A stretch of 58,048 nucleotides of DNA from a virus (Duplodnaviria; Heunggongvirae; Uroviricota; Caudoviricetes), in the IMG/VR virus record IMGVR_UViG_3300020048_000033, positions 85,156 through 143,203 of that record, one strand, 5' to 3'. Numbering within the stretch: position 1 is the stretch's first letter; every line of letters starts with the position of its first letter. This document shows positions 1 to 58,048 of the stretch, piece by piece. A program made the translations under genes and the position numbers. Below the pieces are notes generated by a model. It was not told where the DNA came from. It saw only the letters and a list, made by a program, of their open reading frames with translations, and did not search any database.

Positions 1-141
1 GGCACTAAACTTTTTTCCCCTACACATAAAAGAAGAAAACTCAAGGGATTCCCTAATTCTAAAAGCTTTAGATTCTAAAGCTTTTTTTGATTTGGTAATG
101 TCCTCTAATTCTTTTTTTTTGCTTGTATACCTTTTTTTCAT
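1..141 (-). CDS. possible ORF running off the left end (MKKRYTSKKKELEDITKSKK...), unknown
   Basis: Frame open from ATG at 141 to position 1; GGATGG just upstream; AACTAATT on the minus strand at 182-189. An 11-bp hairpin (61-85) lies inside it, which lowers confidence. Confidence 0.35.
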   Translation of the reverse strand, partial: MKKRYTSKKKELEDITKSKKALESKAFRIRESLEFSSFMCRGKKFSA

Positions 142-193
142 AGAGCCATCCTTTATATAAAAGAAGTTCCGGTGCCTATGAAATTAGTTAATT

Positions 194-203
194 TGTTAAT
201 ATA
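194..203 (+). promoter_or_regulatory. TGTTAATATA motif (candidate middle / extended -10 promoter)
   Basis: Same motif at 44471 and 45008, variant at 48780; mostly before replication genes. Confidence 0.5.
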
Positions 204-226
204 TCATTAAGTACTCGGAGGTTTTA

Positions 227-1111
227 ATGTTAAAAATAAAAAAAAGGGAAGTCACACTAAACGACTTTTTGAAAATGAAAAAGTTTAAGCCATGGTCAAC
301 TTGGCGACAGATGGGAAAAACTATTAATTTCAGTTTGTTGTTTGGTTGTTCTGCAATGACGTTTGCTTCAATGCTTGACCAAAATGGTTTTACCGTTGAA
401 GACGCTGATGAGCTTATTCTTGAAGCAAAGCTTGACTCTAAACTTAGAGAAAAGATGGATGACCCTAAGTGTTTCTCTAAAGGACCAAAGTTTTGTAAGT
501 TATTAGTTTGTTCTGAATTCATGAAGGACAATTTCTTTCAACTTTATAAAGGTCTTGAAACTAGATTGGAAAGGGAAGTTGAGTTTGCAAGGGAACATGG
601 TTACACCAGAGCTTGGAATGGTCCGATGCGACATGTACCTGAGTTTCTTCTGTTAAACTTTAGTGACCGTGGATTCTTAAGAGGGAATGATAAAGTATTA
701 TATTCCAAGATGGCTTCATCTATTAAGAACGTAGTAGGAAATACAACTATTCAGACATTGGAAGCGGCAATTGTATTCCCTGCAATTCATGAGATATGTT
801 CCTATATTAGAAATTGGAAACTTAAGAGTTTCATTTTTAATACAATACATGATTCTATTGACCTTTGTGTGTTTATTCCAGAAGAAGAACTTATTTTGTC
901 TCTTGTAAACCAGTGCATGACAAAGTTTAGATATTTTGACCATGGGGTTCCTATGGAAAGTGATGCGGATCTTGTAGACCTTATGGATATTGGTAATCAG
1001 TATTATAAACATGGTAAAGATGCAAAGCCTATTAATATAGATATTGCTCTTAAGAATTACAATGAGAAGAATGGAACAAACTTTGAATATGATATTAAAA
1101 AATACTTGTAA
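227..1111 (+). CDS. polA: family A DNA polymerase, C-terminal part (fingers/palm: motifs B and C)
   Basis: RQMGKTINFSLLFG (motif B), NTTIQTLEA, FNTIHDSID (motif C); GGAGG SD. Confidence 0.93.
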   Translation: MLKIKKREVTLNDFLKMKKFKPWSTWRQMGKTINFSLLFGCSAMTFASMLDQNGFTVEDADELILEAKLDSKLREKMDDPKCFSKGPKFCKLLVCSEFMKDNFFQLYKGLETRLEREVEFAREHGYTRAWNGPMRHVPEFLLLNFSDRGFLRGNDKVLYSKMASSIKNVVGNTTIQTLEAAIVFPAIHEICSYIRNWKLKSFIFNTIHDSIDLCVFIPEEELILSLVNQCMTKFRYFDHGVPMESDADLVDLMDIGNQYYKHGKDAKPINIDIALKNYNEKNGTNFEYDIKKYL

Positions 1112-1123
1112 CGGAGGTAGATA

Positions 1124-3247
1124 ATGGGTTTTTCATTTGGAGGAATTTCCTCAGATAAAAAAGCAAAAGACTTAGCAAGAACACAAATCAACCCTCTTAT
1201 TATTGATAACTTTGATGAGAAGATTGAAGACTATTATTTATTTGTTGTAGACCAAAACCCTACAGTAGATAAAATTATTTTGTTAAAAAAGAAAATAAAA
1301 GAAGCAGGTATCTCAAGTTATACAGTTGTTGTTGCAGTTAATGTAATATTCAGCTATGAAGTTGAGAAGTCTCTTACTCAGTTCTTTATTGCAAATGATT
1401 CTAAATGGGCAAAGACATATGTAAATAGAAAGATGTCCAATGGTGAAACAAAGAAAGCAAAATCTGTAATGGTTTTCGGTCCGGCAATGTACGGACTTAA
1501 CCGGTCGGCAGATATAATGGTGGATAATTTTTATGCTTCTGTTTCTGTAATGGATAGAAGTCATTACTATTCACCAGTTATTGAAACGAATGTTTTTCCA
1601 GTAGATCATTTGAGTTGGGTATTCCCACCTATCATGAATTCTCAAGATGGATTTGAAGTATACAAGACAAAGTTTCTCTATTGGCAGTTAAAGAAAATGC
1701 AACGCAAGGATGCTTGGATGCCTGATATGAGGGACATCAATATCCATGTTATTGAAACTGAAGAAGATGCAAACAAAGTATTTGAAGCCAATAGGGGTTC
1801 TGAAATAGTTGCATGGGACTTAGAAACCTCTGGGTTCGATTTTTTCCTAGACCAGATTGGATGTATCACCCTTTGCTTTAATGGCGTTGACGGATATTTT
1901 ATTCCTTGGAAAATAATTAACAAAAGACGTTTAGCAATATGCTTGATGAGTTGTAAACATCGTGTAGGTGCAAACTTAAAGTTCGATACCAAGTTTATTT
2001 GGAATGAGGATGTACATGGACCTACCGTTACCGATGGTACCGATATTCTTTCTCATGCAATCCATTCTGATAGATTCAAAGGACTAAAACCTTTGGCATT
2101 TTTCTATACCATTTTTGGTGGATATGATGATGAACTTGAAGTTTTTAGAAAGCAAACAGGTGTCAAGAATTATATCAAGATTCCTGTAAATATCCTAAGT
2201 CAGTATGCAACAAAAGATGCAATAGTAACCTATCGAGCATTTATTGCACTCCTTGAACATGTACGTGAAATTGATAAACGTTTTCCAAATGAGAAACTTC
2301 CTGATTGGTCAATCGAGAGATTCTATAAAGAGATTATGATGCCAGTGTATCATGACTTTTGTGAGATTGAGTTCCGTGGAACTTTCATGAATAAGGAAAT
2401 ACTTGAGAGTAATAAGAAAGACCTTGAAGCAAAAAAGGTTATTGCAGAACAAGAACTTAGAGAAATATGGGGTGTAGATAAAAACTTTAATGTCTATTCT
2501 ACTACTGATGTTGGTAGATTGTTTATGAAGTTTGGTTGGGAAATCCCTCCTGAAATAAACAAGAAAGGCGATTATAGTACTTCTGATGCAAACCTTATTT
2601 TCTGGGAACAGCTTGGAAAGCCGGGAATCCGAAAACTTAAAGAATTAAGAAGTTTGGATACTATGCTTAATATGTTCTTGGGAAGCATTGATAAAAATGG
2701 GGAGCCTACTGGTTGGAGCAAGTTTATCCGACAGCATAAAGATGGTACGTATAGAATGCATCCAAACTTTATTGTAATGGGTACGTCAACTTTCAGATGT
2801 ATTTGTAAAGACCCTAATCTTCAACAATTTCCATCAGGAAGCTCTTTAGCAAAATATGCAAAACAGTGTATTGGTACACCAGATAATAGTTTGTATAAGA
2901 TTGTAACTTTTGACTACTCTGCATTACAGACGAGATTAGCAGCAAGAGATACCGTACTTAACCCTCAAGGGGTTGACCCAAGACTTTATGAGTTGTATAA
3001 AAAAGATTCTAAACTTGGTGGGGATCTTCACTCATCTACTGCATGTGCTACGTTCTGTGAACCAATGCATCGTGAACTTTTGGAGATAACTGATGAGAAT
3101 GGAAAAGTTTGGTTGCTAGGTTTTACTCAAAAGGTAAAAATAAAAGATAGGGATAATAGAGTAGATCCTGAAGGTATCTCTTTGACACAGATAATTACAG
3201 GCGAAGAATTAGTGGAAACCGATGTAATTCTAGATTATGTGTTTTAG
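1124..3247 (+). CDS. polA: family A DNA polymerase, N-terminal part (UDG-like domain, 3'-5' exonuclease, thumb, motif A)
   Basis: AWDLETSG (ExoI), GANLKFD (ExoII), YATKDA (ExoIII), GTSTFR..KDPNLQQFP, FDYSALQTRLAA (motif A), DLHSSTA; motifs B and C are absent; GGAGG SD. Confidence 0.93.
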   Translation: MGFSFGGISSDKKAKDLARTQINPLIIDNFDEKIEDYYLFVVDQNPTVDKIILLKKKIKEAGISSYTVVVAVNVIFSYEVEKSLTQFFIANDSKWAKTYVNRKMSNGETKKAKSVMVFGPAMYGLNRSADIMVDNFYASVSVMDRSHYYSPVIETNVFPVDHLSWVFPPIMNSQDGFEVYKTKFLYWQLKKMQRKDAWMPDMRDINIHVIETEEDANKVFEANRGSEIVAWDLETSGFDFFLDQIGCITLCFNGVDGYFIPWKIINKRRLAICLMSCKHRVGANLKFDTKFIWNEDVHGPTVTDGTDILSHAIHSDRFKGLKPLAFFYTIFGGYDDELEVFRKQTGVKNYIKIPVNILSQYATKDAIVTYRAFIALLEHVREIDKRFPNEKLPDWSIERFYKEIMMPVYHDFCEIEFRGTFMNKEILESNKKDLEAKKVIAEQELREIWGVDKNFNVYSTTDVGRLFMKFGWEIPPEINKKGDYSTSDANLIFWEQLGKPGIRKLKELRSLDTMLNMFLGSIDKNGEPTGWSKFIRQHKDGTYRMHPNFIVMGTSTFRCICKDPNLQQFPSGSSLAKYAKQCIGTPDNSLYKIVTFDYSALQTRLAARDTVLNPQGVDPRLYELYKKDSKLGGDLHSSTACATFCEPMHRELLEITDENGKVWLLGFTQKVKIKDRDNRVDPEGISLTQIITGEELVETDVILDYVF

Positions 3248-3273
3248 GAACTAATTAAACTGTTTAAGGACAT

Positions 3274-3313
3274 CTGGCTACTAACCAGTTGCGAGAACAT
3301 AAGACACTCTCGC
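3274..3313 (+). other. two adjacent stem-loops in the leader of the endonuclease gene
   Basis: CTGG-7nt-CCAG (3274-3288) and GCGAGA-11nt-TCTCGC (3291-3313). Confidence 0.45.
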
Positions 3314-3363
3314 TAACTTATACTTTTTAAGTATTTCTACCCTGAATTATAAAAGAAAATAGT

Positions 3364-5118
3364 ATGAAAGTAACTACCCAAAACTTAAATGATGATATGT
3401 ATTTTAAGATTGATGAAAAAATATTAATTGAGATTAAAGAGAAACGAATCAGGGTTCCAAAGAATAAACAAATGTTTTATCAATGTGATATTTGTGGAGG
3501 TTTATCTATCCTTCATAAAGTTACCTTTTACAGAAAATTAAAAAAAGAAGTCTTTTTAATATGTGTAGACTGTGAGACTGCTAAAACTCGTGAAATAAGA
3601 AATTCTTCCTCAGTTTCCTTGGAGAAATCACGTAAGACCTGTTTTGAAAAATATGGTGTAGACAATCCCGCTAAAGTTGAAAAGTTTAAGACAAAGATGA
3701 AAGATACTTGTATTGAAAAATATGGAGTAGATTGCTCATTAAACTCTGAGGAATCTATATTAAAATCTAAAAAAACCTGCTTAGAGAAGTATGGTGTTGA
3801 ATACTCTTTTCAATCAGAAAATAACAGACTTAAATCCAAAGAAACTTTGATTCAAAGATATGGAGTTGATAACATTGGAAAAGATAAAAGTAGAGTTATT
3901 GAAAAGGAATATCGTAGAAAAATAACTTGTCTTGAAAAATACGGAGTAGACAACGTTATCAAGTCGGAGAAGGTTAGAGACAACTACAAGATAACCTGTT
4001 TAAAAAAATTAGGAGCAACAACCCCCTTTAGTAAAGGGTCAGTCTCAAGAGACGCATTAGATGTAAAAACAAGAGCTACGTCCTTTAAGCACCTTATTAA
4101 AAAAGCATCAGAGAGTGGATTCTCTCTAGTAGAAATAAATGAAGAAGGATTTTATATAAAATTACATTGTAATAAATGTAAGAAGACTTGGAAATGGTCT
4201 TTAAAGCCCTCCCTAGATCCAGAAGTTATTGTTTCATTACTTCCATATTGTGGTGAATACTCAAATAGAGTTTCTAAAGGGGAAAAAGAAATTGTAGATT
4301 TCATAAAATCATTTTATCTTGGGGATATTGTAGAAAACACCCGAAGAATAATTTGCCCTAAAGAACTTGATATCTTCCTTCCTGAAAAAAAGATTGCTAT
4401 TGAATATGATGGAATATATTGGCATTCTGGGGAAAAAGGGAGAGATGCAAGAATACTTAAACAAGTTCTTTGTAAGAACAAAGATATTAAGCTTTTAAGC
4501 ATTTTTGAAAATGAATGGAAAGAGAATAGAAGCTTTGTTGAGAGAAGTTTAATTAACTTATTAGGAACAAAAGAGGAAGAAAGGAATTCTGGTAATTGGG
4601 AAATAGGTATAATAAACAAATCAACTTATGAGTATTTTTGTATAGAGTATGGATATAAGGAATATAGGGAGTGCTCAGTAATAATAGGAATCTTTTGTAG
4701 TGACATTTTAATACAAGCTATAGGCTTTAATAAAATTAAAGGTGAAAATAGTTTTGAGATGATGTCAGAATGTTCTAAAATAGGGGTTCACCTTAAAGAT
4801 AGTGAAAAACTTATTATACAATATTTTGAAAGTTTAGTATCTCCAAAGACTATAATTACTTATTGTGATTCTATATTAGATAATGTAGATGTTTTACAAT
4901 CTTTAGGGTTTGTGAAAGATATTAATAAGTTACCTTGCCCTTATAAATATTATAAGAGAGGAAGTACTCATTTAATAGATCCTAACAGCAAAGAGTTTAA
5001 ACAAATTGTCTCAAGTATTTTAATTGATGAAAATTTAAATGAACAAGAAAATATGGAAAATAACAAATATTATAGATTCTATGGAAGGGAACAATCCCTA
5101 TTTATTAAGAACTTGTAG
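3364..5118 (+). CDS. putative free-standing homing endonuclease (Zn ribbon, TCxEKYGV repeats, Vsr/DUF559-like nuclease, degenerate Hef-like C-terminus)
   Basis: CDIC..CVDC; six KTCLEKYGV-type repeats; ELDIFLPEKKIAIEYDGIYWHS. Confidence 0.75.
   Translation: MKVTTQNLNDDMYFKIDEKILIEIKEKRIRVPKNKQMFYQCDICGGLSILHKVTFYRKLKKEVFLICVDCETAKTREIRNSSSVSLEKSRKTCFEKYGVDNPAKVEKFKTKMKDTCIEKYGVDCSLNSEESILKSKKTCLEKYGVEYSFQSENNRLKSKETLIQRYGVDNIGKDKSRVIEKEYRRKITCLEKYGVDNVIKSEKVRDNYKITCLKKLGATTPFSKGSVSRDALDVKTRATSFKHLIKKASESGFSLVEINEEGFYIKLHCNKCKKTWKWSLKPSLDPEVIVSLLPYCGEYSNRVSKGEKEIVDFIKSFYLGDIVENTRRIICPKELDIFLPEKKIAIEYDGIYWHSGEKGRDARILKQVLCKNKDIKLLSIFENEWKENRSFVERSLINLLGTKEEERNSGNWEIGIINKSTYEYFCIEYGYKEYRECSVIIGIFCSDILIQAIGFNKIKGENSFEMMSECSKIGVHLKDSEKLIIQYFESLVSPKTIITYCDSILDNVDVLQSLGFVKDINKLPCPYKYYKRGSTHLIDPNSKEFKQIVSSILIDENLNEQENMENNKYYRFYGREQSLFIKNL
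3634..4026 (+). repeat. six degenerate (K/I)TCxEKYGV protein repeats
   Basis: KTCFEKYGVDNP, DTCIEKYGVDCS, KTCLEKYGVEYS, ETLIQRYGVDNI, ITCLEKYGVDNV, ITCLKKLGATTP. Confidence 0.85.
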
Positions 5119-5148
5119 AAGCCACCCGTTAGGAGTGGTTTCTTTTTT
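5117..5148 (+). terminator. intrinsic terminator
   Basis: AGAAGCCAC/GTGGTTTCT stem followed by a T-run. Confidence 0.7.
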
Positions 5149-5197
5149 AGCTTGAAATAAATACGAGAACTAATTGATAATACGACTTGGAGAAAAC

Positions 5198-6778
5198 ATG
5201 AAATTACAAGAAATGATAACCCCTGAATATGTAGAATCTTTACGTAAGGATATATTAGTCTTCTTAAAAAACATAAAGAGAATAAAAAATACAGAGCAGT
5301 TTAAGCAATTAAATATAGAATGGATTAAGTATCTTAAAGGTTACTTTAATGATAAAATGGGTAAAAATGTTTTTAGTCAGGGAACAGTTTTTGCTTCCGA
5401 CGAGTCTCTATTCCAGAAGTCATATATTGAGTTTTATGACTATTTGAAATATGCACTTGTACCCTCTAAACTGGAAGCTAAAAGAATGGGAGCAGGTTAT
5501 CGAGGATTAAGCTCTGATTTTGGAGAGGACTTAATAATGAGTCTAACTGAGAAACTTCCTCGTAATCATTACTTTTTTGAAAAATTAATTTATGGAATAG
5601 ATGACGCATGGGACGAAGCTTTTATAATGTTTGAGAAGAACTCTGATTCCAAGTATGGGTCAGTTAAAAAAAAGATTGATGACTTTTTTAATAGATTACA
5701 ATATATGGTATCAAATGTAGTTCTTAAACAATTCTTAATAACAGACCAGATTACCATTGAAGGTATCCAAGTAGATATCGAGTATAGTGAAACTGAGACC
5801 TCAAAAGGGACGGAGTTTGAGCTTATAAAAAATACTGTTAGTGATATTGGAAAAGCTGTAAAATATATACGAGATGCTTCCTTAGGCAAGGCACTTAATA
5901 GGGCTAATATCAAGTTAAGTACGGTAGATATTTCTGCGAATAGGTCAAATATAAAAAACGGGACAGATTATGGGACTGGTGGATTTTATAAAATAGCTAA
6001 TGGAAATATAGAAATCTTTCGTGGAAGAATAAATGATGTAAGTGAGTTTGGAGTAATAGAGAGTATCATACATGAGTTAGGGCATAAATATTATTATGAG
6101 GTATTAAACAGTGACCAAAGGTTTGACTGGATAAAGCTGTATGGGGAATTAAAGGAGCCAAGCCCTTTAATGATGATTAAATATTATGTGAGTAGCCTTA
6201 AGTTCTATTTAGATAAAGAACTTGAGGAATTGGAAGATTTTCAACAAAATTATTCACTTAACACAGATGAAGACCTACAGAAATATGCTAGATTCCTTAG
6301 TGTAGAAGTATATTTGGCTCATTTAAAAGAATACTATAATAAACATTTAAGAGAAGCGTTTGGATTTAGTTTTGACATTCTTTCTGATAGTGCTTCCACA
6401 GAGGAAGATAAATTGAAGATTCTTCCTAAGTTTAAGTCTTTAAGCCAAAATCAATTTGCTTTATTTTCAGCAAGACTATTAAAATTATTAAACTTTGAGA
6501 CTGAGAGAATGGGGAATGAGCAAGTAAAGTTTTTCCCAACAAAATATGGTTCTGAGAATGAGTCTGAGTTTTGGGCAGAAACCTTTACGGGGTATTGTTT
6601 ATATAACACAAGTTATGGAAGAAATACCTACAAACTTATAGATTCAGTATTGGAAAAGTTTATCGAAATTACTGGGGTTAAGAGTGCAGTACAAGAAAGA
6701 AAAGTTATGCTTTTTCATATGAAAAGATTTAGAGAAGAGCTAAGAAATGAAAGACTAATTAAGAAAGAAGGGAAGTAA
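5198..6778 (+). CDS. zincin-like (HEXXH) metallopeptidase-domain protein, possible virion head protein
   Basis: IIHELGHKYY and downstream SEFWAETF; ATG 5198 with GGAG SD preferred over the track's TTG 5174. Confidence 0.7.
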   Translation: MKLQEMITPEYVESLRKDILVFLKNIKRIKNTEQFKQLNIEWIKYLKGYFNDKMGKNVFSQGTVFASDESLFQKSYIEFYDYLKYALVPSKLEAKRMGAGYRGLSSDFGEDLIMSLTEKLPRNHYFFEKLIYGIDDAWDEAFIMFEKNSDSKYGSVKKKIDDFFNRLQYMVSNVVLKQFLITDQITIEGIQVDIEYSETETSKGTEFELIKNTVSDIGKAVKYIRDASLGKALNRANIKLSTVDISANRSNIKNGTDYGTGGFYKIANGNIEIFRGRINDVSEFGVIESIIHELGHKYYYEVLNSDQRFDWIKLYGELKEPSPLMMIKYYVSSLKFYLDKELEELEDFQQNYSLNTDEDLQKYARFLSVEVYLAHLKEYYNKHLREAFGFSFDILSDSASTEEDKLKILPKFKSLSQNQFALFSARLLKLLNFETERMGNEQVKFFPTKYGSENESEFWAETFTGYCLYNTSYGRNTYKLIDSVLEKFIEITGVKSAVQERKVMLFHMKRFREELRNERLIKKEGK

Positions 6779-6780
6779 AC

Positions 6781-7335
6781 ATGGACGAAGTAGAAATATA
6801 TACACCTGAAGACGGAGAAAAGTTTAACACCTTGAAAAGTTTAGCATCTGTAGCAATACTTTTTACCAATGACCTTAAGCACATGCATGTACATTGTGTA
6901 GGTGAAAAGTTTAAGGAAATGCATGAACTTTTGAATGAATATTATGATGAAGTAAGTGATGAAGCAGATTTTTTTTCTGAGCAAGCAATTATAGCAAACG
7001 AGGGAGTAACTAATCCAACTTTTGCTTTATCAAACATTGTTTTTCCTTGGGAACCTGAGACCCGTGAACTATATGAATACACGGATTATTTGGAAGCTCT
7101 TTGGACAAAGGGTATGCTATATATAGAGATGTTGGAAGGGTTAAATGAAGGATATGGAAGGGTAGTTGACTCTGAAATAGATGATTACTTAAAGTTTTGG
7201 TGTACTGAAATTGAATATAAACTGGCTTCTCAAAATGTGACTGCTCTACAGCCCTTTGATGAAGAAGCAAATGTAGAGCCTGAAGAAACTTCGATGTTAG
7301 GGATGTTTTCTGAAAATTACAAAAGGAAGAGATAA
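6781..7335 (+). CDS. dps: Dps/ferritin-like four-helix protein
   Basis: HMHVHCVGEKFKEMHELLNEYYDEVSDEADFFSE follows the Dps pattern HW.V.G..F...H..FEE.Y......D..AE. Confidence 0.7.
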   Translation: MDEVEIYTPEDGEKFNTLKSLASVAILFTNDLKHMHVHCVGEKFKEMHELLNEYYDEVSDEADFFSEQAIIANEGVTNPTFALSNIVFPWEPETRELYEYTDYLEALWTKGMLYIEMLEGLNEGYGRVVDSEIDDYLKFWCTEIEYKLASQNVTALQPFDEEANVEPEETSMLGMFSENYKRKR

Positions 7336-7793
7336 TGACTTTTAATGATTTAAGATTAAAGTCATCTTCTTTGCAACATAGAGAAGAAACGAGAAAGACT
7401 ACCCAATCTCAAGCAATAAACTTATTGTATAAAAAAGCTATAGAGATGGATAGAGATAATAAGGAAAAATTATCTAATGATATAATAATCTCAAAATCTG
7501 CCGAAATTCTTTATTCTGATGATATGTTATATATTAAAGCTTTAAGTAATATGGCAGGAATTGGTTCAAGTTTAATAGATAATGCAAGAATTCGTTGTTC
7601 TACTTACCTCAAGTATATTACAGAAAAGTATGATTTTAATCAAACAATGACAAGTATTGAGCCGTTATTTACTGAGGATTTGACATTTGACGAGTTATTA
7701 ATCCTTGTTAAACAGAAGGGTTTTTATCTACATATAAGTGATTCTACTTTAAAAGATGTGTATGAAATGCTAATAGCTAAATTGTTGGTGTGA
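7335..7793 (+). CDS. hypothetical protein
   Basis: 152-aa ORF translationally coupled to the previous gene. Confidence 0.75.
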   Translation: MTFNDLRLKSSSLQHREETRKTTQSQAINLLYKKAIEMDRDNKEKLSNDIIISKSAEILYSDDMLYIKALSNMAGIGSSLIDNARIRCSTYLKYITEKYDFNQTMTSIEPLFTEDLTFDELLILVKQKGFYLHISDSTLKDVYEMLIAKLLV

Positions 7794-7810
7794 AAAGGAG
7801 ATAGGAAGTT

Positions 7811-8095
7811 ATGTTAGAGAATGTAGAAACGTATTTAAGCAATACAAGAAATCTTGCTACTGCATTATTAGCTCTTTCCGAACCTAAAAATGAGGATTAT
7901 GCAGGGTTAGAAAGGTCTTTAGAGGCTCTATGTTTGAAAGTTCTTATTGGAACTAGCGAGTATTTTCTAATAAATGCCATTATAAACAATATAACCATGA
8001 ATAGACACTTTCTCTGTGAATTGTCGAACATTGAGGATAAACCAAGTTTTCGTAAGTTATGTAAGAAATCTCTAAATTTTTCTCTTTTTTCTTAA
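7811..8095 (+). CDS. hypothetical protein
   Basis: 94-aa ORF with a purine-rich SD region. Confidence 0.7.
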   Translation: MLENVETYLSNTRNLATALLALSEPKNEDYAGLERSLEALCLKVLIGTSEYFLINAIINNITMNRHFLCELSNIEDKPSFRKLCKKSLNFSLFS

Positions 8096-8148
8096 CAATT
8101 TCCAAAATCTATGATATACTCTTACTAACTATATATTAAAAGCTTTAG

Positions 8149-9183
8149 GTGGGATTTATGACAAATGTGCTACAAAATCGAGTAAAAGCTCGATTAAACA
8201 GGGTTGAGGAAGCTTCTTCAACTTCCAACAAGTTTACTATTGGTGCAGATTATGCGGGGGTACTTACACGGGAGTTTAAACAAGCAATTTCTGTTTGGGA
8301 AACTATTGCACAAACTCGGGAAGGTCAAAGAGAACTTATTGAGGCAGGTATTGAACGGGAAACGGACGCTATTAATTACATTCTCTACAGGGGGAATGCA
8401 ATGATCCACAAGGCTTATTCTTCCTATGCAAAGTCTTTCGATAAAGGAAACTATGTAGATGACTTTCAGGGTTTTGTAAGTGAGGTTTTACTCCTCATGA
8501 AAAGTGAAAAGTCCCCCCTTGATACCTTTGATATGGATAAAGTCGATGAGAAGTTTGACTTGTTAAAAGCTTGTATAATCTGGTGTGGAAGATATTTCAC
8601 CACGCTTTCCCAGAGACTGGAGAATAATGATCTTAAAGGTGGCGTTTCTGGACATGGTTCAGGTGCACCCGGTTCCAAAAAAGCTGTAAGGGTTTCAAAC
8701 TCATCCTTTGATGAAGATAACTCGGATAGCGGAAACTATAGCATTACCCAAGATTCTGATGGTGGTTATGTAAGTACCTCAGGATACAATGGTTCGGATT
8801 CTTCTGGGGTTGCTTTTAAAAGACCCACTGAACAGTCGGGACTATCGGCAGAATCTATGGAAACTCTTAAAATCTGGAAAAACTTTTGTAATGATTCTGT
8901 ATTGTATGATGGAGAAAAGATTTCTTCTGGCTATAAAGTTTTTTCTGTGGCAGGAGTAATGAAAGACATCTTACGAGGAAAAAGAGTAAGAAATCAAAAG
9001 TATGCAGATGAAATTGGTTTTTCCTTAGGGACAGCGGTTAATAGAGCAAATTCTGCACAGCGCACACTTAAAACGTATTTCAACTCAAATACTAAAACTG
9101 GCATAGACTTGGAAGACCTTAAAGAACTAAAAGACGAACTAGGGGCTGAAAAACTTATTTCGTACTTCCGAAAGGAAGATTAA
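8149..9183 (+). CDS. putative sigma70-family RNA polymerase sigma factor
   Basis: Region 1.2/2-like RELIEAG..ETDAINYILYRGNAMIHKAYSSY...DDFQGFVSEVLL...DTFDMDK..F...IIW; region 4 HTH-like QKYADEIGFSLGTAVNRANSAQRTLKTYF. Confidence 0.62.
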   Translation: MGFMTNVLQNRVKARLNRVEEASSTSNKFTIGADYAGVLTREFKQAISVWETIAQTREGQRELIEAGIERETDAINYILYRGNAMIHKAYSSYAKSFDKGNYVDDFQGFVSEVLLLMKSEKSPLDTFDMDKVDEKFDLLKACIIWCGRYFTTLSQRLENNDLKGGVSGHGSGAPGSKKAVRVSNSSFDEDNSDSGNYSITQDSDGGYVSTSGYNGSDSSGVAFKRPTEQSGLSAESMETLKIWKNFCNDSVLYDGEKISSGYKVFSVAGVMKDILRGKRVRNQKYADEIGFSLGTAVNRANSAQRTLKTYFNSNTKTGIDLEDLKELKDELGAEKLISYFRKED

Positions 9184-9201
9184 TCCAACCAACTTTTAAT
9201 T

Positions 9202-9228
9202 AAAAGCACCCAAATGGGTGCTTTTTTT
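9202..9228 (+). terminator. intrinsic terminator
   Basis: AAAAGCACCC-AAAT-GGGTGCTTTT followed by Ts. Confidence 0.9.
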
Positions 9229-9283
9229 CAGTTTAAACTCTATCAACTAATTTTCTATAGAGTTATAACGGAGGATTGATTAA

Positions 9284-10372
9284 ATGAACAATGAATTTTC
9301 TGAGGAATCAGAAGTAGAGCTTAAGGATGAACGCCTTAAAAGAATTAGGGCTGAGAACACAGCAAGGAAAGAAGATATCCCTAATGGATATATTTCTATT
9401 GAACTTTCAACAAAAGGAGCATTAGGTGCTCCACGTATTTTCCATGTAAGAAACTTTAGTACAGGGGATCTTTTGAATCTTGCCTTGACAGATGATTCAG
9501 AATTACCTATGAAAGTAAGTGATATGCTTGACAATCTTATCTTAGAAAAAGATGTATCAATTAAAGACTTCCATGAAAAAGAAGTTATTGAAACATTGAT
9601 TACTATTTACAAGGTATTTTATACCAGCATAATGAAAGACGTAGAGTATCAAGTTTCAAAAGATGATTGGGATTTTCTTGAAGCACGTTTAGGGAAAGAT
9701 TCTCCTGAGTACAATCAAAAGTTTATGGAGTATCAACAACGAAGATGGATTCCAAGAACTAACATTGAAATGGAAAAGATTGAATATTATGAAATTGATG
9801 AGAATATTAAAACGAAAGTTCATATTAAGAAACCGGATTTTGATGCAGTATTTTCATATCCTAAATATGGGGATGTAGTACTTCTTAGGGATTTTATTGA
9901 AAAGGTTTATAAGGAAGATGATAAACGATATGCATCTATTCTTGAGATAGTTAAATATCGAAGGGATGTAGAGGAAAGAATTAGACGTGGAGAAAACATT
10001 GATCTAAGACGTATTCCCAACATTACTAAAGACGATGAAAAACGTATTAAGGAATATGAACTTGATAAGGCTCAATTTATGGTTGATGCAGTAAAGGGTT
10101 TACGACTTGTTGAATTGAATGGTGTTGATTTATCTAAGACACCTCTTGAAGACCGAATTGAATTGGGTAAAGATGCTAGGTTTGACTTTACTATTTATAA
10201 AAAAGTAAATGAATACTTTGAGAAGATGCAAATTGGAGCAAAGGAGGAAATACCTGTGTATAACCCTGTTCAAGGAAAAGTTATGCTAAGGAACTATTCG
10301 TTTCGAATCTTTGACTTCCTTCAGGCCCTTAAAGACACAGAGTGTGATTCGACTGTTATCGAGTTTATCTAG
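9284..10372 (+). CDS. tail/baseplate hub assembly chaperone (T4 gp26-like / lambda G-like)
   Basis: FHVRNFSTGDLLNLAL motif; lies directly before the tape-measure gene. Confidence 0.6.
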   Translation: MNNEFSEESEVELKDERLKRIRAENTARKEDIPNGYISIELSTKGALGAPRIFHVRNFSTGDLLNLALTDDSELPMKVSDMLDNLILEKDVSIKDFHEKEVIETLITIYKVFYTSIMKDVEYQVSKDDWDFLEARLGKDSPEYNQKFMEYQQRRWIPRTNIEMEKIEYYEIDENIKTKVHIKKPDFDAVFSYPKYGDVVLLRDFIEKVYKEDDKRYASILEIVKYRRDVEERIRRGENIDLRRIPNITKDDEKRIKEYELDKAQFMVDAVKGLRLVELNGVDLSKTPLEDRIELGKDARFDFTIYKKVNEYFEKMQIGAKEEIPVYNPVQGKVMLRNYSFRIFDFLQALKDTECDSTVIEFI

Positions 10373-10568
10373 ATTTACCTCAAACAGTTACGAGGTTGTA
10401 TCAAGTATGCCTTTTCATATTGCAAATGCTATTTGGACAGACTACTGTAATCAGATAGAAGAAGAAAACGATAAACAAAAGGAATCAGAAGGTTCTGGTT
10501 CAGGAGGATTTAAAATGCCTCCGATTCCCTCGATGCCAAGTTTCCCTAGTATGCCAAAGTTTAATTGA
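10311..10568 (+). CDS. chaperone C-terminal extension (T4 gp51-like / lambda T-like), probably reached by frameshift
   Basis: Overlaps the previous gene by 62 nt in the +1 frame; S..MP......W......EEENDKQK pattern; no clear SD. Confidence 0.55.
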   Translation: MTSFRPLKTQSVIRLLSSLSRFTSNSYEVVSSMPFHIANAIWTDYCNQIEEENDKQKESEGSGSGGFKMPPIPSMPSFPSMPKFN

Positions 10569-10572
10569 AAAG

Positions 10573-10598
10573 AGGGCTGGTTAATTCCAGTCCTTTTT
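10573..10598 (+). terminator. intrinsic terminator
   Basis: AGGGCTGG-TTAATT-CCAGTCCT followed by TTTT. Confidence 0.8.
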
Positions 10599-10641
10599 GT
10601 TTATACAATTAAAACTAAACTAATTACCTATATCTGAAATC

Positions 10642-13600
10642 ATGGGAAGTATTATGGACGGATTAACTGACGCAGTAAATAATTTAATTGACTCAACAAA
10701 AGCTATGGCTTCTGGAGGAAACGAAACCCCCGAAGGACTTACTGCTAAGGATAAAAGTCTTCAAGACTCTCTAAATAGTTTAGATGGGGCTATGAAAGAA
10801 CTTGCAAAATCTATAATAACCTTAAATACTTCTACTATTGATCTTAAAGATTCTAATGATGAGGAATCTAAACCTGAGGATACCAAAGAAAAAAGTTTTC
10901 TAGAATCCTTAAAAGATGAGTTTTCTGGAATATTCAGTGAGTTAGGGAGTTCTCTTTTTGGTACAGGAAAAGATAAAAAAGGTATAGGTTCTCTTGGTGA
11001 TAAAAAAGCAAACAAGGCAAAACCGAAAGCAGAGGATTTGCTTCAATTATCAGAACGTGATGCTTTAGGCTCGTTACTCATAGCATCTAAGCTAGATGAA
11101 TTAATAGGTTCTAATAAAAAGAAAGGTGATGAAAGTGGTGGTGGACTTGGAGATGTATTTAAGGGATTACTTAAGGGTGTAGCAGGTATTGCGTTACTTG
11201 CTGTAGCATTAGTTATCTTCGCAGGAGCGGCAATACTTTTCAGTTTTGTAAATTGGGGTCCGGCTCTTGTTGGGTTGGTTATGTTCGCAGGATTTGTTGT
11301 CGGAGCAATAGTTATAGCAAAACTTATGGGAGCAAACTTAAAAGCATTTGCTGATTTAGCTTTAGGTTCCCTATTACTTGCCGCAGGTTTGGCAGTATTT
11401 GCTTTAGCTTTAGTGATAACTGCATGGTCTGCAAATTTGATTCTGTCTATGGGAATTGGTGGGATAGGTGGAATAATAATTATTCTTGCAATGTATGCAG
11501 GATTCGTTGTTGCCGCTTCTGCACTTGGAAATCTCTTAGGAGAAAATACAAAATATCTTAAAGATTTAGCAATAGGTGGATTACTTCTCTCTATAGGTTT
11601 AATGGTTTTTTCTGTAGCTTTAGTAGTGGTATCTTTCTTAGCAGATAAGATAGACATAGTATCGTGTCTTGGAACGTTAGTTTTATTTGGTGCCTTTGTT
11701 CTCAGTGCCGCATTAATTGGAAAACTTCTCGGAGAAAACTCTAAAGCAATTAAAGATTTAGCTATTGGTTCAATATTACTTTCTGTAGGATTAGTTGTTT
11801 TCGCACTTGCATTATTGGTAGTACAAGAAATAGCACAAAGAGTTGATTTGGTAAATAATGTATTTCCTACTCTAGGGTTATTCGTAGGATTTGTTATGCT
11901 TATGGCAGTCCTTGGAAAGTTGATAGAAAAAAATATATCCTCAGTAATAATGGTCGCAGTAGGTTCTCTTATTATGACAGCATCCTTGATGTTATTTGCT
12001 CTTACCTTAAAATATATAAATGATAACATTACAAATGAGGCATTGGTTAGAGGATTAATTACTCTTGGAATGATGGCTGGTTTTATTTTAGCTTTTGGAC
12101 TTATAGGCTTTGCGATAGTTAGCACACAAGCACTAATATTTATCGCCGTTACCACAGTAGCAATATTGGGAATATCTTTAGCCTTATATGCATTCTCAGG
12201 GGTATTAGGTTTAATAAAAGAAATAAACTTAACTCAAAAGGATTATCTTAATAGTATGTTGGTTCTTGGATTGGCGGGAGCTATGATGATGGCAATGATT
12301 CCTTTGGGGGCACTTTCACTTGTGGCTCTTCCTGCAACCCTATTGTTTGCTATATGGTCTGCCAGTGCGGCAATTGCTTTTAATGAATTAAACTCGGTTA
12401 TTAATGTTTTAACAAAGGGTTCGTTTATTGAAGGAATTAAAAAAGCGGATAGTTTTTTAGTTAGCAAAGATGGAATCACGGTAGGTAAATTTATAAATGA
12501 TGTAATGGATTCTTTACCTAATCCTATAATGACAGCCCTCTTCGCTATAAAAATGGGATTATTTGAATCTTTAACTTTTAACATGGCAAAGTCATTTCTT
12601 TCAATGCAAAAGGTTATTGATTCCATTGAGTATATTCGTAATAGAATGCCCTCGGATGCAGATATGGAACCAGTACTTACCTTGATGGAACGGGTAATAA
12701 ATGTTACCAGTAGAGCAATAGAAAGCGTAAAAGGTGCAAGTGCGAAAGCATTACAGGCGATAGGGGATACTGTTAGAGATGTTTGTTTAGGAATTGATAC
12801 TCTTTCAAATGTTATAATTAAATTAAAATCAATTAAACAATCTGATGTTATAGAGGGTTCTGAAAATATTAGGTTAATGATTACCAATCTTTTTGGTACA
12901 GAAGAAAACGGACTCTGGACAATAACAACACTATTTAAGGAATTAAAAAGGGTTGGTAAGGGTTCGGGTCCAGCGGCAGAAGCTTTAGTCCCTATTACTA
13001 CTGCAATAAGCTCCTTATCAGAAACTGTAAAAAGTCTTGTGGGTATTCAAGGATTAGATGAGGGAATTGCAAATACACAGAAAGTTGGTGAGCTTATGGC
13101 TAAACTTGCTGTTATATTTGGTGAGAGTGCTGGTGATACGGGTGGATGGTTTAAGTCGAGTTCTTCTGAAAAACTTGCAGAAGCTAAGAAGTCTTTTGAT
13201 GAAATTGGAAATATTATTACAGGACCAGTTAAAGTTATTGCCTCAAGTATTACAAGCTTGGACAATATAAATGGGTTAGGAAAAAAATTGGAAAACATTC
13301 TTCCTTCTGATGTAGAGGGTTTTTCTTCCAGAATGAAAAAGTTTGAAGACGGTACTAAAAACTTTAAGAAAGGTGTAGAAAATTTTGATGCACTAAATAA
13401 TGTGAAGGTAGACAAACTCGATATAATAAAAACTGCTCTTCAAGATATTTCTAAAATAACAATGATTGATACATTAAGACCTTTGACAGAATTACTTAAT
13501 AGAACAAAGGACTTGGAAAAAGTAAAAAACACTCTTGAGGAGATTGCAAAAATTTCTAAAAAGAATGAATCACTTAATATTGCAACCGTTCAAGCCGCTC

Positions 13601-13758
13601 CTAAGATGACGGGAAATGAATCTGTTAGAGATATAGTTGCACTGATATATCAACAAATGTTTGAGGGTTCTGGTGTTAAAATTGGAAACTGGCCCACAAT
13701 GGAAACCGCTAAGGGTATTACTAAAGATACTATTACCCCAGTACAAAACTTTTTATAA
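10642..13758 (+). CDS. tape measure protein
   Basis: 1038 aa, helical, repeated hydrophobic DLAIGxLLLSxGLxVF units; sits between chaperone and baseplate genes. Confidence 0.75.
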   Translation: MGSIMDGLTDAVNNLIDSTKAMASGGNETPEGLTAKDKSLQDSLNSLDGAMKELAKSIITLNTSTIDLKDSNDEESKPEDTKEKSFLESLKDEFSGIFSELGSSLFGTGKDKKGIGSLGDKKANKAKPKAEDLLQLSERDALGSLLIASKLDELIGSNKKKGDESGGGLGDVFKGLLKGVAGIALLAVALVIFAGAAILFSFVNWGPALVGLVMFAGFVVGAIVIAKLMGANLKAFADLALGSLLLAAGLAVFALALVITAWSANLILSMGIGGIGGIIIILAMYAGFVVAASALGNLLGENTKYLKDLAIGGLLLSIGLMVFSVALVVVSFLADKIDIVSCLGTLVLFGAFVLSAALIGKLLGENSKAIKDLAIGSILLSVGLVVFALALLVVQEIAQRVDLVNNVFPTLGLFVGFVMLMAVLGKLIEKNISSVIMVAVGSLIMTASLMLFALTLKYINDNITNEALVRGLITLGMMAGFILAFGLIGFAIVSTQALIFIAVTTVAILGISLALYAFSGVLGLIKEINLTQKDYLNSMLVLGLAGAMMMAMIPLGALSLVALPATLLFAIWSASAAIAFNELNSVINVLTKGSFIEGIKKADSFLVSKDGITVGKFINDVMDSLPNPIMTALFAIKMGLFESLTFNMAKSFLSMQKVIDSIEYIRNRMPSDADMEPVLTLMERVINVTSRAIESVKGASAKALQAIGDTVRDVCLGIDTLSNVIIKLKSIKQSDVIEGSENIRLMITNLFGTEENGLWTITTLFKELKRVGKGSGPAAEALVPITTAISSLSETVKSLVGIQGLDEGIANTQKVGELMAKLAVIFGESAGDTGGWFKSSSSEKLAEAKKSFDEIGNIITGPVKVIASSITSLDNINGLGKKLENILPSDVEGFSSRMKKFEDGTKNFKKGVENFDALNNVKVDKLDIIKTALQDISKITMIDTLRPLTELLNRTKDLEKVKNTLEEIAKISKKNESLNIATVQAAPKMTGNESVRDIVALIYQQMFEGSGVKIGNWPTMETAKGITKDTITPVQNFL

Positions 13759-13769
13759 GGAATTAAAAT

Positions 13770-14990
13770 ATGTCTACTGTTGAGGATACTGAAGTAAATG
13801 GAGTAAAGGTTATAAAACACTCTAAGAGTGTAAATACTGGTACTTCAAGAGATTATAATTTATCACACCCTTATGCGGAAACCTTAAAGACTGCTATAGA
13901 TTATTATGGGGATACCTCTATTGATATATCTCAAGATGTTATACCTTCGTTTACATCAGATATTAATCCCCATAAAGTTTTTCACTTGATGAGATATCGA
14001 GGTGATGTTGATGCTCTATCATCTTTAGACGCATCGGGTATGGCAGTTGAGGATTGGAGAAATTATGGAAGTCAAATTTCTCTGGATAAATATACCAATT
14101 TTAAACATAATTCATTTCTTTCAAGTACTGATGCAGGTAAAATAAATCCCGTAGTAAGTGAACATGTGTTACTTTTTTCTGACTCAAAGTCAATAGAGTT
14201 TGAGATGAAAAATACTTTTGGAAGACCTATAGCGGCACTTTTAGATAAACTTGTTAATTCTACAGTAGGTAGAGTTGCCAACGATGGTTTGGCACTCATT
14301 GCCGCTGGTACCTCAATTGCACAAAGCTCCGCAGGAACTGCCGTTGGTGATGCAATTGGTAGCTTGGTTTCTGCGGCCCCAGCTATCGCAGGAAATCAAC
14401 AGTTCATGTTGAAATATAAAAACATACCTGCTTGGACAGGAACGGAAAATCTTTCCATACCCGGTTCTTTAACTTTTAAGTTTGCTTTTGGTCAAGCAGG
14501 ACTTTTCGATGCGGCAGAAGAAGTGGTAAGACCCATTCTATCATTGGCTATGTATTTTGCACCTTCCGAAAATGATTCTATGGTAAGTGGTATTCTCCCT
14601 ACCGAATCTTATGTAAAAATAATGGGTGCTTATGCAGTAGCTTCTACCGCATCGACTGCCATGGCAAAGATGATAAATCCTACTGGTGGAGCTACAGGAA
14701 TTATTGAGGGTATACAAGGAGTGTATTCTGCACTTAATTCCTCGGTATCTGACATATATAATAAGAATGCGAGAGGAATAATGATAGCAAGATATGGAAA
14801 TATCCTTATACCTCCCTTTGTAGTAGCTTCGGTAAAATGGAAATTTGATATGTCTCAAGTTGATGAAAACGGGTATCCCTATAAAGGGGAACTTACTCTT
14901 GGTGGAATAGAATCCTTTCAAATGGCTACTCAAAGACTTATTCAAAGTACTGTTTCAAAACAATTTGCCCCTAAGAAAGGCTCTACCTAA
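13770..14990 (+). CDS. baseplate/tail-tube initiator-like protein
   Basis: C-terminal RYGNILIPPFVVASVKWKFD...GYPYKGELTL tube-fold pattern; follows the TMP. Confidence 0.55.
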   Translation: MSTVEDTEVNGVKVIKHSKSVNTGTSRDYNLSHPYAETLKTAIDYYGDTSIDISQDVIPSFTSDINPHKVFHLMRYRGDVDALSSLDASGMAVEDWRNYGSQISLDKYTNFKHNSFLSSTDAGKINPVVSEHVLLFSDSKSIEFEMKNTFGRPIAALLDKLVNSTVGRVANDGLALIAAGTSIAQSSAGTAVGDAIGSLVSAAPAIAGNQQFMLKYKNIPAWTGTENLSIPGSLTFKFAFGQAGLFDAAEEVVRPILSLAMYFAPSENDSMVSGILPTESYVKIMGAYAVASTASTAMAKMINPTGGATGIIEGIQGVYSALNSSVSDIYNKNARGIMIARYGNILIPPFVVASVKWKFDMSQVDENGYPYKGELTLGGIESFQMATQRLIQSTVSKQFAPKKGST

Positions 14991-15006
14991 AAGGAAGGAT
15001 AACTAC

Positions 15007-15315
15007 ATGTATTCAAGATACTCGTTAATGAAAGAAGCTGATTCTGCATTTGATATAGAAGATGGAGAACATTACCCTGATCCGTTATCAATAAATTATG
15101 CAACAGCAAAGTTTACAGAAATACCTGTAGCAAGAATAATTTCTACTGGAGATATATTTAAGTTTTGGATTCATATGAATAAAAACTACGGGCTTACGGA
15201 TCATGATGATATTCTATTAAATCTTAATGGGGTTCCTTATGTTGGGATGTTATCTCCCGGTCAACTTATATATGATATTGTTGTAAAAGATTTGGAAAAC
15301 TTTAATCAAAACTAA
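15007..15315 (+). CDS. baseplate LysM-like / gp53-like wedge protein
   Basis: SRY..., YG....DILLNLNG......LSPGQLI pattern; ATG 15007 follows AAGGAAGG. Confidence 0.6.
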   Translation: MYSRYSLMKEADSAFDIEDGEHYPDPLSINYATAKFTEIPVARIISTGDIFKFWIHMNKNYGLTDHDDILLNLNGVPYVGMLSPGQLIYDIVVKDLENFNQN

Positions 15316-15335
15316 TACTTAAGGAGGGTTTAATA

Positions 15336-16616
15336 ATGTCAGTATGTTTTACAATTTATTTAGATGGTGCAAGGTTAAACCCCCAAAGTATAAACTCTTT
15401 TAAAATTACATTAAGTATGAAAAGTTTATTACCTATTGGAGAATTAAGGCTGAATGATAAAGGTGGTACTTTTATAGGAAGCCTTGGAGCAAGAATGGGT
15501 TCAATAGTAATGGCTCAACTTACCGAGTCCCTAACTACAAGTGATGGTAAGGAACCTAATTCTTCCAATGTAGTTGATTCAAAAGTAAAACCCATAAACT
15601 TAGTTCCCTTAGTAGTTTGTAGGGTTATAGATAACAATAAAGATGGTCAAGAGTATATGGGGGGTGAAGTAATACTAAGCCTAGCTCATCCTTGGGCAAT
15701 TTTTAAGAGTTTTAATAATCACGCATATCCACCATCAACCCTTAGTAATGTTGTGCAGACAGTAATAGAAGATAAATCCAGAGGATATACAATTCCTGTT
15801 GGAAAAATTGATATTACAGATGATACGGCAGGTACTCCAAGATATAAATGTGGAATATCTGATGATGAGTTTTTACAACAACTTCTACTTCCCTTTTTAA
15901 TTTCTGATGCTAATCCGATGTATTCTTTTATTGATGATTTAGGAAATTACAATCTACGAACATTTGAAAATATTTACAAAGACGAAGCCACTGTAGCCTT
16001 AGTCCCTAACCAACTTACTTGGATAGCAATAAGTAAAGACTATGGCGAAGCAAATCCTTCAGTTAAAGAGATTGCAAATTATGACAGTTTAACCCTAGAT
16101 ATTGGAGGAGCCTCAATAAGAGAAATGCTTAGTTCACTTTCACCTAAAGTTTATTTTGAGGACACCTTATCAGGTTCAATAAAATCTGGAATATTACGTA
16201 AGTCTTTTAAGATTGGAAAAGGCACAAACTTTTTACCAATAAATAAAACACTTATGGATTTAGGTCCAATATCTAATGGATATATGTATCAATATAGAAC
16301 AATGGAAGATGCTGTAGGGTTAATGCACAGTTCTACAAAAACTTTAAATGAATTAATTTCTCTTCAAGTATCGTCTACCTTTTGTGGTACAAACCTCCCA
16401 ATTGGAAGTTCTGTAAAGCTATGTGTTTTATCAAACACCTCGGAAAAGAAAAAGTCTATGCATTGGTTATCAGGAAGTTATGTGATAATGGATAAAACTT
16501 ATTATTCTGAAGGTGAAATGTTAGAAGCAAAAATAATAACTACGATTGCTAAACCTATCGTAGAAACTTTGGGTTCAGATATTACAAAAACTGAAACCCT
16601 ATACTCAGGATATTAA
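15336..16616 (+). CDS. baseplate hub protein (gp27/gp44-like)
   Basis: Lies between the LysM-like and spike genes; C-terminal G..V.L......WLSGSYVI...Y. Confidence 0.6.
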   Translation: MSVCFTIYLDGARLNPQSINSFKITLSMKSLLPIGELRLNDKGGTFIGSLGARMGSIVMAQLTESLTTSDGKEPNSSNVVDSKVKPINLVPLVVCRVIDNNKDGQEYMGGEVILSLAHPWAIFKSFNNHAYPPSTLSNVVQTVIEDKSRGYTIPVGKIDITDDTAGTPRYKCGISDDEFLQQLLLPFLISDANPMYSFIDDLGNYNLRTFENIYKDEATVALVPNQLTWIAISKDYGEANPSVKEIANYDSLTLDIGGASIREMLSSLSPKVYFEDTLSGSIKSGILRKSFKIGKGTNFLPINKTLMDLGPISNGYMYQYRTMEDAVGLMHSSTKTLNELISLQVSSTFCGTNLPIGSSVKLCVLSNTSEKKKSMHWLSGSYVIMDKTYYSEGEMLEAKIITTIAKPIVETLGSDITKTETLYSGY

Positions 16617-16617
16617 T

Positions 16618-17406
16618 ATGGATGGACAATTCAACGCTAGAGCAAGACAAGGTATCCCTTATGAGGATAACTTAAAGATTTACAAAGCAAGAATCTATCG
16701 AATGTGTGGACCGAATGACGATAGAATACAAGTAAGAATACTTCCTCATATGATAGACATCCAAAGTGATGAGTTAGATAATCTACCAAAGTACCCCCCT
16801 TTCTTTAAGGGTCAAGCAATCTCTGGAAAAACAGAATATGATGATGGAAAAACTTCTGCTGAAAACGTATGGGTAGCATCCACTCCAGATTTTACTTTTG
16901 GTTTTGTTATGGGTCTTGCTAATGCGTTTGGTCAGTTCAGTGGAAAAATGTTTGATTCTTACAACTTCGATGAGTTAAAAAAATATTTAGTTAAGAGACG
17001 TATCTGTCCAGATGATTTTAATTATAGGGATTTAACTGTACAATTTTGGAGTGAGTATATTGATTCAGAAGGAAAATCGAAAGGTGGAATTCTTGAGTTT
17101 ATAAATAAGAAGTATGGACATAAATATATAATTACTACCTCAGGAGCAATATTTGCAATTACCTCGGATTCTATTTTACTTAGAATTGGAGGTGTAAACA
17201 CTGAACCCTTAGGAGGAACAAAATTTTCCTCCATGGAAATGACACCCGGAAAGATACGGTTTAAGACACCAGTTTTTGAGATTGATGCAGGAAAGGTAAT
17301 ACTTGGTAAACGAGGATTAAGCGTCCTTGCTACTACTGCACTAGGTTTAATACCGATAGCTGTTGATGGAATGAACTTAACTCCAGTAACAGATATTATG
17401 GTGTAG
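16618..17406 (+). CDS. baseplate central spike (gp5/gpV OB-fold)
   Basis: DRIQVRILPHM OB-fold start; beta-strand-rich C-terminus; synteny. Confidence 0.6.
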   Translation: MDGQFNARARQGIPYEDNLKIYKARIYRMCGPNDDRIQVRILPHMIDIQSDELDNLPKYPPFFKGQAISGKTEYDDGKTSAENVWVASTPDFTFGFVMGLANAFGQFSGKMFDSYNFDELKKYLVKRRICPDDFNYRDLTVQFWSEYIDSEGKSKGGILEFINKKYGHKYIITTSGAIFAITSDSILLRIGGVNTEPLGGTKFSSMEMTPGKIRFKTPVFEIDAGKVILGKRGLSVLATTALGLIPIAVDGMNLTPVTDIMV

Positions 17407-17448
17407 TTTATTTTCTACTAATTTTAAATAGACTATTCGGAGGTAGTA

Positions 17449-18993
17449 ATGTCAAATGATTTCTTAAACAAAGTGTATGATAAATATGAGCATAGAGACT
17501 ACCTTTTAGTAGAGGATAACTTAAACCCTAAACGAGAGATACGTGCATCAGGTTCTTCTGAACAGGAAGATACTGTAGATAAAACTCTTGCAGACATCTC
17601 AAATAAATTATTAAAAATAAAAGAAACATATCGAACAGCAATGTTTACTACTGAGGATGACCCTGAGTTAGAAGCTAACACTTCCTTGTCAGAGCTTGTA
17701 GTAAAATCTAAAACACTTAATGATCTAAAGAATAGTTTACTTGCAGGGGGTGGAGTAGACACCTCCATTTTCAGATTAAATGATGACAGTTCTTTTGATG
17801 AGTCTCCAGTAATTGATGCACTCATTGATGAAATAGATAAGATGGTATTACAGATACTTGGAAAATCAGCAGGAGATGTTGATGGGGATGGATCTGGTGC
17901 TACCAAGAAAAGTAAAGCATATAAAAATATTCTTAAGCCCTCAGGTAAATCTTCTGATATTTCCCAAGAAAATAAAACTAGTTCTCCTGACCAATCTCCC
18001 AGTTCTGCAAAAACAGGATATGACTTAACTTTTGGTGATAGATTTAACTGTGAAAAATATGATACTTCTGAGGATTCAACAAAAGATTCTGAAAGTGGAA
18101 ATTCTTTGGGAGGAAGTTCTTCTAAAGGTACAGGGATAAGCAGTTCTGATGCTTCTAAAACCTCAAATAAAGATGATGTAAAAACGGTAGCAGAAGAGAT
18201 GGATTCTCTTTGGGATGAACCAAATGATTCCTCTATTGCCAGTCAAGCAGACATTGATTCTAAGGCAACTGATTGTGCATTAAGCCAATTAGGGGTTTTA
18301 AAAGCAATTTTAGTTATCTTAAAAATAGTTAAAGTATATCAGAAAATTATGACCGTAATTGGTGCAATTATTCAGATAATAAATATTACACAATTAGCCG
18401 CAGGTGCTTGGCTTAATCCAACAAACTTCGCAAAGATTGCACAACTTATAGCTCAAAAAGCAATTGCACTGTTGGCTCAAATAATTTCCAGATTACTTCA
18501 ACTTCTTTGGGACTTACTAAATGAGGAGTGTTCTGTAAAGCAAGCAATGTCTGTATGGAATGAAATAATAAAGAGCATGAATGCGGCAGGACAAGTTTTT
18601 GATGAAACAGGAAACGCCATTTCTCTTACTCAAAATAATTTAGTAGCAGCGGCAAAAGCAAAAAACCATTTAGAAGAACTTACGAAACAAATGGAAGAAA
18701 AATATAGTTTAGAGAATATAAAAAAAGAAGCAGGAGAGTGGGCTTCAGATTCTTGGAAAGATATTACCAGTGTAGGTACTTCTACGGTAGCAGGATTAAA
18801 AGCAGGATTATCAGAAGCAACCTCGGATATCTATGGTAAATATGTACCAGATGACTTGAAAGATATGATAGACCAGACAGTAAAAGCGGCAAACTCTTTA
18901 TCTGCTAAGTATGAAAAACTTGCAGGAACAAAAATTAAAACACCCGCAGTTGAAAAAGCCTTGGCAAGCTTGAAAGGTCTTAAGGAGGAATAA
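17449..18993 (+). CDS. putative virion protein with a Ser-rich linker and a long amphipathic/hydrophobic segment
   Basis: 514-aa ORF in the baseplate module; GGAGG SD. Confidence 0.6.
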   Translation: MSNDFLNKVYDKYEHRDYLLVEDNLNPKREIRASGSSEQEDTVDKTLADISNKLLKIKETYRTAMFTTEDDPELEANTSLSELVVKSKTLNDLKNSLLAGGGVDTSIFRLNDDSSFDESPVIDALIDEIDKMVLQILGKSAGDVDGDGSGATKKSKAYKNILKPSGKSSDISQENKTSSPDQSPSSAKTGYDLTFGDRFNCEKYDTSEDSTKDSESGNSLGGSSSKGTGISSSDASKTSNKDDVKTVAEEMDSLWDEPNDSSIASQADIDSKATDCALSQLGVLKAILVILKIVKVYQKIMTVIGAIIQIINITQLAAGAWLNPTNFAKIAQLIAQKAIALLAQIISRLLQLLWDLLNEECSVKQAMSVWNEIIKSMNAAGQVFDETGNAISLTQNNLVAAAKAKNHLEELTKQMEEKYSLENIKKEAGEWASDSWKDITSVGTSTVAGLKAGLSEATSDIYGKYVPDDLKDMIDQTVKAANSLSAKYEKLAGTKIKTPAVEKALASLKGLKEE

Positions 18994-21900
18994 TGAGCAA
19001 CTCACAAGAATATTTAGAGGCAAAAACAGAAACAGGCGTACCTGCCAGTTTTCTTAAAGATGCCAGAGTTTTAGAAAAGAGGTGGGAATTAAAAGATAGG
19101 GTACTTCCGGTATCAGAGGTTCTTGGTTCAGGGGTGGAAGGATTTGACAATCTTTCGGAGTTCCTTGGAAAAAGAAAATCAGAATCTTTTAATTATGTAA
19201 AAACCTCCGCAACAGGAAATTCAGAATTAGATATAATTTTAGGGACAACTACCTCAGATGATGTTAAGTATGTTAATGCTCAAGTAAACAATCTATCCAT
19301 GTTAAGTATGTATGATACTTTTCTTGGTATCTATATGTCACCTAATGGAGCATTCACTGATATAAACTTTAGACTCGGAAAAGTATCTAAAACACTCCTA
19401 AAAAATAAAGCTTCTAGTCAAGTAAATTCGGATGGGTCAATGTATACAAGATCCAACTTTAATAAGAGATTTGATTACAAATTAAATAAATCCTTTGGAA
19501 ATTATTTCTATGAATATAATACTAAACTATCTTATTCAAATCTATTTTTCCCTCCCTATGCTTCTCCAAGTGATCCAAATAAATCTTTTTTAAGCACTTA
19601 TATAAACTCTGCAAATCGGTCTACTAGAAATGGAACATCCTCTACACCTTGGATGACCTACTACAGATATTTAAAAAACTCTTCCAAGATGAGTAGAGAT
19701 GAATCTTTATCCTTTGATGAATCAAACTTTACTATAAAGAGGGACGCATCCTTTACTTATCGACATGCAGGATTTAAGTCAATAAATGATAATATCACTT
19801 TCCTTCAATGGGTATTTGAAAACACCACAGGTGTTGTATCAACCTATTTAACTGAATGGGATATGTCTGTATATTTTCAGGAAGGTTTTATACCTAATAA
19901 AGAAAATCAAAGATTGTCACTTCTTTACAGAATAGAAAAGGACAATCCTATGAAGGACTTTCCTACATATAATGATAAGACAACTCATCCTGACAATTTA
20001 AATTACTTAAATTTTGGAGTAATAAACTCATCAGTATCTTTAGAAACAAATAACTTAAAGTGGAATATAGATAAGTTTCCTTTAAGCAGATACTGGACTA
20101 AGTACCCACTTACTTATATGAAAGAGGAATTACACTCAGAGGATTATGAAGAACAGCAAATTCTTTTAAGCTCAGATATTTTACCTGAAAGCGAGAAAGC
20201 AATTATAAGACTTCAAATTGCTATGGAAACAGAAGTTTTATATTCACCTGATTTCTATAATGTAAATTCTCTTAATCCAAGTGTATTATACAAAGATACC
20301 TCAAGCCTTTTTGATAGGATAGAATATTGTGACAGAAGAGGGGCGGCATTAAGCGGATGGTGGTCATGGAATATGAACTACTATAAAGCCTTGTATACTG
20401 TTTCTGGAAATGAACTATCAAACTTAGATGCAAGCAACATGATAGAACCTGCTTCAAACGTGTATGATGTTGCAAGAGCAAATCATGATGAGGGTTCTAT
20501 TGATAATGAAAATGCAACCACAGGAAGTGGAACAGGTGCAGGAACCTCAGGATATGGATCGTCTGGTGGAGGAAGAAAATGGTATAAATCAAAAAAACCT
20601 AAATCTGGAAAATCGGGAGCTTCTGCCGCCAAAGCTAAAGGGAACAAGTTTGTTTCTTCCTCTATTTACATGGGTATCTCTGAGGATGTAATAACAGAAA
20701 ATGAAAATATTTCGGGAACTGAAACTTTTGATGAAACAGCTTCCTTACAATATTCTGATTCAACAGGTATGTCAGATAGTAATCCAGTATTTTATGGAGG
20801 ACCTCATGGTGCAGGAAGATCACCAAAAAATCCAAAATCTTTTTTTGAGATAAACAACCCTTTATTGAGAAACTTCCCGAGAATAGACCCTCCAACTAAT
20901 TTTGACTCAAAAGATTTGACTTCGTATCTTAATGGACTCAATCAATTCTACTCTTATAAAACTCAATATGGTTCTAATGAATGGATGGAAACAAATAGGG
21001 TTAAAGGTGTATCTGAAAACTCCTTAGTGGGAGGATTGAGCTTATTGAAGAATGGGGTTCAAGAGAAACGCTTTATGCTTACTATGAAAAAAGTAAAGAA
21101 GTATATTGACCCGATATCAGACTATGCTAGAAATGAAAAAGTAGTAACGTATTTTAAGAAAAGAAGGTCATCAAAACTTCGTAAATACACTTCCTATCAA
21201 TACTTAGATCAGTTTCCTTCCCACATTTATACGTATAATGGGCAATCAACTGGGTGGCATAAACTTTATTATGTATCAGCAGTAACAAGTAGTGTCCCTT
21301 TGTATCCTTGGTGGACTCCAAGGTTTAAGAGTCCCTCTAATAATTATAATGCTGGGTATGATGAGGATAAAAATGGAACGGTTGATAAAGCATATACCTC
21401 AAGAAGTTACAATTATAATCATTATTGGGGAAGTCCTTATTCCGTAAAATCTAAACAGGCATATTATTATACTTATGAATGGGGTTGGAGTGAAAGATAT
21501 ATGCTTCATGGAGAGCCTTATACTCAATGGACTATGACAGAACTCTCTTACAATAATTATACTACCAGTATACCTTTCTCAAAATTTGCTTATTGGTTTT
21601 CAGTATTTAAAAGATACCGTTCATCTGTTGTTACCTATATAAAAACATTAGGAACTACAAAAAAAAGAATTGAACTTAAGGGGACAGGGTATTGGGCAAC
21701 ACAAAGAAACTTTGGAGATAGTTCTTCGCAGACGGTAAGATGGACTTCTGGTACAATAAGAATTCAGGACTGGTTCGTTAAGAATTCCAGAGAGTTTGGT
21801 ACGGATAACTATCTAACTTTTTTTGCAGGAAATAATATATATAATAGTAAGGGAATGAGGGCACCTGATGCAATATTCCAAACTACCGTTGCTATGAAAG

Positions 21901-23927
21901 AATACTCTTTTGTATATTCATATGGTGCAAGCGAGCGACATAGATGTCACCATCATTCAGTTACACGACAGGCTGTGGGTTGGAGAGAATACATTGATGT
22001 AGGTCTTTATGATAATGATGAAAAGGTTCCTTTTTCATTATTAAGTACAAACCAAGAAGCATGGACAAACTTATATTCAAGTGATGTATTTGAAAACTTA
22101 GGTCCTACTCCATCATATGCAAGAAAGTATAATGATATCTCTCAATTGTTTAGTAATGGACAATTGAAGGGGTGCGGAATATATTCCTCTCTTCAAGGGT
22201 TTGACCCAAGTTTAGATGAAACGGACGGGACAAATTATCCTAAATTATTAAGCATAAAAAACTTATCAAATACCCGTTTTTGTGATGTTAAGTTTAATTA
22301 TTTTAATATAAGTAATTACGCTATTTCTCCAAGACTTTCTGCCGGTGGATATTCCTATTATCCTGTAGGAGGGGTTGAAAGATATCGTGTAAAGAAAATG
22401 CCAAAAGAACAATCAACTGCATTAATCCGTGGTATGGTTAGTGCAGGATTATATCAGTCTACTAGGAATGAATCATATCTTTGCTATGGAGATGCACCCT
22501 TTAGACTTTTATATTCTCAGCTTTGTAATCAAGTTCAGTTTTATAAAGTAGCCCAAAATGCTATTTTATCAAAAGACGTATTACCAGTAGCTAATATAAG
22601 AGAAATGTTGTTAAAATGTGTAGACCCTTCTGTAATAAAAGTTTCTTGTAAGGATTTTGTTACGTATGATAATGAAGATACAAAATATAATTATTGGATT
22701 GAAAGAGCCTTTACCCATTTTAATAAATCGAATACTCAAATAAATGAGTATATTGATTTGATAAAGACAGAACTTTCTGGAGTTATTGGTAAGTACGAAT
22801 CATTCATTAAGTTGTTGAAACCTCTTATATCAAAACACATACTTAACTGGACGTATAATGAATACTCAAAAGCTATATTGGAATACTTGCCAGTAATAAA
22901 ATCTTCTGTTGTAGGTGACTTAAAGTTTGATGAGTTCTTTTATAGTTACTTAAATATCCTCTACGAATACCGAAGATATTTTATTAATAAAAGATTTAAT
23001 AAAGTAGATGGAACTTTTTATCAGTTAAGACATTTAGAGGGCTTGCTTTCTTATATGAAAGCTAAAACTTCTACAGGAGAGATATCTTCTCTTGACTTCT
23101 CAGGAGATACTAAAGCAGAGGATATAAACGTTTCTTTCTATACTATAAATCATACAGCAGAGCAAAAAACAAAAGCGTTGCTGTCTGGAGTAGCCCTTAA
23201 GCCTGACGAAATTCTAAAGCTTTATATCCCAGTAACTTACTCAACAGAAGAAAAATATCTTAAAGAACTTAAAAAGAAAAAGGAAGATGACACGTATATA
23301 ATGAAGGTACAGAAAACTACCCGATTAGGCTCTGATAAGATATATGCAGAAATTCCCGTTGATCATACTTATAAGCTTATTTCCGACCAGTACACAAAGA
23401 ACGAAGGGAATAAACAAATAAATAAAGTTATGACAGAAAACTATATTTCCAAGTCTATTGATTCTAAAGGTATAACTTTGATAACAGTGGCTAATCCAGA
23501 CTACTCAAACTTAATAAAACTTATTTATTGGGGAGATAGTCCTTCCCTTACTCCGATAGAAGAAAATGTTTCCATAAATATAAATGCTACTGGACTGATT
23601 GATTCTCTATCGGTGACAGAGGATATCCATGAGGCAGTATGTGCGGCAAGGGAACTACAAGATTTTTGGACAGTAAATGTTTCTTCTAAAAATTGCCAAT
23701 CACGAGGATATAAAACAGGATTAAAACTTATCCCTTATATACTCTCAAATAGCAGTACAAGCTTAAAGCCAACTGTAGAGGAGTCTGCAATGGGTATTAG
23801 TGCAAATCAGTTATGGCCCATTACTGAGGAACAATCTCAGATTACTACTATGAACTCTATTTCTGAATCACAGAAATTGAAAGTAATGTCTTCAACAGGA
23901 TTGGAGACCGGAAGTGAATATTATTAA
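18993..23927 (+). CDS. large putative virion protein, unknown function
   Basis: 1644-aa ORF coupled to the upstream gene; no family recognised. Confidence 0.65.
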   Translation: MSNSQEYLEAKTETGVPASFLKDARVLEKRWELKDRVLPVSEVLGSGVEGFDNLSEFLGKRKSESFNYVKTSATGNSELDIILGTTTSDDVKYVNAQVNNLSMLSMYDTFLGIYMSPNGAFTDINFRLGKVSKTLLKNKASSQVNSDGSMYTRSNFNKRFDYKLNKSFGNYFYEYNTKLSYSNLFFPPYASPSDPNKSFLSTYINSANRSTRNGTSSTPWMTYYRYLKNSSKMSRDESLSFDESNFTIKRDASFTYRHAGFKSINDNITFLQWVFENTTGVVSTYLTEWDMSVYFQEGFIPNKENQRLSLLYRIEKDNPMKDFPTYNDKTTHPDNLNYLNFGVINSSVSLETNNLKWNIDKFPLSRYWTKYPLTYMKEELHSEDYEEQQILLSSDILPESEKAIIRLQIAMETEVLYSPDFYNVNSLNPSVLYKDTSSLFDRIEYCDRRGAALSGWWSWNMNYYKALYTVSGNELSNLDASNMIEPASNVYDVARANHDEGSIDNENATTGSGTGAGTSGYGSSGGGRKWYKSKKPKSGKSGASAAKAKGNKFVSSSIYMGISEDVITENENISGTETFDETASLQYSDSTGMSDSNPVFYGGPHGAGRSPKNPKSFFEINNPLLRNFPRIDPPTNFDSKDLTSYLNGLNQFYSYKTQYGSNEWMETNRVKGVSENSLVGGLSLLKNGVQEKRFMLTMKKVKKYIDPISDYARNEKVVTYFKKRRSSKLRKYTSYQYLDQFPSHIYTYNGQSTGWHKLYYVSAVTSSVPLYPWWTPRFKSPSNNYNAGYDEDKNGTVDKAYTSRSYNYNHYWGSPYSVKSKQAYYYTYEWGWSERYMLHGEPYTQWTMTELSYNNYTTSIPFSKFAYWFSVFKRYRSSVVTYIKTLGTTKKRIELKGTGYWATQRNFGDSSSQTVRWTSGTIRIQDWFVKNSREFGTDNYLTFFAGNNIYNSKGMRAPDAIFQTTVAMKEYSFVYSYGASERHRCHHHSVTRQAVGWREYIDVGLYDNDEKVPFSLLSTNQEAWTNLYSSDVFENLGPTPSYARKYNDISQLFSNGQLKGCGIYSSLQGFDPSLDETDGTNYPKLLSIKNLSNTRFCDVKFNYFNISNYAISPRLSAGGYSYYPVGGVERYRVKKMPKEQSTALIRGMVSAGLYQSTRNESYLCYGDAPFRLLYSQLCNQVQFYKVAQNAILSKDVLPVANIREMLLKCVDPSVIKVSCKDFVTYDNEDTKYNYWIERAFTHFNKSNTQINEYIDLIKTELSGVIGKYESFIKLLKPLISKHILNWTYNEYSKAILEYLPVIKSSVVGDLKFDEFFYSYLNILYEYRRYFINKRFNKVDGTFYQLRHLEGLLSYMKAKTSTGEISSLDFSGDTKAEDINVSFYTINHTAEQKTKALLSGVALKPDEILKLYIPVTYSTEEKYLKELKKKKEDDTYIMKVQKTTRLGSDKIYAEIPVDHTYKLISDQYTKNEGNKQINKVMTENYISKSIDSKGITLITVANPDYSNLIKLIYWGDSPSLTPIEENVSININATGLIDSLSVTEDIHEAVCAARELQDFWTVNVSSKNCQSRGYKTGLKLIPYILSNSSTSLKPTVEESAMGISANQLWPITEEQSQITTMNSISESQKLKVMSSTGLETGSEYY

Positions 23928-23986
23928 TTTTCACTGAAAACTTAGTATATCAACTAAATTACTTAATACAACAGGAGGTTATCAAT

Positions 23987-24430
23987 ATGACAATTGATAA
24001 ATACAGAGAAAAATCAAAGGCTTGTTACGAGAATATAGTTAACAAGATAAAGATGGGAGATGAGAGTGCAGAAGGTGAAATTGATGCACTCATCATCCGA
24101 GCATTTAATGAGGGAATAATTTCACAAATGACAGCAACCTCAAAAAAATTAAAAAGTACTGGTGAAATGAACAACTATTTACCAGACTGTTTTGTAGAGT
24201 CTGAGACTGTAAATCAAATGACAACAATGGTAATAAATAATCTAAAAGCTCAAACAACTAATGGTTTTATTAATGCTGGATTCAAGGTACCACTAATTGC
24301 AACCCTAAAAACAATTTTTAGGACATTATACATGGTAGGTCTAAACTCTGGATTTGAGATAGCCTCGAATTCAAGTTTAAAAGAAATGTATATTTCAGAT
24401 AAGGAACGATTCATTGACACCACGGAATAA
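23987..24430 (+). CDS. hypothetical protein
   Basis: 147 aa; GGAGG SD. Confidence 0.75.
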   Translation: MTIDKYREKSKACYENIVNKIKMGDESAEGEIDALIIRAFNEGIISQMTATSKKLKSTGEMNNYLPDCFVESETVNQMTTMVINNLKAQTTNGFINAGFKVPLIATLKTIFRTLYMVGLNSGFEIASNSSLKEMYISDKERFIDTTE

Positions 24431-24689
24431 CCCTTACTCTTTCACAAAGGTTTTTAAGGAGAGATTCGAGGAAAGGTTAAATGAAGCTTTTACCGAGGAT
24501 AACCAAGCCTATATTTTGGCTCAAATATCTTTAGGAACTCCTCATAGGAAAATTGATAATAAGGGAAGATACTCAGAGTATTTCACGTTTATCATTAATG
24601 AAAAGCTTGTCACTATCGTATGTGACCAAATTTCTCATAAGATAATTACCCTTATTTTAGAGCTACATGAAAGAAAGCAGTATCTATGA
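24414..24689 (+). CDS. small protein, possibly DUF4258/RelE-like (BECR) fold
   Basis: FTKVFKERFEER N-terminal helix and LVTIV....KIITL C-terminal strands. Confidence 0.4.
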   Translation: MTPRNNPYSFTKVFKERFEERLNEAFTEDNQAYILAQISLGTPHRKIDNKGRYSEYFTFIINEKLVTIVCDQISHKIITLILELHERKQYL

Positions 24690-24919
24690 AAATAAAGTTT
24701 GTTAAATATCTTAATTCGGAGAAAGAGACTCTTTTGGCTATACATGTTTTTGATGAGGAGGGCAAAGAGATTGATTCTTATCAATTCTATAATAATGAAA
24801 AAGAGACTCAATCTGAGCCTCTCTTGTTAAAGTCTATAAATGATTTGCCTAGCCTTATTAAGCTTGTAAATAAAATGCCAGAAGATGTAGTATTTGAAGA
24901 AGATGAAATCTTAGTTTAA
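24686..24919 (+). CDS. hypothetical protein
   Basis: 77 aa; ATGA overlap with the upstream gene. Confidence 0.7.
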   Translation: MKIKFVKYLNSEKETLLAIHVFDEEGKEIDSYQFYNNEKETQSEPLLLKSINDLPSLIKLVNKMPEDVVFEEDEILV

Positions 24920-24921
24920 TA

Positions 24922-25485
24922 TTATATAGTATTTAAGGGGTCACTTTTTAGAGACTCCTTAACTTCTAACTCATGAAGTTCACTTTGGGAATACGCATCT
25001 GCACCTACTGGTGTATCAAGTTTACCGTTTACACTTCCACAAAGTTTTATTGCCTTATTTCCAGTTACATAAATAGCTACTTCAGTTCCCAGTGTAGTTG
25101 CTAAAGATACTAAAGGTAATGTAACATCATAAAAAACATTCAAGATACAAGCCTCTAAAAATATAAACAACGTAGCATAAATTACATTTCTTAGAGAGGA
25201 AGGATTTCCTACATTGGAAACTCCATATTCTAATTGAGTTGAATATAATGCAAAGGCAGTTCTATCTACACCTAAATATCCAGAACAAATGTAAATCATT
25301 GATGTCGCTAAAACCTCAAGAGGTAGATTCATGTTTATATTTAGTGATAGCCCAAAAAGAGAGGGGACAATTAATGGAAGTGATTGTACTAACATAGCTA
25401 ATCCAACCAATAATATATAGGCTATAACAAAAAAACTCGTTCGATAAAATATCGGCTCTAATTTAGATTTTTCTTTTACTCTCAT
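24922..25485 (-). CDS. multi-pass membrane protein with internal duplication (holin-like candidate)
   Basis: About four hydrophobic segments; LATSMIYICSGYLG and LATTLGTEVAIYVTG are similar halves. Confidence 0.55.
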   Translation of the reverse strand: MRVKEKSKLEPIFYRTSFFVIAYILLVGLAMLVQSLPLIVPSLFGLSLNINMNLPLEVLATSMIYICSGYLGVDRTAFALYSTQLEYGVSNVGNPSSLRNVIYATLFIFLEACILNVFYDVTLPLVSLATTLGTEVAIYVTGNKAIKLCGSVNGKLDTPVGADAYSQSELHELEVKESLKSDPLNTI

Positions 25486-25525
25486 AATAGAAAATTAGTT
25501 GTAGGTATTGTTAAAGGTTTTGACC

Positions 25526-25903
25526 CTATCTACTTGGTCGGGAACTGTAAAAATTGCTTGGCTGTATTATTTTTGAGGATGAGGGTTTACTATTTTCAAA
25601 TTTAGCCCTCAATGACGGATCAACCATTCTTCCTCGGGGTTGAGGGGAAGTTCTTCTCACTGTCATTTCATAATCAACTATTCCTTTAGAAATGTCATTA
25701 AGTTCACTACTAACCCCTTTAACCAAGGTTTCCAATCTTGATAAGTCTTCAAGATTTCCATACGCCATAGTATTTCTTGCAATACCATAACCAACCTCTT
25801 TTGAGTCTGTATCAAGGGACTGGTATAAATCCTTTATTGAATCTTCCACTCGTGCGTAATTAGCTTTCTCATATATTCTTTCAAATGCTTTTTCGTAGTC
25901 CAT
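25526..25903 (-). CDS. small protein, paralogue of 25915-26301, putative internal head protein
   Basis: MDYEKAFERIYEKANYARVEDSIKDLYQSLDTDSKEVGYGIARNT nearly identical to the neighbour. Confidence 0.7.
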   Translation of the reverse strand: MDYEKAFERIYEKANYARVEDSIKDLYQSLDTDSKEVGYGIARNTMAYGNLEDLSRLETLVKGVSSELNDISKGIVDYEMTVRRTSPQPRGRMVDPSLRAKFENSKPSSSKIIQPSNFYSSRPSR

Positions 25904-25914
25904 AATAGCTATCC

Positions 25915-26301
25915 TTAGGTTCTTGCTATCTTACTGGAGTAGTAAGAGTTTGGGGGTCTATAATTTTTTTTAGGGTCAAATGTTTTTTTTGTTAGGTCTT
26001 TTGGATGAACTAAATCATTAATAATCTCTTTAGGCTTTTGTGCGATTCGTCTATGTATCATATCAAACTCAGATACCCCTTTAGAAACTTGTGCAAGCTC
26101 ATTACTGACTCCACTAATCTTTTTCTCCAATCGGGTTAAATCCTCAGAATCTCCAAAGTTTGCCACGGTGTTTCTTGCAATACCATAACCAACTTCTTTT
26201 GAATCAGTATCAAGTGATTTTGCTAATTCATTAATGGTATCTTCCACTTTTGCATAGTTGGCTTTCTCATGTATTCTTTTAAAAACTTTCTCGTAATCCA
26301 T
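25915..26301 (-). CDS. small protein, paralogue of 25526-25903, putative internal head protein
   Basis: MDYEKVFKRIHEKANYAKVEDTINELAKSLDTDSKEVGYGIARNT; ATG 26301 follows GGAG. Confidence 0.7.
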   Translation of the reverse strand: MDYEKVFKRIHEKANYAKVEDTINELAKSLDTDSKEVGYGIARNTVANFGDSEDLTRLEKKISGVSNELAQVSKGVSEFDMIHRRIAQKPKEIINDLVHPKDLTKKTFDPKKNYRPPNSYYSSKIART

Positions 26302-26328
26302 TTTGTACTCCAATAGTTATTTTATTAA

Positions 26329-28026
26329 TTAGTAATGATATTTATTATAAAGGTAAGCAACAAATTCCTTAACCGTTCTACATTTAGCTTTTTTCATCTC
26401 TTGTACAAATTTCTCAAAAGAGTCTCGGTTATAATCAGAGGTTTTATCATTATGAAGGTCACACTCTAATACAGCTATGAAATCTTTCATGTAGTCATTA
26501 TACCCTATAGCGTTGTCTAGGAGATTATAAGGAAATTCGTTAGGAAGTTTTTTAAGGTCTCCTTTATCAATTAAGTTTAATACCGCATCATAGTAAGTAT
26601 CCGTTTTAGATATATTAATTATTCCTTTAGATTTATTCTGAACTTTATAAGCCTCAATACTATCATAAAGATACAAGTTTATTCCTGAGGATTTACAGTA
26701 TTTTATTATTTCAGATACATTTGATTTTAATCTATCTTCAAGATTAAAATAACTTTCTTTCCCTACATTGTCTGTACCTACTAATATATGAATTTCCTTT
26801 ATATAACTCTTTGCATTAGGGATAGAAGGGCTATCAGAAAAAAGTCTATCCTCATTTTCATCATGGGTCATTTGTCTATTAAGAGTTTCTGGGGCATTTA
26901 AATCTGTTGGTCTAAACTCGGGTCCCCAATAATCTACGGGTGAACCTTTGTATCTTTGGTTTAATTTATCTCCATCAATAACAAGAGTTACTTGACCTAC
27001 ATTCAATTTAGATCTTGCATATCCACCAAGTTTATTTGTAGAAAATGACATGAAATAGAAATGTTTTGTTAGCTTATCTGAGTCAGTTCCTACATTGGAT
27101 GTAAGTCTAAACTTATTAGATTTAAGAATATCTAAACATCTATCAGTCCAAGTAGCATGATAAACTATTTTAGAGATTGATTCTTTTAAGTTTTCCTGTT
27201 TATTCATTAAACTTTCAAACTTAATAATTTTAGGTTCAAATGACATAAAAGGTTCACCTTCATAATGGAAGTGGGACAGTGCGAAAAGCTCTGCAAACTT
27301 TTCTTCATCTGACCATCCATCTGTCCTTGAATACTTTGTTGTTATCCATTCAGAATTGGTGTAATCAAAATCTACTTTATTATCTTTTAGGAATCGATGA
27401 CCCAATTCATGTAATACTACATATACAAAAGATGCGTACTTATCCCCTTGGATTACTTTATCAGGTCTTACAAGAATTACATCTCGTTCTGTTTTATAAG
27501 TAGCTCCTGCGTTAGTTTGTTCTTTCTTAACAAAAACTATTTTTAAGTTCCCCAAAGCTTTTCTATGAAAACCTTTTAAGGTTGACAAGAATGAATCAAT
27601 ATATTCTGAGTTTTCTTTAAAGTTTTTAAAGCTTATAATAGATTCGTTTAGGTATGTAGAATTTTTTAAGTTAAGTTCTGTAGGTTCCTTATTTTCAATG
27701 GCTAATTTATCATGAAGAGTCGAAAGTATCTCGGGTGACATTCTACTTAATGTGGCTTTAATATTTCCTGTAGCTGAGAGGGCTATTGATGTATCTCCAT
27801 TATAAAACGTATCAATACTTTCAAGCTGTTTAACTAAAAAAATTAAGTTTTGGTATTCTTTTATAAGACCTCTAGGGGATTTACCTTGTTTAAGATTAAT
27901 CTCATCTATATATCTTTTTAATAGATTGTAGGATTCTTTACTTCCATCAAAGTTTGGGAGGTCTTTAAATTCTGTAAATGTTGTCAATGATTCATAAATT
28001 CTTTTAAACTCTATATTATATTTCAT
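26329..28026 (-). CDS. multidomain protein: zincin (HEXXH) + ADP-ribosyltransferase-like domain
   Basis: VLHELGHRF...EEKFAELF; IVYHAT...FMSFST...ENEDRL. Confidence 0.6.
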   Translation of the reverse strand: MKYNIEFKRIYESLTTFTEFKDLPNFDGSKESYNLLKRYIDEINLKQGKSPRGLIKEYQNLIFLVKQLESIDTFYNGDTSIALSATGNIKATLSRMSPEILSTLHDKLAIENKEPTELNLKNSTYLNESIISFKNFKENSEYIDSFLSTLKGFHRKALGNLKIVFVKKEQTNAGATYKTERDVILVRPDKVIQGDKYASFVYVVLHELGHRFLKDNKVDFDYTNSEWITTKYSRTDGWSDEEKFAELFALSHFHYEGEPFMSFEPKIIKFESLMNKQENLKESISKIVYHATWTDRCLDILKSNKFRLTSNVGTDSDKLTKHFYFMSFSTNKLGGYARSKLNVGQVTLVIDGDKLNQRYKGSPVDYWGPEFRPTDLNAPETLNRQMTHDENEDRLFSDSPSIPNAKSYIKEIHILVGTDNVGKESYFNLEDRLKSNVSEIIKYCKSSGINLYLYDSIEAYKVQNKSKGIINISKTDTYYDAVLNLIDKGDLKKLPNEFPYNLLDNAIGYNDYMKDFIAVLECDLHNDKTSDYNRDSFEKFVQEMKKAKCRTVKEFVAYLYNKYHY

Positions 28027-28030
28027 AATA

Positions 28031-28072
28031 AGTTAGTTGAATATTTTTGGAACTTGTATATTACAACTAATT
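28031..28072. promoter_or_regulatory. divergent pair of candidate late promoters (AACTAACT on minus, AACTAATT on plus)
   Basis: Between divergent genes 28026(-) and 28112(+); the motif recurs before many structural genes. Confidence 0.55.
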
Positions 28073-28111
28073 TAGATATACAAGATTAAAATAGGCTTAA
28101 AGGATGATACC

Positions 28112-30649
28112 ATGAAGAGATTCGACAGTTCGGCAATAAAAGCTAGACTACTTAAAAGATTAAGAATAAATGAATCATGGGCAAATATTTCAGAGAATAG
28201 TACAATATCCAGTATATTGGATGTTACTGCTGAAGGGTTTGCTGAAAATGCAAGATACATAGAATATCTTCTAAATGAGAAAAAATGGAAACATGCTACA
28301 AATATGTCAAGTCTTACGTCTATGGGAGACTTAATCTGTAGAAAAAAACAGCTTTCAAAGTCAGCAATTGGGTATGTTCTTGTTTCACATACTGATGAAG
28401 ATGGTAATGATAGGCTATCAAATTTAGGTAGATACTTTTTCGATATAGATGACTCATCAAATTATGATGATTTAACAAAGTCCTCTGGGTCTACTGTACA
28501 GGAAGAAAAAGCTCTTGTTCCTTGGACATCCGATAACATATATACAATTCCAAAAGGAACCCTATTTACTTCAACCAGTGGAGTATCTTTTATTTCAACT
28601 GTTGCGGTAAAGTCTCGCACTATAAAAGAACGGTGGTCAGATATTCAATCAGACGAGATAAAATTAAAAGCTTTTTATTCTTCTGGTGGATGGAGTGGAA
28701 TTAAATATGTAAAGGTTCCTGTAATCCAAGGTATATTAAAGTCTACAAGTTTGGGAACATCTTCAGGAGAAAAATATGAATCCTTTTTACTATCAGTTAA
28801 TGATATGGAAGACGCTTCAAATACTATCTCCACAAAGTATCTTAAGTTTATAGTTACCCTTTCTACAGGGGCTGTTGAAGAGTGGGTTCAAATTAGAAAG
28901 ATTGATTTGGCTGGACCTTATGATAAGGTGTTTGAGATTATCCCTCAAGCAGACGATTCGGTTATTTTCAAAGTAGGAAATGGAATTTGTGGAAAACTTC
29001 TACCTGCATCCAGTAAAATCTCTGTTAACTATCTTGAGACATTAGGGCTTGCGGGATGTATTAGTTCTAAGTACCAAGTCTCCTCAATGGAGTTTCCAGC
29101 AGGGTATCAAATGATAGACCCGAGAACTCAAACTTCTAAAGCATTTTTAAGCTGTACAAACGTTACGCCTATTTTAGGAGGAACAGGAAGTGAGGATGAG
29201 GAGTCTTATAGAACAAATGCTCCAAAGAGTTATTTGACTTCCTACGCAATTGCTACAGCAAATTCTTACACTGAACAAATTAAGAAAAAATCCCCAGTTT
29301 CTATCTTAAAACTTAAAGTTTTTCCTTCTGAGTCTGCGTCTTTCGAGCAAACTAATTTGTCCTCAAGCGTTTCAGAAGATAGTCAAGTATTGAATGAGAT
29401 ATCCACTATAAAGAATGTTCTTAACATAACTGCAATAAGTTCGGATGGCACCAGTATAGAGAATGCTCAAACTGCATTTATTGATCCTATACTTCAATCT
29501 ATTGGTGATATAAAAGGTCCTAATGATTCCCTTGCATACCTTGAACCAAACTTTATTAAAATGGCAGTAAATATTAAGGTTAAAACCGATAATCTTACAG
29601 TATCGGACTCTGAAATCGAGAAAAGTGTAACCGAAAGTATTCTTCTAAAATATGGTATTTACAATACTGATTTTAAAACCCCTTTAAGAAGTTCTGTAAT
29701 TATCTCAAAAGCTAAGTCTTTTGATTTTTCAACTTCAATAGACTTATTATTAGAATCCATTGCTACTACAAAGTATGAAAACCTTACTTTAGAAACTACC
29801 TCAAATAACTCAGAGGTTGTTGCAATACCTTTCTCTTTTGATAGAGTTTTTGCAGTAGATCAAAATAAAAGAGGTTTTAAGAATTATAAACAATCAAACC
29901 CCTATCTTCTTAAAGTTCAAGTTTCTTGGAAAAATGATGTTTCTAAAACAGACAAAAATAGAACTTTGTTTCTCTATGATGAAAGAAATCGTCAGTCAAA
30001 ATCTTCTACAATTGAAGAGTCAAAAGTTAGCAATGACCTTTCTGTATATACAAAGGATATCATTATTAATAGTGCAGATTTAGGTCAATCAATTGTTTTC
30101 TATGATGAGACAAAAGAAAACTTTGGGAGTAGGTATGTAAGGGTGGCTCAATTCCCTTTTATTAAAGATATTACTTTTGATACTTTTATGGTTAAAGCAA
30201 AAAGTTTTTCAAACTCTCCTCTTGAGATAAGACCTTATTCAATTGATTCATCCGGTAAGAATCAAGTCTTCTTGACAGAAAATGTTGGCACTTCCTTGCA
30301 GGTTACTACTACTGGGGATGGAACTGTTTGTTATAAAAAAGATACCCGATTTATAGATTATGTAGATATTATTTTTAAGGAAAACTATGATAATTACACT
30401 TCTACAGATTACGCAACAGGCTTCATTCTATTACCTCTAAGTTATTTTAACTTTGAGTCTGCACTTTCTGTAGCTAACTCAACCTCAAAAAAAGTTGAAT
30501 TATTACGTCAGTTAGTAAAAAACTTTGTTAATATAAAGGTATATGCTAGACCCTTAGCCTCTGATATAGACCCGGAAAATTGGGTAGACTTTGTAAGTGT
30601 TGATGAAAACGAAATAATAGTTGAACGTGAAAATATTGTGATTAGCTAA
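28112..30649 (+). CDS. baseplate wedge subunit (T4 gp6 / baseplate J-like)
   Basis: SSLTSMGDLICRKKQLSKSAIG, IPKGTLFTS, FKVGNGICG, GGTGSEDEESYRTNAP motifs. Confidence 0.8.
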   Translation: MKRFDSSAIKARLLKRLRINESWANISENSTISSILDVTAEGFAENARYIEYLLNEKKWKHATNMSSLTSMGDLICRKKQLSKSAIGYVLVSHTDEDGNDRLSNLGRYFFDIDDSSNYDDLTKSSGSTVQEEKALVPWTSDNIYTIPKGTLFTSTSGVSFISTVAVKSRTIKERWSDIQSDEIKLKAFYSSGGWSGIKYVKVPVIQGILKSTSLGTSSGEKYESFLLSVNDMEDASNTISTKYLKFIVTLSTGAVEEWVQIRKIDLAGPYDKVFEIIPQADDSVIFKVGNGICGKLLPASSKISVNYLETLGLAGCISSKYQVSSMEFPAGYQMIDPRTQTSKAFLSCTNVTPILGGTGSEDEESYRTNAPKSYLTSYAIATANSYTEQIKKKSPVSILKLKVFPSESASFEQTNLSSSVSEDSQVLNEISTIKNVLNITAISSDGTSIENAQTAFIDPILQSIGDIKGPNDSLAYLEPNFIKMAVNIKVKTDNLTVSDSEIEKSVTESILLKYGIYNTDFKTPLRSSVIISKAKSFDFSTSIDLLLESIATTKYENLTLETTSNNSEVVAIPFSFDRVFAVDQNKRGFKNYKQSNPYLLKVQVSWKNDVSKTDKNRTLFLYDERNRQSKSSTIEESKVSNDLSVYTKDIIINSADLGQSIVFYDETKENFGSRYVRVAQFPFIKDITFDTFMVKAKSFSNSPLEIRPYSIDSSGKNQVFLTENVGTSLQVTTTGDGTVCYKKDTRFIDYVDIIFKENYDNYTSTDYATGFILLPLSYFNFESALSVANSTSKKVELLRQLVKNFVNIKVYARPLASDIDPENWVDFVSVDENEIIVERENIVIS

Positions 30650-30682
30650 AAGCAACTAATTTAGTAATACGAATTTTAGGAT

Positions 30683-33600
30683 GTGAATTTAATGGAATAC
30701 TTTACCTCAAATAGTGAGTTTGATCTTGTTAAAAGGGTACAAATTACAAATGAAACCCCTGTATATAATTTATTTGAAGGGGTAAACTCCGTCCTTAGGA
30801 ATGATTTCTGGAGTTGGTACTTGGGTACCCAATCGGTTGACTGGGATCTTGTAAATGGTATATATGATAGTGAATTAGAAGACACCTATTTCAAAAGTAT
30901 TAATGGTGCTCTCTCAACATCCTTTGGTCCAAAAGCAACTCAAAAAAATCCTAATCCTACATTTCATAAAATGAAGTTAACTGGTACCCTTACCCCCGAG
31001 TTTGATTTACTCTTACATGAGGTATATAGATATCTGGATACCCTGTATCCAGATCATTATGATTATACTGAAATACTTACTCCAAATGAATTAAACTCTA
31101 TGATAAGCAATGCTTCTGCAATTGTTGACTATTCACCTAATCTTAAGTTTTTTGACTTATTGAGTAAGTCCTTTGGTATAACATCTAATGGAGTTATTGA
31201 CAAGGAAGCCCTTAAACTTAAAATCCGAGACTTAAAGTCTAATGCTTTTAGAAGAAAGTTTTATGGTTCTAAACTTGGGTATAAGATGTTTGGATCTTCT
31301 GTTTTTAATAATATTTCAATTTTCCCTCTAGGTACGTATCTACCTCTATCTCCCGAAGATATCATTAATAACACTTATCAGGACTTGCCCCCATCTTCAC
31401 ATAATATAAATGTAAGATCAAACCTGTATAAAAATAAGTTTAAACTTATTGATTGGACAGGAGAGAGTAGACAAGTTTCCTCTGAACTAGATAATAATAT
31501 CTATTGTAAATTTTATTCAGTTCCTTGCTTTGACTATCAGGTATTTCTCCTTTCAGAAAATAATGGTGACTTAGAAGAATTTAATAGTATAAACTCAAAC
31601 AACTATTTTGTCTCAGACCATTTTGATTTAAATGATACCGTTTATATTCGTAACAAAACTACCTCCTTGGTAAAAAGTTCTAAAACCATAACTGATACGT
31701 TAATCTCCACTTATGAGAACTCAACACGCCCATTAAACTTTCTAACTCTCTCTAAAAGATGTCCTATTAAATATACAACTTCTTATTTACTTGGAACATG
31801 GAATGACTTTTTTGCTTCGCTTACTCCAAGTGATATAACCTTAATGCGAGATACTCTTGCTGATAGCTTTGACACGTTCGTTAATATTGCAAGCAGGTCT
31901 TTAAATGTAACCGCTACAAACTCTGTTGAGTTTCTCTATAGAATTTTCAATAGAATAAATGATGTAAACTCAGATGCATCTATCGCAAAGTTTAAGAACT
32001 TCAAGAGTGTTTCAAGCCCCTATAATACGGGTCTTCTATTTGTAGAACCCTCAACAGTATTAGATATGTATACCGAGGGATATTCTGCACATATTATATT
32101 TTCCCAGAATGGGGATTTCCTTGGTTATGAAACAGATGCACCAACTATAAGCCAAAACTCTACAATTAATATTGGAGATGTTATCTCAACCTCAAATTTC
32201 TCTGAAGGTTTTGATGAAAAACACTCTTTAATAAAAGTTAGTTCTCTTAACTTAGGTGAAGTATATTTCACCTCTAATCCTGTATCTTCTTATTTACAAG
32301 ACCCAAGCATTGGATTTAATTGTCCCGAGGTATTAGAATCAAGTTCTATTTATGGGGCACTTCTCCTATCACAAGATGGGGAGACTCGTGTTTTTGTCCA
32401 AGGAGAATTAAACCTAAAAGTAAAAACACAATCACTCTATACAGTACCTAATGGTGGAAAGTTTTCCATTACCGCAATACCCGAAAACCTAACAGATGAG
32501 CTATGTAAATTAATTTATCCTTTACCGTACAATGATATTATGGAAAAACTGTTTGAACAGCAAGGGCTTCTTTTAATTGATTCAAGAAGAGTTGAGGCAC
32601 AAGCTGAAATAGATAAACTTAATTCAGAGTTAACCTTCTTAAAAATTAATAGAGCAAAACTCATTGAAGTAGGTAACTCAGAAACTAACGAGGAAACTTT
32701 CTCAATTTTTACGGGATGTTTCATAGAGAAGTTTTATAAAATCTTTGGGGATTTTACCGAGATAGTAAATAGTGAAGGTGTTTACTTTTGGCATGAGATG
32801 ATTACTTACTACGGAGCACTCATAGACTATATTGATTTTGGTACATACTCTGTACTTCCCATAATCTCTTATGGCTCGGTTGCTACCAACACGAATAATG
32901 GATTTTTTGCTGAGGTAAAAACTGAAACTATTACTGGACAAAAGTTTCAATACTTGGATTTAATTGAATCCTATATTACTAAGTCCAATAGTTTCTTACT
33001 TACAGAAAAGACTCCGGGATTTCTTACTGAAACCACAAAAAAACAATTCTCATATACCTCAATAGGTAATAACTCTACAATTTCAGATATTGTTTCTTAT
33101 GATATTGAAATTGAGGGAACAGTAGTAGACTCGGATGACGAGAGAGTTACAATCAAATTTTCTACAGAAGCTTCTATTCATGATATGCAAAGTCTCACCA
33201 TTGGTGATAAACTTTTTGGCGCAGGAGTTAAAGCAGGGACGTATGTAATTGATATTGGGGACGACTTTATTACTGTAAGTGATAAACTTCTTAAAGATGG
33301 CGATATTCTATTTACCTTTACAGTAAGCTTTTCTTGTGCAGGAAAAGATTTATCAGATGAGTTTGATTTTTATAGAACTCAACTCAAAGATACGGGACTT
33401 TTAAAATTGGCTAACCCCTTTGAGAATGGTGTTTGGCCCTCAGCAGAATGGCCCAGAGTATCAAGTTCTTTTGTTGAGGGTCTAGTAGATGTATCACTAT
33501 TTAATATATATGAACCTACTTTCTACCGAGTAATGAAAGGTACTCACTCGAAAGAACTAAGTTATAATGGAGTAAGTCCTTCCAATTATCTAATACCCTC

Positions 33601-36600
33601 AACTATAAAGTTTAATAACGATTTGTTTGCAGAGATAAATCTTAATAGAACTATCCCTTTAGAGAATCGAATGGGTTCTAAATTAAATCTTTGTAATGTT
33701 GAGTTTATAGATTACATCACCAACTCTCTTAGTGATATATCCAGAGGTACCGATATAGTTAATTGTGGAACTCAGCTATCAATGCAAACTGATATTTCTG
33801 GGTACTTTACTCAAGTAGCTGGTCAGACATATACCGACCCTTCCATTAAACTTTATTTTCAAACCTTTAATAGTGAAGATGGATTAAAGATTCCAAGTTA
33901 TGCTCAAATAGGTTCTAATGGTAATGGAAGATATAACTGGTTCAAGTCCTCTGATGATAATGTATCACCAATGGTCTATGGAGGATCTTTCTTCGACGGT
34001 CAAATTGATGGGTTGGAGAATAAATACACTGACCTAATAACCAACAAAGGTATATTCAGTAAACGTTCGGTTTGGGCTTCCAGAACTGAGACAGAACTTG
34101 GTGCAAAAGACAACTCATTGAATGAAATGCGTTATGTAGAAAAAGCTCTTTTTGAAATTGCATTAGGGGAATATGATATTCAATATTCCTTTGCAGAGGA
34201 ATCTAATCTATCAAATAAGACGCACACTATTCAGTGTAATTTCTATCGTCAAAAGTATGATAATCTTAAATTTATTATTGAGAGTTCTGAGAAAGAAGCA
34301 ATAAAACTTATTTCTAATAAGTTTGAAAACTTAAATATACTAACAGAAATAAATAAGAGTTCTATTATTGAGGACACCACGGGAGTTCAACCCTATAAAC
34401 TAGGAATAAACAACTTAAACAAGTTTTATCTCAATGAGATAGTTTATTGCGGAGTTTGGGAACCAACTGTCTACAACAACTCTGTAGTATATCCGACTAT
34501 TGAACAGAATTATATTGATAATATTGACACCACCCTTTTTTACTTTACCGTTGAAAATGGTAAAACCCTCAATTTCAATAACGGACTGACTACACTTAAA
34601 ATTGAAAATAATAGTTTGCTCATATTTACGAAAAACGCTTTAGGTGGATTTTACTGGAAACCTACAAACTTTGTTCTTGGTGGATCAAATTATCCTACAG
34701 CAATTCAAAGTGATACGGTTCAAGCTAAAGACTCTTTTAATATTATGTGTAAAAATATTTCAGGAAACTATTTTGTTGACTCTTCTTCAACAGTGGTAAT
34801 AGATACTGTAGACTTATTTAAGTCAAACTTTTCTACCTACTCACAAGATATAACAAACCTTTTTGATGAATCAAAATGCTATGTATATGTTTGTTTATTT
34901 GATGGACTCGATAAAAATGGTGGAACAGCTTATGACACAAGTAAGTCAACGGTCTTCTCAGCAGGTTCCTATATTGCAGTTATCTATGATAAATACTGTG
35001 ACCAACTTAGATTCTTTAAGTTAAACACAAATACTCGGTTTGTTTCTTCTCTACAATTTGATATGCCACCAAAGATGAGCATTACGGAGTTTAGATTTTT
35101 GACTGGTGCTAATACACAGTTCTCTAATACCAACATTAGAAGCAAAGTTTCTAACTCAGTAGCATCGATTGAATTACCGAAGCCTTTCTTAACCAATGGT
35201 TCAGTTGACATAAAAGTAATTGTTGATGGAGGATTTATATCTAAAGGTTATCGCTTGGTTAACTCTCAAGTGGATGAAAGCAACATAGTTTATTTTAATA
35301 TTTCTAATTCTGCTATTTACTATGATTCAGTATTAGGGTATTTCTATGTTCAAAGCTTTGAGTATAAAAGTGTAGAAGGTACTTATGTTAAATTCGGAAC
35401 AACTCTTGAAAACTTCTATATTTATTTTTCAGACCCAAGCTATTTTAAAAATACTCTAAAAAATTATGGAACCTATAAGCTTGAAAAAACACAAACATCA
35501 GGAAGTTCTCTTGTTGATTATTCTCCAGTTGTTTCTCAAATAGAAGGCTTTACATCCTTGTTTGATAAACTTTCAAATGAAGATGTTATTCTACAAGTTA
35601 AAGAAGTAATAACTAGAAGTTTCTATAATGCTCTTTATAATAATATCGGGTTTGACACACATACTAAACTTAGTGTTGATGTAAGTTCGGTGAACTCAGA
35701 TTTTACGCAATTTATCGTTGTTCCCTCAAGCACTGATACTTTGTCTCAAATTGACTTAAAAACTAAAATAAATAATTTATGGCCCTCAAGTGTTGTTGAC
35801 AATGAGTCCACTTTAGTTTTTGATAAAGAAGTTGAAATTGATTCAGACGGTGTAGAAATTATTTCAGACATTCTCTTAAGAAATTTCGGAGTTGAAGAAA
35901 CATATAAATGTCCTAAGCTTTCTAATGTAATTGGAAATGTTTCAAGTGATTCTATTACTCAAGAGACTACTGATACTTCCTCTATGGAGATTGTTGAAAA
36001 CAAGTTTTTTAAGAACAATCTTGTTATGTTGGCATCGGTTAATCCTGAAAGCCCTAATAAGTTGGTTTCTTATGGAAATGAAAATATTTTTGCTAAGGTT
36101 CTCTCCACTATTCAAGCCAATGATTCAGTAGAAGCAATAGTTTCATTATCAAGTAATTTAGAAAACTCTAAAACAATTTCTATATCATTAAGAAATGCAT
36201 CATTTGCCCCTACAGGAATTTATCCTTTACCTACATACATAGCCTTCAATGGAACCACTTTTGTTGCAGGAACAAATGATGGATATGTATATTACAAGAA
36301 TGGAATTGATAGCTTGGCTTCTTTGGCTTCAGAAATAATACTTGATATTTCTCCAGTAAGAATTGGTTCGGGAAATCCTATATCTCCTGCAACTTATGGT
36401 TCAACTAATAGTTCTCTTCAAGTTATTGATTGGGATGATGATGAGAGTAAGTGGTTTTTCTCTTATGACTTAAAAAATGGTTCTGAAGAAATAACTGTAA
36501 TGTATGAATCAACATCTCTGCTATCCTTCAATTCTGCATATTCAGAAACAGAGGTTGTAAGTCTCCCTACAGACTTCAATATAAACAACTACGCATCAAA

Positions 36601-39600
36601 CCAAAGTATAAATGCATCAACAGGACTAACTCTTCCTGAAAATGTATTAGTAGAGGATTGGGTAGCTCATCCAACAAACCCTGTCGATGCTCAGAATGGT
36701 GCTGTTGCAAAAAAATCTTTTTACCGTGTAAATAAGCTTACTGGTGATAAAGTATTGATAAGAGGAAAATATATTTTCTTCAAGTCATATACCAAGACAA
36801 CTACAGGAGAGCTTACCTCAAAAAAATATTGGAAAAAAGCTGTTTTAAGTAGAGAGTACAATATAACAAAAATCTGGTTGGAACAACAAGGGGATAATGA
36901 GTTAAGATACGAAAGGGTTGTCCAAGCTCTTACTGGCATGAGAGAAATTCTTTTGGAACAGTACAATTATGTAAATGCAAATGTGGTTAATGCCGAGGTA
37001 AAGGCAACAACTATTTCTGCATATAATTTTATCAACTCAATGAGTATTGCAACCTATGAAAACTTTATTGTAGCCCTAGCATTGCCAGCAGGAGTATCTT
37101 ACTCGAATATCTATAAAGTTAGAATTCCAGAAACAACAACAGACTCAAACTATAGATTGGTTACTAACTCTACTTTTGCAAGTTTCTCAAATACTGTGGT
37201 AACTACCGATATAAATATCGTAGCTAAACCTTTCAGTTACAAATACTCTGACTATATCCCTGAGGGATCTCCTGATGGAATTGCTGATACTCAATCTGCA
37301 TACTTAGATTATTTGTCTGATATAAGTTCTTACATTCTTAATGATTCTCACAAGCAAGAAATAATTTCAGGTTACATTGACAGTGTTACCCTTACAAATT
37401 CTTTTCTTATACTAAAAACAACTTTTGATACAGTTTCTTACTTCCCTATCTCAAGCTCTTATAGTGTATCCGATATTGAAAATCATGAAAATTGGATTAC
37501 TGCACAAGCTATTAATAGTGACGTTATTTACAACTCAATTTCAAGTCCTGTTAATCTTTACGCAATATCTTCTACCGGTAAACTCGTTGTTCTGGGTACT
37601 GACGTTCAGAATAATGAAAAGCATATCTACGAGATAAACTCTTTTGCCACGAGTGAAGACACTAAAGTTATGGCAGGTTATTGGAGAAAGAAATCAGAGA
37701 TTACAGCCTATGAAGGTACTTCTGTAGTAGAAGATTCAAACCTCGTAACAAGAAAAAAATATATTCCTGCTTATAATTCACTGACTGATATTAATTATCC
37801 GTGTATTTTAGTATCCAAGGATGATGAAAACTTTCAACCTGCTTTTTTTGGTATATCAGTTAGTAACCCTACGAAGGAATATTCTATCGGGGTAGGATTC
37901 GCAGGTTATAAAGTAAATAAGGTTATTTATGAGAACGGAGAGTATAGAGCTTTCTTATCAAACTTCGCAGGAGTTCCTTACAACAATTATTTACGAGCTT
38001 TCTCAGATAATCTTAATAATTGGGATTGGGTAACACCTTCCAGTTCTGAGTATGTAACTCAATTTACAAACTCTAAGATTATACAATTCTCTGATGATGG
38101 AACAATTCCTTCCTCTGTAGTATTTAATCCTGCCTTGGTAGATGGTTCTGGCAATGTAACAGTTGTTGGAAATAAAAAGTTCTCCCTAACTTCCGCATAT
38201 GCTCTACTTGGTTCAGATATAAAAGTAAAGAGTGTAAACGATTCAAGTATTATTCTTGATCAAAATCTTATGTTAACTGCACGAGGTAAAGGAAATATTA
38301 ATGTCCTTCTTTCTGTAAAGACTATGGAATCTATTGTAAATCAAGCAGATTATTTAGATACAAACCTTTTATCAGAATGCATAAACTCAAAAGGTAATTT
38401 TAAGGTTGCTACAATTTCAGAAGTTCCCTCTTTCTACAATGCAGATAAAGTATATCAATATCGTGAAATGCTTTCTACCGAGGATCATGAAGAAAAAGTA
38501 TTAGTGCCTTTTGTTGCAGTAGATGGCTCAGTAACTCAAATAGTTACTACTCAATCCTTTATTGCACAAATATATGATGACACGTATTCTTATGGATATC
38601 CTTCTGTTGCAGAGGATGTTTCAGATATGTCTTTTTATGACTATACTTCTTACATAGACATAAATAATGATTTAGCTTATACCGTAAAACCCCTCACAAA
38701 TAGCAAAGGTAATAACATAATCCTTTGCAATGAAAACGGAGAGGTTTTAGTCAATAGGGAAGTTCAAGATATGGGAAAGAAAGTAATTTCTTTCTATGAA
38801 GAGTTTACTAACAACTCAAGCGTTTTAACCTACGCTCTTTTTGCAGGAAGCTTAAAATACTCCTCAGTTAATGAGGCTTCTAAATATGGCGTAAAGATAA
38901 AGAACAATGCACTTACCTATCTTTTCAATGAACTAAACTTAAGCATTACTCAAATGAATAATGACTTGAACAATCCCTTCATGAAAATAAAGTCCAGTAA
39001 CACTTTGTTACCTGCCATAACGGAGTTTCTGTATAGCTTTGATTCAGAAAATATAGCTAAATATATTTCTGATTATAGGATATTGGATATAAACACTTAT
39101 ACCTATGACTCTGATGGTAATATTACAAACACTATAACAGTACCTGTTGAAGACCAGTATGAAAACTTAAATGGGTTTATATACGACTCGATTAACAACC
39201 GATTCAATTTTAAGGGGAAAATTAATCTTACCTCAAGTGTAACTGTTCCATATGTTTTCTTCGGAACAGATGTTAAGGTTTCCTATAACCCTAGCATTAA
39301 AACAAACTCGTCAGGGGTTCTTACATTAAATGATTCCTTATCCGGTATTTATATGAATAACCTTGGATACGGTGGAAACTCTACAAATCTGGATGAAACT
39401 TTCTCAACCCTTCCTTGGAGTATTGATACAGACGCTTTCTTAGAAATGGATCTATATAATTCATTTGGTGAACCTGTATACCTTGTAAGTAAGTATGGTG
39501 AAAAAATAAATCATGATGAGGGAACCTTGTTTGTAAATCCAAACTCAGGAAGTGTCCCTGTTACCTATGAAGATATGAAATACTCAACAAAGACAATTGT

Positions 39601-41986
39601 TGTTTCTCAGAAAACGGATTATTTGGTTGGAGCTATCCCTACATCAAAGATTGTTAGTGCAACATCTAATATTTATAAACCTGAGGACTCTGCTTATACC
39701 TTAGTTTTGACTAATGAAATGGCACCTGTAAACAGAGATAAAGTAACCGGTCTTATTGAAAATCAAGATACCACAAAAGGTCAAGCAATCCTCTACAAAG
39801 GGATTGAACTTGTAGAAACTGGAGTAACGTATTCAATTGATTTTGGAGTATATACAACTCTTGGGATGACAATTGATTTACTCGGAAATTACATCGTAAC
39901 TTATTGGAATGATTCTCAAGAAAATCTTTCAGAAAAAGCAACGATAAAAATTAATGCATTAGTAAGTGGAAAAATAGTTTCATCTGCATCTGTTACCTAC
40001 CTTGAGTATGTTGTTACAGATACCTCGGCTATCGTTGACCTTTTCCCATCAACCACTTCTGATGAAAGTGATATGAATGATTTACTCCTTAGAGGTATAA
40101 GATATAATTCCGATGGTACTCTGTATGATTCTATTATTGAGGTAACTATCCCAGAAGTTAATTCTTACTCTTTTGTAAACTTCACTCAAGTGGCAGACCC
40201 AGTTACAAGTGAAGTAGATGGACGTAATTTCTTAACTTTCAAGTTAAGCGCACCCCTTACATATACTGGAAAAGATTGTACCATTTCTTTAGAAAATGGG
40301 ACGCTATCAGACATTATAACGTTCAAACAATTAATTGACTCCTCTTACTCTCTGTTCTTTACCAATGAGAACTTTGATATTGTAAAGGGAGATACCGAAA
40401 CCTCAATACTGTTTAGAGTGTACAAAGGAAAAATAAACGAAACCAACAAGGCAACAAATATCATTATTAAAGATAATAAAGGGGTGATTCCAACAAGTGT
40501 AACTCTTATCTCGAATAATTATTACAAGGCAACTTTCTTGAATAGTAGCTTTGTTACTACGCCCACAACCATTTCAGTAAAGGCATCAATTGGTGGAAGT
40601 ATACTTTCAAAAACTTTACCTGTTAGAAACCTTGTTGATGGATCACCCAAGATTTTATTTAATAACAATAATAATGTTGTTACTGAGAATATATCTGTAA
40701 GATTTTCAATAGTATCTTTAAGTTCTAATGAAGTTTCTATAAAAGGTATTTTTTCTCCAGTTATCTGTAAAGTCCCTAAATACATAAACTTTTTGAGTTT
40801 ACTTAAAAACGAAGGTCAGGTAATTGAATCGGGTACTCAATCTTTTATTCCCGTTAGTAGCCCCATAGTTCTGTCAGTAACTACTACAGATTTCATTCTC
40901 AGTGAAAGAATTATTACATCAAATGAAAATTTCAATGATAGAATTAATGATGGAAATTCTCATAACTTGGAGTTTAACTGGCTTACACGTTCTACAATTT
41001 CACAAGAGCCTCAGTTCATGAATGATACTTCTACTTATACTAAGTTGAGTTTAAGTCAAATAGGAAAATATACTCCTGATAGAGTGTTCTTTCCAAACGA
41101 TGGATATCCACAACCTGCTGTAACTATGAACAATGTTATTTATAACTCTGAAAATAATTATATGTATGAATCTAATTACTGGTTCAATGATAATCAAAAG
41201 CGTATCTACGAATGTGATAAAGACGGAAAGTATATTGTATATGGTCTTAAAAATGGAAGTCTTTCTAAAACTACTTTCGATTATGCAACACACTTCTCTT
41301 CTATCAAAGACTTGAGATTTAATCCTCATCAACCTGTTTATACGTCATGTAGTGAATGGTATAAATCAAAGTTCTATCTTGAAAAGAATGAGTCAAATCC
41401 TTATTGGCAGGTTATTAAGTTTGCTGATACATTCAATGTAGATACTCGTGACTTCGACCAGATAGTAAATATCTATTCGTATCAGAAAGGTACCGAGGAA
41501 ATGAAACTTCTTGTTCTTAATGAAGGGGAAAAGTTTTTGAATATTGCTAAGGCAGTAACTGCAACCCTTAATAATAATGAGTTGTCATTGAATAAGTTTG
41601 CAGAATATATAGACCATAAAAATGGAAAGTTGCAGTTCGTTCTTCAACAACCTGATGATACCTATAGAACGTCTTCACAGTTTATTAAATTCGGAATCTG
41701 GGCATCTAATCCGTTCTATGGAAATGAAGTGTTCACTGATAATACCGCAGTAATTAAATTGAGGTCAATTCTTAATTTAAGCTATATTGTAAATAGTACA
41801 GAGAACGTATCTAATCCCTTGGACAAGGATGCTGATATTGTTCAGGTAAGTGAATTAGGTATATTTGATGAAGACCATAACCTTATTGCTTACTCAACTT
41901 TTCCACCAATTGAGTACCACTCTAAAACTCAACACGCTAGTTTTATATGCTATATCAAAGATGGAACTTGTAGTGACATAACATAA
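30683..41986 (+). CDS. giant baseplate wedge (gp7-like) / tail-fibre attachment protein
   Basis: 3767 aa directly after the gp6-like gene; RRKFYGSKLGY near the N-terminus; C-terminal SELGIFDEDHNLIAYSTFPPIEY (tail-collar-fibre-like). Confidence 0.7.
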   Translation: MNLMEYFTSNSEFDLVKRVQITNETPVYNLFEGVNSVLRNDFWSWYLGTQSVDWDLVNGIYDSELEDTYFKSINGALSTSFGPKATQKNPNPTFHKMKLTGTLTPEFDLLLHEVYRYLDTLYPDHYDYTEILTPNELNSMISNASAIVDYSPNLKFFDLLSKSFGITSNGVIDKEALKLKIRDLKSNAFRRKFYGSKLGYKMFGSSVFNNISIFPLGTYLPLSPEDIINNTYQDLPPSSHNINVRSNLYKNKFKLIDWTGESRQVSSELDNNIYCKFYSVPCFDYQVFLLSENNGDLEEFNSINSNNYFVSDHFDLNDTVYIRNKTTSLVKSSKTITDTLISTYENSTRPLNFLTLSKRCPIKYTTSYLLGTWNDFFASLTPSDITLMRDTLADSFDTFVNIASRSLNVTATNSVEFLYRIFNRINDVNSDASIAKFKNFKSVSSPYNTGLLFVEPSTVLDMYTEGYSAHIIFSQNGDFLGYETDAPTISQNSTINIGDVISTSNFSEGFDEKHSLIKVSSLNLGEVYFTSNPVSSYLQDPSIGFNCPEVLESSSIYGALLLSQDGETRVFVQGELNLKVKTQSLYTVPNGGKFSITAIPENLTDELCKLIYPLPYNDIMEKLFEQQGLLLIDSRRVEAQAEIDKLNSELTFLKINRAKLIEVGNSETNEETFSIFTGCFIEKFYKIFGDFTEIVNSEGVYFWHEMITYYGALIDYIDFGTYSVLPIISYGSVATNTNNGFFAEVKTETITGQKFQYLDLIESYITKSNSFLLTEKTPGFLTETTKKQFSYTSIGNNSTISDIVSYDIEIEGTVVDSDDERVTIKFSTEASIHDMQSLTIGDKLFGAGVKAGTYVIDIGDDFITVSDKLLKDGDILFTFTVSFSCAGKDLSDEFDFYRTQLKDTGLLKLANPFENGVWPSAEWPRVSSSFVEGLVDVSLFNIYEPTFYRVMKGTHSKELSYNGVSPSNYLIPSTIKFNNDLFAEINLNRTIPLENRMGSKLNLCNVEFIDYITNSLSDISRGTDIVNCGTQLSMQTDISGYFTQVAGQTYTDPSIKLYFQTFNSEDGLKIPSYAQIGSNGNGRYNWFKSSDDNVSPMVYGGSFFDGQIDGLENKYTDLITNKGIFSKRSVWASRTETELGAKDNSLNEMRYVEKALFEIALGEYDIQYSFAEESNLSNKTHTIQCNFYRQKYDNLKFIIESSEKEAIKLISNKFENLNILTEINKSSIIEDTTGVQPYKLGINNLNKFYLNEIVYCGVWEPTVYNNSVVYPTIEQNYIDNIDTTLFYFTVENGKTLNFNNGLTTLKIENNSLLIFTKNALGGFYWKPTNFVLGGSNYPTAIQSDTVQAKDSFNIMCKNISGNYFVDSSSTVVIDTVDLFKSNFSTYSQDITNLFDESKCYVYVCLFDGLDKNGGTAYDTSKSTVFSAGSYIAVIYDKYCDQLRFFKLNTNTRFVSSLQFDMPPKMSITEFRFLTGANTQFSNTNIRSKVSNSVASIELPKPFLTNGSVDIKVIVDGGFISKGYRLVNSQVDESNIVYFNISNSAIYYDSVLGYFYVQSFEYKSVEGTYVKFGTTLENFYIYFSDPSYFKNTLKNYGTYKLEKTQTSGSSLVDYSPVVSQIEGFTSLFDKLSNEDVILQVKEVITRSFYNALYNNIGFDTHTKLSVDVSSVNSDFTQFIVVPSSTDTLSQIDLKTKINNLWPSSVVDNESTLVFDKEVEIDSDGVEIISDILLRNFGVEETYKCPKLSNVIGNVSSDSITQETTDTSSMEIVENKFFKNNLVMLASVNPESPNKLVSYGNENIFAKVLSTIQANDSVEAIVSLSSNLENSKTISISLRNASFAPTGIYPLPTYIAFNGTTFVAGTNDGYVYYKNGIDSLASLASEIILDISPVRIGSGNPISPATYGSTNSSLQVIDWDDDESKWFFSYDLKNGSEEITVMYESTSLLSFNSAYSETEVVSLPTDFNINNYASNQSINASTGLTLPENVLVEDWVAHPTNPVDAQNGAVAKKSFYRVNKLTGDKVLIRGKYIFFKSYTKTTTGELTSKKYWKKAVLSREYNITKIWLEQQGDNELRYERVVQALTGMREILLEQYNYVNANVVNAEVKATTISAYNFINSMSIATYENFIVALALPAGVSYSNIYKVRIPETTTDSNYRLVTNSTFASFSNTVVTTDINIVAKPFSYKYSDYIPEGSPDGIADTQSAYLDYLSDISSYILNDSHKQEIISGYIDSVTLTNSFLILKTTFDTVSYFPISSSYSVSDIENHENWITAQAINSDVIYNSISSPVNLYAISSTGKLVVLGTDVQNNEKHIYEINSFATSEDTKVMAGYWRKKSEITAYEGTSVVEDSNLVTRKKYIPAYNSLTDINYPCILVSKDDENFQPAFFGISVSNPTKEYSIGVGFAGYKVNKVIYENGEYRAFLSNFAGVPYNNYLRAFSDNLNNWDWVTPSSSEYVTQFTNSKIIQFSDDGTIPSSVVFNPALVDGSGNVTVVGNKKFSLTSAYALLGSDIKVKSVNDSSIILDQNLMLTARGKGNINVLLSVKTMESIVNQADYLDTNLLSECINSKGNFKVATISEVPSFYNADKVYQYREMLSTEDHEEKVLVPFVAVDGSVTQIVTTQSFIAQIYDDTYSYGYPSVAEDVSDMSFYDYTSYIDINNDLAYTVKPLTNSKGNNIILCNENGEVLVNREVQDMGKKVISFYEEFTNNSSVLTYALFAGSLKYSSVNEASKYGVKIKNNALTYLFNELNLSITQMNNDLNNPFMKIKSSNTLLPAITEFLYSFDSENIAKYISDYRILDINTYTYDSDGNITNTITVPVEDQYENLNGFIYDSINNRFNFKGKINLTSSVTVPYVFFGTDVKVSYNPSIKTNSSGVLTLNDSLSGIYMNNLGYGGNSTNLDETFSTLPWSIDTDAFLEMDLYNSFGEPVYLVSKYGEKINHDEGTLFVNPNSGSVPVTYEDMKYSTKTIVVSQKTDYLVGAIPTSKIVSATSNIYKPEDSAYTLVLTNEMAPVNRDKVTGLIENQDTTKGQAILYKGIELVETGVTYSIDFGVYTTLGMTIDLLGNYIVTYWNDSQENLSEKATIKINALVSGKIVSSASVTYLEYVVTDTSAIVDLFPSTTSDESDMNDLLLRGIRYNSDGTLYDSIIEVTIPEVNSYSFVNFTQVADPVTSEVDGRNFLTFKLSAPLTYTGKDCTISLENGTLSDIITFKQLIDSSYSLFFTNENFDIVKGDTETSILFRVYKGKINETNKATNIIIKDNKGVIPTSVTLISNNYYKATFLNSSFVTTPTTISVKASIGGSILSKTLPVRNLVDGSPKILFNNNNNVVTENISVRFSIVSLSSNEVSIKGIFSPVICKVPKYINFLSLLKNEGQVIESGTQSFIPVSSPIVLSVTTTDFILSERIITSNENFNDRINDGNSHNLEFNWLTRSTISQEPQFMNDTSTYTKLSLSQIGKYTPDRVFFPNDGYPQPAVTMNNVIYNSENNYMYESNYWFNDNQKRIYECDKDGKYIVYGLKNGSLSKTTFDYATHFSSIKDLRFNPHQPVYTSCSEWYKSKFYLEKNESNPYWQVIKFADTFNVDTRDFDQIVNIYSYQKGTEEMKLLVLNEGEKFLNIAKAVTATLNNNELSLNKFAEYIDHKNGKLQFVLQQPDDTYRTSSQFIKFGIWASNPFYGNEVFTDNTAVIKLRSILNLSYIVNSTENVSNPLDKDADIVQVSELGIFDEDHNLIAYSTFPPIEYHSKTQHASFICYIKDGTCSDIT

Positions 41987-42005
41987 ACTATCCATTTAAA
42001 ATTAA

Positions 42006-42033
42006 AAGACCCTCATACCGAGGGTCTTAGTTT
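42006..42033. terminator. probably bidirectional terminator between convergent genes
   Basis: AAGACCCTC-ATACC-GAGGGTCTT with flanking A and T runs. Confidence 0.8.
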
Positions 42034-42055
42034 TATAGTAGTTACTTTTTAATAT

Positions 42056-43912
42056 TTATCCAACTATTGTCCAACCTTTATCAGTTGCAATTAATCTATC
42101 TCCTGCGGTTAATAAGCTTGCACCGTAATTTCCAGTAATCGTAATAGTTTGTGCAGTAACGGGAGAAAACAAATTATTAAAAATATCTACCAATGCACTC
42201 TTACTTAAATTACAACTTTCATATGAAATTGTTGTTTTCGTGTTTAGTAAAGTTGCTTTCCCTAATGCAGAACAATTATAAAGCATTTGAGAAAAGATTG
42301 TTCCTAAATTTGTATTAAGAAGTGGAATCGTTTGTAAGGCAGTACAGCTCTGAAACATCTGAGAAAAGTTTGTTCCTAAACTGGTATTGAGAAGTGGAAT
42401 CGTTTGTAAGGCAGTACAACCATAAAACATCTGAGAAAAATTTGTACCCTTGCTTGTATCGAGAAGAGGAATGATTTGTAAGGCAGTACAATATAAAAAC
42501 ATAGAAGAAAAGTTTATACCTAAACTTGTATCAAGAAGTGGAACCATTTGTAAGAAAGTACAACCATAAAACATCTGAGAAAAGTTTGTACCTTTACTTG
42601 TATCAAGAAGTGGAACCGTTTGTAAGGACTTACAACCATAAAACATCTGAGAAAAGTCGGTACCTAAACTTGTATTGAGAAGTGGAACCGTTTGCAATAT
42701 AGTACAAGTATAAAACATCTGATAAAAGTTTGTACCTAAACTGGTATTAATAAGTGGAATTGTTTGCAATATAGTACAAGTATGAAACATAGAAGAAAAG
42801 TTTATACCTAAACTGGTATTTAGAAGTGGAATCGTTTGTAAGGAAGTACAACCATTAAACATAGCAGAAAAGGTTGTACCTAAACTTGTATCAAGAAGTG
42901 GAATCGTTTGTAAGGCAGTACAACTACTAAACATAGAAGAAAAGTTTGTGCCTAAACTTGTATCAAAAAGTGGAATCGTTTGTAATGAATTACAACTATA
43001 AAACATAGAAGTAAAGTTTTCACCTACACAGGTATCAAGAAGTGGAATAGTTTGTAAGGAACTACAATTCTGAAACATATTAGAAAAGCTTGTACCTTTA
43101 CCTGTATCAAGAGGTGGAATCGTTTGTAATGCAGTACAAGTATTAAACATAGCAGAAAAGTTTGTACCTAAACTTGTATTTAGAAGTGGAATAGTTTGTA
43201 AGGAAGGACAAGTATTAAACATATTAGAGAAGGTTGTACCTAAACTTGTATCAAAAAGTGGAATTTTTTGTAATGCTTTACAATTATAAAACATATAAGA
43301 AAAGTTTGTAATATTATTTAATCCTAAACTAAAAGATTCTAACAACTTTAATTGTTGTACATTAAATAGAGTAATTAAACTTCCATTTCCTGAAATATCC
43401 AAGAAAGAAGTATTTTTACTAGGTGCGGATGTATGAACAACACTAAAGTCTACAGAAGTCAAATTAAAAGTTGCTTGAGGTGTAATCGTAATTAAAACTT
43501 GCTTGTAACCTTGAGTTGAAAAATTTCCACAAGATGAATAATCATATTTATGTTCAGCTTTCACACCAGCTACGAAGTTTTCGGAAACTCCATCACCCCA
43601 GTCTACGGAATAATTTCCTGAGATTGTAAAGGCTACGAAATTTGAGTCATGGTCATAAATTGGATAGAGACCAATAACCTTTTGTTCAGATTCTAGAATT
43701 GCAGGAATTGTCAACCAATCAGCAGGTCTTTGGTAACTATTATAAACTTCCAACCAATCCGCTTCGCTCCATTCTTTTGAGGCTGTTCCGTCATCATATT
43801 TCATGCTGGAGGTATAATCTCTAAAAGGGACAGAGGTACTTAAACCCAGTTTAATTCTTTGTTGTTCTTTTGTTTCCTGTAAATAATTCAATTTGTTCAG
43901 TAGTTCGCTCAT
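42056..43912 (-). CDS. BspA/DUF285-like leucine-rich-repeat protein with PKD-like N-terminal region; likely receptor-binding or tail-associated
   Basis: RPADWL, VDWGDG..HKY, then 14 x 24-aa PLLDTSLGTNFSxMFxxCxxLQTI. Confidence 0.8.
   Translation of the reverse strand: MSELLNKLNYLQETKEQQRIKLGLSTSVPFRDYTSSMKYDDGTASKEWSEADWLEVYNSYQRPADWLTIPAILESEQKVIGLYPIYDHDSNFVAFTISGNYSVDWGDGVSENFVAGVKAEHKYDYSSCGNFSTQGYKQVLITITPQATFNLTSVDFSVVHTSAPSKNTSFLDISGNGSLITLFNVQQLKLLESFSLGLNNITNFSYMFYNCKALQKIPLFDTSLGTTFSNMFNTCPSLQTIPLLNTSLGTNFSAMFNTCTALQTIPPLDTGKGTSFSNMFQNCSSLQTIPLLDTCVGENFTSMFYSCNSLQTIPLFDTSLGTNFSSMFSSCTALQTIPLLDTSLGTTFSAMFNGCTSLQTIPLLNTSLGINFSSMFHTCTILQTIPLINTSLGTNFYQMFYTCTILQTVPLLNTSLGTDFSQMFYGCKSLQTVPLLDTSKGTNFSQMFYGCTFLQMVPLLDTSLGINFSSMFLYCTALQIIPLLDTSKGTNFSQMFYGCTALQTIPLLNTSLGTNFSQMFQSCTALQTIPLLNTNLGTIFSQMLYNCSALGKATLLNTKTTISYESCNLSKSALVDIFNNLFSPVTAQTITITGNYGASLLTAGDRLIATDKGWTIVG
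42254..43261 (-). repeat. 14 tandem 72-bp in-frame repeats (24-aa LRR)
   Basis: AGAAGTGGAA recurs every 72 nt (e.g. 42318, 42390); the translation gives 14 full units plus a partial one. Confidence 0.95.
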
Positions 43913-43924
43913 TTGTATCTTCCT

Positions 43925-44344
43925 TTATATTTTTTTCTCAATTGTTGCATCTAAGAACAGTTTTGCTTCTTCTACAGAATCGAATACTGTAAAAAAACTT
44001 AATAATCCTAGAATTTTAAATATATCATTTACTTTTGGTTGTAAGTTAACTAATACAACACTTCCATCTTTAGGTCTAAGCACATTAATCAATACGGTAA
44101 ACAAACCTATCCCTGTTGAAGATAAATAGTTTAATGATGTGCAGTTAAAAATAAAGTGTAAGTTACCTTCTTCTATCAGAGACATTGCATATTTCTGAAA
44201 GAAACTTGAATTATAGGTATCAATATATCCATCTAAGTTTACTTCAATCCCCTTATCAATGTCTTTAATTGGCTGTGTACTTAGAGTTAATCCACTATAG
44301 GTCTTCGGCGGTTTTAATGCCTTTCGTCTCTCATTTATGTTCAT
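43925..44344 (-). CDS. anti-sigma factor antagonist (STAS, SpoIIAA/RsbV-like)
   Basis: LDGYIDTYNS...FNCTSLNYLSSTGIG...LVNLQPKVNDIFKILGL. Confidence 0.9.
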   Translation of the reverse strand: MNINERRKALKPPKTYSGLTLSTQPIKDIDKGIEVNLDGYIDTYNSSFFQKYAMSLIEEGNLHFIFNCTSLNYLSSTGIGLFTVLINVLRPKDGSVVLVNLQPKVNDIFKILGLLSFFTVFDSVEEAKLFLDATIEKKI

Positions 44345-44496
44345 TTTTATCTCCCAAATAGTCTCAAAAGTACTAGATTCCCTAACACTTACTCTTGTAA
44401 TTAGTAGACTATTTTAATAACTCTTTATATATCAAACCCCCTACCAGTGAACTTAAGTTTCAAGAATTTTTGTTAATATACCTATAGGAGAAAACT

Positions 44497-44823
44497 ATGG
44501 AAATACCCAAGCTAAAGGGTGATATTTGGAAGAATGGATTTGTTACCAAACTAGCCATATTAGATCACTGTAATGAATTAATAATTATAGATAAAAGAGT
44601 TAAAGAGTTAAAGAATAGCCTGACTCCTCCAGCTCAGTACTTATCAGAAAAAGGTAATCTCTCAAATACCATTGAACAGCAAAACTTAATCGAAAACTTT
44701 GAGTCTGAACTTGCAGATTTATTGTTAATCTTATCCAATCATTTCACCCACAAGATTAATGGAGATAGCTTAATTAGTCAAAGACTTGGTGTTTTTGAGA
44801 GTAATATTGGGGAGGAAATTTAA
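44497..44823 (+). CDS. hypothetical protein, possibly MazG-like helical domain
   Basis: ESELADLLLIL resembles the MazG EElaD motif; weak. Confidence 0.45.
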   Translation: MEIPKLKGDIWKNGFVTKLAILDHCNELIIIDKRVKELKNSLTPPAQYLSEKGNLSNTIEQQNLIENFESELADLLLILSNHFTHKINGDSLISQRLGVFESNIGEEI

Positions 44824-44824
44824 A

Positions 44825-45013
44825 ATGGGGAACTTGAAAAAGAATGAATCAATTAAGCCTAAAAACTTAAATCTTAAAGAAGAGTTTGAGTACATAGAAA
44901 ATCATTTCAAGAATATATCCAAAGAACAACTCTACAAGGATTTGGTAGAGTGCGGTCTAAATACCCAATTGGCAAATATATTGGTATCTGGGGAAGAAAC
45001 CCAAAAATGTTAA
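44825..45013 (+). CDS. hypothetical protein
   Basis: ATG 44825 follows GGGGAGG. Confidence 0.6.
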   Translation: MGNLKKNESIKPKNLNLKEEFEYIENHFKNISKEQLYKDLVECGLNTQLANILVSGEETQKC

Positions 45014-45045
45014 TATATATAAGTAAACTACGGAGGTATAAGTAA

Positions 45046-46206
45046 ATGAGTTGGACAGTTGAAAAGAGACCTACACTTCTCTCAGATATGTATGGTTGTG
45101 ATAATGTAAAGACCTATTTTTATAATAGGGTAAAAGACAAAAAAGATTTTCCTACAGCTACAATGCTTTCAGGTCAGTATGGTGGTGGTAAAACTACTAC
45201 GGCTAAAATAATTGCTAAGATGATGACTTGTAAGAACACTACGGAAACAGGCGACCCTTGTAATGAATGTATTGATTGCATAGCAGTTGATAAAGAAACG
45301 TGGTCAAGAGATGTTATGATGATTGATGGTGGTTCCTCAGGAAAAGCTGACCTTATCGATAGAATTCAAGAGTTTACAATGTCACCTCCAATAAGAGGTA
45401 AACGTAAAGTAACCATTGTAGAAGAAGTACAAGAGCTTAGTACAGCGGCAAAGAACTCCCTACTTAAAGCTTTGGAAACCCCAAGAAAGAATATACACTA
45501 TATTTTCTTGACAATGGATAATCCTACAGCTTCAGGATTTCTTTCTCGGTGTACACCTTTCAAGTTTAAGTTTGTTCCAGTAGTAGACCTTATGAAATAT
45601 ATGGCAGTAATTCTTATGGAAGAAAAACTTTGGAAAGAATTGCCACAAGAATTTAAGACAGAGGGGCTTTTAACTCTTGCTCAGAATGCTCAGGGTTCTA
45701 TTCGTCAATCACTACAATTTCTTGAACTTTGTGTAGACCTTAAATGTTATACAAAGAAAGACATTGAAGAACAGACAGGTATGTACAGTGAATCGTCCTT
45801 TATGGAAATTCTCCAAAAAATACTTAATGGTGAAAACTCTGAGCAACTATTTGAAGCAGTTATGAATCCAACAGATTATAATGCAACTTTTAATCTTATG
45901 TTGAAAGTAGTTAGTGATGCAATTTCCTATCGTACTTTTGGTATGGTACCGGGCGATAATGCATATTTTCTTGGACAGGCAAGACAACTTGCAGAACATA
46001 AAAATTTTGAGTTGGTTAAAAATACGCTAATTGACCTTCAGAGAACCTCAAACTCTTTCTTAAAGAAAGCTGTTTATATGTGTACTATTGCGGATCTCGT
46101 ATTTAAGTGTAGAGGTGTTGTACCAAGCGGGGTTACACATATTGTAGAAACTGCTCCTGTTGTTTCTGCTCCTTTACCTACCCGAACCCTTCCGGTGAGG
46201 AAATAA
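45046..46206 (+). CDS. dnaX: DNA polymerase III gamma/tau-like clamp-loader ATPase
   Basis: KRP, GQYGGGKTT (Walker A), PCNECIDC Zn module, IVEEVQEL (Walker B), LLKALE, SRC. Confidence 0.9.
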   Translation: MSWTVEKRPTLLSDMYGCDNVKTYFYNRVKDKKDFPTATMLSGQYGGGKTTTAKIIAKMMTCKNTTETGDPCNECIDCIAVDKETWSRDVMMIDGGSSGKADLIDRIQEFTMSPPIRGKRKVTIVEEVQELSTAAKNSLLKALETPRKNIHYIFLTMDNPTASGFLSRCTPFKFKFVPVVDLMKYMAVILMEEKLWKELPQEFKTEGLLTLAQNAQGSIRQSLQFLELCVDLKCYTKKDIEEQTGMYSESSFMEILQKILNGENSEQLFEAVMNPTDYNATFNLMLKVVSDAISYRTFGMVPGDNAYFLGQARQLAEHKNFELVKNTLIDLQRTSNSFLKKAVYMCTIADLVFKCRGVVPSGVTHIVETAPVVSAPLPTRTLPVRK

Positions 46207-46487
46207 TGGATAGTAATATGATATCCCAGATGTTAAATCCCGTCAGTGTTACCATAGAAAAAATGTTTTCAAATGAGCTATCAGGTTCAAAATGGAAAAC
46301 CCTAAAGAGTACTGATGTGGTATTCCTGTACCACAAGTATGCGGATGAAGTAATAACTGAATACGAAAAGAGACATAAACTAAGTCCACCTATGAGAGCC
46401 TTGAATGCAAGAATAATAAAAAAATTGGAAAAAACATTTTCTGTTATTGATCAAATAACTTATTTAAGTGAAAGGATGTTAGGGTGA
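46206..46487 (+). CDS. hypothetical protein
   Basis: 93 aa, coupled to dnaX. Confidence 0.7.
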   Translation: MDSNMISQMLNPVSVTIEKMFSNELSGSKWKTLKSTDVVFLYHKYADEVITEYEKRHKLSPPMRALNARIIKKLEKTFSVIDQITYLSERMLG

Positions 46488-47017
46488 TTAATCAAACTTT
46501 TGATGAGTTTATGAAAGATATCTATGGATTGAAAAATCTTGAAAGATATCAAACTGCTGTAAGACTAAAATCAGAAAGTGTAGCAGAGCACAGTTTTTTT
46601 GTTTCTGCTCTTGTATTGAAGCTCCATGACTTATATGAGTTCGACCTTTTAAAAGCCTTAAAGATGGCTATCACTCATGATTATACTGAACTGTATCTTT
46701 CAGACGTTCCAAGCCCTGTAAAGAATCGTTTCCCAAAGATACGAGAAGCTATGGAAGAAGCTGAGCAGATTGTAGCATTAGAAAAGTTGGGTACAGAATA
46801 TGCTGAATTGATGGAAGAGTTTAATAGTAATTCTTCTCCTGAGGGTGTAGTTTGTGCTTATGCTGATATTTGTTCGTGTATTCAATACGCAACTTTAGAA
46901 GTTGAACTTGGCAATAAGGATTATATGTCCTATGTATTAGCTAACTCTAAAGTACGAGTAGAGAAAATGAGAACAGCTCTGAATGCGTTTTCTCGTAATC
47001 AACTTAATAAGGGGTAA
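46484..47017 (+). CDS. HD-domain 5'-deoxynucleotidase (YfbR-like)
   Basis: RY....ESVAEHSFFVS...HDYTELYLSDVPSPVK...AD. Confidence 0.88.
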   Translation: MINQTFDEFMKDIYGLKNLERYQTAVRLKSESVAEHSFFVSALVLKLHDLYEFDLLKALKMAITHDYTELYLSDVPSPVKNRFPKIREAMEEAEQIVALEKLGTEYAELMEEFNSNSSPEGVVCAYADICSCIQYATLEVELGNKDYMSYVLANSKVRVEKMRTALNAFSRNQLNKG

Positions 47018-47020
47018 ACT

Positions 47021-47323
47021 ATGAATCTAGCTACTATTGCATTTATTATTTCAAAGGACTTTAACTTTGAAATTACCCTTGTTGAGGATGGTTTCAAGCT
47101 AATAAATTATGGAAAAATGGTGTACATAAATCTGGTTAAAGTAAATGATCATCAGTTTTATTTGCAACAATTCACTGAAACAGAGGTTAGCCCAAAAACT
47201 TATCTAGTATATTCCGATGCGATATTAAGTGAAATAGCAGTAATTAATATCTTTATTGAGTTTTTAGATCAGTTACAAAACTGGACACTTAAAAAAATTT
47301 TAGAAATAAGGACAAGGTATTAG
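47021..47323 (+). CDS. hypothetical protein
   Basis: 100 aa, within the operon. Confidence 0.7.
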   Translation: MNLATIAFIISKDFNFEITLVEDGFKLINYGKMVYINLVKVNDHQFYLQQFTETEVSPKTYLVYSDAILSEIAVINIFIEFLDQLQNWTLKKILEIRTRY

Positions 47324-47326
47324 CGA

Positions 47327-48580
47327 ATGGCAAAGAAAAAAGAGAAAGAAAAAGAGGTTGAGGTTGCTGAGGATGTTTCTCAGGAAGGTGAAGGTTCTGG
47401 GAAATTAAATCTTAGAGCTTTTAGAAAAGCAATGAGTGGACTTGCCGAAACGTATACTAAGATTATCGTAGATGTTACCTCAAATCAAATGAAGCGTGGA
47501 GTATTTCTAAATTCCCCTCAGCTAACTTATTTGTTTGGTGGTCAATACCCTACAGATCGTATCATGCAGGTTCAAGGTCCAGAAAGTTCAGGAAAATCTA
47601 CGTTGAGTAATTACATTGCAGGTGAGCTTCAGAAGAAAAAACCTAAACAGCCCATTGTTGTTTATGTTGATTATGAAAGAACCTTCGACCCAATTTATGC
47701 AAATAGACTTGGACTCGATACTTCACCCGAAATGTTTGTTCTTCTTCAACCTGAAAATGGTGAAGATGGATTTGAAGCTATGGATGCCCTTATTAAAACT
47801 GGGGTCGTCTGTTGTATTATTTTGGACTCCGATGCGGCAATGCCTACAAAAGCTATGACCAAAGACGAATACGGTAAAGCTTCTTTTGGTGGTTCAGCCC
47901 GTCTAACTTCGGACGCTTTGAAAAGAATTAATATTCTTCTTAACAAATACGATACCAATCTTATTTGGATTTCACAGGAAAGAGCTTCCATGGCAATGTT
48001 CGGTGCCAATTATGCGGCAACTGGTGGAAACTCCATTAGATTCTTCGCATCAATTAGAAACAGGATTACCAGAGTTGAAACCATTAAGGGTGGAGAAGAT
48101 GGTAAAACCGATATTGGAATTCAGATCAAGGTTCGTAACCTTAAGAATAAAACCAGTATTCCTTGGAGAGAAGCTATCATGAATCTCTACTTTGATGGTG
48201 GATTTCAGATAGATGCAGAATATGTAGACTTCCTTATTAGTTTAGATATCGTTAAACAGAAAGGCGCATATTTTTACATGCCCGGTATTGAAAAGGGTGT
48301 ACAAGGAAGAAAAGAACTTATTGTCTGGCTCGAAGCCAATCCAACCCAATATGATATCTGGAAAAAAGAAGTTCTTGAAAAACTTAGTGGTAAGCTTGAA
48401 GCCGATGCAAACAATGTTGAACCTGAGGAAGATAAAGCATTGCCTGTTCGTGGAGAAACTGCTACTCAGAAAGTTGTTAACTTGGCTGTACAAGCATTGG
48501 GTCTTGCAAGTGAAGCAATTGAAGAAAGCTTTGAAAATGAAAGTTTTAATGAAGATTCTCCCGATCTAGGGATTCTGTAG
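47327..48580 (+). CDS. recA: RecA/UvsX-like recombinase
   Basis: GPESSGKST, YVDYERTFDP, ILDSDAAM, WISQER, TGGNSIRFFASIR. Confidence 0.95.
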   Translation: MAKKKEKEKEVEVAEDVSQEGEGSGKLNLRAFRKAMSGLAETYTKIIVDVTSNQMKRGVFLNSPQLTYLFGGQYPTDRIMQVQGPESSGKSTLSNYIAGELQKKKPKQPIVVYVDYERTFDPIYANRLGLDTSPEMFVLLQPENGEDGFEAMDALIKTGVVCCIILDSDAAMPTKAMTKDEYGKASFGGSARLTSDALKRINILLNKYDTNLIWISQERASMAMFGANYAATGGNSIRFFASIRNRITRVETIKGGEDGKTDIGIQIKVRNLKNKTSIPWREAIMNLYFDGGFQIDAEYVDFLISLDIVKQKGAYFYMPGIEKGVQGRKELIVWLEANPTQYDIWKKEVLEKLSGKLEADANNVEPEEDKALPVRGETATQKVVNLAVQALGLASEAIEESFENESFNEDSPDLGIL

Positions 48581-48607
48581 AAAAGGGAGCCGAAAGGCTC
48601 CTTTTTT
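48581..48607 (+). terminator. intrinsic terminator
   Basis: GGAGCC-GAAA-GGCTCC followed by TTTTTT. Confidence 0.92.
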
Positions 48608-48616
48608 CATAAAGAT

Positions 48617-48645
48617 TTGAACTTTCTGAGATAATCCTATATATT
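48617..48645 (+). promoter_or_regulatory. sigma70-type (early) promoter
   Basis: TTGAAC-17 nt-TATATT; same elements at 51015 and 51822. Confidence 0.7.
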
Positions 48646-48823
48646 ATATGTATAACACCTAATGGATTATTTCACTCAAAATAAAATAACACTAAGATTA
48701 TTTGCGTAATTGGCTATATAGTAAAGAAACTAATAAGATTATAAAATATTGCATAATAAGTAAATATATATTAAAATTTTGTTAATCTTTATATAAGAAC
48801 GTTAGATAGGATGGATATATTAA

Positions 48824-50539
48824 ATGGTAAATGACAAGTGGAATACTATTGAATGGATGGGAACCCTAATATTCCCAAAAGAATACGAATCTCAGAAATA
48901 CAATACCAAAGGTATTGGCCCTTTTGAAAAAGATTTGGAGGAAATGCTATATCACTTTGCGTCAAAGTTAGACACTGAGTATATGGGTAATCCTCTCTTC
49001 ACTAAAAATTTCTATAACTCAATCAAGTCATTTCTTCCTGTGGCATATAGCAAGAAAGAATTTCCCAAAGACTTCATGCCCTATCTTGATCTTATCAAGA
49101 AAGATATTGAAACAAAAAAACTTACCAAAGTATCTCTTTCAGCGAAAGAAAACAAAGCCAAGAAAGCTGAACTCGACAAGATGAAAGCTGATAATGGTTT
49201 CGTTATGCACGATGGAGTAAAACAGCCCCTCGGAACATACTGTATCGAACCACCGGGTATTTTGATTACTCGGGGAACAGACAAACGAATTGGTTCTTGG
49301 AAAGCTAGAACATATCCTGAGGACGTAATCATTAATGCTACCAAAGGAAAAGCCCCTGTAGCACCTGAGGGTCATAAGTGGAAAGCCGTTGTTGAAAATA
49401 AAAAAGCTCTGTGGTGTGCTACTTATTTTGTAAAGATAAAAGGTTTTGATGATCTCCCCAAGAAGATTCTATTTGGTGCTACTTCTACACTTACCAAGGG
49501 TAATGAACAAATTAAGTATGAAAAAGCTCGTAAGCTTATTCTTAAATGGGAAGATATTCAGAAACACATCTTTGATAGTTTTCGTTCTAAGGATAAAAAG
49601 TTTCAGCTTACTGCCATGGTTGTATATCTTGTACAGCTCACTGGTTGCAGAATTGGAAATGACAAAGACCTTGAAGTAGTTGCAGATACGGTAGGTGTTA
49701 GTACCTTGAGAAAAGAACATATTAGCCTTAAGGGAAATATGCTTACTCTGGAATTCTTTGGTAAAGATTCCGTTATGTATAAAAATACTATTGAAGTTTG
49801 TAGTCAAGCATCCACCATTCTTAAGGAACTATTGGACTCCAAAAAAGATTCTGATGAAGTATTTGCTGAGGTATCATCTGTAGATGCCACCGCATTTTTA
49901 AGAGTTATCGTAAAAGATGCAAGCATTAAAACTTTCAGAACTGCTTATGGTACAAAATTGCTTTGTGAAGAACTCCAGAAATTGGATTTTTCAGAACCAA
50001 CCCTTACCATTACTCAGAAACTTCATATGTATGATCTGTGTACTCTTGAGGTAGCTAAAAAGCTTAACCATAAAAAGACCCCTCCGAAGAACTTTGATGA
50101 AAAAACAGAGACACTAAACTCTCGCCTTGAGATGGAAAAAGAAAACGCAAAGGAATTGGAAAAGAAACTTTCTTCTGATATGAAAGACCTTCTGAAACAG
50201 ATTACTATTGCTAAAGAAACCTTCTCTGGTGTTCAGCTTAAAAAATCTTTGGAAAAGTTTGCAGAGAAAAAAGAAAAACTTTCGCTTCGTCTTGCAAGTG
50301 TTAAAACAAGTCTTGAACAAAAAGAAACAAAGTTGAAGTTTAGAGCCGATACAAAAGAAATTGCAATTGGTACTTCAAGGTCTTCCTATTCAAGTCCTCG
50401 TATCGCCTACTCATGGTGTAAAGATACTGGGGTTCCTATTGAAATGATTTATTCAAAAACCGCAATCGGAAAAATGGATTGGGCTTCGGATACACCTGTT
50501 TCTTATTATAAGAAATTTCCTAACGTAAAAGCAAGCTAA
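48824..50539 (+). CDS. top1: DNA topoisomerase IB, large eukaryote/archaeal-type architecture
   Basis: KW..E..G..FP..Y, EPPG..RG...G.WK.R..PEDV.IN, GHKWK.V, CRIGN (R276), GKDS (K314), KTFRT (R372), LNH (H416), GTS..SY..PRI (Y522). Confidence 0.95.
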   Translation: MVNDKWNTIEWMGTLIFPKEYESQKYNTKGIGPFEKDLEEMLYHFASKLDTEYMGNPLFTKNFYNSIKSFLPVAYSKKEFPKDFMPYLDLIKKDIETKKLTKVSLSAKENKAKKAELDKMKADNGFVMHDGVKQPLGTYCIEPPGILITRGTDKRIGSWKARTYPEDVIINATKGKAPVAPEGHKWKAVVENKKALWCATYFVKIKGFDDLPKKILFGATSTLTKGNEQIKYEKARKLILKWEDIQKHIFDSFRSKDKKFQLTAMVVYLVQLTGCRIGNDKDLEVVADTVGVSTLRKEHISLKGNMLTLEFFGKDSVMYKNTIEVCSQASTILKELLDSKKDSDEVFAEVSSVDATAFLRVIVKDASIKTFRTAYGTKLLCEELQKLDFSEPTLTITQKLHMYDLCTLEVAKKLNHKKTPPKNFDEKTETLNSRLEMEKENAKELEKKLSSDMKDLLKQITIAKETFSGVQLKKSLEKFAEKKEKLSLRLASVKTSLEQKETKLKFRADTKEIAIGTSRSSYSSPRIAYSWCKDTGVPIEMIYSKTAIGKMDWASDTPVSYYKKFPNVKAS

Positions 50540-50550
50540 AGGAGCTTAAT

Positions 50551-50808
50551 GTGAAAAAGATAATTTTGTTTTGTTTTATTGGAATGTTGTTTGTAGGATG
50601 TACTCACTATGACAGTAAGACCGGAATTGCTTTTCAGATTCCCAATGCAAACGTTCTTCCTGAGGGTTTTGAAAAAGTGAGAGAAGCGGGAAATGGATGG
50701 TACTTATATTCAAGTCCCGTTGGATTTTTTCTCGTAAGTGTTCAAGGAAGGAGTACTCAATCTCCCTTCGTTGAAATGGTACCACTTGGTAGAGATTTAG
50801 CCGAGTGA
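50551..50808 (+). CDS. small lipoprotein
   Basis: MKKIILFCFIGMLFVG-C signal peptide II / lipobox. Confidence 0.7.
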   Translation: MKKIILFCFIGMLFVGCTHYDSKTGIAFQIPNANVLPEGFEKVREAGNGWYLYSSPVGFFLVSVQGRSTQSPFVEMVPLGRDLAE

Positions 50809-50993
50809 AAGCCTGTAAGGTAATTAAACACTCGATATCAATCGAGTATGAATGTCCTGAGGATAAGGCAAAACACTCAATTAATATTAAAAACCCCCGT
50901 ATTAGTGATGGACAACACTTTTCAGACTGGGAATATGAATATATCACTTTCACCTGCCCTTTCTGCAAAAAAACCCACAATTTTGAGATTTGA
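50805..50993 (+). CDS. small Cys/His-rich (Zn-binding) protein
   Basis: CPEDKAKH...CPFCKKTH; GTGA overlap with the upstream gene. Confidence 0.6.
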   Translation: MKACKVIKHSISIEYECPEDKAKHSINIKNPRISDGQHFSDWEYEYITFTCPFCKKTHNFEI

Positions 50994-51014
50994 GACCGTA
51001 TTTGTTGAAAAGAT

Positions 51015-51043
51015 TTGAACTTTACCTAAAACTCCTATATATT
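51015..51043 (+). promoter_or_regulatory. sigma70-type (early) promoter
   Basis: TTGAAC-17 nt-TATATT. Confidence 0.75.
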
Positions 51044-51069
51044 ATATATGTAGGATACTAGGAGAAAGC

Positions 51070-51813
51070 ATGAACAAAGAACAAATCTCAGGGGGTTATG
51101 TAGACCCCATAAAATGGAGAAAAATTGCTCTAAAGTACCTTCAAGGTAGTGATAAGATTAAAGATTATTACAATCTTTACTCTCTTGGTACTTTCGAGGG
51201 AATGGGGATGCCAGCAAACCCTTCTCAATTTTATCATAAGTCTTGGAATGAATTGATAGGAAAAGGAGTACCCATTTCAGACCCTTTGGAATGGAGAAAA
51301 ATTGCCCTAAAATATCTGAGCGATCCTCCAACTAGAGGTGAATACTCTAAGTTGTATAAAAAAGGAACCTTCCATGGTCTGGGGATGCCTCAGAATCCCT
51401 TGAGTAAATATAAAATGACATGGAATGAACTCGTTGGGAAAGAAGTTTTCCTTGAAAACTACCTTGATTGGAGAGCAGTAGCCTTAAAGTTTCTTAATGG
51501 AAACCTTACTTCCACAGAATACTACCGATTACACAAACTTGGGGTATTTAAGGGTATGGGTATGACCAGTTCACCAATAAGTTTCTACCGTAAAAATTGG
51601 GTAGAATTAATTGGAAAGGAACCTACTCTCATCGAAGACCCCTTGGAATGGAGAAAGATTGCATTAAGCTTCCTTAAGGATAATACTACTTGGGCAGAAT
51701 ATGACCGGCTATATAAATCAGGGGCTTTTTCTTGCTCAGGGTTAAAAATGCCGTCTAATCCAATGGAAAAGTATGGTAAAAAATGGAATGAGCTTATTGG
51801 TAAAGAAAAGTGA
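51070..51813 (+). CDS. protein of four ~59-aa repeats (resembles 'phage-integrase repeat unit' putative DNA-binding modules)
   Basis: W R.IAL.(Y/F)L...EY..L...G.F.G.GMP.NP...Y...W.ELIGK four times. Confidence 0.7.
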   Translation: MNKEQISGGYVDPIKWRKIALKYLQGSDKIKDYYNLYSLGTFEGMGMPANPSQFYHKSWNELIGKGVPISDPLEWRKIALKYLSDPPTRGEYSKLYKKGTFHGLGMPQNPLSKYKMTWNELVGKEVFLENYLDWRAVALKFLNGNLTSTEYYRLHKLGVFKGMGMTSSPISFYRKNWVELIGKEPTLIEDPLEWRKIALSFLKDNTTWAEYDRLYKSGAFSCSGLKMPSNPMEKYGKKWNELIGKEK

Positions 51814-51821
51814 GTTTACTT

Positions 51822-51850
51822 TTGAACTTTTCCTAAAAACCCTATATATT
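51822..51850 (+). promoter_or_regulatory. sigma70-type (early) promoter
   Basis: TTGAAC-17 nt-TATATT. Confidence 0.75.
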
Positions 51851-51909
51851 ATATATGTAGGGTTTACCTACTAATTAAGGTAGAAAACAATTAAATTTAG
51901 GAGTTTATT

Positions 51910-53079
51910 ATGTCAAGACAAGAAATTCATTTCCCCGTAGGGATAAGCGCATATGGGATACTTACAGGAACCCTATCTTTTGATAGATATTTTTCGGTAT
52001 GTACCGATGTCCATGTTCCTTTTATATTCAATATTGAAAATGAGGATGTTGAAGGTCGTATCGATGGTATGGTTGGTACGGAATCAGAAGAAGATAAAGG
52101 TTTTTGGATAAAATGGGCTGAACAGCTTGGTTTTGATAAATCCGAAGAAGAAAGTACGGATGATAATGATGAAGATTATGAAAATGATGAAGGTTACATT
52201 TCAGACAATTTAGTAAAGAGCGCATTCAATTACATCGTAAAATATTTGGAAAACAATTCTGATGAAGCCCTCGAAGTTCTTTATGATTGCTCATGTGCTT
52301 ATGGATGTACCCCTACTATCAATGGTGAAAAATATCACCTCGAATCAAGTGGTGGCGGTCAACATGACCCCAGAAAGGACGAAGGTTTCGTTCCTTATGA
52401 TAATGAACTTATCAGGAGAGTTTACGCCGCATGGGATAACTATCATCTCAAATATCGTGAAGATATGTCAGAAGAAGATTTAGCTGTTATTGAGAATCTT
52501 ATTTCTGACCTTGCCACGGCAGGATATACCGAAGAAAACCAATACGACTTTTTCGATTCTGACTCCACCCCTATTATCAGCTTGATTAAAGAATATTTGG
52601 AATCCTCAAATACTGATCGTATTCAAGAATCTATCGAAGAAAGTTTCTTAAGGGGAGCTTTTTCCTTTGCAACTTCAACAGAATACATGGTAGAACTAAC
52701 TGCTGAGGAAGATAAGGTTTCAATCGACTGGGACATTCTTAATAAAGATGATCAGATAATTGAACAAAACTTCATTAAAATCCTTAAAAGAGAATTAGTT
52801 TCTGCCAATGATGAGGGTCATTTAGGTGATGATACATTGGGGGGATCTATTACGGTATCGGCTACTAGTGTACCGGCTTTTCTTTACACTAACATGCAGG
52901 ATAATAGTCTTGAGGATAATGATAGATTAGTTATTACCTATCTCAATGAAAAAGTAAATGAATATTCCAAAGAACTTTTGGAAGGAACAAGTAGCATGGG
53001 ATACCTTTTGTTGGAAAATGCAAGCTGGGAAATCCATATTGATAATCCAAACGAATTGTATCTTTCAGAATTGCTTTAA
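51910..53079 (+). CDS. acidic hypothetical protein
   Basis: 389 aa, strongly D/E-rich; GGAG SD. Confidence 0.75.
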   Translation: MSRQEIHFPVGISAYGILTGTLSFDRYFSVCTDVHVPFIFNIENEDVEGRIDGMVGTESEEDKGFWIKWAEQLGFDKSEEESTDDNDEDYENDEGYISDNLVKSAFNYIVKYLENNSDEALEVLYDCSCAYGCTPTINGEKYHLESSGGGQHDPRKDEGFVPYDNELIRRVYAAWDNYHLKYREDMSEEDLAVIENLISDLATAGYTEENQYDFFDSDSTPIISLIKEYLESSNTDRIQESIEESFLRGAFSFATSTEYMVELTAEEDKVSIDWDILNKDDQIIEQNFIKILKRELVSANDEGHLGDDTLGGSITVSATSVPAFLYTNMQDNSLEDNDRLVITYLNEKVNEYSKELLEGTSSMGYLLLENASWEIHIDNPNELYLSELL

Positions 53080-53086
53080 TTTTAAC

Positions 53087-53116
53087 AAAGGGGAATGGGT
53101 AACTCCATTCCCTTTT
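53087..53116 (+). terminator. intrinsic terminator
   Basis: GGGAATGG-GTAACT-CCATTCCC followed by TTTTT. Confidence 0.8.
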
Positions 53117-53139
53117 TATTTTAGTAAAGGAGGTTATAA

Positions 53140-53298
53140 ATGGATAAGTGTATTTGGACATATCATTCTGAGTCAAAGACCTCGGGGAAATATTTCAACA
53201 CCAGTTGCACCAATAAAGATCACCCCGTTGTTTATGGATTAAAAACCGAGGGCAAGTGTATTCTTTGTGAAAAAGAAATAGAGGTGAAACTTAAATGA
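53140..53298 (+). CDS. 52-aa Cys-containing protein (not in the ORF track)
   Basis: AGGAGG SD; MDKCIWTYHSESKTSGKYFNTSCTNKDHPVVYGLKTEGKCILCEKEIEVKLK; ATGA overlap with the next ORF. Confidence 0.7.
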   Translation: MDKCIWTYHSESKTSGKYFNTSCTNKDHPVVYGLKTEGKCILCEKEIEVKLK

Positions 53299-53504
53299 AA
53301 CCTATTTTCAAATCAGGCGACTCGGTGAATATTAGACATCGTTGTCAAAGCTCTTTTTCAGAAACTGTTGGGGAAATTAAGTTTGAAGAATCTACCCTGT
53401 TTGGTTCACCTGCCCACTTCGAGTATCAACTGTCGGGTTCACGTTCTTGGTGGAGGGAATCCTGCTTGATGCCACACGAAGAATGGTTACAACTTAAAGC
53501 TTAA
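53295..53504 (+). CDS. small SH3/KOW-like hypothetical protein
   Basis: FKSGDSV....VGEI....YQL....WW.E..L. Confidence 0.6.
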   Translation: MKPIFKSGDSVNIRHRCQSSFSETVGEIKFEESTLFGSPAHFEYQLSGSRSWWRESCLMPHEEWLQLKA

Positions 53505-53506
53505 AG

Positions 53507-53538
53507 AAAAGACTACTGAATTAACAGTAGTCTTTTTT
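53507..53538. terminator. bidirectional intrinsic terminator
   Basis: AAAAGACTACTG-AATTAA-CAGTAGTCTTTT between convergent genes. Confidence 0.9.
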
Positions 53539-53552
53539 ATTAGATGGATATT

Positions 53553-55037
53553 TTAGTAATCACCCAGCTTTGTACAATATACTATTGAACCTAGGCTACC
53601 AGAAACAGTAAGAATTAAGTTTTGAGATACACCTACACTTGACCATACATAGGTTGGTGCAGAACCACCGGCTCGACTTATTACATGAGTATAGAAATAG
53701 GGTGAAAGGGCTGAACCACATATATGAACCATTTCGCTACTTCCCATACCAGAATTACCATTCCAACTTTTTATAATAAATACTGCGGAATGCCCGCTGT
53801 AACTATTGAAAGGAACTATAAGATTTCCATCTCCAATTCTGGAATAAGTTGTTTTTCCAACAAGATGTGTTGGATATCCAGTACTATCATTTACTACTAT
53901 AGCATTTGGTGTTTCTGACACAGATTTAACTTGAGAATCCACAAGAGTAGGATCGAGAGAGTATGCGTATTCTTCTTCTACTGACCAAAGATTAGAATCC
54001 AAATAGATATTACCCAAGTGTCCTTTAAATGTTGAATTTCCTGCTTCTGTTTTTCCTATATAAAGATACGCAGGGGTTACATTTAATGCCATTGTTAATC
54101 CGGTTTTTATCTCGAATAGAACTCCATCTTTATATACAGTAATAATTCCGGTAGTTCTATTAATACTACACCCTATTGTATGATTAGTTCCTGTGAAGAA
54201 ATTAAGAAAAGAAGCATACATTAAAGCTGAGCCATTCCAATAAGAAATAATTAAAGTTGTTGAGTTAGCACCTCTTAAAATTGCTTGATGGTATAAACCA
54301 TTTTGACCTAAAATATTTTGATTTACTGTTAGACCTTCAATATTATTCCAAGTGCAATGCATATTAAATATAGCAGGTTGTGAAAAGTAATCTTGGGATT
54401 TTAAATAAGAATTAAATCCATTGAAGCTCAGGTCTCTTGAAAACTTACCCTTAGTTGAAATACAAGAAGTATTTATAAAGTTTAAGTTATTACCTGATTT
54501 ATCATAAAGTAAGGTAGAATATACTCCTGTACCTACATAAAGTTCTGCAATATCACAAAAGGTTGAGCAGGATATGTAGAAACCATTAGTTGCTATCCCC
54601 ACAGGAATAATTCCAGAAGTAATCCAATATGTCCCCATATCTTTTCCATAATAGTAATTATCAACACCAGTCCAAATAGTAATTTGACCATTTGTAGTTC
54701 CTGTTTTTAATATTTTCAATGAAAAAAATTGACCCGCAACAAGTGTTAAATCACTTTTATTAAGTACTGATGCGTAACCATTTCCTGCTACACAGTGGAG
54801 ATTACCTGCAACAAGTGTTACTGCTCCTCCCTGCATATCTGCCCAACCATCTACAGCATTTTTAGGAAATCTATAAGTTATTCCCCCATCTGGAATATCC
54901 ATAATTCCATCACCGGTTAGTTGACCTAATCTTGAAATACTAGAATACTTTGTATCTTGTATTGTAGACCACTTGTTTGTTTTATAAACAAAGTTTTTGA
55001 AAATCTGTCCCTCTACAGGACTTATTGGAAATGACAT
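53553..55037 (-). CDS. tail fibre / receptor-binding protein with LamG (concanavalin-A-like) domain
   Basis: FPISPVEGQ start; YDKSGNNLNF...SFNGFNSY...TVYKDG...LYIGK...FKGHLGNI. Confidence 0.75.
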   Translation of the reverse strand: MSFPISPVEGQIFKNFVYKTNKWSTIQDTKYSSISRLGQLTGDGIMDIPDGGITYRFPKNAVDGWADMQGGAVTLVAGNLHCVAGNGYASVLNKSDLTLVAGQFFSLKILKTGTTNGQITIWTGVDNYYYGKDMGTYWITSGIIPVGIATNGFYISCSTFCDIAELYVGTGVYSTLLYDKSGNNLNFINTSCISTKGKFSRDLSFNGFNSYLKSQDYFSQPAIFNMHCTWNNIEGLTVNQNILGQNGLYHQAILRGANSTTLIISYWNGSALMYASFLNFFTGTNHTIGCSINRTTGIITVYKDGVLFEIKTGLTMALNVTPAYLYIGKTEAGNSTFKGHLGNIYLDSNLWSVEEEYAYSLDPTLVDSQVKSVSETPNAIVVNDSTGYPTHLVGKTTYSRIGDGNLIVPFNSYSGHSAVFIIKSWNGNSGMGSSEMVHICGSALSPYFYTHVISRAGGSAPTYVWSSVGVSQNLILTVSGSLGSIVYCTKLGDY

Positions 55038-55053
55038 TTAGTGTCCCCTTTTA

Positions 55054-56583
55054 TTAAGCTATTACATATGTTACAGAAAACATTATTGCACTTGTATTTA
55101 CAAAGTTTGAGTTTGTCAATGGCAATAAACTTCCTGCTTCGTTAAGTTGTTCAAGATATACCTCAGTTGTGTTTTTAACTGCATACCCAAATACCTGTCC
55201 TGTATAGGTAACTAAATACATCCACAAAGATGCAGGTGAATAACTATTGTTATGGTCTTTAACAGAAAAAGGCAAACCTGATATCGAGGCTAATCCAACA
55301 GAACTTCCTTTATTAGTTATTGTAATATACCCTGATACAGTGCATCTATTTCCTACAAGTTGCCATTGTGCTTGTCTAACTCCATAGGTTACTCCAACAG
55401 ATGCTCCACCAAAGTTTAATGTCATATCACATACACCATTTGGAAAACCAATATTTCCTAAACCATCTCTTGAAGCTAATGAATAAGGCATAGAAGTATT
55501 TGATTTTATTTGACTATCAATTCCCTTAGAGTCAATATAAAGTTTATACATTTCATCTGATGTCCAAATTCTTGAGTCATAACGGAAAGCGGAAATTATT
55601 CCCTTTAGGGGGAGGGAACTATCTACACTATCCTTTCCTAAGAAAAGAGCATTTGTTGATTTCACCATTGGAGATGTCAATGTTAATGGGGGAATATCCA
55701 CGCCATTAATTTGAATATTACATGCAGTTGCGGTAATCGTAAGTACTATAGTATCAAAATCCGTAGTCCCTGATGAAAGTGTATAAAAAGTATTTGACTG
55801 CAATGTTCCTGACCCAAAACGAATTACCATTGTATTATTAGAAATAACATCAAGGATAAATCCTATTGTTTTCCCTGCTTGAGTATTATCAATAAGTCGA
55901 TAAGTTCCTATTGCGTCTCTTTTGAATTTAATTAGTATTGAGCCTGTTGCTCCGATGACAGGGTTATTTGCTTGCAAGAAACTTGTTGCACCATTAAATA
56001 GTAAACCCTTTCCATCAGGTGAAGCTACTGGAAGACAATTATTGTTTGTGAAGTTATTTCCATTTCCTGACTTGTCATAAACTTTTGAAGAGTAGTTACC
56101 TGTTCCTAAATATAAACTAGATATCTCAATTACTCCATTAATTCCATAACAGATTGGTGTACCTGATGTCATAGATACACTTACCGTATGCCATGAGGGG
56201 TTTGTTGTTGATAAGGGAGATGGAGAGTTACCATAAACAAACTGACCGCTTATTACTCTGCATCTAATAACCATTATTCCTGTAAAAACATTACCCGTAT
56301 AATAGTATCCTTCATTTACACTATCAGCAGTTAAAGTCCATATGCCATTTGAAAAAGTATTGACAGGGGTTACATTAATAATCCATCCAACTGGTGGAGC
56401 AGTAAAATATGAATTAGAATAAACCGCTACTCCATCAGGAATTTCTGGAACACCATCACCGGATATTTCACAGACACGAGAAATGTCTGAGACAAGATTA
56501 TCATTAATTATATTCCATTTATCCGTTTTATAAATATAGTTCTTAAAGATTTGTCCCTCTATAGGACTTAGTGGAAATGCCAT
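55054..56583 (-). CDS. tail fibre / receptor-binding protein with LamG domain, paralogue of 53553-55037
   Basis: FPLSPIEGQ start; YDKSGNGNNF...LFNGATSF...LFLGK...LKGIISAFR. Confidence 0.75.
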   Translation of the reverse strand: MAFPLSPIEGQIFKNYIYKTDKWNIINDNLVSDISRVCEISGDGVPEIPDGVAVYSNSYFTAPPVGWIINVTPVNTFSNGIWTLTADSVNEGYYYTGNVFTGIMVIRCRVISGQFVYGNSPSPLSTTNPSWHTVSVSMTSGTPICYGINGVIEISSLYLGTGNYSSKVYDKSGNGNNFTNNNCLPVASPDGKGLLFNGATSFLQANNPVIGATGSILIKFKRDAIGTYRLIDNTQAGKTIGFILDVISNNTMVIRFGSGTLQSNTFYTLSSGTTDFDTIVLTITATACNIQINGVDIPPLTLTSPMVKSTNALFLGKDSVDSSLPLKGIISAFRYDSRIWTSDEMYKLYIDSKGIDSQIKSNTSMPYSLASRDGLGNIGFPNGVCDMTLNFGGASVGVTYGVRQAQWQLVGNRCTVSGYITITNKGSSVGLASISGLPFSVKDHNNSYSPASLWMYLVTYTGQVFGYAVKNTTEVYLEQLNEAGSLLPLTNSNFVNTSAIMFSVTYVIA

Positions 56584-56598
56584 TTTGTACTCCTTGGT

Positions 56599-57615
56599 TT
56601 AATTCTGTCTTATTACTAAAAATGGTAAAGCACCGGTTCCACCTGTTAGGGAAACAGTACCACCTTGAGATTTATACATAAAACTACTTCCATGAAGGAC
56701 TGCATATGTAGCATTTGGGGAAGCAGGTAAAGTCATTGTACAGGTTGAAACTGCGTATCCAGCTATTATTTGACCAACAGTCATTGCTTCCATTGTAAAG
56801 TTGGAACCCCTCGCCGCATATGAGGTACCCCCTGATACAACCACTGTTGCGGTATTTGCTGTTTGTGCAGAGTTTACATTTAAGGATGACTCTACTTTTC
56901 CATAGGCTGTTCCTGTAGTATTTTGATTCCAAGTAGGGATATATTTATTATTTAGTATTCTTCTCCAACCAGGAGCATAAGTTGCACCATTAAAAACATA
57001 AACCCAATCTGTTAGTGCATTACTTAAATTTCCTGTTGTAGGTGTTGTAACCTCAAGAGTAAAAGCGGATGCAGTACCTGTTATTTTTAATACCGAACCC
57101 GCTAAAGGAATATTTGGAACGGAAGCATCCCCAGAATCATTTAGCGTAGCATTGGTGGCATATGACCACTCACCCCTAAGTACCCAAGATTGAAAACTTG
57201 GAGATATATAACCTTGTGCTGTTAGCCATTCAATAAAGGTATCTGTAGTTATAAAACCATTAGTACCATAAAATGATAGAGTTTTCGTTTTAGTTACTAC
57301 ACCTATTTGAGATTCTATCTGAGCTTTTGTTATGGTAGTTACCGTTGCAGAGTTTCCATCGCAATGGTCTGATCTATATGCACGATTAACTAACATTGTT
57401 CCAATAGCATTATTAGCCACTCCCCACACACCTAAATGTTTATATGTGGTAGTTGGATTAATAATATTCTCTGCAAGGTTTGAAGCGTTACCTGTTCCTC
57501 CGTTTGCTACAGGAAGAATACTTTCTGAGAATATATTTTCCCAAGCCAATTTGGTTGAGTTGTATTTTTTATTTTTATATATCTGTCCATTTGTTGGACT
57601 TGTTGGATATGCCAT
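56599..57615 (-). CDS. tail fibre protein
   Basis: YPTSPTNGQ start; LPVANGGTG; PTWNQNTTGTA-type fibre motifs. Confidence 0.7.
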   Translation of the reverse strand: MAYPTSPTNGQIYKNKKYNSTKLAWENIFSESILPVANGGTGNASNLAENIINPTTTYKHLGVWGVANNAIGTMLVNRAYRSDHCDGNSATVTTITKAQIESQIGVVTKTKTLSFYGTNGFITTDTFIEWLTAQGYISPSFQSWVLRGEWSYATNATLNDSGDASVPNIPLAGSVLKITGTASAFTLEVTTPTTGNLSNALTDWVYVFNGATYAPGWRRILNNKYIPTWNQNTTGTAYGKVESSLNVNSAQTANTATVVVSGGTSYAARGSNFTMEAMTVGQIIAGYAVSTCTMTLPASPNATYAVLHGSSFMYKSQGGTVSLTGGTGALPFLVIRQN

Positions 57616-57646
57616 TCTAAAACCCCTATTTAAAATTGATTATGCA

Positions 57647-58048
57647 TTACAGTTGAATCCAAGTTAAACCTTGATGGAAATAAAGTTCATCGAGATCGGT
57701 TCTATAACACATGTCACCAAGAGAGGGTGCAGGACTTGTTGGAAATGCTATGGCAGAAGTTACAGTTACTATTTTCTTAGAAACAATTGTAGGTGCCGTT
57801 GAGAAATTCATACCCTGAACTTTTGATACTACATCAGCTTGGGTATAAGATGCTGAAGGAAGAGCGGCATCTGCTTTTGTTCCCTGTGCAGAAGTTGCAT
57901 ACACTCCCGTATGTAAATGATTTCCTAATGCAAGGGTTCCTGTGGTAGTTCCAGTAGCAAGGTTAAATCCTGTAGCTTTTGTTATTGGAGGTTCATACAC
58001 TCCCGTATGTAAATGATTTCCTAATGCAAGGGTTCCTGTGGTAGTTCC
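57647..58048 (-). CDS. tail fibre protein, C-terminal part (start lies beyond the window)
   Basis: Frame open to 58048; GNHLHTGVY repeats; ends FPTSPAPSLGDMCYRTDLDELYF...W. Confidence 0.75.
   Translation of the reverse strand, partial: GTTTGTLALGNHLHTGVYEPPITKATGFNLATGTTTGTLALGNHLHTGVYATSAQGTKADAALPSASYTQADVVSKVQGMNFSTAPTIVSKKIVTVTSAIAFPTSPAPSLGDMCYRTDLDELYFHQGLTWIQL
57898..58048 (-). repeat. 96-bp-period direct repeat (55 nt identical)
   Basis: 57898-57952 is identical to 57994-58048; encodes GTTTGTLALGNHLHTGVY. Confidence 0.9.

Follow-up and report, generated by a model that had tools for sequence, protein, structure and literature searches.

The window, the 58,048-nt stretch of viral DNA analysed here, encodes a complete long-form type IB topoisomerase (TopIB). 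We conclude that the gene is resident in the genome of an uncultured jumbo phage sampled from an aquatic habitat. Taking the evidence jointly, we consider it very likely that the protein is a functional long-form TopIB, that it is at home in a jumbo tailed phage where it serves as a DNA swivel, and that it belongs to a distinct clan of phage enzymes. Descriptions of long TopIB have so far been confined to eukaryotes, their giant viruses and a few archaea; this large branch of phage enzymes was previously undescribed.

The TopIB coding sequence (48824..50539, plus strand, stop codon included) specifies 571 amino acids. Based on the ORF list and the translation, it starts with ATG, has no internal stops and is intron-free. 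Long-form TopIB has three Pfam domains, and each is present here, far above its curated cut-off. The cap and DNA-binding region, which comprises core subdomains I and II, corresponds to Topoisom_I_N (PF02919, E 3.3e-37; residues 5–207, 48836..49444, plus strand). This match covers profile positions 2–206 of 213 with 128.5 bits against a 25-bit cut-off, and the same region also matches the N-terminal fragment of yeast Top1 (1ois). The catalytic core corresponds to Topoisom_I (PF01028, E 8.2e-47; residues 221–448, 49484..50167, plus strand) and contains R276, K314, R372 and H416. The C-terminal domain corresponds to Topo_C_assoc (PF14370, E 5.7e-18; residues 496–559, 50309..50500, plus strand) and contains Y522 within GTSRSSYSSPRI. 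In phmmer searches, residues 5–558 aligned to several chains of human Top1, 1rrj and 1a36 among them (E about 1e-65; 3e-65 for the end-to-end match). The Caldiarchaeum TOP1 6z01 was also matched (E 2e-61). The protein begins with MVNDKW, and its residue 5 already pairs with the start of the human core. A Pfam scan of the protein did not detect the small N-terminal domain of short TopIBs (virDNA-Topo-I_N type). PHROGs has no family for the protein, so this protein family is missing from that phage library. The first-pass annotation had proposed a full-length enzyme of the eukaryotic and archaeal type, and with the cap, catalytic core, linker and C-terminal domain all found, this assignment is supported.

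When aligned to human Top1, R276, K314, R372, H416 and Y522 pair with the motifs RAGNEK, LGKDS, KVFRT, CNHQR and NY.DPRI, exactly where the five catalytic residues had been placed before. This pentad is invariant in a 35-sequence alignment of the family, as are R150, K231, D315 and T517, which occupy the positions of human R364, K425, D533 and T718. The sequence motifs quoted earlier, EPPG (142–145), PEDVIIN (165–171), GHKWK (183–187), LNH (414–416) and GTSRSSYSSPRI (516–527), were all recovered, but a few of the dot spacings were off by one residue.

The AlphaFold2 model of the protein has a mean pLDDT of 91.3 and a pTM of 0.81. Based on a DSSP assignment on this model, a coiled-coil linker extends over residues 424–509 (50093..50350, plus strand; block pLDDT 84–94). 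It is modelled as two long helices (424–466 and 470–509, pLDDT 84–94), and in Foldseek superpositions of the predicted structure these antiparallel helices overlie those of linker-containing human Top1 chains. The coiled-coil linker of about 90 residues that had been suggested from the sequence is therefore real as far as a predicted, not solved, structure can tell. Across about 569 aligned columns the overall clamp fold of human Top1 is matched (1rrj_A and 1a36_A, TM 0.85 by query and 0.86–0.89 by target, rmsd 3.0 Å, E 8e-39). Weak Foldseek matches to XerH, Cre and P2 integrase were also found (TM 0.2–0.3). From the conservation and the predicted fold we infer that the enzyme is active; there are no biochemical data.

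The source is a linear metagenome-assembled contig, and the first-pass annotation raised the possibility of a chimera. In that case a eukaryotic or archaeal fragment would have been fused to phage DNA by misassembly or contamination. An ENA contig (163,769 bp) encodes an identical protein, flanked by the same neighbours. A Logan contig of 10,143 nt runs without a difference from recA through TopIB into the genes that follow, and in two other samples short contigs, also with zero differences, together cover the TopIB gene and cross both of its ends. The GC content is uniform (0.30–0.37), a promoter motif found contig-wide lies 5' of the gene, and the ORF has neither introns nor the eukaryotic N-terminal extension. 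With three assemblies in agreement and the junctions covered in two further samples, we regard the locus as not chimeric, and fusion of foreign DNA is practically ruled out. Separately, a joint of 48607 to 51008 was considered as a deletion variant and rejected. We read it as a repeat artefact because its shorter side has only 21 letters and it coincides with two copies of the promoter motif.

The gene lies in a replication and recombination module with the order clamp loader, HD hydrolase, RecA-like recombinase, TopIB. The clamp-loader subunit (45046..46206, plus strand) is of the bacterial DNA_pol3_delta2 type (phrog_5846, E 1.9e-40; precomputed Pfam PF13177). The conserved upstream neighbour (47327..48580, plus strand) is a RecA/UvsX-like recombinase (phrog_97, E 1.5e-58; precomputed Pfam RecA_N, PF00154). 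In two relatives (L047 and L002) a RecA gene lies two to four genes upstream of TopIB. The order clamp loader, RecA, TopIB is retained in a relative with 61% identity, and RecA is also upstream in one with only 36% identity.

Reading the sequence directly, we found that the recA-like gene is followed by a terminator-like hairpin, GGAGCC-GAAA-GGCTCC and then a T run (48586..48607, plus strand), which we infer to function as a terminator. The consensus scan placed the palindromic stem of this hairpin on the minus strand. A promoter-like motif, TTTGAACTTT-N10-CCTATATATTATAT, with a sigma-70-like TTGAAC-17-TATATT arrangement, belongs to repeat family D3 and was also flagged by the consensus scan (48616..48656, plus strand). 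It precedes TopIB, its end lying 175 nt before the start codon. The motif has three exact matches in the window, against none expected, and 12 copies of its 34-nt form occur across the 143-kb contig, every one on the plus strand. Downstream of TopIB, the ORF list contains an 85-aa ORF (50551..50808, plus strand) whose product has a lipoprotein-type signal, MKKIILFCFIGMLFVGC; gene calling on an independent assembly also recovered it. It is probably co-transcribed with TopIB, an inference made because the promoter motif does not recur before 51014.

The IMG/VR record is 143,203 bp long and estimated to be 47% complete, and the full phage genome is estimated at roughly 300 kb. The contig carries 28 tRNA genes, including one of the amber-suppressor type, and, besides the clamp loader and UvsX-like RecA, genes for helicases, SbcC, NrdD, a DNA polymerase and homing endonucleases. 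The region 56599–57615 matches tail-fibre PHROGs (E 5.5e-18), and the Atlas model for 15336–16616 has a baseplate-hub fold of the Phage_GPD/VgrG type (TM 0.62–0.64). For the region 9284–10372, only 11–14% of the nearest clusters carry T4_baseplate, which we treat as a lead only. No match was found on the 47%-complete contig to Terminase_6N, Terminase_6C or Phage_capsid, the only three Pfam models searched, and no portal gene was detected on it. The terminase and capsid models also found nothing on four other TopIB-bearing records, all but one of which (G004) are incomplete. Terminase_6N was found in a relative of 388 kb that is 98% complete (G001). The designation of the virus as a tailed phage thus stands as probable. 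It rests on the baseplate-hub fold, the tail-fibre domains and the phage replication genes, and lacks the backing of a terminase, portal or capsid gene on this fragment. Nine ORFs between 5.2 and 24 kb of the window matched nothing in PHROGs or Pfam. The region 5174–6778 was considered as a tail sheath, but this was unsupported, as the Atlas gave only weak peptidase-like leads (TM at most 0.40).

We placed the enzyme in a maximum-likelihood tree (IQ-TREE, 108 rows, 546 columns). It falls in a phage clan whose 49 rows come from metagenomes and from phage records of IMG/VR (support 96/91), and within this clan in a subclade of 36 rows (subclade A, support 100/99). Eukaryotes and NCLDVs form a second clan (100/99) and Thaumarchaeota a third (95/85, or 100/98 without one stray row). 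The branch leading to the phage clan is short (0.066), and its support, though good, is weaker than that of the other two clans. The median path inside the phage clan is 2.38, compared with 1.51 among named eukaryotes from six supergroups. A second tree, of the core only (244 columns), was rooted with five short bacterial and phage TopIBs taken from plasmid and phage records. All long forms, including the TopIB of the window, are monophyletic relative to this outgroup (SH-aLRT 97), so the enzyme does not branch within short bacterial or poxviral TopIB. The description of an unusual lineage in the first-pass annotation was accurate, and the lineage, 49 rows apart from eukaryotes and Thaumarchaeota, is larger than could have been known from one sequence.

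The gene might instead be a passenger, a Top1 that the phage recently captured from a eukaryotic, giant-virus or thaumarchaeal source and that has no settled role in it. Phages are known to acquire cellular genes, long TopIBs occur in NCLDVs (Namao virus and a GVMAG contig), and the enzyme is about equally similar to eukaryotic and thaumarchaeal enzymes (30–34% identity). However, it is nested in neither cellular clan, and this separation from eukaryotes plus NCLDVs and from Thaumarchaeota argues against recent capture from a eukaryote. The deep divergence inside the phage and metagenome clan, the retention of RecA upstream in relatives of 36–65% identity, the invariant catalytic residues and the phage's own promoter motif 5' of the gene likewise make a passenger very improbable.

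The outgroup root fell inside the eukaryote and NCLDV side, beside the longest ingroup branches. Long-branch attraction is a likely cause of this placement, and we therefore regard the root as unresolved. It is possible, though doubtful on present evidence, that long TopIB has an old and independent past in large tailed phages, whose clan would then stand beside the eukaryotic and thaumarchaeal ones as a third primary lineage and not be a fast-evolving offshoot of either, and that phage-to-cell transfer seeded archaeal or eukaryotic forms. If this were true, such phages or their ancestors could be the source of the patchy occurrence of TopIB among archaea, or even of the Top1 of eukaryotes. 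Viral-origin proposals exist for the eukaryotic type IIA topoisomerases, and the case would be parallel.

The same core tree bears on the host. Because rooting with the outgroup makes the phage and Thaumarchaeota clans sisters (SH-aLRT 94), and because two IMG/VR contigs (L015 and L016) are basal in the Thaumarchaeota clan, the virus could infect a member of the Nitrososphaerota or another TopIB-bearing archaeon, its TopIB mirroring the replication toolkit of the host. The host is not established. However, this rooting is unreliable, given the 244 columns and the long outgroup branches, and the genome has a bacterial cast: the recombinase is of the RecA type (PF00154), the clamp loader is of the DNA_pol3_delta2 type, the 12 TTGAAC-17-TATATT motifs are sigma-70-like, the hairpin with its T run is typical of bacterial terminators, and the 85-aa ORF has a lipobox-type signal peptide. 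In addition, relatives were binned with Bacteroidales and Patescibacteria MAGs. Most NrdD relatives are metagenomic proteins without a name; every named one is bacterial, with several phyla represented. We consider an archaeal virus unlikely and infer, from these indirect indications, that the host is probably a bacterium.

By analogy with the mechanism of TopIB, the enzyme would clamp the DNA and nick one strand through Y522, after which the nicked duplex would swivel and be resealed without ATP or Mg. It would provide the phage with a swivel of its own, clearing the positive and negative supercoils that arise from replication and transcription of a very large genome. Other large phages carry type II topoisomerases, which TopIB would replace here. 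Neither type IIA (PF00521) nor type IA (PF01131) topoisomerases were found above cut-off on the contig or on four related viral records. These include the 98%-complete relative, in which a full TopIB is present, but the result is limited to two Pfam models and mostly incomplete genomes. We infer that a replication and transcription swivel is the most likely role.

An active enzyme might nevertheless have another purpose, as a weapon that leaves cleavage complexes on host DNA, a site-specific resolvase or a packaging factor. The TopIB of poxviruses, which is sequence-specific and packaged in virions, provides a precedent. The catalytic fold is common to TopIB and tyrosine recombinases, as the weak matches to XerH, Cre and P2 integrase reflect, and CsTOP1 spontaneously makes stable cleavage complexes (PMC8748870). 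Against this, the clamp, linker and active site fit a relaxing enzyme (TM 0.85 to human Top1 versus 0.2–0.3 to the recombinases), the gene lies in the replication module and not in virion or lysis modules, and no other topoisomerase was detected among the related phages searched. We therefore find such uses highly unlikely. The preferred role, that of a swivel, suggests that some jumbo phages manage DNA topology with a type IB enzyme and not with a T4-like type II enzyme.

Three residues of the phage enzyme differ from human Top1: Ser521 in place of N722, Thr149 in place of G363 and Leu147 in place of F361. All three human positions are tied to the camptothecin response. Across the phage clan, the position of human N722 is occupied by N, A or S. 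The archaeal CsTOP1 is camptothecin-resistant (PMC8748870). The phage TopIBs are compact, intron-free, about 570 aa long and probably soluble, and as natural variants at camptothecin-relevant positions they could be used in studies of clamp dynamics and drug response.

The distribution of long TopIB has served as an argument for the presence of TopIB in the common ancestor of Archaea and Eukarya. In the published view, long TopIB occurs in eukaryotes and in Bathy-, Aig- and Thaumarchaeota, and bacteria and viruses have short forms only (PMC2621148, PMC8748870). The phage clan is a third reservoir of complete long TopIBs, a viral one, and horizontal routes via viruses therefore enter the common-ancestor argument. 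Our literature searches turned up no phage with a long TopIB, although most subscription journals lay outside them, so that an earlier report cannot be excluded. The TopIB matches in 50,697 deposited phage genomes were all short forms, none of them covering at least 80% of the phage TopIB.

The closest counterparts in architecture are the thaumarchaeal and aigarchaeal TopIBs (CsTOP1 6Z01, Nitrosopumilus), which have the same cap, core, linker, C-terminal domain and catalytic pentad. They are 520–580 aa long, are 30–33% identical over the whole length and also lack the eukaryotic N-terminal extension, but they are encoded by cells and form a separate clan in the tree. The TM to the open apo crystal of CsTOP1 is only 0.46–0.48 because the phage model has a closed clamp; it is the conformation that differs, not the fold. 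Human Top1 (1A36, 1K4T, 1RRJ) is 27–29% identical over about 569 columns (TM 0.85, rmsd 3.0 Å) and has a linker of similar length, and its active-site residues and the equivalents of R364, K425, D533 and T718 are retained in the phage enzyme. Eukaryotic nuclear Top1 carries a long, charged, poorly conserved N-terminal extension before the cap (PMC2621148). This domain, roughly 200 aa in the human enzyme, is missing from the phage TopIB, which also lies outside the eukaryote and NCLDV clan (100/99). With the short TopIBs (vaccinia 1A41, variola 2H7F, Deinococcus 2F4Q, mimivirus, Rhizobium phage RHph_N46) it has the catalytic core and the chemistry in common. These match weakly, over residues ~255–420 only (E 1e-4 to 6e-9), and are about 310–370 aa long, compared with 571 aa. 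They lack the Topoisom_I_N cap, the linker and Topo_C_assoc (PMC2621148), in agreement with our Pfam scan. The long TopIBs of giant viruses (Namao virus AXN90922.1, GVMAG contig L014) are likewise encoded by viruses and have all three Pfam domains. Unlike the phage clan, they branch within the eukaryote clan (100/99), which fits an acquisition from their eukaryotic hosts.

The ORF at window positions 48824-50539 (+ strand) begins with ATG and on translation encodes a 571-aa protein. The long form of type IB topoisomerase (TopIB) is defined by the joint presence of three Pfam domains, all of which are found here: Topoisom_I_N (residues 5-207, E 3e-37), Topoisom_I (221-448, E 8e-47) and Topo_C_assoc (496-559, E 6e-18). 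Based on phmmer, human Top1 crystal chains match residues 5-558 (E about 1e-65), and Caldiarchaeum TOP1 (6z01; E 2e-61) and the large subunit of the Leishmania enzyme align as well; the match to the short poxvirus and Deinococcus TopIB is confined to residues ~255-386 (E 1e-4 to 5e-5). The human active-site motifs align with R276, K314, R372, H416 and Y522, which are unvarying across a 35-sequence family alignment, as are R150, K231, D315 and T517, which correspond to human R364, K425, D533 and T718. In an AlphaFold2 model made from this alignment (mean pLDDT 91.3, pTM 0.81) the linker consists of two long helices, 424-466 and 470-509. Compared by Foldseek, the predicted model matches human Top1-DNA complexes with a TM of 0.85 and an rmsd of 3.0 A over about 569 columns, and Variola and Deinococcus TopIB with a TM of only 0.26-0.33. 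All sequence and structure criteria for a long-form TopIB that could be tested are satisfied. The first-pass annotation had proposed a full-length enzyme of this form with the same five catalytic residues and a coiled-coil linker, and each of these points holds; the other sequence features it described are all present.

A long TopIB on a phage contig could be an artifact of chimeric assembly, a concern already raised in the first-pass annotation. The containing IMG/VR record is linear and 143,203 bp long, and the window occupies its positions 85156-143203. CheckV rates the record 47% complete, so the full genome should be close to 300 kb; GC content is even (0.30-0.37). An identical TopIB, flanked by the same neighbours on both sides, is present in an ENA MEGAHIT contig (163,769 bp) and in a Logan contig (10,143 bp). 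This Logan contig, from the probable source run, spans recA, TopIB and the genes that follow with 0 differences to the window. In two further samples from the same aquatic study, low-depth contigs tile the gene, again with 0 differences, and include pieces crossing both gene ends (48707-48950, 48780-49283, 50431-50763 and 50512-50799). Given these assemblies, the even GC content and a motif recurring across the contig, chimerism at the locus is ruled out for practical purposes.

This 34-nt motif, TTTGAACTTT-N10-CCTATATATTATAT, ends 175 nt upstream of the TopIB start codon and includes a sigma-70-like TTGAAC-17-TATATT. All 12 copies on the contig are on the + strand, at window 48616-48656, 51014-51054 and 51821-51861 and at nine further sites; the three in the window compare with 0 expected by chance. 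Where compared with ORF starts, the copies are intergenic and upstream of an ORF, and the motif is probably one class of phage promoter. At the end of the upstream recA-like gene, a GC-rich hairpin precedes a run of T residues. Taken with the evidence that the gene is resident, the motif indicates that TopIB is wired into the phage's own transcription pattern.

Coding density of the contig is about 87%, nearly all genes are on one strand, and the 28 tRNA genes include an amber-suppressor type with a CUA anticodon. Replication and nucleotide genes include two helicases, SbcC, NrdD, a primase/polymerase-like protein, an RtcB-like protein and a DNA polymerase spread over two ORFs; several homing endonucleases, a transposase, a clamp loader, an HD hydrolase and a UvsX/RecA-like recombinase are also encoded. 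Evidence of virion genes comes from a match to tail-fibre PHROGs (56599-57615, - strand; E 5.5e-18), a match to Phage_GPD/VgrG baseplate-hub models (15336-16616; Atlas model, TM 0.62-0.64) and, as a lead only, T4_baseplate at 9284-10372, where the nearest clusters carry the annotation in part. Terminase and HK97-capsid Pfam models had no match on this half-genome; a relative in IMG/VR, G001 (388 kb, 98% complete), encodes both a full TopIB and Terminase_6N. We conclude that the contig is from a jumbo tailed phage; a caveat is the absence of matches to head-gene hallmarks on it. The host is not established. A bacterium is suggested by the type of promoter, a recombinase of the RecA type, a clamp loader of the bacterial type, an ORF with a lipobox immediately downstream of TopIB, the binning of relatives in Bacteroidales and Patescibacteria MAGs, and NrdD relatives that are bacterial where named. 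The NrdD (1017 aa with an ATP-cone; locus L019 9799-12849, G000:C1:9799-12852) suggests an anoxic or microoxic host habitat; the proteins closest to it are metagenomic and unnamed, and many of them carry inteins.

Several other features were observed. The tRNA genes form arrays upstream of the window (G000:C1:30564-83854, loci L020-L023), and ARAGORN labels the CUA tRNA Pyl. G001 has 58 tRNA genes, a CUA tRNA among them. These tRNAs may reflect TAG reassignment in part of the genome; yet under genetic code 11 the window ORFs are uninterrupted, even the 3767-aa one. The DNA polymerase region (227-5118) has two ORFs in reversed order relative to the profile, 227-1111 matching phrog_17 positions 1058-1227 and 1124-3247 matching 604-1052, followed by a 584-aa HNH/homing endonuclease; the polymerase could be permuted or split. 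Giant + strand ORFs encode 3767 aa (30683-41986), 1644 aa (18993-23927; no Pfam match) and 845 aa (28112-30649). A 247-aa ORF (51070-51813, +) without a PHROG match consists of a unit of about 59 aa repeated four times in tandem (period 177-180 nt; DP.EWRKIALKYL...Y..L.K.G.F.G.GMP.NP...Y...W.ELIGK). Three consecutive - strand genes of 494, 509 and 338 aa (53553-57615) have conserved 5' ends in common (repeat families D2 and D5), and tail-fibre PHROGs match the last; the three resemble a cassette of receptor-binding protein paralogues.

Out of 5.8 billion proteins searched, 323 of the 8,000 scored candidates are TopIB relatives at E<=1e-10. The top ~65 are metagenomic proteins without names (545-648 aa, 33-65% identity); each has all three Pfam domains, and many are encoded on contigs of 60 kb to 940 kb. 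Eukaryotic Top1s with names start at about 31-34% identity. HMMER, run exhaustively over 1.84 billion cluster representatives, gave 433 matches at E<=1e-30. Single-motif scans found 14 viral contigs in IMG/VR (47-388 kb) and at least 556 loci in GTDB genomes, and among the 80 GTDB matches listed almost all are Nitrososphaerota (29-34% identity). None of the 50,697 deposited phage genomes reaches 80% coverage of the protein; the sole matches, Rhizobium phages and one huge uncultured phage, cover the catalytic core only, and by Pfam the Rhizobium phage TopIB lacks the cap and C-terminal domains.

Related contigs and the window have further genes in common, namely the recA-like gene, a block of four baseplate genes and a gene with a STAS domain. 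TopIB is preceded by a RecA gene at loci L047 (61% identical) and L002 (36% identical). At L047 (3498-6950) the recA-like gene is split, with an intein-splicing match between two RecA_N ORFs. L002 (ENA ERZ28612970 scaffold_1, 940,564 bp) encodes a 647-aa TopIB of the phage group near a homologue of window ORF 9284-10372, in surroundings almost without Pfam matches; if this scaffold is one phage genome, its size would be exceptional, with neither misassembly nor a cellular origin excluded. The sole TopIB match in G004, a 100% complete jumbo phage (300,878 bp, direct terminal repeats), is a 263-aa ORF (L017 9992-10783) matching residues 307-563, with neither cap nor first catalytic Arg found nearby. 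This ORF may represent a TopIB that is truncated or split, and is reminiscent of the two-subunit kinetoplastid enzyme.

The phylogeny (IQ-TREE, LG+C20+F+G4 PMSF, 546 columns) rests on 108 long TopIBs. Of these, 45 are metagenomic or IMG/VR members of the phage clan, 14 are from named Nitrososphaerota and 11 from named eukaryotes (Metazoa, Corallochytrium, a fungus, a plant, a red alga, an amoebozoan and a jakobid); the others are Namao virus and further NCLDV-like sequences, and unnamed representatives of all other FastTree clades. Three clans were resolved (UFBoot/SH-aLRT): phage (49 rows, 96/91), Thaumarchaeota (25 rows, 95/85, or 100/98 without one stray row) and eukaryote plus NCLDV (34 rows, 100/99). 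The window's TopIB is within phage subclade A of 36 rows (100/99), on a long stem shared with two relatives at 61-65% identity; a quick tree search left the topology unchanged. This bears out the earlier suggestion of an unusual lineage. Median path length is 2.38 changes per site in the phage clan, 1.51 in named eukaryotes and 1.16 in named Thaumarchaeota. When five short TopIBs (Novosphingobium, Legionella, Nostoc, a Rhizobium phage and a huge phage) were added over 244 shared core columns, the long forms, including the window's, were monophyletic (97) rather than branching within the short type, and the phage clan was sister to the Thaumarchaeota clan (94). The outgroup root adjoins the longest eukaryote-side branches, so we regard it as unresolved. 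Based on the clan structure and outgroup tree, sequence comparison places this TopIB neither with the short bacterial/poxviral type nor as a recent eukaryotic or thaumarchaeal capture. The phage clan may be ancient or just fast-evolving, and any transfers may have run in either direction.

At the base of the Thaumarchaeota clan, outside the phage clan, are long TopIBs (517-523 aa, three Pfam domains) from two IMG/VR contigs, L015 (156 kb) and L016 (121 kb), which could be from viruses of ammonia-oxidising archaea. This clan also holds sequences with non-thaumarchaeal or unknown labels, namely L118 (Anaerolineae MAG), L055 (Aenigmatarchaeota MAG) and P0197/P0274 (656 aa, one copy on a 3.98-Mb contig), which could result from horizontal transfer or mis-binning.

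Architecture, active site and the predicted closed clamp are those of a general swivelase, with activity inferred from the family. By the steps established for the family, Y522 would attack one DNA strand, the duplex would rotate under control inside the clamp, and the nick would be resealed without ATP or Mg. The gene closes a replication/recombination block and has its own promoter-like motif. No type IIA (PF00521) or type IA (PF01131) topoisomerase was found above cut-off on the contig or four related viral records, including G001; the models found their own families in 12 and 14 of 14 control genomes, respectively. The simplest reading, activity again being inferred, is that TopIB would be this phage group's own means of relaxing supercoils from replication and transcription of a several-hundred-kb genome.

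At the position of human N722 the enzyme has Ser (18 of the 35 sequences have N here, 9 have A and 8 have S), and at those of G363 and F361 it has Thr and Leu. N722S is a known resistance substitution, and 1RRJ, from the study of it, is the best Foldseek match of the model. Lowered camptothecin sensitivity is plausible; there are no assay data. Archaeal CsTOP1 is camptothecin-resistant owing to clamp dynamics (PMC8748870).

PHROGs has no family for this TopIB, and a full-text literature search found no mention of long TopIB in phages. In papers up to 2022, viral and bacterial TopIBs are short and long ones are eukaryotic or from BAT archaea (PMC2621148, PMC8371274, PMC8748870). Like archaeal TopIB, the window's protein is without the eukaryotic N-terminal extension. 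It joins a known enzyme family; what is unexpected is its phage home and the size and depth of the phage clan.
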